A DNA stretch of 62,986 nucleotides, counting the filler, from Conidiobolus incongruus B7586 (lineage: Eukaryota): NCBI GenBank assembly GCA_000697335.1. It is 19 parts of 19 records of this genome, joined end to end, with 100 filler letters (N's around TTAATTAATTAA, not from the genome) between each part and the next. Parts side by side here need not be neighbours in the genome. Positions count along the whole stretch, not along the records: positions 49,341 to 51,455 come from JNEM01000434.1; positions 51,556 to 54,263 come from JNEM01000435.1; positions 54,364 to 56,338 come from JNEM01000436.1; positions 56,439 to 57,993 come from JNEM01000437.1; positions 58,094 to 59,543 come from JNEM01000438.1; positions 59,644 to 61,014 come from JNEM01000439.1; positions 61,115 to 62,986 come from JNEM01000440.1; 12 more parts are not named here. One strand, written 5' to 3'. The position numbers and the translations under genes were made by a program. Shown here piece after piece: positions 1 through 62,986 of this stretch. Under the pieces are notes generated by a model. The model was not told the DNA's origin, did no database searches, and saw only the letters and a program-made list of their open reading frames with translations. Each line of letters starts with the position of its first letter. Positions within the stretch are counted from its first letter, which is position 1.

Positions 1-1124
1 ATAGTATTATTATAAATGAAATATGACTTTTTTTAATGATGTTATTTTATTAAAATTATTTAAAAAGCTGTCTTTACATTTAAATAATATAATAATAGAA
101 ATCAAGATATAATAAATTATTTTTATAATAAATATTAAGCTAATTCATATTATATACAATATAACAAAAATGGATTTATTTAATCATAAAATAAAAAAAT
201 CACTTGTCGTTTTTTCATATTAGGATTATATATCATAAATTCTGTAAAATATAAAATTTAATCAATTAAATTCTTTGAGAAATATTTTTTTATTTTTGAT
301 TTGTTTTTGATATTAGGAGTGCATATAATTTGTTTGGATTAAAAAATTGATGTATTAATTTACACGATTTTTTAATAATACGATTATTTAAATATGTAAA
401 TTAAATATTATAAATTTCTAACATTGTACTTAATTTAAATTTAATGCTATATTTTAATTTTTTAGTAAAAAATTATTTGATAATTAATTTGGTTATTTCA
501 AAATTGAAACTTTGTTTAAAAATGATTTAAAATTGCAGATTAATTTATGTAGTTAAAAATTGATTAATTTTTAAACCTCTACTGGCTTATTAACACTTTC
601 AATTATCAATATAATGTCGAAATAATCAGCCCTGATATGGATGAATCATAAGGTTATTGAATTCAGATATTAATAATAATATCAATTTTAAAACTTTATA
701 GATTTAGAATTATTAAAAATATATTAAACACAGAAATCTTCACAAATATTAGAATATCAAAATAATATTTTGACAATTATGTAAAACAAAAATAACTTTA
801 TCAAATTCTCAGCCTTATTCCAATTCTTAATGTTTTTATTCCTCAAAATTTACAAAATTATGATAAAATGTAATTTGAAAAAAATTGAATCCCATAAATC
901 AAAATAGTATTTTAATGTATTTAAAGATTATTTACAAAATTTAATATTAAAAAACAGTGTATCCAAATTTTGATATTATAAAATTATAATACAATATTTT
1001 TTTTTCAAATTTCTATTAATCCAAAACTTTAAATAATATTTATTTATAGAAATTTAATATACATTTATTTAAATCACAATAATTAATTTGAAATATTTTT
1101 TATATTTAAATTAGATCAAACTAA

Positions 1125-2605
1125 ATGTTATCAAAAAGATTAATATTAATATCCCAAAATAGAAAATATTCCACGACAATATTTAATTCTATACCAAATT
1201 TTAAATTGCCTTCCTTACCGAGTACGGATCACATTCACCCCAAATTGATTACTCCATATGACGAAGATGGAAGCTTCTTCAAACTTTATAATAGTGATGT
1301 TGACCAGAAATACCTTTCCAAGCAGTTGTATTCCTTATATTGTAAACCTTATTGGGGATTTTCAACTACTCTAAAAGACATGAAGATAACGAATTTGAGT
1401 TGGTTTCCCAAAGATTATAAACTAAATATTAATGATATCGAAATTTTGGACTCTATCGTGCCACAATGCAATGAACACAAACCATCTCATGAGATTTACG
1501 ATAATCTCAAATTGAAATTTGGAAATTTAGACCATTTTGGGCTATATATCAATTACACGATATTTAAATTGGCAAAGGATATAGATTTGGTGACGGATAT
1601 TATAGGATTCTACTTAAAAGATCGAAACAAATTGTTAATTGGATTCGATACTGATGTTAATGCTTACTGCTTTGGCAAGTGGTTAAAATTATTCACTTCC
1701 AAACAGTTATGGGATAAGGCAGCAGCCAGTAAGTTATATACCAATTAAAACTAATGCAACTTATCTAAGTAATTTGTTTAGTTCATTCCGCTGCGATTCA
1801 TTTTAATATTCCCTACACTCCATTGTATACCAAATACTTGAGTTTAGTATTGGCCAAAAAAGGTAAAATTGATGACAGTTTTGAACTCTTACAACAGTTG
1901 GAGAAGGCGAATATTCCGCTACGTCAACATTACTATCTTAAGTTATTCCGATACTACCAAGACAATGGCTCGGATTTGGCCATGCAAATTTGGAACCGTT
2001 TATTATCCATTTTCAAAGTGAACAATGCCCAGACCAGGGACCGTCTCAGCTCTAAGGCCTACATGATCAGATTAGAAATGATTCAAGATTTTAAAGAACT
2101 CCAAAATACGATGAGATGGATTACATTCAGACATTTATGGAGCGACTCCAATCTCCAGCTCAAATTCTTGCAAACATTCCTCAAATTATGCCAAACTGAA
2201 GCAGAAAGTATCGAACCAAATAATTTGAAGTACGAATTTGTCAAATTTGAACCTACCAAACCTCCGATGTATCTCCTTAATGGCTGGATCTTTAACCATC
2301 TCCCTCATCTACCCAAAGATTCTGCAAAATTCGCCAAATTCTTGAGTCTCGTATCGGAAATCGGCTACGTTTGCAAAAATGCTACATTGTCCATCCAGTT
2401 GTTGAATACTAACTGGCACCGCTTTGAAACTCTATCACTTCATCAGAAGAAAAAGGTGCTGGCTTTGGTTTTCTCCAGTTTGGAACAATTTCCAAATACT
2501 TATCACACAGGATGGCAGGTTGAAACTCGGGAGTTTTTAAATAAGTTGAATGGTTTGAAATTGATGGAGTGCTGTCAAGTCAGAGTTGACAAATTGTTGA
2601 GTTAA
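1125..2605 (+). CDS. Putative mitochondrial PPR-like protein, 2 exons (1125-1728, 1782-2605), ~475 aa
   Basis: A 53-nt GTAAGT...TTTAG intron (1729-1781) joins the two listed ORFs in frame. The N-terminus MLSKRLILISQNRKYST is basic and lacks acidic residues, like a mitochondrial presequence. YTKYLSLVLAKKGKIDDSFELLQQLEKANIPLRQHYYLKLF resembles one 35-aa PPR unit. Confidence 0.7.
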
Positions 2606-2713
2606 ATTAATAAACGATTATGAAAAAAATTTTTTTATTTGTTTTGATTGATATTTTATCAAATTACATAATCAACACTCAACTTATTGATTTTTATTAG
2701 TTATATAGTTTTA

Positions 2714-3124
2714 TTAGAATTGACTGTTGTAGAAAGTTTGATCATTAGGGTTAGTTTGATAGGAATCCTTGGGTGTTGGATATCCCTTCTCAGAGCATCC
2801 AATACCCTGGCAAGTGAATACATTGTCATCACCATTGGATCCTTGACTTTCGTTATCTTCCTTGGGACATCCCTCACCCTCACATTTTACGATGGGAGGC
2901 ACCTCGGGATCTGGGTCAGCACATGGCACCACCTCACACTGGGGGAAATCTTTGATATTGGGATCACAAGCTCTTACGAAACATAAAGGCTCGCCAACTT
3001 CCCAGTGTTCATCATTATCTGGATTATGATTTGTGGGATATTGATTACTGTTGTTATTGTAGTAATCATTGGCTTGAATTATTAAGGCAGAAATTAAAAA
3101 GAGCAAGGTATTAATAGCTTTCAT
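2714..3124 (-). CDS. Small secreted cysteine-rich protein, 136 aa
   Basis: ATG at 3124 gives the signal-peptide-like MKAINTLLFLISALIIQA. The acidic mature part has 8 Cys arranged as four CxxxxC motifs. GC content is raised relative to the flanks. Confidence 0.75.
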   Translation of the reverse strand: MKAINTLLFLISALIIQANDYYNNNSNQYPTNHNPDNDEHWEVGEPLCFVRACDPNIKDFPQCEVVPCADPDPEVPPIVKCEGEGCPKEDNESQGSNGDDNVFTCQGIGCSEKGYPTPKDSYQTNPNDQTFYNSQF

Positions 3125-3847
3125 ATTGAAATTATGATAATTGACTCCGAATCTGATTGTCAATATTTATATCATTTTAAAAATCTGAAAAATAATTATT
3201 GACATAATTCAAATTTAATAATTGGAACACCATTGTATTTGATCAATTTGTTGGCAAGATTCATTAATCCAAATTAAACTAAAATCGAGCGACATTGACG
3301 CCAACTTTTTAAATTTTATCATTAAGTTTATTTTTAGGATTATTATATTAAATTTATGATGTCATTATATATTAGTCAAACTGAATTTATTTTTATAATT
3401 GATAATTTATAATTGTCTGTAGTTAACTTTTGAATAGGAAAATGCTACATTTAAATTAAAAATTTTATATTATATAATTGGAAATATAGTTAATTATAGT
3501 AAAATTATATAATTGTAAATATAAAAGAATACTTCTAAGAATATTATCATTCAGAGTCTAGCTTGTTAAAAAGTTCCAAAACTTTAAAAAAATTAAACTG
3601 CATATTAGTTAATATTACTTATAATTAAATTATTAAACTAATTCTTTATTAATACATTACGGTCAATTCAATAATCAATTAAAACTTGAAATAATTTAAT
3701 AATATTAAGAAAATAATATAGGATATAAAATTTATTAATCTATATTAAAATTTAATATTATATTCCTTTTAAATTTAATCGTTTAAATAATAAAAACTGT
3801 ATTAAATTGAAATTTTCAATAATCTTTAAGTTTAATAATTTTAAATA

Positions 3848-3947
3848 NNNNNNNNNNNNNNNNNNNNNNNNNNNNNNNNNNNNNNNNNNNNTTAATTAAT
3901 TAANNNNNNNNNNNNNNNNNNNNNNNNNNNNNNNNNNNNNNNNNNNN
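3848..3947. other. Artificial contig spacer N44-TTAATTAATTAA-N44 (first of 18)
   Basis: The same 100-nt spacer, with stops in all six frames, also starts at 7792, 12991, 18090, 23133, 28331, 32571, 36034, 40518, 43512, 46378, 49241, 51456, 54264, 56339, 57994, 59544 and 61015. Confidence 0.98.
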
Positions 3948-5602
3948 ATATAATATAAATATATAATAAAATTTAATATTTCATAACTTTATTAAAATTT
4001 TCAAAATATGAAATATTTATTAATAATAATTTTAATTTAATTTGACCAAATATAAATATATTATAGATTTTTTACAAAAATAAAAAATAGGTTTGAATAA
4101 TTAAAAATAGAATTAACCAAATAAATTATTAATTCAAAAAATAATATATGACTAAATCTAAATATAGAATAAAATGGATATTAAAAACATATCAGAAATA
4201 TTAATTAGGAGATAATATAATAAAAATTTATTTTAATTTTGATATAATTTCAAAACAAAATACTTTAAATAGATAATACACAAGAATGTTTAAAATATAT
4301 TAAATAAATATTATATATAATAAAAAATTTTTATTTAGAAATAAAAAAATTTGAAAATATGATTTAATAAATGATTATATATGAAAATATAATATCACAA
4401 GTTAAATGATGGTGTAAAGTCAAATATAATTCAATATTGACACAAAATGCTATTGTATTATTAACCTATAATTATTAAAATTATTTTTTTTTCAATAACA
4501 GTATATATTCTTGAATTTGACATGATCAATAAATATTCTTAACAAATTTATACAAATTTTGAATCATTTTGTAATTTTTTTGGCAAAATTAGATAAATCA
4601 AGTATTTTATAATTATACATAAACAAATATTAAGATTTTTAATAAATGAAATTTGATTGCTAATAATTAAAGATTTCAAAAAGCAGCAAAAAATGTTTAT
4701 TTTTATCAATGTTAGCACAAGCTCAAAAATTTCAATATTCAAGTAAAAAGCAAATTGAATAAAATAATTACAAGCACCAAAATTTCATGTAACATACAGA
4801 TATTTATATTACAATAGCAAATATATTCCCATTCTTATTAGTCAATTTAACAAGTTGTTTAGAATATTCAAAATGAGGATAATTAATAAAGAAATGAAAT
4901 AGCAATAGATGAATACATTTTGTTACTTTATATATCTAAATTTAAAAAATTTATTTTATAAAATATCAGAAAATAGTGATTAAAGTATTGTAATAAATAA
5001 TATCATATAATAATTTTTATGTTGAATATATATTAGTGTTGGTAGTCAAATTGATTGTTATTGAATGAGAATTTCACATTGAAATTATATCCACCAAATA
5101 TGCTATCAGCGACTGTTATATTATATAATATTATTTGTATGTATATCTTTTTACTTTTTATCTCATAAATTTTTCATTTCTATTTCTTATTGAAAACGTT
5201 GTACGTTATCAGCATTTCATTGGATAATTCAACTCATAATTTGTATTTTCAATATCCTCATTACACACACAATTAGAATGATCATAAGAAGCTACGTTGA
5301 ATCATTCTATTCCCATATGATTTCAAGATATAGAAAGGATAAGCATTTGATTAATCTATCAGGATAAATCACTTACTAAACTTGTCAACTATCATTCTAA
5401 TTGGCTACTTATTCAATTTGCAATACAAGTTAATATACCAAAGTCATTTAGAGCTAATTCCAGTAAATTATTTATTATTCTTTTAAAGAATAAGTTACGA
5501 TTAAAATATAACATATGTTTTGATTTAATTAGTTTTAACCAAAATTCCCCTTAATATCCATTCTGAATGTTTTATATTTTAATCATTATACCATCATAGA
5601 CA

Positions 5603-7121
5603 ATGAACACCTCTCAATATAACTTTAATCAATATAACATGAACACGGTTCAACTGAATCAAGAAACACAATTTGATTTGTCTAATTTAAATGATCTTCA
5701 TAACCTAAAGAATTTAACCGATACCCAGCCTAACAACCCTTCTAGTACTATCCAGCTCGAGCCTCCGCAGCACCCTGTTGCCACTACACAACATGAGATC
5801 ACTTTTAGTACACAGCAGCCTCAATTTAACACACCCCAACTATCCTTCACAACCACCGATTTTACTCAGCTTCTACCAAACGGTGATCACTATTCTTATA
5901 ATGCTAATTTACCTCATTCGAATTCAAATACATCCAATGCCAATGCCATCGACATGAATTGGATCACTAGCTCTGGCTTCATTCAACCACCTCCCACTAC
6001 TCCCTTAAACCAGGTGACTGGAGTTGATATGGAAGATGATGATATGCTATTAACTCCTTTGGTATCCCCTGCTATGAACCCATTTTACGAACAACAACAA
6101 AGGCAACAACAATTTTTAGCGAATCAAATGAGAATGTTCTCTACGAATAATGACCACTTTTCCCCTTTAACGTCTCCTGCTTTAACTTTTGCCAAGGACA
6201 ATAATCTTCCTCCTTTTTCTACAGGCTTAAATCAGGCTTCCACTAATTCTAATAATACCACACAATCTACTTCTTTACCTATTCCACTTTCATTGCCAAC
6301 TCCAGAATCTGGTTTAATACGCTCTACTGGTTTGGCTAATACTCAAGAAGCAACCGGGTCCCCTTCTCAAGTTCGAGTGAAAAGATCGTCAAATAAGACT
6401 CGATCTAAAAGAACACCGAAGATAACACCATATCAAACCCAAACTGTTCCAAATGACTCTGCTGAAAAACTATTACTTCCCAGTCTAGCACCTCCTGCTA
6501 CCCCATCGTCTTTGATGAAAATGTCTCCTAGCGCCTCAAATTCTAAAACAAATAATTCTACGCAGCCCCCTTCCACTGGCCCCAGTCCAAGCTTAAAACC
6601 TTTGCTTCCTTCTGGTGCTAATCAAGAAATCATCCAACGGCTATCCAGTAAATCTAACTATCAAAACATCCTTGAAGGTCAAACAGGGTAATATATTATT
6701 ATATATTTTTAATATTTCTCTCTTTCTTATCATTGTTTGATATAGACAACTAGGACTTCATTATAGCCCAGAAGTACACTCAGGAATAGAACTAAGAAGA
6801 TTCAGCCATAAAGCAGCTGAACAAAAACGCCGAGATGTATTGAAAGCCTGTTTCGAAAAATTAAGCACAATAATACCGGGCGATACCGAAAAAGCTCGGA
6901 GTAAAGTATATTTGCTTCGCCAATCATACGATTATATTGAATATCTTCAGCAGCATGCAAAATCCAAAGATGAGATCATTCGAAACCTCAAAAACAAACT
7001 TGGATTAGATGAAGATGATCCTGAGTTCCCTATTGTTCCGGATACTTGGAAACCCTCAGAACAGGATTCTAAGGCAGACAGCGACTTGAAAATTGATGAA
7101 GAACCAAAGCAAGAAAGCTAA
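5603..7121 (+). CDS. bHLH transcription factor, Pho4/NUC-1-like, 2 exons (5603-6687, 6746-7121), ~486 aa
   Basis: The 58-nt intron GTAATA...TATAG (6688-6745) restores SKSNYQNILEGQTGQLGLHYSPEVHSGIELRRFSHKAAEQKRRDVLKACFEKLSTIIP...SKVYLLRQSYDYIEYL. KSNYQNILEG before the HKxAEQxRR basic region, and FSPLTSPAL, are typical of NUC-1/PalcA-type regulators. Confidence 0.85.
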
Positions 7122-9297
7122 AATCCTTGCAAATTTTTTCATCGCTAATCAATGATGAACATATATTTACTTTTTGTATTGTTTTTCTTGATCTAATTAT
7201 ATCATATCGCATCTTTTTATTTAATTATAAATATATACGCTTCTAATCTTAATTTATTATTTATTTAATTCATTTCTTATTTAATATGATCAATTTAACT
7301 TTTACCTTTTTATCTTTTTTTCATTATGTATTAATATTAATGTAAAATATTATTTTCAGAAAAATATTATATGAATATAATATTGTATATTTAATCTTTA
7401 TTATATTTATCTATATTACTACATTAATAATGAAAACTTCAAATATCATTTTCAAATTTTATTCTTATCATGTAATATTTCACATGATTTCTGATCAATC
7501 AACTTAAATTCATTTAAACCCTAGATCTAAGTTAATCAAGGATAAGCAATCCATTTAAAGTGGATTAATATTCTTAATTTACTAAAAATATATATTTATT
7601 GAAAATAATATTAGAATAGTTTTGTGTTTACTAGAAAATAAAATATTTATTAGTTAATATAAAATTTCAAAATAAAAATAGTAATTTATATTTTATATAA
7701 TTTAAATAATTAAATAATTTATATAATAAAGCTTGATTAAGAATATTTTTAATATTAATATATAATTTAATATTTTATAATTAATTATTTANNNNNNNNN
7801 NNNNNNNNNNNNNNNNNNNNNNNNNNNNNNNNNNNTTAATTAATTAANNNNNNNNNNNNNNNNNNNNNNNNNNNNNNNNNNNNNNNNNNNNAAAATTGAA
7901 TATTGATTTTATAATAATTATAGCAATTAACAATAAATATTAATATAATATAATATAATATTAGTGATTATTTTAAATATAATAATTTTATCTTAATTAT
8001 ATTTATATATAAATTAAAAATTACTAATAAAAAAAATTAATAATTTGCAAAATTATTAATAATTAAATTTTAAATTATTATCTATTATTAGTTTCAAAGA
8101 ATTAAATGAATAATTGGATAATTTATTTAATCTTGAGATTTATTATAAATATTAATTTAACTATATTTCAAATTATTTTATTTATAAAGCTTAGAATAAA
8201 ATAAAAAATATATTATTTCCTAAATATTCATTATTTTATTTTAATTAAAAGCAATTAATTATATATATTATATTTGATTTTATATTACATTAATTAATAT
8301 AAATAATGTTATAAAAATATATATTTTTCAGGAGTCTCAAAAATATAAATAATATCAGATTTTTATAAATATATTTAATTTTATTTATAAAGTTAAAAAT
8401 TCTTACATAAAATTTATAAAATAACATTTGTTTATTTTATCTTTTTATTTATTTACATTTCTTCTTTTATATTTACATTGTGAAACTAGAGCAAAACTTT
8501 CTGGGTAGACTAAGTATATAAAATTTTAAATTTTTGATTTTTAATTTTTTTATTTTTTTAAAAAGAATGAATAACTTATTATATAAAAATAATTTATAAT
8601 ACAAATTTAATTATTTTTATTTTAATTAATTTTTAATAATATTAATTATTTTTATATCAGTTTACAAACTAATTTATCAAGTATTAGTTGATAAAATATT
8701 TATTTATCAAATCGAATATTTTTTAAAAAATGATATTTATTTTTAATGAAACTTGGCAACTGATCCAATTTGGCAAGTACTGCAACCCACCTACGTCATC
8801 TAGGTTCACAAGGACTAAAAAACACACTAATTTGACTAGGAATTGTTGACTAAAATTTTTATTAAATCTAAGATTTATTTTTATTTTTATTGGAGAAAAG
8901 AGAATTTTAAACTAAATTTATTACCTATAGGATTGTGGATAATCAATACATTTAAATTGAATTTTTTTATAGTATCAGTTTTTGATTATTTGTAACTTTT
9001 ACTACATTGGAATGGGTAAGGTGGCTAGAACGTTAAAATCTTGTATTGATTGGAATTTAGCTTACAAGTCTAGGAGCTATGAATTGTGAGTGGTGGCAAT
9101 AATGTGTTAATATGTGTAAATTTTATTGAAATTATTATTGATAAAATAAATTTAATAATATAAATTTTTTGCCTATTATTAAGTTGATTAATATTACTCT
9201 AACCTCTCTCATTGATTTCACATTATTTTTAAGGTCATGAGTTGATTAATAAAAATTTCATGGAATCAAAAACTATACTGCCCACATACTTTAAAGA

Positions 9298-10059
9298 TTA
9301 TTCCTTTTCCTCTGATCCTTCCAGCCAATACGCCACTCTCTCAGTACTCGAGTCGCACTCTGGATCCATGAGATCACATTCTTCAGGTTCGCAATTATCT
9401 GTATTAGGATCACATGGTTCATCACAGTCTTCCTCATCAGGATCGCATTCCTCGGGATCATCATCGTCCGGCTCACAAATTGGAGGAGTGGTGGGCTGAA
9501 TGATAATCACAGTTGTTGCAGTGGATGTTATTGTAGTTACACTCGTTGCTGTTACCGGTACTTGTACTGGAGTTGTGATAGTTTGGGTCACTGTTTCTTT
9601 GGGTCCAATCACTGTTGAAATTACTATCGTTGTGATCTGCGTGCTTTGAACAGTGGTGATGGTGGCCGTGGATACCTGCGTTGTTGTGGTCGTGATTGTC
9701 GTAGGGGTCGGCGGGGGGTTTGAGGGCTTAGGCTTGGGTTTGGGCTTGGGCTTTTTCACTGGCTTAGGCTTTTTGGGCTTTTTAGGCTTTTTAGGCTTTT
9801 TTGGTTTTTTAGCCTTTGGCTTTTTCTTTTTTAAAATAGTCACTCTTTCCAGGGGCTTGTTGGTGCACTGATAATTCACATGCCATTGATTTTCAGAAAG
9901 AGAGTATTGAATCACATTTGCATCACCATCCTCTTGAGTGATTTCATTTAATTCAATAGAACTTGATTCCAAATTCAAGTGATCATATCTTTTAGTGTAA
10001 TTAATAGGCTCAATAACAGAAGATGACAATAATAAAAATATGAAATTAATTAAATACAT
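9298..10059 (-). CDS. Secreted low-complexity protein (Lys/Pro repeat, Thr-rich stalk, acidic Cys-rich tail), 253 aa
   Basis: Hydrophobic N-terminus MYLINFIFLLLSSS, a (KKP)n/(KP)n tract, a Thr/Val-rich segment, then CEPDDDDPEECDPDEEDCDEPCDPNTDNCEPEECDLMDPEC. GC-rich relative to the flanks. Confidence 0.8.
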   Translation of the reverse strand: MYLINFIFLLLSSSVIEPINYTKRYDHLNLESSSIELNEITQEDGDANVIQYSLSENQWHVNYQCTNKPLERVTILKKKKPKAKKPKKPKKPKKPKKPKPVKKPKPKPKPKPSNPPPTPTTITTTTTQVSTATITTVQSTQITTIVISTVIGPKETVTQTITTPVQVPVTATSVTTITSTATTVIIIQPTTPPICEPDDDDPEECDPDEEDCDEPCDPNTDNCEPEECDLMDPECDSSTERVAYWLEGSEEKE

Positions 10060-13000
10060 GTATAAGTGATAAACATTGAAAACTCAACCTTCCTTGATAA
10101 TGAACTTTCTAAATCAAAAAATCTAGATAATCTATTGAGTTTTTTGTGAAATTGCCGAGAAACGGACTAGAACTGTATATTTATACAAAATATAATGAAT
10201 CGTCAGCTTGATGGTGGATTAGCCAAGAATGCTTAGAGCCTAATACCTTTAGTATTGTCACAGAAGGGAATATAAAGAATGAGGATAAGTGTAACACCAC
10301 TGAAATTGAATGGATTATATAGGTATTGGATTGGATTGGGTATTTAGTCAATGTTGAAACATTTAGTTTAATTAAGTTCACATAAATTTTCAATTAAATG
10401 TATTCATTTAGACTAAATATTTAAATTAAATTTAATACATTAATTTCCTATTGAGTTACTTGAAATACCAAAAAAATATAAATATAAAGTTCAAATCAGA
10501 CAGTTAAAACTTAATACCAATATTTAGATGTTTATATACAAATCAAGATTTTAATTAACTAAATTTTCTATTTCTTACAATGTTTTTTCATATATATTAC
10601 CTAAATAATATATATATATTGAATCAGTTTGATTCAAATTTTATTATATTGTTATTACAAATAATTTAGATAAGTTAATAGATATGTAAATTGTTTCAAC
10701 TTGAAAATTTATTCAATTTACCAAAAATATAGCTATAATATTAAACCTAATATATATATATCGTAATCTATTTTTTAATTAGGTATTTTGAATTTATTTA
10801 TCATCTCTCCCTTAAAAAATTTAGTTGATTGGTTTTTGAAATTTTGACTTAAATTGATCCATTTAATACATTGTTCCTGATATTCTGATTGGTCTAATTC
10901 AAATTGAAAGCATATTTTATTTTATGTATTAGTATTTATAGCTCAATTACATATACGTATTAATTTAATGTGACATATCTATATAATCAATGATTTTGAA
11001 AAAATAGTTTGAATCTAATTCATATTAATATTAGTAAATCGATTTTGTATATATGAAAAGAAAAAGATTCAATTTAATCTTCTAAATAATATAATATATT
11101 AATATATAATTGATATATGTTATAAATTTATACTAAATTATAAAAGGTGATGAGAATTTATCCCTATTAATTATTTTAGACCATATCTTCATCTTATAAC
11201 ATATTTGATTCAATTCAGATGAATTTTACATTGTTTTAAAAATGAATTATTAAGTTATCAATTTATATAATTTTCTTCCCCAAGTCACCCAAAAAATAAA
11301 TTGTTAATTTATAAGTATATTAACCAATTGACTAGTGATACTTTATATGATTCAATAAGTACTGAACTAGATTTTAAAATAAACATTTAGATTATAAACC
11401 ATTGTTGTTTCACTACAATCCATAGTTCTATATCAAAAAGAATACTACAAATCGAACTATACTATAATTATTATAGAAATGTATAATATTATTCATACTA
11501 CCGCAAATAGCAGACTAAAATTATTTGAATTGATTTGAGAACTCTAAGATTGAGAGTTAATCCAATGTGTGTAATCATAATTTAATATCATCTAGATTAA
11601 GGATGCCAATGGTTTGCTTACGAGTACAATTAGTCTACTAGAATCAGAGCAGTATCATTGGAAGAAAATATCTATGCCAAGCCTGAGAGATTAATTAGAG
11701 GAATTCTAACCAAGATTCCTTGGGGATGGTAGAAAACCTCATACATCAGTACTTCCTTTATTAGTTTGAATCCTAAAAATTATATTCATCTTGGGTAATA
11801 ATAATCATATTAGAAAGGGGGTGGAGACATACTCTATTGTTCTTTAAATTTTGTCAAATATTGAAAGATACATATTTAAATCATTATACAATTATTCAAT
11901 GATATATAAAAGTCAATAATTTTGTGATAAAATAATATAATCACAATTTTGTAATCTCTTTTCCAATTTTAGGAATTTTATTTTAAAAAAAATTTTACGT
12001 TGATAAAAATTTGACAAAAGTAGTTAATTCATTAATCTCTAACATACTATATTTGTAAAAAAATTGATCAAAATTCCAAAACGTCAATTGAATTTATTTA
12101 AATAACTTTCATTTACTCGATTAGTATTTAGTATGAAATTTTGTAGATTTGAATAAATGGTTTACTATGGAGTTTTGCTATCAGAATATTATTGATTTGG
12201 TATTGGAGAATCCAAATATATTTTTCCTGAAAGTTGATTTTTGAGACATTTATTATCCGATTTATAATGATAATTAATTAAATCTTTATTAATATTATCA
12301 AAATAGATAGGGATTTCATACTAAAGTTAGATGTATTAATTATATCAAATCTTAAATAATTTTTAATTGAAATTTGCAAAATACCATAATCGGCTCAATA
12401 TTCATGTTGGCTGATTAATATACAATAACTCTGTAAATTATCGATTCTATTTAACTTTTATATAATTTTTTTGTTACTAAGTAAACTACATTTAACAATA
12501 GTAAATATATTAACTATTATATAAATGGAATTAGATTTAACTTTAAAAATGACTACAGAGCTGTTAATAAAATTTATTTCATATATTTGAATTTATTATA
12601 TTGCTATTAAATTGAAACTGAACTTATATGCATAAATAATCAAGTTATTATTTTCAGACAAAAAATGTCACCATTCAATATACAACTTATGGTCATTGGT
12701 CTACTATATGAGTTTTTATATCATTCCTTATATTATATCAATATTTAGTGAATCTCAGATAAGATGTTAATATTTTGTAATAATTGGTAATATCAGTCTT
12801 TTCTCCTTATCAGAATATAATTAATAAAGGTTAACCTTATTAATTAAATTAATATATGATTATATATATATATATTAAAATTTTTTAATAATATAATTAT
12901 TTTAATAACTTGGGTTTAAAACAATAAATAATTTTATTGATATTTTATAAATTAATTTTTTGGAATATTTTATAAATTTTAACTATAATANNNNNNNNNN

Positions 13001-13436
13001 NNNNNNNNNNNNNNNNNNNNNNNNNNNNNNNNNNTTAATTAATTAANNNNNNNNNNNNNNNNNNNNNNNNNNNNNNNNNNNNNNNNNNNNTAAATTATTA
13101 ATAAAAAAAATATTTTATTTAAAATATTTTATTTACCCAATTATTTAATAAATTAAAAAATTAATAATAATTTTAATTAAAATATTAATATTAAAATTAT
13201 ATTATACTTAAATTATTTAATATATAACTCTATAATAGCAATATTAATTCATAAATAAATATTAAGATTTTGATGAGTAAATTATGAAACTTAATTTTGC
13301 ATATAATTTTGACTTATATTTAAATGAACAAATTTTCCAAAAAAAGTTTTAAACTCTAGGTAATTTATCATCATAATTTATGTTATTAAAATAATTTAAT
13401 TTTTTTATTATAGTTCAATATTTTATTAATCAATAA

Positions 13437-13442
<6 letters not shown>

Positions 13443-13468
<26 letters not shown>
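13443..13468. repeat. (AT)n microsatellite
   Basis: Uninterrupted AT dinucleotide run of about 13 units. Another of about 16 units lies at 59769-59800. Confidence 0.9.
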
Positions 13469-13469
<1 letters not shown>

Positions 13470-14806
13470 ACAAAACCGATATAAATAATACGTGAATTGA
13501 AAAGTAAAATAATCAATATATTCAGTGTGATTATTGAACCTGTTAGTGTTCATATTATGTAATATTTATATTTTTCAATTTAATTGTAGAATACTCAATA
13601 ATATTAAGGATTCGTTTATACTAATTAATCATCTGATCTAATTCAAAATAAATATATTGCGCTTAAATCTATATTTAGAATTAAATACTTTTAATCAAAT
13701 ATTTTCCCTTAATTTATGAATTATAAATAATTATTACAAATAAATTATATTATTTAAAATTAAAAATTAATAAATCACCCTTTATTAAAATCTATATTCA
13801 TTGATTTTTTTATCTTGTTTTAAATTATAAACTAGAAATATAAATAAATACCCTTAAAATCAATAAATTGAATATTATTCAATGATTTAATAATGTAATA
13901 AAAACATAGTATTATTATATTATAATATTAGTGATATTTTAATTTACCAAAGTTTACAATGAATGAATTAATTTGAAATGTAATATATAAATTTATATTG
14001 ATGTTTTTCTAATATAAAAGTTGAGAAAAAAACAAGTTTTAACTCCTTTTATCAACCGTTTACAAATTTGACATAATGGTTCGGTTATTATTGATGGGTG
14101 AATTCTCAAATAACATAATATGATAAATTATATTTATTATCTAATAATGGATTCTTATATTAAATACCAAATAGCCAATTATAATAAATTTAATGATAAT
14201 TCTAATGTTTTATTAAATACTCGTTTATATGATTTTGATTCAAAGTGTATCAAGTTGATACATTATTAATATTAGTTGATTGAAATTATTGAAAATTTGT
14301 AATCAAGTCAAAAAATATAACCAATCAATATATTATACTAATTACAAATTTATTGAATTGATAATACAAAGGCTAATAGTTTTATAAATTAATTCAATCG
14401 ACAATAGTTTAAAAACTTAAATGCATGAAAATTGATTAAATAAAAAATTTAATACCTGTTGAATATAAGATATTAAATCACCAAAAATAAAATGAATCAA
14501 TAGCTAATAGTTATCAAATATTAACCTAATAATTCATTAACTGTGATAAAAAATTCCTTGGACAAATATAAAATTAGAAAACAATATTTTATTAATAGAT
14601 ACTTTGATTATCTACTTTATTTTTTTTAAATTTTTTATAAAATAATCACTAAAAATTTTCATTCAATAATAAATTAAGAATAAAAAAATATTTCAAAAAA
14701 ATTAATATTAATCCCTTTCAAAATATAAAAAACTAAAACTACAATTATCAGATAATTTCATCAATCTCCAAACCCCTACAAAAATTCTTTAGAATTCAAA
14801 TTCAAA

Positions 14807-16633
14807 TCAAATAGCATTTTCAACAGTCCTCATCAAAATTCTCCAACTTAAATCCAATGTTTGAAACCTATTCAAAACACAATCAAATAACCTCCTCGCG
14901 TGTTTTAATAAGGCCCTCAATTTCAATTTACTCTCTGGATCAAAATGCTGTACCAACTGGACACAATTGAGACAACAAATAAAACAACTGTAATATCGAT
15001 AGTCAATCATCTGAGGTGGAAGACGTTCGAGAATCTGGATGATTTGTTCGGTACTGGTTAAGAGTTGACGAATGGGATCGAATCTTTGGGAGAGGAAGGA
15101 GGCGGAAGAAGAAGAGGTTGAGGAGTTGAGAGTGAATAAGGTATTAATGAAGAAGTTGTAAATGATAAGGTAGTTGTTTTGGAAGATTTGGATGCGGGTT
15201 AGCGACCATTCATAAGGATAGATGGTTTCGATGTGGGTGTACAGTTTTGTGGTGATGAGGTGGGCTCGTGTGATTTGGAGATAGAGATCGTGTTGGCGGG
15301 TTAGTAACGTGTCGTTGTCTAGTTCACTGTTATTGTAATGCTTGAGGAGGAGAAATGCATCTCGAAGCGGTAGGATGTACTTTCTTTCGATTTGGTAATT
15401 CACCATAATTAGCAAAGCTTCCAAATTGTCCTGCTTCGTCGTGTTTTGGTTGAACATGGTTTGATAGTGGTGATTCAGGTTTAAGAGGATTTGACTCGGT
15501 GGTGAATTGCATTTAGCAATACATTTCTCGTCTGATATAATATCCGAGGGAATTGACGAATAAGGATGCTCAATGAGTGGGGGTCGTCTTTTGCCATTGT
15601 TGAAACTGTATTGCAGACGTAGACACATACTCCACGTCAAGCTCTTCTCGTAGTCTGATATGGATTTGGAGTTTTCAGCTTTAGGCAATAGGTGAAGGCC
15701 CAGAGCTCGTGCCATGCGGATAGCCTGTCCCAACAAGCTCCAGCCATTTGTCAATTTCCCCCAGTGAATAATCGACCTACATACTATAAGAGCTGCCTGA
15801 ACACTCGAAAGTCTCACTCGGGACATTGCGTCCCTGACATGATCCAAAGCAATTTTATACAAATACTCCCATAGGTGCAAATCGTATAGCGGATGGTGCT
15901 GATAGCCGCCAAAGCACACTGCACTCATCAGGTGCGGGGGACATAAATGGAGCTTGTCGTAAAATTTGGATTTACTCATACATGGATTAAAAGGATGCGA
16001 ATACGTGAAATACAAATCAATCAAATGTAATTTAAATACAGTCTGATTGAATAATCTTGTCCAGAGAATGGTATCCGGACTTAGTATACATCCATCCCCA
16101 GTCCATTTAGGCTTTTCGTTAATATCCAACGATTCCAACAACACTTCAATGCTCGTTGTCGCAAATTTATTCCTGAATGTGGAAGATCCCCACATTGGCA
16201 AAGAATTTCTAAATGATGATAAAGCTAATTTCATCAATTTATCAGGATCTTTCAAACTTCCCGGAGAAAGTCTATTATTTTCCGATTCTTTACTATAATA
16301 AATGATCAATTTTTCGAAAGCGTCCATCATTGTCACTTTACTAGATTGTGGAGGTAATTGAGATTTGCTATTAAAATCGGTATAACCTTCCTCCAAAGAA
16401 TTGACTAATTTATCATTGTTGAATTTTGTTTTGTTAATATGGTAGGATTTCATTTTAAATACCTTATAACTCTGGTTCCACTCCTTCTTGTCCCTGCTCC
16501 TCGAATTCGCCTGAGTAGGAGCAGGATACTCACACTTTAACTTACTCTCATAACACCTCTGACAAGGAGTTTGTCTATCGCACCTGATCCTCTTTTTTCG
16601 ACAATTGTTACATGGTCTTTTTATTTGTTCCAT
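14807..16633 (-). CDS. Zn(II)2Cys6 transcription factor with fungal-specific (Fungal_trans/MHR) domain, 608 aa
   Basis: Binuclear cluster CNNCRKKRIRCDRQTPCQRCYESKLKCEY. LIDLYFTYSHP..P and WSLLGQAIRMARALGLH are middle-homology-region motifs. Confidence 0.95.
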   Translation of the reverse strand: MEQIKRPCNNCRKKRIRCDRQTPCQRCYESKLKCEYPAPTQANSRSRDKKEWNQSYKVFKMKSYHINKTKFNNDKLVNSLEEGYTDFNSKSQLPPQSSKVTMMDAFEKLIIYYSKESENNRLSPGSLKDPDKLMKLALSSFRNSLPMWGSSTFRNKFATTSIEVLLESLDINEKPKWTGDGCILSPDTILWTRLFNQTVFKLHLIDLYFTYSHPFNPCMSKSKFYDKLHLCPPHLMSAVCFGGYQHHPLYDLHLWEYLYKIALDHVRDAMSRVRLSSVQAALIVCRSIIHWGKLTNGWSLLGQAIRMARALGLHLLPKAENSKSISDYEKSLTWSMCLRLQYSFNNGKRRPPLIEHPYSSIPSDIISDEKCIAKCNSPPSQILLNLNHHYQTMFNQNTTKQDNLEALLIMVNYQIERKYILPLRDAFLLLKHYNNSELDNDTLLTRQHDLYLQITRAHLITTKLYTHIETIYPYEWSLTRIQIFQNNYLIIYNFFINTLFTLNSSTSSSSASFLSQRFDPIRQLLTSTEQIIQILERLPPQMIDYRYYSCFICCLNCVQLVQHFDPESKLKLRALLKHARRLFDCVLNRFQTLDLSWRILMRTVENAI

Positions 16634-19600
16634 ATATTTATTATTTTTTTTATTTGAGTTATTTTTAGTTTTTGGATTTAGAATAGTAATTGAATTGATT
16701 TTAAATGTTTATTTTAGTTAATTAATTATGGGATAAATAAATTTAATTTAAATTACTCAATTAAGATCATAAATGATATTTTTTTATAATTTTTAATTCT
16801 ATATGGTTTGCAATATATATATATATATATTTAATATTAAATTAATTCATTGAATTATTATTTTTGTTTTTTTAAATCGCTTATAACCTGTAATGACAAA
16901 TACCGAAATTATTAATTTTTTTTGTTTTAAATTATTTATCCAAAATTAATAAATTATCCACGAGAATTAGATCTATTCTAACCCATTAAATTTGGTAAGA
17001 TTAACAAAATTGGCGAGGGAACTTATTTTCAAGTAATTCGGAGCTAAAATAATCGAGTAAATTGCAAGTAATTAAAATTCTAGAATTCTAAGAATAATTT
17101 TAAGATTGAATAAATGGTATTAGGTCGGTAATGGTAAATATTAGTGATTATTAGGTGTTTATACATATTAGATACTATTGATGACATTTGTTATTACCAT
17201 AATAAATGAATAAAAAAGTCAATAGAAAATCGGGATAAGTCTCTGCCTCCATATAATATTCCTTCCTCAAGTTTATCATTAATCGCTCAATTAAATAGTA
17301 AAAAAATCGGAGAAACAATTCAAAAAACATTCTAACTACTTTATCCCAATGGCAATTGTCCTAAAATTGATGCCGAAATTGCTACTACATTGAAATTGAA
17401 GTAAATATAAGTAGAACAATTGGAACTAATAAAAGTACAATCCTTTTATTATCTCCAATATCTAATATTTAATATATCTTGAATAGATATTTTTTAGTTA
17501 TAATTATCAATAACTAAATTATTTATTCCATGATGATTTTAAAGCAGGTAATCCTCTTCAATTTCTTTTTTGAACGAATGGTCAAATTTTTGAAATGAAT
17601 GAAATGAGTAAGACTAAACATTCTTTTATCATTGCTAATTTGAGTTGTTTGCCTATTATGAAATCTGGTTTTGTTTTAATATTCATATCAAGTGATCAAA
17701 CTGTGATAATTTTTATTTTTATTTCGTTACCCAAAAGCATTAAATTTTATAAACATTATTAATTTAAAAAAAATTCCAAATTAGTATATAATCAACAACG
17801 ATAGAATAGTATATTTTTTAGTTTTATATATTATTTCATTAATTTTAATATTTTCAAACTTTTATACCTAAATTCTAAGAGCAAAACAATATGTTAAAAT
17901 GATCAATAAAATAGTTTTTTGAATATAAATAAGGACTTGTTCATAACTTTAAATATCTAATAATATATTATAATAATTTTATAACCAATATTATAAAATA
18001 AATTAATTTTTGATTTAAACTAGTTTTTGATATAATTCATTGTTTATTTTATTCTATAATAATAAAAAATATTAATAACTTATTATTTANNNNNNNNNNN
18101 NNNNNNNNNNNNNNNNNNNNNNNNNNNNNNNNNTTAATTAATTAANNNNNNNNNNNNNNNNNNNNNNNNNNNNNNNNNNNNNNNNNNNNAGATTATTAAA
18201 TTTTTAATTTATTAAGTATTCATTATATATATATATATTTGGAGACTTATCAAATGATTTAAATTTATATAAATATTGATATTTTATTTTTTAAGATTAT
18301 CTGTGATTAATTATTATAAAAACATTTTAATTATTTTTATATCTGCTAAATATATTTATAATTATATAATTTTTGTGTTTTTTCCATCAGTTTAATTCAT
18401 ATATAATTAAATAGTTTTTGGTTAAACTTATTATATTTTAATGTTTTTATTATTTTTAAAATAATAATATTGATATATTCAAGCATTATAATACATTTAT
18501 AAATTCAAGCAAAAGATATAACTTTATAAAAAATATTATTAATTAATATACGAAAAAATTTTAAAAAGTTAACAAGTTATTATAAATCAAAATCTATATC
18601 TTCAGATATCAATATTTAAAATAACATATTTGAAGGAATATTGTTTTGAATAAATTATAACGTAGACTAATTGAAATATAAAACATTTGCATTCATTTAA
18701 TAAACAAATTAAACAATATATATTGAAAAATTTTTACTTAGTTGAAATATATCTCAAAACACAGTTATAAACTTTTATAAAATATTGAATAAATTTGTTT
18801 AAATTATAATTGCAACCTAATTTTATTGAATATTAAAACCTTGATCTTTAGGTCAATTTTATTATATTAATAATATTTACTATCATAATAACCAGATTTA
18901 TACTCCTCAATTATACCACCATTCTCAACAAACGTAATCCATTTCATAAATCTACAGCCAATGATTATGCGCATACGAAGTGATTTCATAAATCAACTAC
19001 TGATGGAAAAACACCTCAATTCATGCCAATTATTGGGATTTTTTTGGGATAGTGTAAGCTTCTCGGCGTACTTTGAGTTAATGTATGAATTGCTAATATT
19101 CATTATTAATTTCAACTATTAAATTTTTCGAAATTTTGATTATTTTGTCGATTTTTTATGAATTGAATTGGTTATCAAATAACTAATGTATAATGTGCAT
19201 CATTATTATTATTTATTTAATTCACTTTACAAATTTTTTTCATTTAGTTTAGCATATTATTAAATATTTATTCAAAAATAATTAACTCTAATATTTTTCA
19301 TAAACTGCACTTGGTAACCTTATCAAATTGAAAAATAATTATAGTATTAAGTAAAATAAATTTTAAAATTATCAATATTAATATTAAGGTTAATCTTTAT
19401 TAATAAAATACAAAAATTATATATTATAATTAAACCAATTATCCTAAATACTATTTCCATTACCGTGGTTTTTGTAATAATTCTAATAGATTAAATTAAT
19501 ATAAAATCCTTTAGATTTCAATGTGCTGTACTAATTTTTATAATATTTAAGATCTTAAATTTAGTATAGAATAATAGATAATAAACTCATAATTATGAAT

Positions 19601-20762
19601 ATTAATAAAAAATAATCCTTAATATAAAATTGGAAGTAGGAAATTGTTTTGATTTTTTTAGTTGATAGTTTTATAGTTGTTAATATCTATTTATATAATT
19701 TGCTGTGTACAAAAGGCCTTTAGTGTTATCTTATTAATATATTAATTGTACTTATCTGAATATTATGAATAGGGTGTCACATAAAAATATTTGTTAGATT
19801 GCTAGGAATACTGTAATTTTTATATGTGTAATTTATTGCATATAGTAATTAATTAAATATATGATTGATATGATCAATTTGACTCTTTATCGTATATAGT
19901 ATAACATCTCACTTATCTGTATTTATATCCGAATATATTTTCATGGAATGAATATCTTATTTTTAAAGTGCTAGAATTGATTTTATTTTTAGCATTCGAT
20001 TTTTAAAGATCAACACCTTAACAAATATATCAAATGGCATACTATGCATAATATATATATATATCAATAAAAATAATGAAAATTTTTTCTGATATTACCA
20101 TAAAAAGATTATTGTATAGTGGTTTTTTGGCTTTGGATGATTGCTTTCCAATTCTTTGAACTGTAAATTATAATGCCTTAATATATATTGGCAATTTGAA
20201 TTTAATTATTTTCTTTCTAAGTTTTAAATTGAAATAAAAATAGAATAAACTAGTAATTTCATAATAAATTTTATAAACAATAAAATTAAAAAAATAAAAT
20301 TTAAATAATTATAGAATGAATAGTGATATTAATATTATAAAAAGATTTTTATATGAATTGTGATTAATAATATTGAAAGATCACCAGTTTCAAGTTTGGT
20401 AAAATTAAATTAAATTTCGCCCAATTCAATTAATTTAAAATTTCTTTTCCACACACTCAACTTTGAATTCACCTGATTCATCTAAAAATAATTTAAATTA
20501 ATAAAATTTTAAGTTTGATGAATAAATATTATGCAAAAAATTTATAAAAAAACTTCTTCTGAAGTGGATATATAAATAGATTGTATACCTTCATTCAAGT
20601 ACTTGATCTCAGGAATTATAAAAAAATATTTTAATAAATTATAACAACAATATATAATCAATAATTTCATCAATTAAATAAGAATAATTTACAGAGATCA
20701 TATTTATAAAATAATAGATAATTTTGTTAATTGATAATTATTCGATTACTCCCTAATATATA

Positions 20763-21968
20763 ATGTCTTCAAATAGCAGCAAATTTTATATTATACTACT
20801 GATCAGTGGTATTTGGCTCATTAGCTTGTTCTTAATGAAACCTAGTCCGGATATAGCTATTTCGAATTCTCAACCTCTCAACACCAACAAGGAGACTCAA
20901 AACAAAATTTCTGATGCTTTAGGTAACGAGTTAATTGTTAATACCGATCATTCCAGCCATGCTGGCCACCAGGAGCATACAGTCGAAGAAGGGGGTATTT
21001 TGCATTTGAAAAAGCCTCAAGTCGGTAAGATGAAGGCTGCTTTTGTTGTTCTTGTACGTAATAAGGAATTGGAAAAGTGGTTGGGCAGTATGCGAGAACT
21101 CGAAGATCGTTTTAACAGAGAATACAACTATCCTTATGTTTTCCTCAATGAGCAAAACTTCACCGAAGAATTCAAGCAACGTGTCCAGTCTCATACCAAA
21201 GCTAAGGTTGAATTCGGTTTAATTCCCAAAGAACATTGGGGTTATCCCGACTTTATCGATCAAGAAAGGGCCAAGAAGACCAGAGAGGAAGCCAAGGGCA
21301 AGTATGAATACGGAGATTCCGAATCTTACCGTCACATGTGTCGCTTTGAATCCGGATTCTTCTTTAGACACCCCCTCCTTGATAAGTATGAATGGTATTG
21401 GCGAGTCGAACCTGATGTTCACTTCGTGTGTGATATCACTTTCGATCCTTTCCAATATCTAGCTGAAAACAATAAGAAGTACGGATTCACAATTACTATG
21501 TATGAAAACCAGAACACCATTCCTACTTTGTGGCAAACTGTCAAGAATTACATCAAAGAAAAAAATCTAGAGAAGAAAATTCCTAAAGACAACTCTATGT
21601 GGTTCATCTCTCCTGACGATACCAAGAGCTACAATGGCTGCCATTTCTGGACCAACTTTGAAATCGCATCTCTTTCTCTATGGCGTGATCAATCCTACCT
21701 TGACTATTTTGAATATTTAGACCGCTCTGGTGGTTTCTTCTACGAGCGTTGGGGAGATGCTCCAGTTCACTCTATCTACGCGTCTATCTTCCTCAAGAAG
21801 AGCGAAGTTCACTTTTTCGACGATATCGGCTATACTCACGATGGTATAACGCATTGTCCCAGTCGCAAAGCTCTCCGCCAAAAGAACTGCCACTGTGATG
21901 CCGAAAAGTCTATGGACAAAGAGGGATACAGTTGTAATCTTAGATGGTTGGAAAACATTGAAAAATAA
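20763..21968 (+). CDS. Golgi alpha-1,2-mannosyltransferase, glycosyltransferase family 15 (KRE2/KTR/MNT1 family), 401 aa
   Basis: N-terminal type II membrane anchor, followed by AAFVVLVRN, YPYVFLNE, SYRHMCRFESGFFFRHP, YWRVEPD, CHFWTNFEI and GGFFYERWGDAPVHS. Confidence 0.96.
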   Translation: MSSNSSKFYIILLISGIWLISLFLMKPSPDIAISNSQPLNTNKETQNKISDALGNELIVNTDHSSHAGHQEHTVEEGGILHLKKPQVGKMKAAFVVLVRNKELEKWLGSMRELEDRFNREYNYPYVFLNEQNFTEEFKQRVQSHTKAKVEFGLIPKEHWGYPDFIDQERAKKTREEAKGKYEYGDSESYRHMCRFESGFFFRHPLLDKYEWYWRVEPDVHFVCDITFDPFQYLAENNKKYGFTITMYENQNTIPTLWQTVKNYIKEKNLEKKIPKDNSMWFISPDDTKSYNGCHFWTNFEIASLSLWRDQSYLDYFEYLDRSGGFFYERWGDAPVHSIYASIFLKKSEVHFFDDIGYTHDGITHCPSRKALRQKNCHCDAEKSMDKEGYSCNLRWLENIEK

Positions 21969-23898
21969 TTATTTACAACTAACAAATCATTCCATTTTTA
22001 AACATACCTCAAAAAATATTTGTTTGATTCATCATTATTGTTAAATAAATCTTTCCAATATATAATATTATAATATTTTTATATTTTAATTTCATATTTA
22101 TGTATATATATCAATGAATTAAAATTATATTCAATGATCTATAATTTTAGTGAGGTATTTATTCATATTGAAAATTTATAATTAATAACTCAAATTCTTT
22201 TACTCTTTAACCCTTCAATTAAACTTTTGAGCTTTGTCAAAGATAATAAATATTAATTAATAGATATTTAAAATTCCATTTAATATCTCTTAGAAACAGG
22301 ATTCATCAAATAATATAAATTTAGAATATCATATGAATATGTTATAGAAAATAAATAATCTATATTTATATATTCATATTAATTTTGAATAAAATTTTAT
22401 TTTTAGATTATTGTAATCAAATTTATTTTTAGTAAATTAAAAAAAACAATTCAAATTCTCATAATTGATTTAAAAAAGTAAACAATTCAATTTTTTTTAG
22501 TATTTTATAAATTTTGATTAAAAAAAGAATTTTTTAAAATTTTTCATCAATTAATTAAATACTAATTATTGCTAATTTAAATTAAAAACAATTTATAGTA
22601 TTCTATATACAATTCAAATTAATGAAATAATATATTTTATTGATTTTAAAATCTAAATCATGAATATTGAACTGAAAGCTTTATAATATTATCTGATACA
22701 AACTGTTTATAATTTCTCTCAAGATAAGATCTTATTTTTTATCAAAAATTAATAGTGGATATAATTTAAATTATCCAAAGTTATGATACAACTTGATAAG
22801 GAAATTTGTCTTATAAAATAAAACGACATGTTTTTTTCATGGTTAATAATAATTAAATTTGATAGATAATCAGGTTTAATAATTTATATAAAAATATCAT
22901 TTATTTGATTTTCGATATAGTTTAAGATTAGAACAGTTTTAATTTTAAATGTTCCAAAATTTTTTTAAAAAATACAATTAATTTATAGTTATAATATTTA
23001 GATATTTGAAAATAAAAATTAAATAATCTTTTTTTAATTTATATTAATATTTAATTATTATTCAAAGTTATTATATATAGTCCAATATATATATATATAT
23101 ATACTTTATAATTATATCTTTTATATTATAGANNNNNNNNNNNNNNNNNNNNNNNNNNNNNNNNNNNNNNNNNNNNTTAATTAATTAANNNNNNNNNNNN
23201 NNNNNNNNNNNNNNNNNNNNNNNNNNNNNNNNTATTATAAAAACTAATTTTATATTTATAACAGTTATTTTAAAATTAAACTTTAATATATATAAAAAAT
23301 TAATAATAATAATAAAACAATATCTTGATAGTATTTGAATTATTTAAAAATATTTTTTAAATATATTTATCATATTATTAATTTCCAAAACATTATAAGT
23401 TAAAATTAGTTTTTTAAATTTCAAAAGATTTTAAATAATTTCTTTGTTAATTTTAAATTAATTTATCTAAGCTTAAATAGCTAATTTAAATAACACTTTA
23501 TTATTTAAAATTAACTATAAATTTTGAATGATTTTATAAGCTTTATAATTAAGTTGTATTAATCCTAAAATACTTTTGATTATTATTATTTATTATATCC
23601 ATAATTAAATCAGATAATAAATTTTATAAAGTTAATTTTTTTATCTAAAAAACTATTATATATGTATATATATTTAATTTACAAATATATCCCCTTTTAT
23701 TTGGTTCGTGTATATTTTATTATTTGAAATTAATAATATATTTCAAAAATATGATATTAAGAAATTTCCCATTTCTTCAAATTTAAAGTAATAAATAATA
23801 AATTACTTATATTGAATTTGAGCACTTATATATTTTGTAAATTTTAATTTATCAAACCTAATTCAATTTTAAATAATTGTTTAAAAATTATTGCATCT

Positions 23899-24365
23899 TG
23901 TTCCCTTAAATAAACAAGGATAAAGAACCAGTACTGAGAATCACCACAAGGATACACCATTACATAGCCACACCTCCACAAACTCTTAAAATACCTTTAA
24001 ATACCTTTAAATACACTAGTAGCTTCTATCATAGAAGCTTAATTTTTGGTGTCCATTCAAAATTACACTTCTATTACCAATTATCCTCTTCTACATCGTT
24101 TGTTTCCAAATAGTAACGCCTCTACCTAAGAATTACTAAAACCACCCATTAACCTATTAACAATTATATTATTCAACATACTTATTTCAATAATAGAATC
24201 AATTCTACTATAACCTTGATTTTTTACTCATTACCACATAATTTTACAATAGGGCTCTCCTTCATTCTAATTTGCTCAATTCGCAATTAATTACATATAA
24301 TGAACCTAATTGAATAGCTATCACAACCTAACTGGTCCTCTTGGCCCCTAGAGTTATAGATCACA
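23899..24365. repeat. Possible solo LTR or other repeat fragment (boundaries uncertain)
   Basis: Non-coding island with higher GC and strong C-over-G strand skew. It starts TGTT and ends TCACA and contains tandem AATACCTTTA units. No target-site duplication was found. Confidence 0.25.
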
Positions 24366-24734
24366 TAGTCACTTATATCTCTGACAATTGTGGTGAAATG
24401 TTAGAACTGGCATTAATACCATTAGCTAATCTTGTTACAAAAATCAAAAAATATAATGCAATTTTAATTTATTATTTTAGTATGAGTTGGAGCATTATTA
24501 ATTAAATTTAATTTATATGTTGCTAATATTAAATTAAATTATATATGTATATTCTATTTAAACCAATAGCTGACATTGTATGAATTATTGATAAATCTAA
24601 TATATTATGTATTTTTTATTTAGGCTATTTCTATGGGTATCAATAAATACTAATGAATGTAATGCCAATTAGTCAAGTTATGATTTATTTAATGATAAAA
24701 AAAAATAGAAAAAAGACAAAGTGAAGAATGAGAA

Positions 24735-26416
24735 TTAGATATTGGCCTTAGCAGAAATAGTCATAATTTCATCATATAAAAGAGTGGTTATAAAGTCAGA
24801 GTATTCCTCTCCAATCATTTGACGAGCTAAAATTTCTTTAGCTTTCAAATACTTGGTAGAGGCAAATTGAGTACCCAAGCTTTGTTGAAGTTTGGTGATT
24901 TCCTCATCTAAAATATTGTTGAGATATTCAGGGGTAATAGTTTTACCTTCAGCAGTTACACTTCTGTGATGAGCCCACTGCCAGAGCTGAGAACGAGAAA
25001 TTTCAGCAGTAGCAGCATCTTCCATTAAATTGTGAATAGGGACACATCCAGAACCACGTAACCAAGCTTCAATATAAGTTAAACTAACAGAAATATTGGA
25101 ACGAACACCTTGTTCAGTAATTTTTCCTTCAACGCGGGGATCAATTAACTGAGAAGCAGTAACCTTAACATCATCACGAGTAATATACAATTGGTTGGGA
25201 GAAGGCATATATTCATCAAAGATCTCCTTGGCAACAGGAATTAAAGCTGGATGAGCAACCCAAGTGCCATCATGCCCATTCTTCACTTCATTTAATTTAT
25301 CATTTCGAACTTTAGTAAGAGCTGCATTATTAGCCTTTTCATCATTCTTGATAGGGATTTGGGCAGCCATACCACCCATAGCGTGGACTCCACGACGGTG
25401 ACAAGTCTGAATTAAAAGTTGGACATAAGCACGCATGAATGGGGTCGTCATAGTGACATCAGATCTGTCGGGAAGAATAAACTTGGGATCATGTCTGAAT
25501 TTCTTAATGAATGAGAAGATGTAGTCCCATCTACCGCAATTTAATCCTGAAGAATGCTCTCTTAGCTCATAGATGATTTCTTCCATTTCAAAAACAGCAA
25601 GAATGGTTTCAATTAAAACAGTAGCTCTGATAGTACCTCTAGGTAATCCAATGGTGTCTTGAGCCATGTTGAAAACATCATTCCAAAGTCTGGCTTCTAA
25701 ATGGCTTTCCATTTTAGGAAGATAAAAGTAAGGACCGGCTCCAATTTTTAGAGTGTTCTTAGCATTGTGATAAAAGTACAAACCAAAATCGAATAAAGAG
25801 GCTGAGATGGGTTCATTGTTGATAAGGAAATGCTTTTCTTCCATATGCCAACCTCTTGGTCTAACAATTAAAGTGGCCACCTTATCATTTGGACCAATAG
25901 AGTAGACTTTGCCATTAGGAGCAGTATAGCTGATATTTCTATTAACGGCATCTCTCATGTTGATTTGTCCATTGAGAATATTTTCCCAAGTAGGGGAAGT
26001 AGAATCTAATTAAAGATAAGTAGAGAAATAAAACTGTAGCGAAAGTAGTTACCTTCGAAATCGGCCATAAATGTAGGTGAGCCAGCCTTCAAAGCGTTAA
26101 TAACCATCTTTCTATCGACAGGACCAGTAATTTCAACTCTGCGATCGACAAGGCCAGGAGCAGGAGGAGCACCTTTCCAAGTAGGGTTTTCGCGAATATG
26201 TTTGGTCTCTGGTAAGAAATCGGGAAGTTCTCCGTTACGAATACGTGCTTCACGATCCTTTCTAGCTTGGAGTAATCGCTTTCTGGTGGGGTTAAAAGCT
26301 TTATGAAGTTGAACAATAAATTTGATAGCTTCAGGAGTCAAGATTTCTTCTTGAGCTTTGGAAACTGGGCCCAATACAGTGACTTCGGGAACGCTGGGTG
26401 TGAAATTAGAAATCAT
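24735..26416 (-). CDS. MLS1: Malate synthase (glyoxylate cycle), 2 exons (26416-26053, 26005-24735), 544 aa
   Basis: A 47-nt intron (26052-26006, GTAACT...ATTAG) gives [13 protein letters not shown]. Motifs [49 protein letters not shown] and [12 protein letters not shown] are present. Confidence 0.97.
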
Positions 26417-29400
26417 TTTAATAAATCTGGTTGTATGAAATAAACGATAATGGGGTTTGGGAAGGAGGAGGTTGGTTAATATATTTAATACAGCAAAGAG
26501 TGATAATAACAGTCCAAAATAATTTTCAGTTATTCTTTTTTATACTATCATGCCGATTTATTCCCTATGATTTTCACGTGTTTCAGTGTACAATGGGGTT
26601 TACCATTTAAGTAAGGTTGATTCAACCTCAATGTAAATAATTGCTAGGACGTCATCATTATAACAGATTGAAATTGGTGAAGTTGCACATGAAACTAAGA
26701 TGTCATAATTGATCATTCATTATTTTATATTGATATTACTGATTTTGAATAGACAATATTATATACGAGGATAAATTGAATCGCAACTAAGCTCCTATCA
26801 TAGTCTAAATTTCTATCAAATTTGATGTTTACTTTTAGTATATTTTATGAGTGATTATTTACATTAGCAAAATGCTGAATTAGTAAGGCATTCCGGCATA
26901 TCCGAATTTGCTGTGGAAGATTTCGGAAGAATAATTGATAACATTAAAACAATTCAATTAGAGTCAGGAGGTTCAAAAAATCCATCTTAAATTTTAGGAC
27001 TTATGACTTGTCATCATTTAGCAGGGCTACTGTTTAATTCATACAAAATGACCCTCTATTACCAAACTTAAAACCTTATCCATTCTTCTCAAGTATTGAT
27101 TATTCAGATTTAGCATTTAATTGGACAGTAAATAGGTTCAAAATGCTGGTACAACTAGAATGGATGATATAAAAGACTTGGAAAAATAATTATCGATTAT
27201 TTCATTATGGTCATTCATACACTTGTGACTTGAATGGCACTCAATTAAATTCCACTTCGAACTCATCAAACGTCAAAATAGGCATCATTAATTAAACTTT
27301 GAAAATTATTAACGAAAAAGTAAAAATCTTTAAATAATTAGTGAAATTTCAGATTTTGATTAATACGTTTGATAATCTATGATTTCATTGGAATTTTTGT
27401 AGAATAAGCCAGTCACATAGATAACAATCCACAACTGTAAACTTTAAATTATGAGTGATCTTATTTATGAAATTTCTTTTGGGAACTTCAATATATTATC
27501 ATATAAGATTGATTTTTTTGATTTTATTGTGATTTTAATACAAATTTCTGTATGGAAGTTATCACATTAATATTTATAATTACAGTATTACTATTATATA
27601 TTATATATATTGAAATGTTGTGATAATCATTGTTCCAATTTTAAGTTTAATTTTTTGATATAATAGAAGAGTATTATAATTAATAGTACTATATTTGAAC
27701 CACACATTTCAAAAGTCATAATTAATAATAAATAAATATACAAATTGATTCATATTTGTGACTGATTGGCAAGATTATATATAGTTTTATAATAAATGAA
27801 AAAATTTATATTGGAAATAAAATATGAACAAAACAAATGAATATGAGAATTTACATTAATTTCCTTCATATATAAACAATATGTTTAATTATTTTTATTT
27901 TTAATTCTATAATAGTTTGAAAAGATATTAAAAAATATTTTAATATCTAAATATGACAAATAATTAAGTTATATGGTAATAATTAAATAATAAAGAGAGA
28001 TTATTGAAAATCAAATTTATAATAAGATTTAATAATAAAATATAGCTATATTAGTATTATAATAATATTTTGAACTAATATTTTATTCACTCAATTTGAT
28101 ATTTTTTACTTAATATTTTTCAATGATAAAGTTTTAAATAATTTTAAATTTGATAACTATATAATATATAATTTAATATTTAATTATTTTATTAAATAAA
28201 GATTATATAAAAGATACACAAATAAACACTCAATTATTATTAGGTATTTAGATCATAATTTATAAATACTAGAGAAATTTGTTTTGATTTTTAGTTAATT
28301 ATGATTACTTCAAATAATATAAAAAATAGANNNNNNNNNNNNNNNNNNNNNNNNNNNNNNNNNNNNNNNNNNNNTTAATTAATTAANNNNNNNNNNNNNN
28401 NNNNNNNNNNNNNNNNNNNNNNNNNNNNNNAAAATTATTTTTATTATTAATTATATAATGAATTAAATCTAAAAAACAATTAATATAATAATATACATAA
28501 AAATAAATATATAATAGTTTATTAAGTTCCTTTAAATACCCTATTCTTTTATTGCTATTTAATTATTGAATTTTAATAATTAAAAAAAATTTTAATTTAG
28601 TTTTTAAATTAATAGATATTAATTATTATAATTAATCAATATATTTATTTTTAAATATTAATAATATATATTTTCTTCATTATTTTTGTTTTTAAATTTA
28701 AGTTAAATAAAATAATTTAATAGAATATTTAGTATATTACTAGATTTATTCTTTTTCAAAAATAATAAAATTTCATTATGATGTTTATAATAAATAAGAT
28801 TACGCCTAATATTTGATATTCTTATTTTAAGTATAAGATATTAAATAAAAATGATTTTTATACTGTTTGTAAATATTTTCAATTGGAATGATAATATATA
28901 TTGATTTATATAAAATAATGCTATTAAGTGATCAACTAAAAATGATTTAACTCTCAGTTTGGGAATTAGAATTATATAATTCAGTTGTTATTATTTTTAA
29001 TTATTAAAAAATACTAATAGTACTGGATAACGTGAATAATGAATTCAGATTCAATCCTCTGAATTGCTTAGTTAGCCATTAAAATCAAAATTCATCAATT
29101 TATTGATTTCAATTATGTAAACAAATTTGTATATAACTTCATTGAAAGAATAGTCTAGTATTTAAAATGAATAACATTAATAAGTCTCATGATATTTTCA
29201 ATCTTAAGAATAATATAAAAAAATTCTTTTTTTTGAAAATTCAATGGCGTAAAATAAGTTTGATTTAATATGTATACTAGAATAATAAAAATTTGGCAAT
29301 GAATTAATGCATTTGATATAATATTTATTTTAAATATATGATAATGACATTGAATGAATAAAATTTCACACAATATTTATAATGGTTTATTTGAAAAAAA

Positions 29401-29989
29401 AACTCATGATATTGTAAATAAAATCTAGTTCAATAATGCTTATTTATTAGAGTAATAATATTATAATTAAAATGCATTTGATTCAAAAATTCAAATATAT
29501 GATATTACTCACATACAAAATCAATTATCACCACACATTTGATTTAGGCATTTAATTTATGAAATATTTGGAATAAATTATCAATAACAGTTGAACATTT
29601 GTAAAATTAATTCAAAATTTTAAAGTGAACAGCATATACACATACGCACACATATATAACTAATATAGACTACAAATTTGAATTCAATTTTTCAATATTC
29701 ATAATGAAAAACCTTAGTTGACTAGAATTTATAATATTTCTCTTTTTTGGAATAAATTCTATATTAAAATATAAGAAATTAAAATATTAGGTGAACTATA
29801 AATATATAAATATATATTGAGATTGTATATAATATAAACTGGCTAGAATTAAAAATATACTTTTCTTAAAGTTATTTATTGTAATTGACTTTTTTTTTAA
29901 AAAAAAAGGATCCTAAAAATTACCACTAATCAAAATGAATATATAATTTGATAAAAATTATCATTGATTATTAAAATAAATTATGAAAA

Positions 29990-30425
29990 TGATGGGGAAT
30001 AATCCTGCCAATTACTCAAGAAACTCCGATTACCGCAGGATTCGAGAAGTCACATTGGAGATATCGCATCCTATGAACTAGTTGATCCTATTACTTTCTG
30101 TCTATAAGTCATTCATGTCCACAAAAATCAACAATGGAACCTAATATAAGATTATCATAAGCAAACTAATAAACACATCCTTTTATCTTCATTTTCAAAA
30201 GTATACAATCTCTAAGTTTTCTTGTAACACTCACAAAAAGTATTGAGTCGTGACAAGCGTGAGATACTTACTTTATTCAAAGAACCCGATTCATAAGAAG
30301 CCATCCTCACCTAATTTGGTGAACTCCATTAATTTCCCCTAATTTTGTGGTAACCTGACGATTACCACTGGCGATTCCCCGTTTAAGCACTAATACCTAT
30401 TTCTTCCCACGGTTACGACCCGACA
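29990..30425 (+). mobile_element. Probable solo LTR, 436 bp
   Basis: Sharply bounded non-coding GC island. TG...CA termini form an imperfect inverted repeat (TGATGGG...CCCGACA), flanked by AAAA on both sides (possible 4-bp TSD, low complexity). TATAA at ~30145 and AATAAA at 30168. Confidence 0.55.
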
Positions 30426-33400
30426 AAAAGCTATATAAATAATGTTAATTGTATTAATAATTAATATACATGATAATAATATGAAAATTCATTATTTAAA
30501 ATAATAATGATTATATTTCTATTAATACTAAATTTCAACGCGATCATCAATATATAGTATTATTTGAATACGAATATATCAATACTCTTCAACTTTTTCA
30601 ATTTGATTTTCAAAAATCAAAGTCAAATTATTACTAATTTAATAATTTTATTATTAATTATAAGCTGAATTTATATAAAAATTATTTATAGCTAAGCATT
30701 CAATTAATTTAAATTAAGGATATGATTTATTCTGAGATTTTTTTTACAAGTAATATAAAACTGTATAAAATAATAGAATATACCTTCAATTGTGATTATT
30801 ATCATAGATTGTATGTAATATCCTTATATATAATATATATCTGTTTATATTTAATTAGAACTATAATTTATCAAATTTAAATAAATAAAACCATAATTGA
30901 ATATTATAAATCTTATTGAAACACACTTTACAGTTATCTTAATGATCAACTAATAAAAGGACTAAATAATTCATGCATAGAAATTTGTATTGAACAGTGA
31001 CTACTAATTCAGTTTATATATCAAATAAATATTTTATAAAATTCAAATCAATATTTATTCATATTATTTAATTTGATTTATAATTATTAGATATTTAAAA
31101 TTTTTAAAATTTTTATTATTTTAAAATAAAGTTAATCTGAAATAGTAAAATTATTATATTTAATTTGATTTTTATATTTAAATAATATTGAATATTAATT
31201 TATAATAAAAATATTCAGTATAAGATAATATTAATCCAATTAAAAAGAATAAAATATATATTGGTAATTATATTGAAATTAATTTGAATTTTTATAATAA
31301 TATTTTTATTTTAGCTTTAATTTCCCAAATGATTAAACAAATAATTAATTTATTTGTATATCTTTAAATTATAATTAAGTGTAATATTTGAATAAAATTT
31401 TTTACAAGATTTTGGAATATTAATATAAATTATAGAATTGAATAAGATCGAAAAAGTATATTAATCTGGGTGATACTTATTTATAAAATAAAAAATTAAT
31501 TTTAAACTTATTTTCATTAGATGATTTTCATTCTGTAATTTATTAATCTTATATAAATAATGTGATATGATGTGATATTTCTTTGAAAAAATTTACTGAT
31601 TTAATATAAATAATAATTTTAATCAATTATAATAATATTATTACCTTGGATTTGAAAAAATGGAAAATTTTTTATTTTCTGACTTAATATATATTATTAG
31701 GTTTCAAAAAATATAATATATAAAAAATAAATGGGAAAATATATAGTTTTAAATTATATATATATAATTGTTTTTTAATTAAAAATTTTATTTTTAAAAA
31801 TTTATTGTCTAATTTAACTATATTTGAATTAAATAATAGATATTGAAAGTAATTTATTTTAGTATTAACCTATTTAATCATAAACTTTCTAAAATTATTT
31901 GAAATTTATAAGTAATTTTTGATAATGAAACATTATTTTAATCAAGTATTTATTAAAGGTTAAATTAATTTAAAACAGAAAAAAATGATATAAATTTATT
32001 AAAAGTTAGATTATTAATTTCAACTATTATTTTTTAATTTTTAATAAAATAAATGAATTAATTAAGTGATATTTCTTATTTCAACTAAAAAATTATCAAA
32101 ATATATTGATATTGGTTATATTAGTTTTTAATATATAATCAATTATAAATTAAAATTATTTAATTAAAAAAAATTGAAAATTAATACTTTATAGTTTAAT
32201 AAAAGGCTAAAAGAGCTAGAGAAGTTATTATTAAACAAAACTTATCAAATTATAATCAAAAATCAAAGTATTGATAATAAATCATTATAATTGATAAATT
32301 TTAAACCATTTGATACAATCTTTGATTATAATATAAATCAAAATACTAGATTATAATAAAATTAATCCTTTTTGTAAATTTTTTAAATTAATCTTTGGCT
32401 TATAAATAAATACTAATTATTATAATAGATTATAATATTATATATTATTTTTATTTAATTTTTGAAAAAAAATTAATTTATAATACACTTGATATTATTG
32501 TTTATATACTATATTATTTAATAAATATTTTAAATATAATTTTAAAAAATACTTTATTTTAAATAATAAGNNNNNNNNNNNNNNNNNNNNNNNNNNNNNN
32601 NNNNNNNNNNNNNNTTAATTAATTAANNNNNNNNNNNNNNNNNNNNNNNNNNNNNNNNNNNNNNNNNNNNTATAATTAATATATTATTTTTCTTAATATT
32701 TAATAATTGAATTTTTAATCTGATTATAAATATTATTTCTAAATTAATAAATATATTTATCATATATATTTCATAAATAATAGATATCATTCAATTTATA
32801 ATTTACTTAAAAATATAATAATAATAATAATAATGGTTTTTAATTTTTTTATATCTATTGCTTTGTCATATTATTATTAATTTTATTCTAATAAATGTAT
32901 TAAAATATATAAATATATAATAGCATAAAACATCTTTTATAATAATAAATATAGTTATTATTCTTTTCGAATGAAAATATAATAATTAGGATCATAATAT
33001 ATGAAATAATAACTTAATAAATTATAAAATAATATACCTTTAATCTTATTAAATAATTGATTAATTAAATTTTATTATATATTTTATATTAGTTTTTTAT
33101 AGTTGAGTATTTTAAATTTTTAAAAATAAACCTAATTAATTGATAACATTTAACAAACCAATAAATATATATAGCTTACCCTAATGATAAATCATTTTAA
33201 TAGCCATTCTTTTATTGATTATATGTTAAATTATTTTTTAGAAAAATTATCCCATTATATTATTCAAATTATTTGTTTAGTAATTAAATACCGTATTGAG
33301 CAATTAATGTCAAATTTTAAATTATTATTAAAAATTATTCAAAAGTATTATTAATAATTATAATAATATAACTTGTTTTGATTGAGACTTTTAGTAATTC

Positions 33401-33616
33401 AAATATAAATAAATAATTTGAAATCTATAGTTATTTTAATTAAATACAAGTTACAGTATTCACATGGATATTGCAATTATATTAAAAAATTGTGTAATAA
33501 TTAGAAAAAATCCCATAAATGTATATTAAACTAATAAATTATAAATTTAATTTTTAATAAAATATTAAAATAAGAGTAAAAATTAATAAATATTATTTAA
33601 TTAAGAATTAAAAACT

Positions 33617-34257
33617 ATGAAATCAATAATTAATAAAAATTTATCCAAACTTATTTTTATTTCCAGACCTAATCAATTTTTATTAAAACCTATTAAAAAT
33701 TTTAAACAATTACAACTTAATCAATTTCATAGTCGCAGTTTATTAAATTACCAGGTCAGGTAAGTCATTATAAATTATTAAAGACACATTTAATAATATT
33801 ATTTAGTGAGTTATCTAATTCCCAATACTATCAATCTTCCGAAAATACTATGAACAAATTGTTCGAACAGTTGGAAGAAATTTTGGAAGATGAAGATAAT
33901 TCGAATTATGACGTAGAATATCAAGTAAACTATATCACTTTTTTGTCATATATATTTAATTTTAATTCAATAATATTTAGAGTGGTGTCTTAACCCTAAA
34001 ATTGGGAAATTATGGAACTTATGTGATTAATAAGCAGCCCCCTAACCAGCAGATTTGGTTGTCTTCACCCAAAAGGTAAATTTATACTGTAACATCATTG
34101 GCATAATTGATTAATATGATTTAGTGGTCCTAAGCGATACAATTTGGATTTAGAGACTGAAACTTGGTTTTATCACAGGGACGATACGACAATGAAAAAT
34201 TTATTGGAAAATGAATTGAGTGAAATTTTTAACAAAACAATTGAATTGGATATTTAA
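33617..34257 (+). CDS. YFH1: Frataxin, 4 exons (33617-33759, 33807-33924, 33981-34075, 34125-34257), 162 aa
   Basis: Three GT-AG introns (47, 56, 49 nt) give one frame: a basic presequence, the acidic helix [13 protein letters not shown], then [42 protein letters not shown], the frataxin/CyaY signature. Absent from the ORF track. Confidence 0.95.
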
Positions 34258-34573
34258 TTAAATAAAGATATAATTCTAAAATTTAATAAACAATTTTAAA
34301 ATATAGTAAGTAGTATTATAATGTTTTAGAATTGTACTAAAAATTTAAAAATTTATTAATATATAAAATCTAATTATTAAATATTTCAATTAGTTTATAT
34401 TGTATTATCTTTATTATGAAAATACTCACAATATCAAAAACAATAAATCTTTATTAAAATTATTAAATATAATTTTATCTTAATTTTAATAATAATTGCT
34501 AGAATTTATTATTATTATTATTTATAAAGAATGAATTTCGAAATAAAATTATAATTTGATAGGTCCATTTTAA

Positions 34574-34655
34574 GACACTTTGGAGGAGTGGTTAAGGCGG
34601 CGCCTTGCTAACGCGTTTCCCTTTGGGAGACCAGATTCGAATCCTGTGGGTGTCG
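34574..34655 (+). tRNA. tRNA-Ser(GCT), degenerate, probably a pseudogene
   Basis: Acceptor stem GACACTT/GGGTGTC with discriminator G, D-loop GAGTGGTTAAGGCG, anticodon GCT at 34607-34609, long variable arm TCCCTTTGGGA, TTCGAATCC T-loop and a downstream T-run. There are mismatches in the D, anticodon and T stems. Confidence 0.8.
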
Positions 34656-36649
34656 TCATTTTGCTTTAATACACCTTTATTTTTAGTGTACTTTTTATCA
34701 TTTTATTCTCATTCCCCATCTTAATATATATATATATACATTAATTCTATAATAAATACTTAGTAAAAAATTTATTAATTTCTTATTTTAATATATGGTA
34801 GTATATTATTCAAATTATTTCAAAAAGTATTTTTTTTTGAATTTTAATTTTAATAACTATAATTCTTTTTGAATTTATTTAAATATCTTTATTCTTTTTT
34901 AGTTTCAAATTAAAAAAAATTCTGAAAAATATTTTAATTAATATTAGTTAAATTCATTAATATAAATATTAATTTCTAGTATAGGTAAACTAATTAACTA
35001 CATAATAGTATTAATTAATTTTTAAAATAATTTTGAATTAAAAACATATTTCAGTTTTTAAATTAAACAAAAATAAAAAGAAATATGTAGATAAAATTGA
35101 GCAGTTTTATGTTTTAAATTATATATATATAATACTAAAAATATATTATAATAATTTGAGAATAAATAATTGCTTAAACATAATGTGTATTGTGAATTTA
35201 TTATATAAATTTAAGGCAATTAATATTATTTTAATTTGAAATTTTATATCTATCGATGATACATATATTTTGTAATGCTGTTCACCATGTTATAGTGTCT
35301 TTAATCTCTAATTTGCTTGGAAGAATATATAATTATAAACAAATTACTTAATTATTTCTATAATTCATAGTTTTAAAATAAGTTTAGTTTGATTTAAATT
35401 TATTATAAAAAGCTAAGTGTCTATCAATTATATTAATTATTAAATATAATCTAAGTTTAAATAATTGATAAACAAAAAATATTAGGTGTTTTAATATAAT
35501 TTCATCATAGTTATTTAATAAATATTGAGTAGATATGATTTTGATCTAATTATTATTAAGATTAATATTGATATTAGTTCAAATATCCAATGATTCAAAA
35601 AAAATTTCTGATACTAAAATAAAATATTATTATAAAAATCATAATTAATTTATTATAATTTTTATATCATATCAAATGAATATATAAATTTAATTATTTT
35701 TTATATTCAGTATATATTTATATAATATAACTCTATATAGAAATTTAACAAAAGTAATTATAATCATAAATTATAATATCTTTAATTTTACCAAATTATA
35801 AAAAAAATATTAATTAAAGTATCATATTAAATAGAATATTTTATATCAATCATTTATAAAAATCTATAAGTAATAATTAATGGCAAAGAGCTTGGAAAAT
35901 ATAATATTATAAAATAATTTAATCAAATTAAAAATAAAAACTTGATATATTTAACAATTATATTATTGAAATTATTTTTAATTATTAATTAAATAAATAT
36001 ATTTAATAATTTTAAATAATATTAATAATATTANNNNNNNNNNNNNNNNNNNNNNNNNNNNNNNNNNNNNNNNNNNNTTAATTAATTAANNNNNNNNNNN
36101 NNNNNNNNNNNNNNNNNNNNNNNNNNNNNNNNNATAAAAAATTTTATTTGTAATTAGAATTTGAATTAAAATTATTTCTAATTCCATGAACTAAATTAAA
36201 TATAATATATTAAACATACAATATATATTATATAAATATAAAATATCATAGTTTCAATTAATATCTATTATTCTTATAAAGATATAATTATATAAATATC
36301 ATTTTTATATTTGAAAACAATAAAAAACCAATTAAATTAGATTTAGAAAATTTGTGTAGTATTACATTTCAAGATTATTAATTATATATTTTTTCAAAAT
36401 TGAAAAATAATTTTTGAATAAAGAGTTTCAGAGTGTTGAATTAGATTAATTAGTAATTAATATAATTAAGAGTGTGTCATTATGGCTTTGTTAATATGAG
36501 AGATTTTGATTAATGAAAAACTCGATTTTTATAAATTTCGGGATTTAGTCAAATGAAATAGTTTGATATTAGAAATAAGAAAATCGATCAAATTATATAA
36601 TGAACTGTCCAAAATAAGCTAGTAACTTAATAGGATAACTTATATATAA

Positions 36650-37768
36650 CTATTTAAGAGCTTCCGCATGAGATAATCTAGAGATAATATCTTGAACCGA
36701 TTCCAATAAATTTTCATCAATACTGAGTTTGAGGTTCGTCAAGCTGGGACAATTGATAATTAAATGTTCAATAAATGGTGCAATACAATCATCGCTAATA
36801 CGAATATCTAAATGGGTAATATTAGAAAGCATGGGGATTTTAAATTCGTTAATATCATCATCAAAATAATAACAATTTAAAATTGTCAAATACTTCAAAT
36901 TCTTGCAACGTCCCCAAAGTTTTATCAATTCTTCATTCAATAAACTACCACTAATTGATAATTGTTGAATTTGTAAATTATTGGTCAACAACTCTTGTAT
37001 TGTAGAACTTAAATAATCATTTTCAGTTTTGCATTTCACATATTCCAAATAAGGTAGATTTTGGGTAGAAATTTGGAAATTATCATAATGGTCAGATAAG
37101 TAGTCGAGTAAACGGTCGCAAGAGATATAATCAGGCTTAGCTTCGTAGCTGTGCATACGTTTCCAAAGTTTCCATGACAAAGATTTCAAACTGTTGGGGA
37201 ACCGGAATGGTTTAGAATAGTCATTGGTAATAATCAATAAATTCTTAATTTTCAATTCTTCCAACTGATTTAAATTACCAATGAGATTTTGGAACAATTG
37301 AATATCAAATATCATCGAATCAATAGCTAAAGACTTTAAATTTGTAAAGATTTGGGGAATTGGAGATATTACAGATTTCGTGGTATATTCTTTGATTGTC
37401 ATATGTCTAACGTAGTCCTTGAAGGATTGTAGTTGTTGAATGTACGCTTGAATGTGATTAGGATCTTCTTTTTCTTCATCATCTTCATAATTATCTTCCT
37501 TCTCCTCCTTCTCCTCCTTATCCATTTCAACTTGTTTCTGTGGCAATTTTGATTTATCTAAATAATATTTAGTCCAATAAAAATAATTGATTAATTCAAT
37601 CTTCCTAAATAAATAAGGTTTGAGTTTTTGACATAATTTTTGATTTAGTAAACTCAATTCGTATAATTCTGTAGTTCGCAAATGGATAAGGATTTGAGGT
37701 AGAGTCAGTATAAAATCCCAATCAAGATTTTGGGTAATTCTGGTGGTGAAGTTGGAATTAGAATTCAT
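36650..37768 (-). CDS. F-box-like/RNI-type leucine-rich-repeat protein, 372 aa, possibly C-terminally truncated
   Basis: The N-terminal WDFILTLPQILIHL..ELYELSLLNQKL..KLKPYLF is F-box-like. LxxLxI units recur (NLKSLAI, QLEELKI, SLKSLSW, NLKYLTI, NITHLDI, CPSLTNLKL). Confidence 0.8.
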   Translation of the reverse strand: MNSNSNFTTRITQNLDWDFILTLPQILIHLRTTELYELSLLNQKLCQKLKPYLFRKIELINYFYWTKYYLDKSKLPQKQVEMDKEEKEEKEDNYEDDEEKEDPNHIQAYIQQLQSFKDYVRHMTIKEYTTKSVISPIPQIFTNLKSLAIDSMIFDIQLFQNLIGNLNQLEELKIKNLLIITNDYSKPFRFPNSLKSLSWKLWKRMHSYEAKPDYISCDRLLDYLSDHYDNFQISTQNLPYLEYVKCKTENDYLSSTIQELLTNNLQIQQLSISGSLLNEELIKLWGRCKNLKYLTILNCYYFDDDINEFKIPMLSNITHLDIRISDDCIAPFIEHLIINCPSLTNLKLSIDENLLESVQDIISRLSHAEALK

Positions 37769-38451
37769 TTGAAACTAATTAATTTTAATTGAGAGAATTT
37801 CAAGACCTTTTGTTAATCAATTTATATATTTATTTAAAAACAAGAAAATTATGGGAATTTGATTTTTGAAATGTTATTTATAATTTTAATTCAGACAATC
37901 CAAATAATTATCATTATTAGGAATTTCATTTAATTATAAATATTTTGAATTAAAAATTTAATTGTAAATTTTGATTAAATTATCTATATATATGTATATA
38001 CGTATGGTTTAATGATGATTATTAATTTCAACTGAAAAATCAAAAGAACAGAAATTCAATTAAAATTAGAAATTAGTAGAATACAAAAAAGGAACTTTAT
38101 TTTTTGAGAATTAATTATATATAACTAAATTTACGAATAAAATATATTGAATTTTATGAATTATTTGAAAAAAATGATTATTCGTTTTGATTTAATATGA
38201 AATAGAGTTGGTTAGATAATTAATTAATTAATAAAAAAATCGAGATAAATTGTCATATGAATAAGAATTAATTAATACTAAAATTCAATAAAAATCCACT
38301 CAAAGATTAAAATATTAACATATGGCTTGAAACAGAGGAACTTATATTATTTAATTTTTTTATCTGGTAATAAGTATTGAATTAACTTTGATAAGTCTAT
38401 CTAGAGAAATCACTATACCAGACTTAGATTATATATTTATTCAAATTCATA

Positions 38452-39655
38452 TTACAATTTAGGATTCTTAGTATTTGGTACATAATGCAAATCCATACCA
38501 AATTCCATTAATTTGACGAAAGCCTTGGAAAAATCTTTGAAGAACTGTTCCTTGTCGTTGGCGTAGAGGTCTACGTACTCTCTCCAAGGTTGTTCCAATA
38601 GAGCCATATCTGTAGGTAACATCATTAATTCACCATCTTCATTTTCGTATTGTTCAGGACCGTCCCATTCTCGTTTTTTCCATTTTTGACGGGTAAGTTG
38701 GATGAAGCTAGAGTGATTTATAATTAATAACACATTGAATTATGATTAAGTATGAATATAAATTACAATTGATTTGAAAATCGAATGGGATTATATACCC
38801 ATTTACCGTCGTAACCACTTCTATTGGAATGACAACGTCCACTAGATAATTAATTAATCATTATATATTCAATGCAATGAAATATATGAACTTACAGCAC
38901 GTGGCAACCGATCAAAGCTACAGTATCTCTGGTATCAAACCCCATATTTTTACAGAAAACATCTTTAACGTGATCCGATCCCTGACTTGCGTCTGGTAAT
39001 CTTCCATGAGCAGGGCATCTACTCTTTTCTACATAGTCTTGACGGCCTAAATCATATTCGTTAATGTTGCTTTGAGTTAAGCAACCATGAAATATACCTC
39101 CTCTCCAAGGAATTGAAGGACCCTGCATATGTTCAATAGCAACAGTACCAGCTAATCTAAACAACCACATCAGTACCTCAAATTATGAACAGTGGATTCA
39201 AAAGTAATAATTACGTCCATAAATCGGCATATGAAATCCAATCGAATTGATCTTTAATAGGTTGTAATTTCTAAATTCCAGGGGTTATAGTGAATTCTTA
39301 AGAATTGTGGACTAAAATTACCGCCATAGCTACATCTAATCCAGCATTCGCTGGATCGTTATTTTTCAGACTGAGAGCTCCTGTGCACCCTCCCCCTGTC
39401 AAATCGTGATTGAACCATGTCCCGCAAGCGTGCCAAGCTAATTAAAGTCAATTATTGAAGTGTTTTGGAAGAATTTAGAATTTGTAAATTACCTAATCTG
39501 ACAAATATAGGACCATAACTTCCATCTAAAACATATCAACAATAATGTAAAAAATAACCCAAATCAAATTAATTACCATCATAATCAGTCTTTTCATTCA
39601 ATAACTTCACAATTTCATCTTTTACCGGTTGATATTTAGAGTCTTGAACTGACAT
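38452..39655 (-). CDS. Class I heme peroxidase (cytochrome c/ascorbate peroxidase family), 8 exons, 274 aa
   Basis: Exons 39655-39577, 39525-39493, 39437-39322, 39270-39215, 39156-39098, 39046-38896, 38841-38767 and 38707-38452 are separated by 51-59 nt GT-AG introns and form one frame. Motifs: YDDGSYGPIFVRLAWH (distal R, W, H), DPANAGL, WISYADLW, GRLPDA, GCHVLGRCH (proximal His), SGYDGKW, LMMLPTDMAL. Ends -PKL. Confidence 0.95.
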
Positions 39656-41393
39656 TTTGAATTAAACAATTAATAATATATTAATTTTAAGATAAGATAT
39701 TTCCAAGAGAATTTTACATAATTTAAGAGTATTTATATAGAATTTTTAAAGTTTCACAAAATTTAAAAAAAAACTCCAATAATTCTAAGAGGGTTTGATT
39801 TAATTTTCAAATGAAAATTTTTGTAAGTGAACTTTAGGAATAGTATTTTTAGTATGACTTTATAACATGACATTTTCGATGAACTGATATAGATATTTGA
39901 CGTGTTATATTGTCGTAGTATTTAATTTTTGAAAATTGGAAATTTCTCATAAAATAAAAATTTCTTGAGTTTAAAAATCTAAATCACATGTTAATTTATC
40001 AATTAATTAACGATTCCTAAATTGTTAATTAAATGATAAATTGTTCAGAAAGGTAATATAGGCGAAAAATTTGAAATTATACTATAAGGTGGTAATGATT
40101 GTGGTGTCTACGAATACAATAACAATATCACAATACAATGTTAAATTTCCACAATTAAATAAAAAATTCCAAGGTTTTCACTCATATTGGTATTTAATAT
40201 TTTTTTGATTACTAACTATATAAAAAATTTTTAAATGTTGAAGATCAAATTTGAGTTTTCCGATTTCATCCGTTATGAAATCACCACAGTTTTAAAATCA
40301 AAAATCAAATCATAATATGCATTAAAATTTAAATAAATTAAAATTATATTTTGATATTGTATATAGTTTATTATAATTATTTAATTACTAAAATGTTTAA
40401 ATATAAAATCAATATTATCAATATCAGTAAAATTTTTTTAATTTATTTTTATTAAAATATAATTTGAATTTATATATTTTTATTTATTATAGATTATTAA
40501 AAATATAAAAAATATATNNNNNNNNNNNNNNNNNNNNNNNNNNNNNNNNNNNNNNNNNNNNTTAATTAATTAANNNNNNNNNNNNNNNNNNNNNNNNNNN
40601 NNNNNNNNNNNNNNNNNAATAACTAAAAAAAATAATATATCTAAAATATTTCTTTTAATTATAACTTATATAATTATAATTGTTTTAGGTAATTAAAAAA
40701 TTAATTTATAAAAAAATTTCTATAGGAAAATTTAATTATTTTATAAATATTAAAACTTTCTTAAAAATATAGCAAAAAGTTCTTAAAAATAAAAGACAAT
40801 ATTAATTTTATATTATATATTTATTTTTATAAATTATATTTTAAAATATTTATTTTGTTTAATCATAAAAAATTCATATTATTTAAATTACTAAATAATA
40901 TTAATAAAGATTCTACTAATTTTATTGTTTCTTGGTATAATATTCAAAATTCAAAACTAATAGTAATAACTAAGATATTAATTAAGATTTAATTTATATC
41001 AATAATATATTCAATATGATTCAAATATAAAGTCATTTATATTGTATTGGTATAAAAAAAGGAAAGAATATATTGATATTTAAAATAAATCGTTGATAAT
41101 TGATTTTTTGAACATTATCTCAATTGATATTCTAATGTTAACTACGTATTAAGTATATATAGTGACTATATTCTCAATATGTAATTAATAAATTAAATAC
41201 ATTTTAATAAAAATTACATGGATAAGATATTTTAAATTTTGAACTAAAATAATTTGAACTCAATTTAATGAAAATAGAAATAAAGTTGAATGTGTAGTTT
41301 GAATAAAAAGCGAAATGAGGATATATTCAAAAGTAAAAATTCTGATATTTAGTAATGAATTGATTAATCTACAAACCCAATGAGTATAAAATA

Positions 41394-42350
41394 TTAGATC
41401 AAGGAGACTCTCGTTCTGACTAGACCTCCTCGATAGTTTTTTAGTGGTAAAGGCTTTCTTTGAAGTCTTCTAAATGCTTCATGAATATCGGCAGGTTGTA
41501 ATGGAGTTTGGTCAGTTTTTGGAGCAGAAAAGAGAGAAGAAACTTTGCTAGTGTCGCCAGCTTCGGATGAAATAGTAGGATCATCGGGGCTTCCAGGTGG
41601 CATTAGTAGTTCTCTTTCAGCCTTGACTTTAAGTGCACATTCCGTCAAATTGCTAACCATTTCAAATGTCAAAAATCCCAAGATATCAATGATATCATCG
41701 TTAGGCTTGAGATCTGTATAGGTTGACATATGACACCAGTCTTTGAATTTTTTTGCTTTTCTGAATGTAAATGAAGCTTGTCTACATTCGGAATAGTGGA
41801 CATACTCATCTTTGCTCATAACTTTGGTTACATTATCTGCGTGACGAAGTCTTAACATTGAGTCTCGATAAGCTTCAATGGAATCTTCATCTTCATCTTC
41901 GGAATCTGATGGAATGACGTCCAGGAAACTATTAGCCAGTTCCCAAGATAACTTAATTTTCATTTTCTTGACCTTTTGAGGTTTATCCAAATTATCGTCT
42001 AGCAAGTCTTCACCAGCTCCACCAACTGGATCCGAGCTTTCTTTCGCATTTTTTCTAATATCTTTCCAGCTCAAATAGACTCTCAAACGATTTACTTTAG
42101 CCCTATCGTGTCGAATTAAAAAGATAAGGTCTTCGGGAACAATGACCTTAGATCCTTTAGCAGCTAATTGTTTATCTATTAGGATTAAAATTTCAATAAC
42201 TTGACTCCTTACAATATCCTCGATAAGCATAGTGGTTTCTAGTAAGGGATCCGAGACTTCACCAAACACATATAACATTTGTTGAATTTCGGATGTGTAT
42301 TTATAATTAGATGTAGTTTCAGAATTGGTAATAGGATTTATATCTTCCAT
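41394..42350 (-). CDS. SPT3: SAGA complex subunit Spt3, 318 aa
   Basis: KYTSEIQQMLYVFGE, EDLIFLIRHDRAKVNRL..YLSWKD.RK, MSKDEYVHYSECRQASFTFRK.KKF, DDIIDILGFLTFEMV and PLQP.DIHEAFRRLQ. Confidence 0.97.
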   Translation of the reverse strand: MEDINPITNSETTSNYKYTSEIQQMLYVFGEVSDPLLETTMLIEDIVRSQVIEILILIDKQLAAKGSKVIVPEDLIFLIRHDRAKVNRLRVYLSWKDIRKNAKESSDPVGGAGEDLLDDNLDKPQKVKKMKIKLSWELANSFLDVIPSDSEDEDEDSIEAYRDSMLRLRHADNVTKVMSKDEYVHYSECRQASFTFRKAKKFKDWCHMSTYTDLKPNDDIIDILGFLTFEMVSNLTECALKVKAERELLMPPGSPDDPTISSEAGDTSKVSSLFSAPKTDQTPLQPADIHEAFRRLQRKPLPLKNYRGGLVRTRVSLI

Positions 42351-43870
42351 CTCTTATACCAAATTTTATTATATAAAAATAGACCAGCTGAATTAGCTTT
42401 TGTTGATATTATCACAAGATATTGTTAGTTATTTTATTCTGACATTGAGACATGGTATTTGGATTCATTTAAAAAAATATAACCTTAATTCTGTTATGGG
42501 ATTGATTAAAGTAAATTCAAAATAGAATCAATTGTTAGTACATGAAAAAATTTTTCCTTTTTTCAAGTCTTAAAAATAATTTGTTGATAGGCCAATGAAC
42601 TATAGATAGTATTTATGGTTTCAATATCCAATATATATTATAAATTTTTACTTAATATTTACCGATATATAAATAAACTTGAAATAATACTCTTTTTAAT
42701 CTGAATTATGAAAATTATTAGCCAGTAATATATTTCAAAATTATTATTTTGATTTCAGATTAATCTTTTATATAATGGTAAAAAATATTTTACAATTATT
42801 ATATTCTCAAAAAAATTAATCAACATAATTATATGAAATTGATTCTTATTACCTAAAATATATTTATTCATTCAGCCAATATTTAATTTAAATTATTTAT
42901 TTTGTAATCAACAATTAAGCATTTTGATTTTTAATCTTGACTATTATATTTAAATACTATATATTGCAGCCTGTTAATATTACTCAAATCTAAGTACTAT
43001 TATTAAAACCTATTTTAATTTATTTTTGCTATTATGTCTCTAAAATTAGAGTGTCTAAATCAGTTAATAAGCCCTTTTGTAATTATCTTATCATTAAAGT
43101 TATATATTGATTATAACTGAATACCTTGAATTAAAATAAATATCCATAATTAATATATTTAAATTCATATATAAAATGAGTAAAATTGATTATATATGAT
43201 TTAAAGAAGCATAAGACAATATTATTAACTTAAAATAATTGATATCCACTAGGATATAAAAAACATAAATTTATTCTAAAACTTGAATAAAAAAAATAAA
43301 TTCTTTATAAATATATAAAATAATAAAATATATTATATATATAATTAGGATAAAAGTAAGATAATTAATATTAAAATTAATTTTATATATCAAAATATTT
43401 TATCATTAGTATATTATAGTATATATCTAGAATAGTAAATTATTATAAAGATTATTGATAATATAAAAATTAAAGTTTAATAAAAATATTAATTTAGAAA
43501 TTAAATAATATNNNNNNNNNNNNNNNNNNNNNNNNNNNNNNNNNNNNNNNNNNNNTTAATTAATTAANNNNNNNNNNNNNNNNNNNNNNNNNNNNNNNNN
43601 NNNNNNNNNNNTGTATTTAATAAAAAAATATTAGTTTTATATTATATATTATTTTTTTAATTTAGGTATTAATAATATTATTAATAATAATTATAAAATA
43701 CTAATATATTATATTAAATAAATTATATAGTTTTTAAAATAATTCACCAAAACTTCTAATATTAGATTAAAAGTTGATTTTAAAAAAATATTATAATTTG
43801 AATATTTTTTATAATTTTATTATTTATCCTATCATTTTATTCCAATCTTTTGTTTGGATATCAAAATAAT

Positions 43871-43939
43871 AAAATAAACAGATAAAAACTATATAAGTCA
43901 TATATATTATGACTTATATAGTTTTTATCTGTTTATTTT
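43871..43939. repeat. Perfect 32-bp inverted repeat with a 5-nt loop
   Basis: AAAATAAACAGATAAAAACTATATAAGTCATA (43871-43902), loop TATAT, then its exact reverse complement (43908-43939). Confidence 0.95.
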
Positions 43940-44731
43940 TTATTCAAACATAATTTTGATAATGCATTCAAAATAATTTTTATACAAATTCAAACAGAAA
44001 ATAAAGCTCATATATAAATTATTACATTGGAAATTGGCCTATATAAAATGTCGAATAAATTATAATTTAAATTTATATGGATAATATTTGATCTAGAATA
44101 AGGAACTAATTATGTCATATAATTTTTAAGAAATATAATTAATATTAAAAGATATTATAATTGTAAAGATACTATCATATAAAATAGTTTAATAGTATCA
44201 AATATAATGATAAATAAATATTGTTAAATTATTAAATAATTTTTGAATATTATCAGTTATCATTAAAATAAAGTTAAATTTTAAAATGATTTCAATTATG
44301 AAGATTTAAAATAAATAAATAAAAATGATATTTGTATAAATTTATTTCAAAATAAAAATGCTTAAATTATAAAAATATTAGAATTTAATATTAGGAGAAT
44401 AAAGTTATAAAAATTGTGACAAAGTATAATATAAAAAATTATTATTAAAATTAAATTGAATTAAAACTAGATCAATGAAGTGTAATTCAATAAAAAAAGT
44501 GAAATCATTTAATAGTAAAATGTAGATTTAAAATAATGATGTAAAAATTGTTATGTACTCAATGTCAAAATAATTTAAAATCTAAATTCATCTGTTAAAC
44601 TGAGAGTAAAAATTGATTTATTAATTTTTAACCTAAAAAATTTCAATAAAATGGATTAATTATCTAATCAACGAAGAATTTAATAAATCTAATATTACCT
44701 TATTAATTCAATTTGACAAAATTAACAAGAT

Positions 44732-44938
44732 TTATTTGGTACGTTGCCAAACGCAAGACAAGACGGGCAGGGAGGAGGCGAAAAGGCAGACAGCAACGTA
44801 TTTGATGGCGAAAGCACGCTTGTTGGTAGTCTTGAAGGGCAAGTTGTTACCGTTGTCGTTGTTCCAGTGATGGTGGTCACTGCGCAAAAGTCTTTGGCGG
44901 AGGGCGGCAGATCTGGATAAGGCGGCACGAGTCAACAT
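44732..44938 (-). CDS. COX8: Cytochrome c oxidase subunit VIIc (fungal Cox8), 68 aa
   Basis: Arg-rich presequence MLTRAALSRSAALRQRLLRS, then H...GNNLPFK, one hydrophobic helix and the ending P......Q..K, as in COX7C and yeast Cox8. ATG preceded by an A-run. Confidence 0.85.
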   Translation of the reverse strand: MLTRAALSRSAALRQRLLRSDHHHWNNDNGNNLPFKTTNKRAFAIKYVAVCLFASSLPVLSCVWQRTK

Positions 44939-47364
44939 TTTTTTCACTATAATTTCTTGTAAATAGCTTATGGATCTAGTCTCCTAATTCCATTAAAATT
45001 TTAATTTTGGGAATTTTATTCAATCTTTATGGGATTATTTGACAAATTCTTAAAATAGACACCTGAATTATTAAATTCCTTTTCTCCATTCATCTTTATT
45101 AAAATTATTTAATTTTAATATATCATTTTCAACATATAAAATATAATTTCAAACCTTTAAATACATTACATTATTATTCACTAATTGAACTTATTATTGA
45201 TATTCTTATTTGGGGATACTGCATTTTTCAAACGGAATATTGAGTCAGTAAATATTAACAAAATTAAATTTAATACCTGATGCAAAATCCAGCATTTACC
45301 AATGTTGAAGTTTTTTTTTCAATAATTTAGAATAGATTTAACAAACTTTATAATTTATTAATTTATTGACAATTATTAATATATATTAATTCAAATCATA
45401 TAATTATTCACATCAATGGTATATTAATATTGATATTTCAAAATCACAATAAGATCATGAAATATATTTTCAATATATATTTTATATTATTCATATATTC
45501 AATAATGTTGAGGTAATACCTTGGGTTATAATTAAATCATTTTTTATTAATTAATAAATTAAGTTATTGAATACTAATTATTTTATATCAATTATATTTA
45601 GCGTGTCTAATATCCTGATATTTTAAAAATAAATTAATATACTGTATAAAAATCATCATATTAATGACAAATATAGGAATGTTTGAGACGAGCTATTTTT
45701 AATAATCATAAATTGAAAAAGTTGATTTTTTTTAATTTTTCAACAAAATATAAGTTTGTATTATTACAAAATGTGGGGTAGTTATTAATAAAATATTCGA
45801 ATATTATTAATATTGAATATATTCTATCAAATGCTATATAATCTTGTTAGAATGAATGAGCAAATTGGCCAAATAACAATTCAAATTGAAAATTTATTTT
45901 TAAAATATATATAGTAAATAATATATATTAAAAAAATTTATAATTTCTGGATTTCTTAAATATTGCTTTAAATTTTAAGTAATAGCAGTTTTAGAATCAA
46001 ATATTTTATTTAATTTTCAATTCCAAGGTAACAAAAAATATAATATTTTATAATATTAATTGCTTTCATTTATTTTTCATACCTTTTGCTATAATTTTGA
46101 CAAATCTTTAATACTTAAATAATAGCTTGTTTTACTAATAACTAATATTTAATATACTATTAATTAATTTTGTTTGCCAAAATTACTATTATATAAGAAT
46201 ATTTTTTAATTATTTAAACTAATTATAATAATACAAACCATAGTCCAATGATTATAATAGATCTAATAGTATTTTTATTTTTTCTTAGAAATATTTTTTA
46301 GTTTTAATTTTATATAGTTTATATATAATATAGAATAATAGATATAATTAATATATACTAAGATTAATACTAGAAATNNNNNNNNNNNNNNNNNNNNNNN
46401 NNNNNNNNNNNNNNNNNNNNNTTAATTAATTAANNNNNNNNNNNNNNNNNNNNNNNNNNNNNNNNNNNNNNNNNNNNTTAAAAGATAAAAATAATATACT
46501 TATATTAGCTTTTTTATCCTTTATAATAATTTAATTATATTTTTTTTAACTAAAAGTTCATTTATTATATATTTTTTAATTTTATAGCAAAATTATTATA
46601 TAAACATATACATGATTTAAACCTTTATAACTCTAAAGAACCAATAATTCTACTTTAAAAAATTTTCAAATATAGCCATATTAAATAAAAATATTCAAGT
46701 TTAAAATGATTTGAATTTGTTATAAATTGAATTAACATAAAACCATTAAAGTTTATATTATTTATATATAATTAAATCATTTTAATATAATATCATTCTT
46801 AGATATTGACTCTGTCATATTTATAGTTTAGGCATTTATTTATTGCAAAGTAATTCCTGTAAAATAAATAATATAAAAGGTAATTCAAACATACAAATTT
46901 TAAATTTATAATATATTTATATAGTTTTATATAAAAGATTTGTTAATAAAGAAATTAATATATAATAAAAACTTAATATAATTACATTTAATAAAAAACA
47001 TCAATAAAAATTTATATAATACTTGAATATTTAATTAAAAGAATTTCAAAATTAATAAGTAAAAACGATTCTGAATATTTTGAATTGTCCATTTAATTAT
47101 TCAAAATCAGAAAGTTTAATATATCATTGAAACATAATTTTCTGTAATTGTAAAAATGTATTAAATTATATTGGATTTATCAAAAATGTTTAATCATGTA
47201 ATAATAAGGATATATTTGATATTATCAATCTGATTATTTTATAATAAATTAATGTCACCTTTTTGCTATTATTCAATATTTTATTGATAAAATTTATAAT
47301 ATGAATTATGGATTCAAAAAATTTCGGTTATATTAAATATATTTTTAATTTTCAAAAATGCTAA

Positions 47365-47783
47365 TGTAAGGATATGATGTCATTTTAAGGGCGTAAAGAG
47401 ATTATTGCATAATATCTACACGTCCCGAGAAAGCCGTGTCCAGATTAATTTAGATAAATGAAAGAGATTTGGGGAATTCCAGGTAAGTGTTAGGGTGATA
47501 GGGGTTTATTGGTTTAAGCCAAATAGCTAGGATGGCCTAGATAGAGCTCGTCTGTTCGAGGATAACTCTGATTCCTGATTTTATATAGTGTGAGTTGGGT
47601 AAGGTGATTCATGAGATTCTCCGGTGACTTGCATCATTGGCCAATTAAAAGATAGAGCGGGAGTAGATGGTATGCAAGAGAGAAATGATTTTAACATTAG
47701 GCTGATGTAAGAATACTTAGGTAGAAGGGAGTCACCTGACTGCTGAATATATGATTTGCAATTCGTTTTATATGCAAATTACA
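47365..47783 (-). mobile_element. Probable solo LTR, 419 bp
   Basis: GC island with inverted termini TGTAA...TTACA and flanks CTAA/CCAA (4-bp TSD with one C/T difference). On the minus strand, TATATAAAA (47587-47579) is followed by AATAAA (47510-47505). Confidence 0.7.
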
Positions 47784-50193
47784 CCAAATATTTAAAAGAT
47801 TAGATATATAACATATCACGTAACAGTATTAAAAATTATATATATTTATATCATATTATAATAACCAATAAAATTATAACTACACAAAAACTATTTCTTA
47901 TCACTTATATAAACAATAAATTTTTAATAATTTTCCTTCATAAATACCATCATGATTATAATCAATAATATATATAACTTGGTAATTCTTTTTAATACTT
48001 ATTCCAATAAATACCAGAAGTATTATTTTTAACATTGATTTTGGAAACATATATATCATCATTTTTGATGATTATTTCATAATAGATATAGTATCCTGAA
48101 ATACATAAGAAATTATTAATATATGGATAATATCTGATAATAGCAAATTTAAAATTCGTATTAGAACTTAAATTAAGGTTTAATAATAAAAATTATATCG
48201 TTGTTTGGAATTATATATCGTTAAAGATTAAATATCCTAAATGGTTAAAATTAAATATATAGCCTATATTACCATTTTTTGAAGTTTATAAAAATTTCTC
48301 ATCAAAAGCCAATATTAGATAAAAACGTATTAAAATCAATTTAATAATTAAATTTTAAAATCCTCAAAATTATATATATGATTATATAAATCACACTTAA
48401 TAATAATTACTTGGTTTTACACTAGGTTATTTCAAAATATTAATTATTTAGAGTTAAAATTTATATAAAATATTCAAGTTTGATTAGTTTAAGATATATT
48501 AATTACATAATATTCATCAAATTTTGAAGTTTATAAAATAATTGTTTATAATATAGTAATTCAATTTCCTTGAATAATTATTATTTATTTGATCGTTAAA
48601 GATTATAGTTAAGTTTGAATTAAATATCTATAAAATAATCTTTGAATTAATTTTAATTAATTTAAAACAACTTTTATATCTTATATAATAGATTTTATCA
48701 TTAAAACCCATATAAATTTTGAATATATTATAAGATATTGAGAAATTGATTTCAAAGATCAAAAGGATATGACTAATATTATCAATAAAGAAATTAACTC
48801 TAAAATAAATAATAAAGATAGATAATTATTTATTTCAATTAAATTCATTATATATGATAAATTATTTAGGTATCTAAATTAATTCATTTTTTAAAAAAAG
48901 AATATATTATATAAAATATATGTTTTCTAGATATTTAACTATAAATAACAGATGAATAAATTTAATTAAACGTTCTAGATAATGTGAATATTATTTTTAT
49001 TATAATATTTAATAATTCACAGTATAATTTTATATATTATTATTTTATTTTGATTTCTAATATAATTTCTGATATTTATAAATAGTTTATAGACTTATTT
49101 TATTCAATAATAAAATCAAATATTTTAAAAACATATTATAAAAATTTTAAGAAAATATAAAATTACTCAAAATCACAGAATTTTAAATTATTGCTTAATC
49201 AAATAAACAGCATTAATTATAGTATTATATTATATAAAATNNNNNNNNNNNNNNNNNNNNNNNNNNNNNNNNNNNNNNNNNNNNTTAATTAATTAANNNN
49301 NNNNNNNNNNNNNNNNNNNNNNNNNNNNNNNNNNNNNNNNTTATATCTTTATAACTAAATTAATTATATAAATAATATTGAATTATTTAATAAACTAGTT
49401 TTTTTTTAATTTTTACTATTTCTTATCTTTTTCATTATTTTTGAGATTAAAACTATATCCTATTAATATTATAATATATTAACATTATATAATATAAATC
49501 TTAATATATTAATGACTTATCTTAATTTGATGTTTAATTAAACTTTATTTATATTTACATATTATAGTTTTATTATAGTATTATATTTTATGTCATATTA
49601 CTCTTTTATTATAGTTTTCTTTTATACTATATTGGTATTTTATTATTATGTTTATATAATAACAATAATAAAATTATTAAAAATCTATTAAAATTAATAA
49701 TTATTTATATTTAATCTATTTATTACTATTTTAAATTTTATTTATAACTTAATTTATCTAAATTTAATACTATACATTATAATAACATTAAAAAAAGATA
49801 CCCTTATATTATTTTAATAATAATAATAGTTTTATTACTAAGTGAATTTAAGATTTTAATTTATAAAAATTTTTTATCTTTTAAGGAACTAATATTAAAT
49901 AACTTTTGGTTAAGAAAAAAATAATTTAAAAAGCTAAAATCTAACAAACTAACTATTTCAGTATTATTAACATATTAAATCACTTATTTAAGGTTTTTAA
50001 AGATAAATTAACTACTTATAATAGTTTTAAAAACCTCTACAAGCTTAAAAATTATTCTTAAAAATATAAAGAATTATCTTGATATAATCTTTGATAAAGA
50101 TTTAAAAAATATCTTTAAAGTTAATCACTTCTTTTTTTGAAAAATCTATTTACATTTAGTAGTTTATTTATTATAAGTTTAATCTTAAAAAAT

Positions 50194-51270
50194 CTTTAAG
50201 GGGATAAATTAATATAATAATATAAATCTTTAAATAGTTCAAAAAAGCTTTTAAAAAAATATTATTTAAAAAATTAAATTTAATTAATAACAGAAAAGCT
50301 TTCTTAACTTAAATAAAAAACTTCTATAAAGTAATTAATTGAGAAGTTTAATCAGATATATTTAAATATACTAAATATTATTAAAGAAGAATAAATCTAT
50401 AAGCTATTATAATATTTTAATCCTTAAATAAAACTTTAGTTAATTATCAGGAAATATCTTAATAATATAATCTTTTCTAACATTTATGATATAATAATGT
50501 TGATTGATAATATCTTTTACTTTATAAGTAAATTTTTTTATCTTAAGAGTTAATTTTTTAAAACTTATTTTAACTTATTTAAATCTTAAATAATAAATAT
50601 TTCTATTTTAAAGCTTTATATGAAAACTTTTAGTAATATAGTTAAAGTTTATTTAAAAGTATATAAAAGTTACTATTATTGTTAAAAGACTTAAGTTAAC
50701 TATAAAGCTGATAAATATTCCCTTAAGAAGTAATATTTATCTAATTTTCAATAATTTTAATTTATTAATCATAAATCAAATTTAAATAATATTAATATAA
50801 CTTTAAAATTACCTCTTTTAAAATTAATTAGTACAATTTAATTTAATCCACAAAAATTCTAATAAACTAATGATTCTACAAATTAAATTATATATACTAA
50901 AGATATTTAACTAATTAAACTACTAGAAACTAAAAATATTATAATAACTAATTTATCTTATAATTCTTTAACTTTAATTATCACCATATTGTTTATTTTA
51001 ACTAGATATTTTATAAACACACTTGTTAATATTTTAATTAACTTTAATTATTTTAATTATATTATCTTTTCTTTTATTGTTTTAAAACTATTTTTACCTA
51101 TTTAAGAAAATATCTTAATAATCAAATATATTAATAATTTAATAAAACAAATATTTAATACTATATTTAAATATCTAACACTATTGTTTAACTAGTCCCA
51201 ATATATTAAATTTATAGTTAGGAACATTGGTTATAATTTTATACTAGGTTAAAATTAGTTTAAATATTAT
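50194..51270 (+). mobile_element. Hypermutated Ty3/Gypsy-type gag-protease relic
   Basis: One frame with no frameshift. Reverting T>C and A>G recovers the gag core L(Q)GD...(WW)...L.(Q)KTS(V)...EKF, (MD)IS, the knuckle (GC)..C(R)KT(Q)V(DH)KADK(CP) at ~50668-50721, protease LI(DSGCS) at 51034-51054 and Y(D)FILG.N(W) at ~51232-51258. Confidence 0.7.
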
Positions 51271-51555
51271 ATTTTTTTATTTATAAGTGTTATTTTAAAA
51301 AGTCACAAATCTATTTCTTTTATATTCTAAAAAAATTAATAGAATTAATTTTGAAAAAATTTATATTTTCTTATTATAAAATTACTAAATAGTTTACCTA
51401 ATACTAATTTTATAATTATATCAAATAACTTTATTATTATAAATTAAAATTAATANNNNNNNNNNNNNNNNNNNNNNNNNNNNNNNNNNNNNNNNNNNNT
51501 TAATTAATTAANNNNNNNNNNNNNNNNNNNNNNNNNNNNNNNNNNNNNNNNNNNN

Positions 51556-52291
51556 TAATAATAAATAATTATTTTATAATTATTGAGTTAATTTTACCTT
51601 TAAATATAATAATAGGTTAATTATTATTTAGGGACATATATTATCAATTTGTATAAATTATCCTTATAAGGTAAATAAGGGATTTAATACTAAAATATAC
51701 CTAAGTATCTTAAATAATATATCACCAAACTATTGAATAGTTATGGTTAAATAAATTTAATACTATTTTCTATTAAGTCAGTATTTTTATTAAAAAATAA
51801 CGTCTATTACTAAATTACTTAAATAATAAGATAATAGTTATAATGTATTTTTTTTAATTTTTTAACCTTAGTTTAATTAAATTATTTATAATTAATAAAA
51901 GAATATTAGAATTATTTTTATAATTAATTGTATAAATTAATTTAAGAAATATAATTAAGAAATATAAAATAAAATTAGATTTTATCAGTGTAAAAAGTTA
52001 ATTAACTTCATACCTGATAAAAAATAAAAATTAGAAAAATTAAAGATAGAAACACTAAGTTTTAATTTTTTTATTAACAAAACTAATTGATTATAATTTA
52101 TCTTAAATAAAATTTCAAGGTTGATATTTTATCTAATTAATAACAAAATAAAATCATTTAATAATTCAGAATATAAATTAAAATATATAATGTTAATTAT
52201 TTATTCTAAGTTAACTATATTAAGTATTAATTAAGTTATTAATATAAATATAAATGATTTAGATTTTATAATTTATTCTAGTAGGATAATA
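51556..52291 (+). mobile_element. Tc1-like (DD34E) DNA transposon, copy A: 3' half with right end, hypermutated
   Basis: AAA TAT AAT AAT AGG TTA ATT ATT ATT TAG GGA corresponds to KHGGGSI.IWG. The C-terminal K(GG)NTKF* ends at 52065. The right terminal repeat ends at 52291 and is followed by TA. Confidence 0.8.
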
Positions 52292-52293
52292 TA

Positions 52294-53850
52294 CACTAAC
52301 CTACAAAAATAAGTTATAAAATCAAAAATATATATATTTTAATTAATAATTAGAACAATTTTATATATCAAATTACCTGAAACTATAATATATAATTAAA
52401 ATATATTATTTGATAATAGATAAATTTAATTAGATATATTTAGTAAATTATTAGCAAAAAAATTAACCTCTAATATTTAATCAAGATGAGTTATAAATTT
52501 ATAGGTTTTTAAGATAAAGGGATATATATAACAAATTATAACCATATTTTTTTTCTTAGGTATTATTTTATATAATATTTTACAAATATATTAAATTCTT
52601 TTTATTAAAATTATTATACTTATATCCCTCTGTAATAAATTCATTTATATATCAATCAACTTTATAAAAAAAATAAATCAACCTATAATATTATTAAAAT
52701 TACTAGTATTAGTTTGTTTATTATAATTAAAGTTATTAAAAATAATAATAAAAATATATTTAAATTTAAACTTATATATATTAAGACAATAAATAGATTA
52801 GATAAAAAAAATATCTATAGGTTAGTTAATATAAGTAAATATAATATTATTGTAGAAATATAATAAAAACAATAAAATTATATAAGAATATTAGTTAATA
52901 CTAATATTATAATATATGTATTATATTAGTATGAATATTATTAATATTTTTAAAAAAACACCTTTTAATAAAGAAATCCAATTATAAAACTAGGTAGTAG
53001 TTTAAATATCATCATTAATATTATACTAAAACTAATTAGAATAATGATATTTAATTTAATAAAAAAAATAAATTTTAGTAAATTTAATAAAAAAGTTAAA
53101 TACTTCAAAAAAGATACAAAGCTACTATATAATAATTATGTTAATTTTACCCAAAAGTATAATAGTAGGTTAATTATTATTTAGGGATATATATTATCTT
53201 TAGTTATAGGATATCTTTGTAAAGTTAATAGGGGAATTAATATTAAGATATATCAAATTATTTTAAATAATAAATTCAAAAAATATTAAATATTATGGGT
53301 TAAACATATCCAATATTATTTTGTAACAAGATAATACCTTTTGTTATATTATAGCTTTTATTACCAATTAACTTAAAAATAATAAGATAAAATTATAAAG
53401 TAGCTTTTTTAATCTGTTAACTTTAAATTAATTAAATATCCTTAAGATTAGTTAAAAAAAGTTATTAAAGCTTTCCCTCTAATAAGAAATTTAAATTAGT
53501 TTAGGAATATATTTAAGAAGTATAAAATAAGATTAACCCTTCTTAATATAAAAGATTAATTGATTCTATACCCTATAAACTTAAAGAAGTTACAAAAATT
53601 AAAGATAAATATACTAACTTTTAATTTTTTTTATCATCAAAAACCTACAAATTTAAAACTTATCTTTAATAGAGTTTAATGGTTTATATTTTAACCAATT
53701 AACAACTTAATATCATTATTTAATGATATATATTAATAAATATAATAGATTTTAATTATTTAATTCAGGTTTATTTTATTAAATATTAATTAAATTATAA
53801 GTAAAGAAATAAGTATTTTTGATTTTATAACTTATTTTTATAAGTTAGTC
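52294..53850 (+). mobile_element. Tc1-like (DD34E) DNA transposon, copy B: full length 1557 bp, hypermutated
   Basis: TA + CACTAACCTACAAAAATAAGTTATAAAATC at the left end matches the inverted GATTTTATAACTTATTTTTATAAGTTAGTC at the right end. Inner inverted motifs lie at ~52481-52518 and ~53630-53668. The transposase relic has TQK(HGGGS)I.I(W)G and QDN and ends at 53624. Confidence 0.88.
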
Positions 53851-53939
53851 AATATATATTTTAAATATATTTATATATGATTTTAAAATATTTAAATGTT
53901 TTTTAATATTTATTTAATATATTTAATTATAATAGATTA

Positions 53940-54263
53940 ACTGTAATAGTAATTTTAATAGTTTTATAAATTTAATTAATATAAAAGTTAATTTTTTTAG
54001 AAAATGATTATAGTATTTAAATATTAATTTTAAAATATTTTTTTAACAATTTTATAGTATCTATAATATATGAGAAGATAAAAGAGATATGTATAAGTTT
54101 TGTTATTTATATCCCTTTAAGTTATAAACCCACAAATTTATAACTCACCTTGTTTAAATTTTTAGTTTGAATATATTAGCTAATTATCAATAAAATATAA
54201 TTAATTATAATTAATTAATATAAGTAAAATATATATTTTATTTTAATTTTATTTAATTAAAAA
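53940..54263 (-). mobile_element. Tc1-like element, inverted partial copy (left subterminal region and transposase start)
   Basis: The reverse complement (AAGGTGAGTTATAAATTTGTGGGTTTATAACTTAAAGGGATATAAATAACAAAACTTATAC) aligns with the left region of copy D at ~58170-58230. Confidence 0.7.
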
Positions 54264-54409
54264 NNNNNNNNNNNNNNNNNNNNNNNNNNNNNNNNNNNNN
54301 NNNNNNNTTAATTAATTAANNNNNNNNNNNNNNNNNNNNNNNNNNNNNNNNNNNNNNNNNNNNAAATGATAATTCATTTATAAGTTTGAAAATATTAATA
54401 AATTAGCTT

Positions 54410-55971
54410 ATAATATTATATAAAAAATAATTATTAAATATAATTATATTGAAATTAATAACTAAAAAAATTGTATATATTAGATTATTTAAAACTATAT
54501 TATATAATTAAGGTATATTATTTGATAAATAAATATATTTAGATATATTTAGTAAACTGTTAGCAAGGATATTAACCCTTAATATTTAATTAAAATAAGT
54601 TATAAATTTGCAAGTTTTTAAGATAAGGGGATATATTTAATAATATATAACCATATCTTTTTTCTCACTTTGTTATTATTTTATATAATATTTTACAAAT
54701 ATATTAAGTTTTTTTTATTAGTTTTATTATACTTAAATCCCTCTCTAAAAAAATCTATTTGTGTATCAATCAACTATATAAAAAAAGTAAATTAACTTAT
54801 GATATTATTAGAATTACTAGTGTTAGCTAATTTACTATAGTTAGGGTTATTAAGAATAATATTAAAGAAACATTTAAACTAAAACTTAAGTGTGTTAAAA
54901 TTATAAATAAATATGATAAAAAATATATTTATAGATTAGTTAGTATAAGTAAATATAATACTACTATAGAAATTTAATAAAAATTATAAAATTATACAAA
55001 AATATTAATTAATACTAATATTATTATATATATTTTATGTTAGAATAGATACTATTTATAATTTAAAAAAACACCCCTAATTAAAAAAGTCTTATTATAA
55101 AGCTAGGTAAGAGTTTAAATATCATTATTAAAGTTAAATTAAAACTAACTAGAATAAAGTTATTTAGTTTAATGAAACAAGGATGTATTTTAATAAATTT
55201 AATAAATAAGCTAAATGTTTCAAAAAAGATAAAGAATTATTTTATAACTATCATGTTATTATAACTTAAAAATATAATAATAGGTTAATTATAATTTAGG
55301 GATGTATGTTATCTTTAAGTGTAAAGTATCTTTATAAAGTTGATAAAGGAATTAATACAAAAATATATTAAAATATTCTAAACAATAAATTAAAAAAAAT
55401 TATTAAATGATATAAATTAAAAAATCAAATATTATTTTCTGACAAGATAATACACTTTGTTATACTATAAATTCTACTATTAAATAGCTTAAAAATAACA
55501 AAATAACTATTATAAAATAGCCCCCTCAATCTCTTAATTTTAACCTAATTAAATATCTTTAGGATATATTAAAAAAATCAATTAAAGCTTTCCTTTAGCA
55601 AGAAATTTAAATTAATTTTAAGAGTATATTTAAGAAGCTTAGAATAATATTAGTTTTGTTTAATATAAGAAGCTAGTTAACTCTATACCCCACAAACTTA
55701 AAGAAATTAAAAAAGCAAAAGATAGATATATTAGATATTATTTTTTCTATTAATATTAAAACCTACAAATTTATAACTTATTTTAAATATACTTTTAGTT
55801 TTAATATATTAATTAATAATTAATTGAATTTAACTTTATATATTATATTATAAATAAAGAATATATATTAATTATATAGTTTAATATAAGTTTATTTAAA
55901 TTATAATTAATTTAGATATTAATAGAAATATATATATTTTTAATTTTATAACTTATTTTTGTAAGTTAGTG
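54410..55971 (+). mobile_element. Tc1-like (DD34E) DNA transposon, copy C: near full length, hypermutated
   Basis: KVI(WSD)ET at ~55156-55179, K(HGGGS)I(M)I(W)GCM, QDN with D at 55446, and (W)PPQS(PDL)N(P)I(E) with the E position at 55551, exactly 34 codons between D and E. C-terminal S(M)PH.L.E..KAK(GG). The right end ...TGTAAGTTAGTG is followed by TA. The left boundary is approximate. Confidence 0.9.
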
Positions 55972-58093
55972 TATATAAGTAGGTTTTCCAAAAAAATATC
56001 AAGTTTAAAGATTTTTTTTAAATTTTTATTAAGAATTAAATAAAGATAATTCTTTATATTTTTAAGATAATTTTTAGATTTATAGAGATTTTTAAAATTA
56101 TCATAAATAATCAATTTATCCTTAATGATATAAAAAAGGTGATTTAATATATTAGCAATAATAAAGTTATTTTCTTATGAAATTTAAACTTTTTGTGTTA
56201 TATTTTTTTAACCAAAAGTTATATATTATAAGCTTATTGAAAAGCAATTTGTTTTTCAAAATTAAAGTTTTAAATTTATTTAATATTAGTATAGAAATTA
56301 AAAAATAGGAAAATTTTTAATTTTTGATCTTTCAAACANNNNNNNNNNNNNNNNNNNNNNNNNNNNNNNNNNNNNNNNNNNNTTAATTAATTAANNNNNN
56401 NNNNNNNNNNNNNNNNNNNNNNNNNNNNNNNNNNNNNNAATTTTAATATATTTATTCAAGGTCAATAAATTAAATATATTACTAAAATAAATATTAAATA
56501 AAAGAAATATATCTGGTGTATTTTATACTTTTTAAATTACAAATTTTGTATATTTATCGATTTAATTTAAAAATTTTGAAAAATACGGTTAAATTAAAAA
56601 TCAAATTGAATTATATAATTTCAAATATTGGTTTAATATTTATATAATGTAATATAATATTATTTATTTTAAATAGTGATAATCAAAGTTTCATTATTTC
56701 ATTGTTATTTTATATTTTATTTTTAATAAATCTTATCATAAATGTAATTATTGTAAAAATAAACTATATAATAATAATTTATTTTATTTATGATTAAATA
56801 TTGTATCTAAATATCATTATAAATACATAACTGATCATTACTTGGAGATAGCAATTATGATAAAAGTTAAATGTTATACATACAGGATATGCCTTGACAT
56901 GAGGATAGGTAATAATAAATCAATTTCTCATAAATCAAAAATATCCACAATAACCATATGATGAAATATTAATAAAATTTAGTATCAGTATCTTTGTTTC
57001 CCCTTAACTAAATCAAAAATTTGTCAAAAAAAAAATCAAAAATATTAGGGTGATTAGAAAAATTTTAATCAAATTAATTTATATAGCAAAATCCTTAATT
57101 ATGGTTATATATACTAAATAATACATGGATTATGGCATACCTTCTATTGGTTTGTAGTATTTAAACACTGAGATATTAATTAAATATGTCTATTAATGGT
57201 TTACTGTATAAAGGAATCAAAAATAATAATAAAATCTAATGACATGATTGAAGTAGTTTTATTATAAATAAACTTGTAACTTTTATTTTTTCGAAAACAA
57301 CAAATAATTAAAGTTGATTTTGTCAAATAATTTTAAATTGATTGAATATCTTTTGAATGATTAAAAAAAAACTCTTAATAACATTGTTATACTTATTAAA
57401 TTTTACCAAGGCAATATATACTTTTATAATTTGTAAACATAATTTATTATATTTTTCTATCTAACTTGAAATCTAAAGAAGAAATTTTCAGAAAAAATTT
57501 GAAAATAATGTAGTATATATATAAATTAGATTTTTACAATTTTTGATTTAAATAATTCAAAAATAGACTGGTAAAATATTAATACATTTAATATTAAAAT
57601 TTATCAGTTTAAAAATATATTGAGTTATTCTTCATATTTATTCGAAAATTCAAAACATGTTTCAAATTAAATATAACCTTCTAATTTAAATTAACAATTA
57701 TCAATTTAAAATATTTATAAAATAATTCAATAATTAATCTAATTTGAATATTCTGTTCTTAAAATATTGATTATACTATTAATAAATTTTGATCTATATT
57801 TGGATTAGTATAAAAATTAAAATGTTTATATAAGTCAACATTAATTCATATGATATTTGAATTAATTTTTCGAATTTACTATTTAATTAAAATAATTAAT
57901 ATTAATTTAAAATTATATTTCATGGATAAAAAAATTATAAAAAAATTTTGAAAATGATTATAATTAAAGATATAGTATTTTTTTTATTTATTTNNNNNNN
58001 NNNNNNNNNNNNNNNNNNNNNNNNNNNNNNNNNNNNNTTAATTAATTAANNNNNNNNNNNNNNNNNNNNNNNNNNNNNNNNNNNNNNNNNNNN

Positions 58094-59533
58094 TAGATAA
58101 TTATAACTAACTATATTTGATAATATTTATTAACTACTGGTTAATATATTAAAACTTAAAATTTAACTAAAATGAGTCATAAATTTATAGATTTATATGT
58201 TAAAAGGGTATAAATAACAAAACTTATATATATTTTTTTTGTTATATTATATATAATATAAAACTATTAAGCTAATATTTTAAAATTAATGTTATAATGC
58301 TTAAATCATTTTTAAAAAAATTCATTTATATATTATTCAACTTCATAATAAAAATAAATTAACTTATGAGATTGTTAGAATTACTAATATAAACCAATCT
58401 ACTATAATTAAGGTTATTAATAAAAATTCTAGAAAACACTTAAACCAAAACTTAAGTATATTAAGATTAAAAATAAATATGATAAAAAGTATATTTATAA
58501 ATTAATTAATATAAGTATAATATTATTATAAAAATATTATAAAAATTATAAGACTATATAAGAATATTAGTTAATATTGATATTATTATATATGTTTTAT
58601 ATTAGAATAGAATTTATTTATATCTTAAGAAAAAACACCTTTAATTAAAGAAATCTTATTATAAAGCTAAATCAGGGTTTAAATATCAACACTAAAGTTA
58701 AACCAAAATTAACTAGGATAAGGTTATTTAATTTGAAAAATAAGGATATATTTTAATAAATCTAATAAGGAAGCTAGATATTTCAAAAAAGATAAAAAAA
58801 CCATTTTATGAACATTATGTTATTATAACCCAAAAATATAATAATAGGTCAAAAATAATTTAGGGATATATATTATCTTTAGGTATAAAGTATTTTTTAG
58901 AGGTAATAGGGAAATTAATGCTAAAATATACTAAAATATTCTAAATAAAAAATTGAAAAGAACTTTTAAGTAATATAGGTTAAATAAATTAAATATTATT
59001 TTCCAGCAAAATAATACTTATTGTCATATTATAAATTCTATTATTAAATGGCTTAAATAACAAAATAACTATTATAAAATAACCCCCTCAATCTTTTAAT
59101 CTTAAATTAATTAAATATCTTTAAAATCAATTAAAAAAATTAATTAAAGCTTTCCCCTTAGTAAAATATTTAAATCAACTTTGGGAGTATATTTAAGAAG
59201 CTTAGAATAGTATTATTTTTATTTAATATAAGAAATTAGTTGACTCTATACCCTACAAACTTAAAGAGATTAGAAAAGCAAAAGATAGATATACTAGATA
59301 TTAATTTTTTATCTATATTCAAACCCACAAATTTATAACTTATTTTAGGTATACTTTTAATTTTAATTTATCAATTAATAATGAATTAAATTTAACTATA
59401 TATATTATATTATAAATTATAATTATTTATTAATTACTTAGTTTAATACAAGTTTATTTAAATTAGAAAAGATTAAGATATTAATAGAAATATTTATATT
59501 TTTAATTTTATGACTTATTTATATAAGGTAATA
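58094..59533 (+). mobile_element. Tc1-like (DD34E) DNA transposon, copy D: left end cut by contig edge, hypermutated
   Basis: IFQQ(D)N..CH....IKWL, (W)PPQS(PD)L.(P)I(EH)L(W), QLWE.I(Q)EA(W) and LVDS(M)P..LKE.RKAK(GG)YTRY*. The right terminal repeat 59504-59533 is followed by TA. Confidence 0.9.
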
Positions 59534-59764
59534 TATATACTAGNNNNNNNNNNNNNNNNNNNNNNNNNNNNNNNNNNNNNNNNNNNNTTAATTAATTAAN
59601 NNNNNNNNNNNNNNNNNNNNNNNNNNNNNNNNNNNNNNNNNNNAATTAAATTAATATATTAATTAATATCGAATATATATACTTATATTTCATCTTTCAC
59701 AATTTAATAATTAAAAATAATTGATTAAATTTTTATTTCTTTTTGATTTAAGATAAAATTTTAC

Positions 59765-59804
<40 letters not shown>

Positions 59805-61308
59805 AAACGGATAAATTGTAATTTAAAACAAGAATTTAATGAAAACAAAATAAAATTAATTATCAGATTATTTTTGAATAAAATTATTATTATTATTATT
59901 TTGATTTGAAAATTAATAAAATAATTAAATATACATATAATTTAGTAGTAATATAATATTAATTAATAATATATAATAAAACAATTTATCACAAATATTC
60001 AAAAAAAATTTTTTCAAAATTTCTCATTATTTCATATGATAAAACAATTATCAATGTGGAAATATTTTTTTTCAGTTTTTGTCCTAGTAATACAACTCTT
60101 GTAAAACGTTACTAATTATATTTAATATTTTGCTTTATTTTGTTATCTGATAAAGTTATAGATTAATTCTTATTTAAATTTATTTTACTCGTGTTAGAAT
60201 TTTTTTGTTTTGAAAACTAGGGATAATAATAATTAATGGTGAAAATATTATATCTTATTAAACTTTGTTTATATATATATATATATATATTATTTTAATT
60301 CATGAAAGTGATAAAATTTTTAATGATGAATATTTAAATTAAAATATTTTATCAATTAACTTATTATCTCTAAACTTTTTGAATTTTTGAAAATTTAATA
60401 TATTAGTGTAATTACAATTTTTCCTTCATTAAAGTGTAATATTAATACCAGTATACTTTCAAAATATTACTATTAAAAATCGCTTAATATATATTGTTAT
60501 AATTCTATATATCTTGTTATATTTATTATCAAAAGTTAATTTTAGAATAATATAAAAATTTTAATGAATTAATAATATCAAAATTATTTAATTTAATAAA
60601 ATATGATAATATTAAATTAAACTATAAAATCTATTAGATTGTATAATATTTTAAATTTTACAAAAACTTATTAATTTGTTATTATGTATATTATATCATA
60701 ATTACCATTTGTCAAAATTTGACAATGTTCGAATTAGTTAAAATTGTTATAAAAAATGAAATAATTAATTGTGAAAATATGTAGACAATTATATTCAACA
60801 ATATTTTAGAATTATATGAACTAAACCATTTTCTAAAAGGTATTGTATAATTACAAATATTTCATTATTGATTAACTATCTATTAAATTTTATCTGTTCA
60901 GTAACAAAATTGAGAGTAATATATTCTAGATTAATTTTCATATTTTATTTAAAATAAATTAATATATAAATAATATAACTTAAGTATAATTTAAATATTT
61001 TTATTAAATTTAAANNNNNNNNNNNNNNNNNNNNNNNNNNNNNNNNNNNNNNNNNNNNTTAATTAATTAANNNNNNNNNNNNNNNNNNNNNNNNNNNNNN
61101 NNNNNNNNNNNNNNTCAATTTTAAGCCAAATATTTATTATTATTAAAATAAATTATTATTATTATTATTTTATAAAAAATTTTATATTTTAGTTAAAATT
61201 TAAGAATAATTAATATAATATTATATTAATTATTATGAGTGCAAAAATTAAATAATGGCATAATTTTAAGATTGAAATTGAACAAATAAATTAATAAATA
61301 ATATAGAA

Positions 61309-62347
61309 TTAATAGCCTCTTTAATTATTAATAACTCTTTTCTATACCTTTAGTAAGCTTCTAATACCTAAAAAATAGTTCTTTTTATTAAGGAATGAAA
61401 TTTAATAATTCACAAACTAATTTAATTTGTTTGCAGGAATTTTTTTCACTATAAGCTATTTTTTTAATTATCTAAAACAATTATAATCATATAGGTTATA
61501 GTCAAGTGAATATATTGGAAATGGTAACTCCCTTTAATTTTTTTATATAAAAAATCTTTTATAGCTTTAACTTTATATATTTTGTAATTATTATGCAAAA
61601 TAATAGGTATCCTCAATTTATATTAAAAACCCCAATTAGAAATTATTTTATTTAAAAAAATAATATATAATTTACTATTAATTGATTTATCTTAAGATAT
61701 TAAATAAAAAAACCATATATCATTATAATCTATTATAATAATTAACATTCATTTATATTTAAGATACCTATTTATTAGAATTTATAAAGGGGATTAATTT
61801 AGCTTAACTGAATATCTTGTTTTATTTTTAGGCAAAGGATTATATAGAAGAATCTAAGATTTATCAATTGCAAGTATTTGTTTTAAAAACCTTTATTTTT
61901 GGTTATATCTTAATAAGTTTAGTATAGCTATAGTTACTTTAGCTTTCTTTTAGGTTTTTATTGAATTATAAGGTATTGATCTTCTATTTTTATTAATTAA
62001 TCCAAGTTTAAACTTAAGTAAATATAACATGCTTATATAATTAATATTAAATTATTTTAATAGCTCTCTAGCAGAAATAAAAAGATATTCCTTAATATTT
62101 TTTGTACTTTACTAGTAAAAAAAAGAATAAAAATAGAAATTAGTCTTCTAGATTTTAGTAAATTTTAAATAATATCCCTTCTTGCTTTAAAATTACAAAT
62201 CTAGTGATATATGGTAGTTTTAGATAAAACATTATCTTCATAAGCTGTTTGCAAGTTTTGAATGATTTTAGAGGGTTTATGGTTAAGTTTTAAAGATACA
62301 AAAATAAATACCTTTTGATAATCATAATTTGGTTTAAATAAGATTAT
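61309..62347 (-). mobile_element. mariner (DD34D, Mos1-like) transposase relic, hypermutated
   Basis: HTH segment LQTAY(G)DN(A)LSKTT(V)YH(W)ICNFKA(G)RD..(D)L(PR)S(G)R(P); IP(H) linker; ILAID(E)S(W) with D at 61865-61863; ILH(D)N at 61592; YS(P)DYN(PC)DY with D at 61488; ending GIRSL(P)..(W)KRVI(D)N.(G)GY*. About 346 codons with two 1-nt frameshifts. Confidence 0.88.
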
Positions 62348-62986
62348 ATTTAAATATAAATTTTAAAATCAAAATATTTTAATATAAAAAATAATTAAAA
62401 TTGAATAAATATATATAGTTTAAAAGTATTTATTTTCCTATATATTATATATATCATTTTTCATAATATATAATATTTTTTAATAGATTATATCTATTAT
62501 TAGATAGTATTCTGTTTTTATTATGTTTTTCTATAAAGAAATATAATTTATATTAAGGAAAAAATAATGATTTCATTACAGAATTTTAACAAGTTTTATA
62601 ATTCTTTATTATAATAGAAATATTTATAAAATATTTTATATAGGTATTTAAGATTAAAATTAAATTATATTTTTTTATCTTACTAGTAATAAAAAAAAAC
62701 AAATATTTTTTTGTTTAATCAAGGTTTAAAAAAGATAAAATAACAATTATTAAATAAAATTTATATAGGTATAGTTAAAAACCAAGGTTTTTATAACAAA
62801 TGATCTTAAATATTATATTTTATAACTTTTTTTATAAATATTTTAAAAACAAACTAATGTTTAAAATTAGGCAAAAATTACCGAATATTTAAATGTTTTT
62901 AAATAATTATTTTATTGATTAAAAAATATTGATTTTTTATAGATTATTATAATATATATTTTTTATATTTAGTTTTAAAAAATATA

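Follow-up and report, generated by a model that had tools for sequence, protein, structure and literature searches.

Is DNA of a fungus outside the Dikarya subject to a mutation process resembling repeat-induced point mutation (RIP)? This question is raised by positions 50194-62347 of a window from Conidiobolus incongruus B7586, the window being the whole stretch of DNA analysed here (62,986 nucleotides), which consists of 19 small contigs with linker between neighbours. A reading of the sequence alone had described relics of three transposon families in this region whose conserved codons were altered by RIP-like C>T changes. RIP outside the Dikarya is not a new idea (PMC11105155), and published views on it clash. 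A kingdom-wide screen of 1,239 genomes found RIP-like signatures to be unique to ascomycetes and scored C. coronatus as 'no_rip', and Amselem 2015 (PMC4352252), in the sections considered here, reports CpA/CpT signatures as confined to genomes with RID. Against this stands the index-based suggestion of RIP in Entomophthorales by Stajich 2024 (PMC11105155), a study that attaches major caveats to it, holds that its entomophthoralean candidates cannot be read as homologues of RID, and, in its supplement, does not mark Conidiobolus or Neoconidiobolus as part of the RIP analysis. New here is polarised, internally controlled evidence of strong non-CpG C>T hypermutation in Conidiobolus-type repeats, a lineage in which a repeat-mutating defence had previously not been established.

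Host and composition of the window

The SPT3 gene (41394-42353, minus strand) serves as marker for the placement of the host. It shares 90% identity with Conidiobolus coronatus, the following matches being at about 60%, and in a tree of SPT3 alone (25 rows) it is sister to C. coronatus with support of 100/99. This single-gene phylogeny supports a Conidiobolus-type fungus (Entomophthoromycotina), outside the Dikarya, as the host, as the sequence-only reading had supposed. That reading had missed that region 50194-62347 consists of seven separate contigs, joined by the linker N44-TTAATTAATTAA-N44. Two of these, 56439-57993 (GC 15%, CpA o/e 1.20, 5 CpG) and 59644-61014 (GC 13%, CpA o/e 1.18, 6 CpG), are AT-rich, lack the relic signature and act as internal controls.

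Repeat relics

Copies of repeats were located by a purine/pyrimidine seed scan. The Tc1 family is represented by four copies (A to D), all on the plus strand and alignable along the whole transposase with 20 intact relatives; the profile match has E=2e-11, and the hallmarks of a Tc1 (DD34E) element, terminal inverted repeats of about 50 bp and flanking TA, are present. Copy A (51556-52290) is a 3' half, the most decayed of the four, and carries the sole CpG of the relics at 51801. Copy B (52294-53850) follows it head-to-tail, retains both inverted repeats and is preceded by TA at its 5' end. In copy C (54407-55971, 5' end approximate) the 3' inverted repeat is followed by TA; its transposase relic (54729-55738, 3 frameshifts) covers 335 of the 338 columns of the profile built from the 20 intact relatives, and the altered codons quoted earlier are indeed found there, WPPQSPDLNPIEHLW at 55518-55562 and KHGGGS at about 55270-55287. 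Copy D (58094-59543) lacks its 5' end, the contig beginning within the element. The intact relatives are almost all metagenome proteins and give no pointer to the host. The read pile across copy C is very deep, with 379 transitions and 67 transversions at the differing places in run X1. In two runs of one sample, 24686 of 1490999 and 19207 of 493904 records are Tc1-like, and the family apparently attained a very high copy number.

A mariner relic (61115-62520, minus strand, 0 CpG, CpA o/e 0.72) matches residues 109-263 of Mos1 in the PDB with E=3e-5. The Pfam search of the relic frames gave weak matches at best (DDE_3, E=0.061; HTH_48, E=0.085, the latter for the mariner relic). Older mariner pieces are found at 40640-40860 (plus strand) on the SPT3 contig, with an alignment score of 188 compared with at most 87.5 in the windows outside mariner pieces (184 scanned, median 60.5), and, likewise by alignment, at 23234-23700 (minus strand) on the malate synthase contig and at 45880-46377 (minus strand) at a contig end; in a further piece at 31656-32569 (plus strand) the signature is nearly eroded (CpA o/e 0.96, 0 CpG). 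The older pieces show the same direction with a weaker signature (CA/CT odds 0.54, p=2e-5; 0 CpG within 2124 nt, p=0.011). Since pieces with the signature lie on the SPT3 and malate synthase contigs, the signature is tied to the host. The mariner changes are unpolarised, because none of 324 candidate intact relatives scored in the protein search.

The third repeat (49341-51455, minus strand, 0 CpG, CpA o/e 0.57) had been labelled Gypsy gag-pro, and we treat its family as putative. Its segment 49832-50191 has a second copy at 55979-56338 (plus strand), which abuts Tc1 copy C and differs by 47 transitions and 27 transversions. By eye, a retropepsin-like motif is seen near 49925-49975. Thus, of the three families named in the sequence-only reading, Tc1 and mariner hold, and the Gypsy assignment found no match in Pfam or PDB searches. 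A scan of the gene contigs for Tc1 or Gypsy-like pieces yielded none (best scores 96 and 95, medians about 60).

Direction and context of the changes

A GC-maximised consensus understates changes at CpA and CpG, as sites mutated in every copy are invisible to it; the changes were therefore polarised against the 20 intact Tc1 relatives, at conserved positions only, and are counted as copy x site cells, which are not independent. C>T accounts for 258 of 396 cells and T>C for 9 of 375, with 14 C>A and 2 C>G, in agreement with the earlier claim that conserved codons are altered mainly by C>T and G>A. CpA is changed in 69 of 80 cells, CpC in 50 of 109. The 33 cells of conserved tryptophan codons comprise 15 TAG, 11 TAA, 2 TGG and no TGA.

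Rates of C>T per site, fitted to four copies of one family under a star phylogeny and two codon priors, are at the upper bound of 6 for CpG (profile lower limit about 3), 2.2 for CpA, 1.0 for CpT and 0.12 for CpC; T>C is 0.03-0.04 and transversions are at most 0.05. CpC is thus only three to four times T>C, as would be expected under the general AT bias of the genome. Models with tied contexts fit worse (2dLL 175 for CA=CT=CC, 41 for CT=CC and 7.4 for CG=CA; the composite likelihood is anti-conservative), the context order is unchanged when B, C and D are fitted singly, and a bootstrap grid gives 1.9-2.8 for CpA, 0.75-1.2 for CpT and 0.05-0.3 for CpC. The fit correctly recovers simulated flat and CpG-only truths. 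The observed composition (GC 0.16; o/e of CA 0.57, CC 2.29, CG 0 and CT 1.37) is approached in simulation by the fitted set alone, whose CA of 0.42 is somewhat below the observed value. Three other models were rejected: CpG-only decay; context-free AT drift, under which every CpN o/e would lie close to 1; and change led by CpA with CpG only weakly affected, where CpG o/e stays above 1. The 5' base has factors of 0.90 (A), 1.30 (C), 0.91 (G) and 0.89 (T) (2dLL 7.7, 3 df), and a TpC-type deaminase is rejected.

The copies were hit independently. As stated before, the sites at which the ancestral base survives vary from copy to copy (patterns B.D 44,.CD 42 and BC. 41). The differences between copies are not mainly of the CpA/TpG>TpA type that had been reported: of the 201 columns polymorphic among B, C and D, 103 have a 3' T, 51 a 3' A, 39 a 3' C and 4 a 3' G, with 4 unclear, and the predominance of CpT reflects the near-saturation of CpA and CpG. 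Pairwise transition/transversion ratios are 1.7-3.3 among B, C and D, 1.15-1.43 for copy A and 0.5-1.3 for the mariner copies; in old pairs the ratio is near 1.

Restriction to repeats

The relics contain one CpG in 9.7 kb and have a CpA o/e of 0.63, compared with 74 CpG and a CpA o/e of 1.15 in equally AT-rich non-relic DNA and a CpA o/e of 1.08 in coding-like DNA; that unique DNA is spared is thereby confirmed. The single relic CpG had been noted correctly, the remaining 11 CpGs of 50194-62347 lying in the two non-transposon contigs. In relics 1 CpG stands against 59 GpC, and in the remaining AT-rich DNA 74 CpG against 144 GpC (p=1.6e-8). The process does not account for the AT-rich intergenic DNA, as had been proposed: intergenic DNA and relics share the same GC (14.3% and 14.0%), yet the dinucleotide patterns are opposite (p=2e-49), with a CpA o/e of 1.15 and a TpA/ApT of 0.91 in the former. 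The composite RIP index is 0.45-0.64 on four relic contigs and 0.08 on the mariner contig.

Possible mechanisms

That CpG is struck at least as strongly as CpA is suggestive of cytosine methylation. We see slightly better than an even chance that the repeat-restricted C>T changes on two strands (CpG >= CpA > CpT >> CpC) come about via methylation by an enzyme of the DNMT1/DIM-2 class. A candidate cytosine methyltransferase of this class, rather than RID, would mark silenced repeats at CG, CA and CT; marked cytosines would turn into thymines gradually, over many cell divisions, by either spontaneous deamination or an enzyme-assisted conversion comparable to the Dim2-dependent mitotic mutator of Zymoseptoria; and older pieces may return towards background composition as the process wanes. 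The CpA rate is about 70 times that of A/T transversions; spontaneous deamination would seem to reach such a level only if methylation at CpA were nearly complete. Passive deamination, the alternative named in the sequence-only reading, fails in simulation in its CpG-only form and fits with methylation in CG, CA and CT contexts. The published supplements searched gave no methyltransferase counts for Conidiobolus. The domain family PF00145 also includes tRNA methylases.

It is possible, if rather doubtful, that the relics record a true RIP analogue, in which a homology-sensing process of the sexual (zygospore) phase, carried by a non-RID enzyme, produced CpA/CpT bursts on duplicated DNA alongside ordinary CpG methylation decay. 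Three unrelated repeat families are affected, tryptophan codons change to TAG or TAA and never to TGA, and, in the sections of PMC4352252 considered, ascomycetes with RID show the ranking CpA > CpT >> CpC, and a CpG plus CpA signature is given for Tuber. In Neurospora, according to part of PMC11969663, old repeats can undergo RIP through DIM-2 even where RID is missing, Zoophthora radicans has a RIP index of 24.2% (PMC11105155), and the part of PMC12543289 used here gives, for C. coronatus repeats of at least 1 kb, 0 at 95-100% identity and 555 at 80-95%, which assembly collapse could also explain. Recent duplicates of host genes are absent from the window. The bursts themselves leave no trace in copies B, C and D, which show neither strand bias nor clustering (p 0.8 and 0.6) nor uneven load (copy x strand p 0.91), a test of low power near saturation, since at about two hits per CpA many rounds of RIP would appear alike. 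RID is unreported outside the Dikarya in the literature, and the apparent very high copy number of Tc1 would imply a defence that is weak or late. Of the RIP-like process originally proposed, the repeat-confined, context-dependent C>T change stands; no sign of bursts or of strand bias was seen, and the impact on CpG equals or exceeds that on CpA. Should a RIP analogue exist after all, a CpA/CpT repeat-mutating defence would predate the Dikarya or have arisen twice, and kingdom-wide k-mer screens would overlook it owing to the AT-richness of the genome as a whole.

The remaining explanations fare worse. Contamination by an ascomycete with ordinary RIP, confined to the transposon-only contigs, is improbable. 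In its favour, the Tc1 and Gypsy-like contigs are physically unlinked to any host gene, the intact Tc1 relatives do not point to the host, and the Tc1 contig receives 0 and 1 records from two other samples with the same species label. Against it, Tc1-like pieces make up the shares given above in the two runs of one sample, the relic GC of 13-16% fits this host, and the mariner family, with changes in the same direction, is present on four contigs that bear genes or are of host type, those of SPT3 and malate synthase among them. An APOBEC/AID-like cytidine deaminase acting on transposon DNA would explain why C>T is very high and other changes are almost absent; we consider it very improbable, as it is the 3' base that determines the context, without a 5'-T preference (T factor 0.89), and strands are hit equally, even in DNA transposons, which have no single-stranded cDNA stage. 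Plain neutral decay under a genome-wide AT bias, which would suit the GC of about 14% in relics and intergenic DNA alike and the ratios near 1 of the old mariner pairs, is hardly credible given the opposite dinucleotide patterns at equal GC, the failure of the context-free model, and a C>T:T>C ratio of about 27, far above the AT/GC of the remaining non-coding DNA (about 6).

The finding also shows that composition screens can overlook the signal where the genome is AT-rich. Conidiobolus is culturable and forms zygospores. In this genus it becomes testable what enzyme is responsible for mutating repeats when RID is not involved, and whether it acts during mitosis or during meiosis.

Comparison with known systems

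With RIP of Neurospora crassa and other Pezizomycotina the relics share repeat-restricted C:G to T:A changes on two strands, the order CpA > CpT > CpC, stops formed by TGG to TAG and CAA to TAA, and a positive composite index; they differ in that CpG is struck at least as much as CpA and that the host belongs to the zoopagomycetes, where RID is unreported; signs of bursts or strand bias were not seen, in a test of low power near saturation. The Dim2-dependent mitotic CA mutator of Zymoseptoria tritici (PMC8016269) likewise causes C>T at CpA in repeats, which in that species are methylated and accumulate changes asexually, but more than 98% of its C>T changes are at CA and CG is spared, whereas in the Conidiobolus relics CG is eliminated and CT is substantial. 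Mixed signatures in transposable elements are also described, in the sections of PMC4352252 considered here, for Tuber melanosporum (CpG and CpA) and for Botrytis, Sclerotinia and Magnaporthe (CpA and CpT); these are ascomycetes with RID/Masc1, while the Conidiobolus host is no ascomycete and combines the three contexts. The CpG/TpCpG hypermutation of basidiomycete transposable elements (PMC3318451) is similar in being RID-independent, repeat-associated C>T change with loss of CpG, but shows no excess beyond CpG, unlike the strong CpA and CpT changes without 5'-T preference found here. Closest in host are Zoophthora radicans and other Entomophthorales (PMC11105155), of the same order and with the same suggestion of a RIP-like process outside the Dikarya; there the case is made with a composite dinucleotide index only, whereas here intact transposases polarise the changes and AT-rich DNA provides internal controls.

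Contig layout and transposon elements

The window holds more than one locus, as it consists of 19 separate contigs of 1.4-5.1 kb. The 18 linkers between them (first 3848-3947, last 61015-61114) are artificial, each comprising 100 nt (N44, TTAATTAATTAA, N44) with stops in all frames; since the contigs are unplaced and concatenated, adjacency across linkers carries no meaning. Seven of the 19 contigs are covered by the finding: five consist of transposon relics (49341-51455, 51556-54263, 54364-56338, 58094-59543, 61115-62986), and two AT-rich contigs without the relic signature act as controls (56439-57993, 59644-61014).

The Tc1 family is represented by four copies, A to D (51556-52290, 52294-53850, 54407-55971 and 58094-59543), with a mutual divergence of 17-31%, inverted repeats of ~50 bp and TA at the flanks. 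A search of 1.84 billion proteins with a profile from their in-frame pieces gave 4 matches (best E=2e-11). The reference profile comprises 20 close relatives, picked from the relatives of these 4 proteins, and copy C is alignable over 335 of its 338 transposase columns, which bears out the Tc1 identity proposed in the sequence-only reading. The proposed mariner identity of the element at 61115-62520 (minus strand) likewise holds, with a match to Mos1 (E=3e-5). The repeat on the "Gypsy" contig (49341-51455), a family label confirmed by none of the searches of it, has a second, partial copy adjoining Tc1 copy C. Together with the head-to-tail arrangement of copies A and B (51556-53850), this suggests nested transposon clusters. 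Intact 338-aa Tc1 transposases (L001-L004, P0121-P0160) form a tight clade sourced almost only from metagenome contigs; L001-L004 have a GC content of 46-57% and normal CpG and CpA.

The Tc1 contig collects 24686 of the 1490999 contig records in one run of a sample and 19207 of the 493904 in a second run of it. The summed depth is ~8,000-158,000 within the element versus 86-333 in the quietest flanking bins, with single pieces at a depth of 3-9. On these counts the family looks very abundant, the depth figure being no copy number. Among the differing places in the pile of run X1, 379 are transitions and 67 are transversions. On this contig, a further two samples with the same species label have 0 and 1 records.

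Direction and context of the changes

Polarised counts were restricted to the 124 of 338 profile columns conserved at >=85%, and to fixed codon positions. In these columns C>T is found in 258 of 396 cells versus T>C in 9 of 375, with minor contributions of C>A (14), C>G (2) and T>A (8). Likelihood fitting with context dependence (5-base windows and a star phylogeny; 435 observations from 125 columns) yields per-site C>T values of 2.2 for CpA, 1.0 for CpT and 0.12 for CpC, and for CpG a value that reaches the bound of 6, its profile lower limit being ~3; T>C is 0.03-0.04 and transversions are at most 0.05. The raw count of mutated cells for CpC (50/109, compared to 69/80 for CpA) exceeds the fitted rate because CpC becomes CpT after loss of the second C. 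Copies B, C and D each yield the same order of contexts, and a 5'-T preference was looked for in the Tc1 C>T changes and not found. The likelihood tests use overlapping windows and are hence anti-conservative, the weakest contrast being CpG above CpA (2dLL 7.4).

The method returns the true rates when data are simulated under a flat or a CpG-only model. Dinucleotide patterns simulated under flat, CpG-only and CpA-led (with weak CpG) models miss the observed one; the pattern from the fitted rates approaches it, its CpA being somewhat low (0.42 versus 0.57 observed). We note that the earlier description of sites differing between copies as mostly CpA does not hold in detail, CpT accounting for 103 of 201 such sites and CpA for 51.

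Repeat specificity

The relics (9694 nt, GC 14.0%) contain 1 CpG, with a CpA o/e of 0.63 and TpA/ApT of 1.14, versus 74 CpG, 1.15 and 0.91 in other non-coding DNA (25741 nt, GC 14.3%); coding-like DNA has CpA 1.08 and CpG 0.73. The relic C>T hypermutation is real, strong and repeat-restricted. Since GC is equal and CpG, CpA and TpA differ, the general AT richness is a separate genome-wide bias, and the earlier idea that the process explains the AT-rich intergenic DNA is not sustained.

Three segments near contig ends (3451-3750, 28501-28800, 43201-43500), unmatched to the three relic families, are CpA-poor and CpT-rich and are possibly relics of further repeat families. In an LRR/F-box-like gene (36650-37774, weak PF24758), of a type that is usually multi-copy, both CpG and CpA stay normal when viewed in 500-nt windows.

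Host placement

The SPT3 gene (41394-42353, minus strand) has 90% identity to Conidiobolus coronatus, with the next matches near 60% (best 120 of 1674). In a tree of 25 rows, hand-chosen from these 120, it is sister to C. coronatus (support 100/99), and both group with Neoconidiobolus, Entomophthora and Massospora (87/92). This single-gene placement agrees with the non-Dikarya, Conidiobolus-like host considered earlier.

The remaining gene contigs bear ordinary fungal genes. Two secreted-looking proteins have no Pfam match: a Lys/Pro- and Thr-rich protein with Cys/Asp/Glu repeats at its end (9298-10083) and a short Cys-rich one (2714-3166). Non-coding DNA at 43871-43939 contains a near-perfect palindrome of ~60 nt.

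Origin of the hypermutation

A contaminant as source of the Tc1 and Gypsy-like contigs would fit with the observation that no gene is joined to them and that their sequence did not turn up on any of the window's gene contigs. We consider it improbable: the mariner family is present at the ends of four gene contigs (23234-23700, 31656-32569, 40640-40860, 45880-46377), including those of SPT3 and malate synthase. These pieces, absent from the sequence-only reading, score 156-265 (other windows at most 87.5) and are older (Ti/Tv 0.5-1.3). Their signature is weaker but has the same direction, with CpA at 0.84 (range 0.46-0.96, p=2e-5) and 0 CpG in 2124 nt (p=0.011); it fades with age toward background composition. 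The hypermutation very probably belongs to the Conidiobolus-type host.

In its effect the hypermutation works like RIP. The hierarchy by 3' base with CpG highest, its strand symmetry and its confinement to repeats would be the trace left where a cytosine methyltransferase targets silenced repeats. We lean towards mutation coupled to a methyltransferase, putatively of the DNMT1/DIM-2 class, which may be passive or enzyme-assisted. The main rival, a homology-triggered sexual analogue of RIP combined with CpG decay, seems less probable. Against RIP proper, the mutated fraction in 201 polymorphic Tc1 columns is similar for the two strands and across copies (p=0.91), and no correlation is seen between adjacent sites (p=0.8, 0.6); with two hits per CpA, such testing has little power.

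Comparison with known systems

Such mutation has been anticipated in print for this order; no alignment-based report for Conidiobolus is among the matches listed, with subscription journals largely outside coverage, and the demonstration at this level is apparently new. Zoophthora radicans has a RIP index of 24.2%, and the same paper describes RIP, under major caveats, as possibly active beyond Dikarya; its RIP analysis does not have Conidiobolus or Neoconidiobolus marked (PMC11105155). Ascomycetes are elsewhere described as unique in RIP-like signatures, with C. coronatus scored 'no_rip' (PMC12543289), and chytrids as having no RIP (PMC6572847). Further sources are PMC5751038 on the distribution of RID, PMC3318451 on CpG or TpCpG hypermutation of basidiomycete transposons, and PMC11258239, PMC13297926 and PMC7862722. 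CpA/CpT signatures are reported only where RID is present and Tuber shows CpG plus CpA (PMC4352252), mitotic C>T at CA depends on Dim2 (PMC8016269), and DIM-2 can support RIP of old repeats without RID (PMC11969663).
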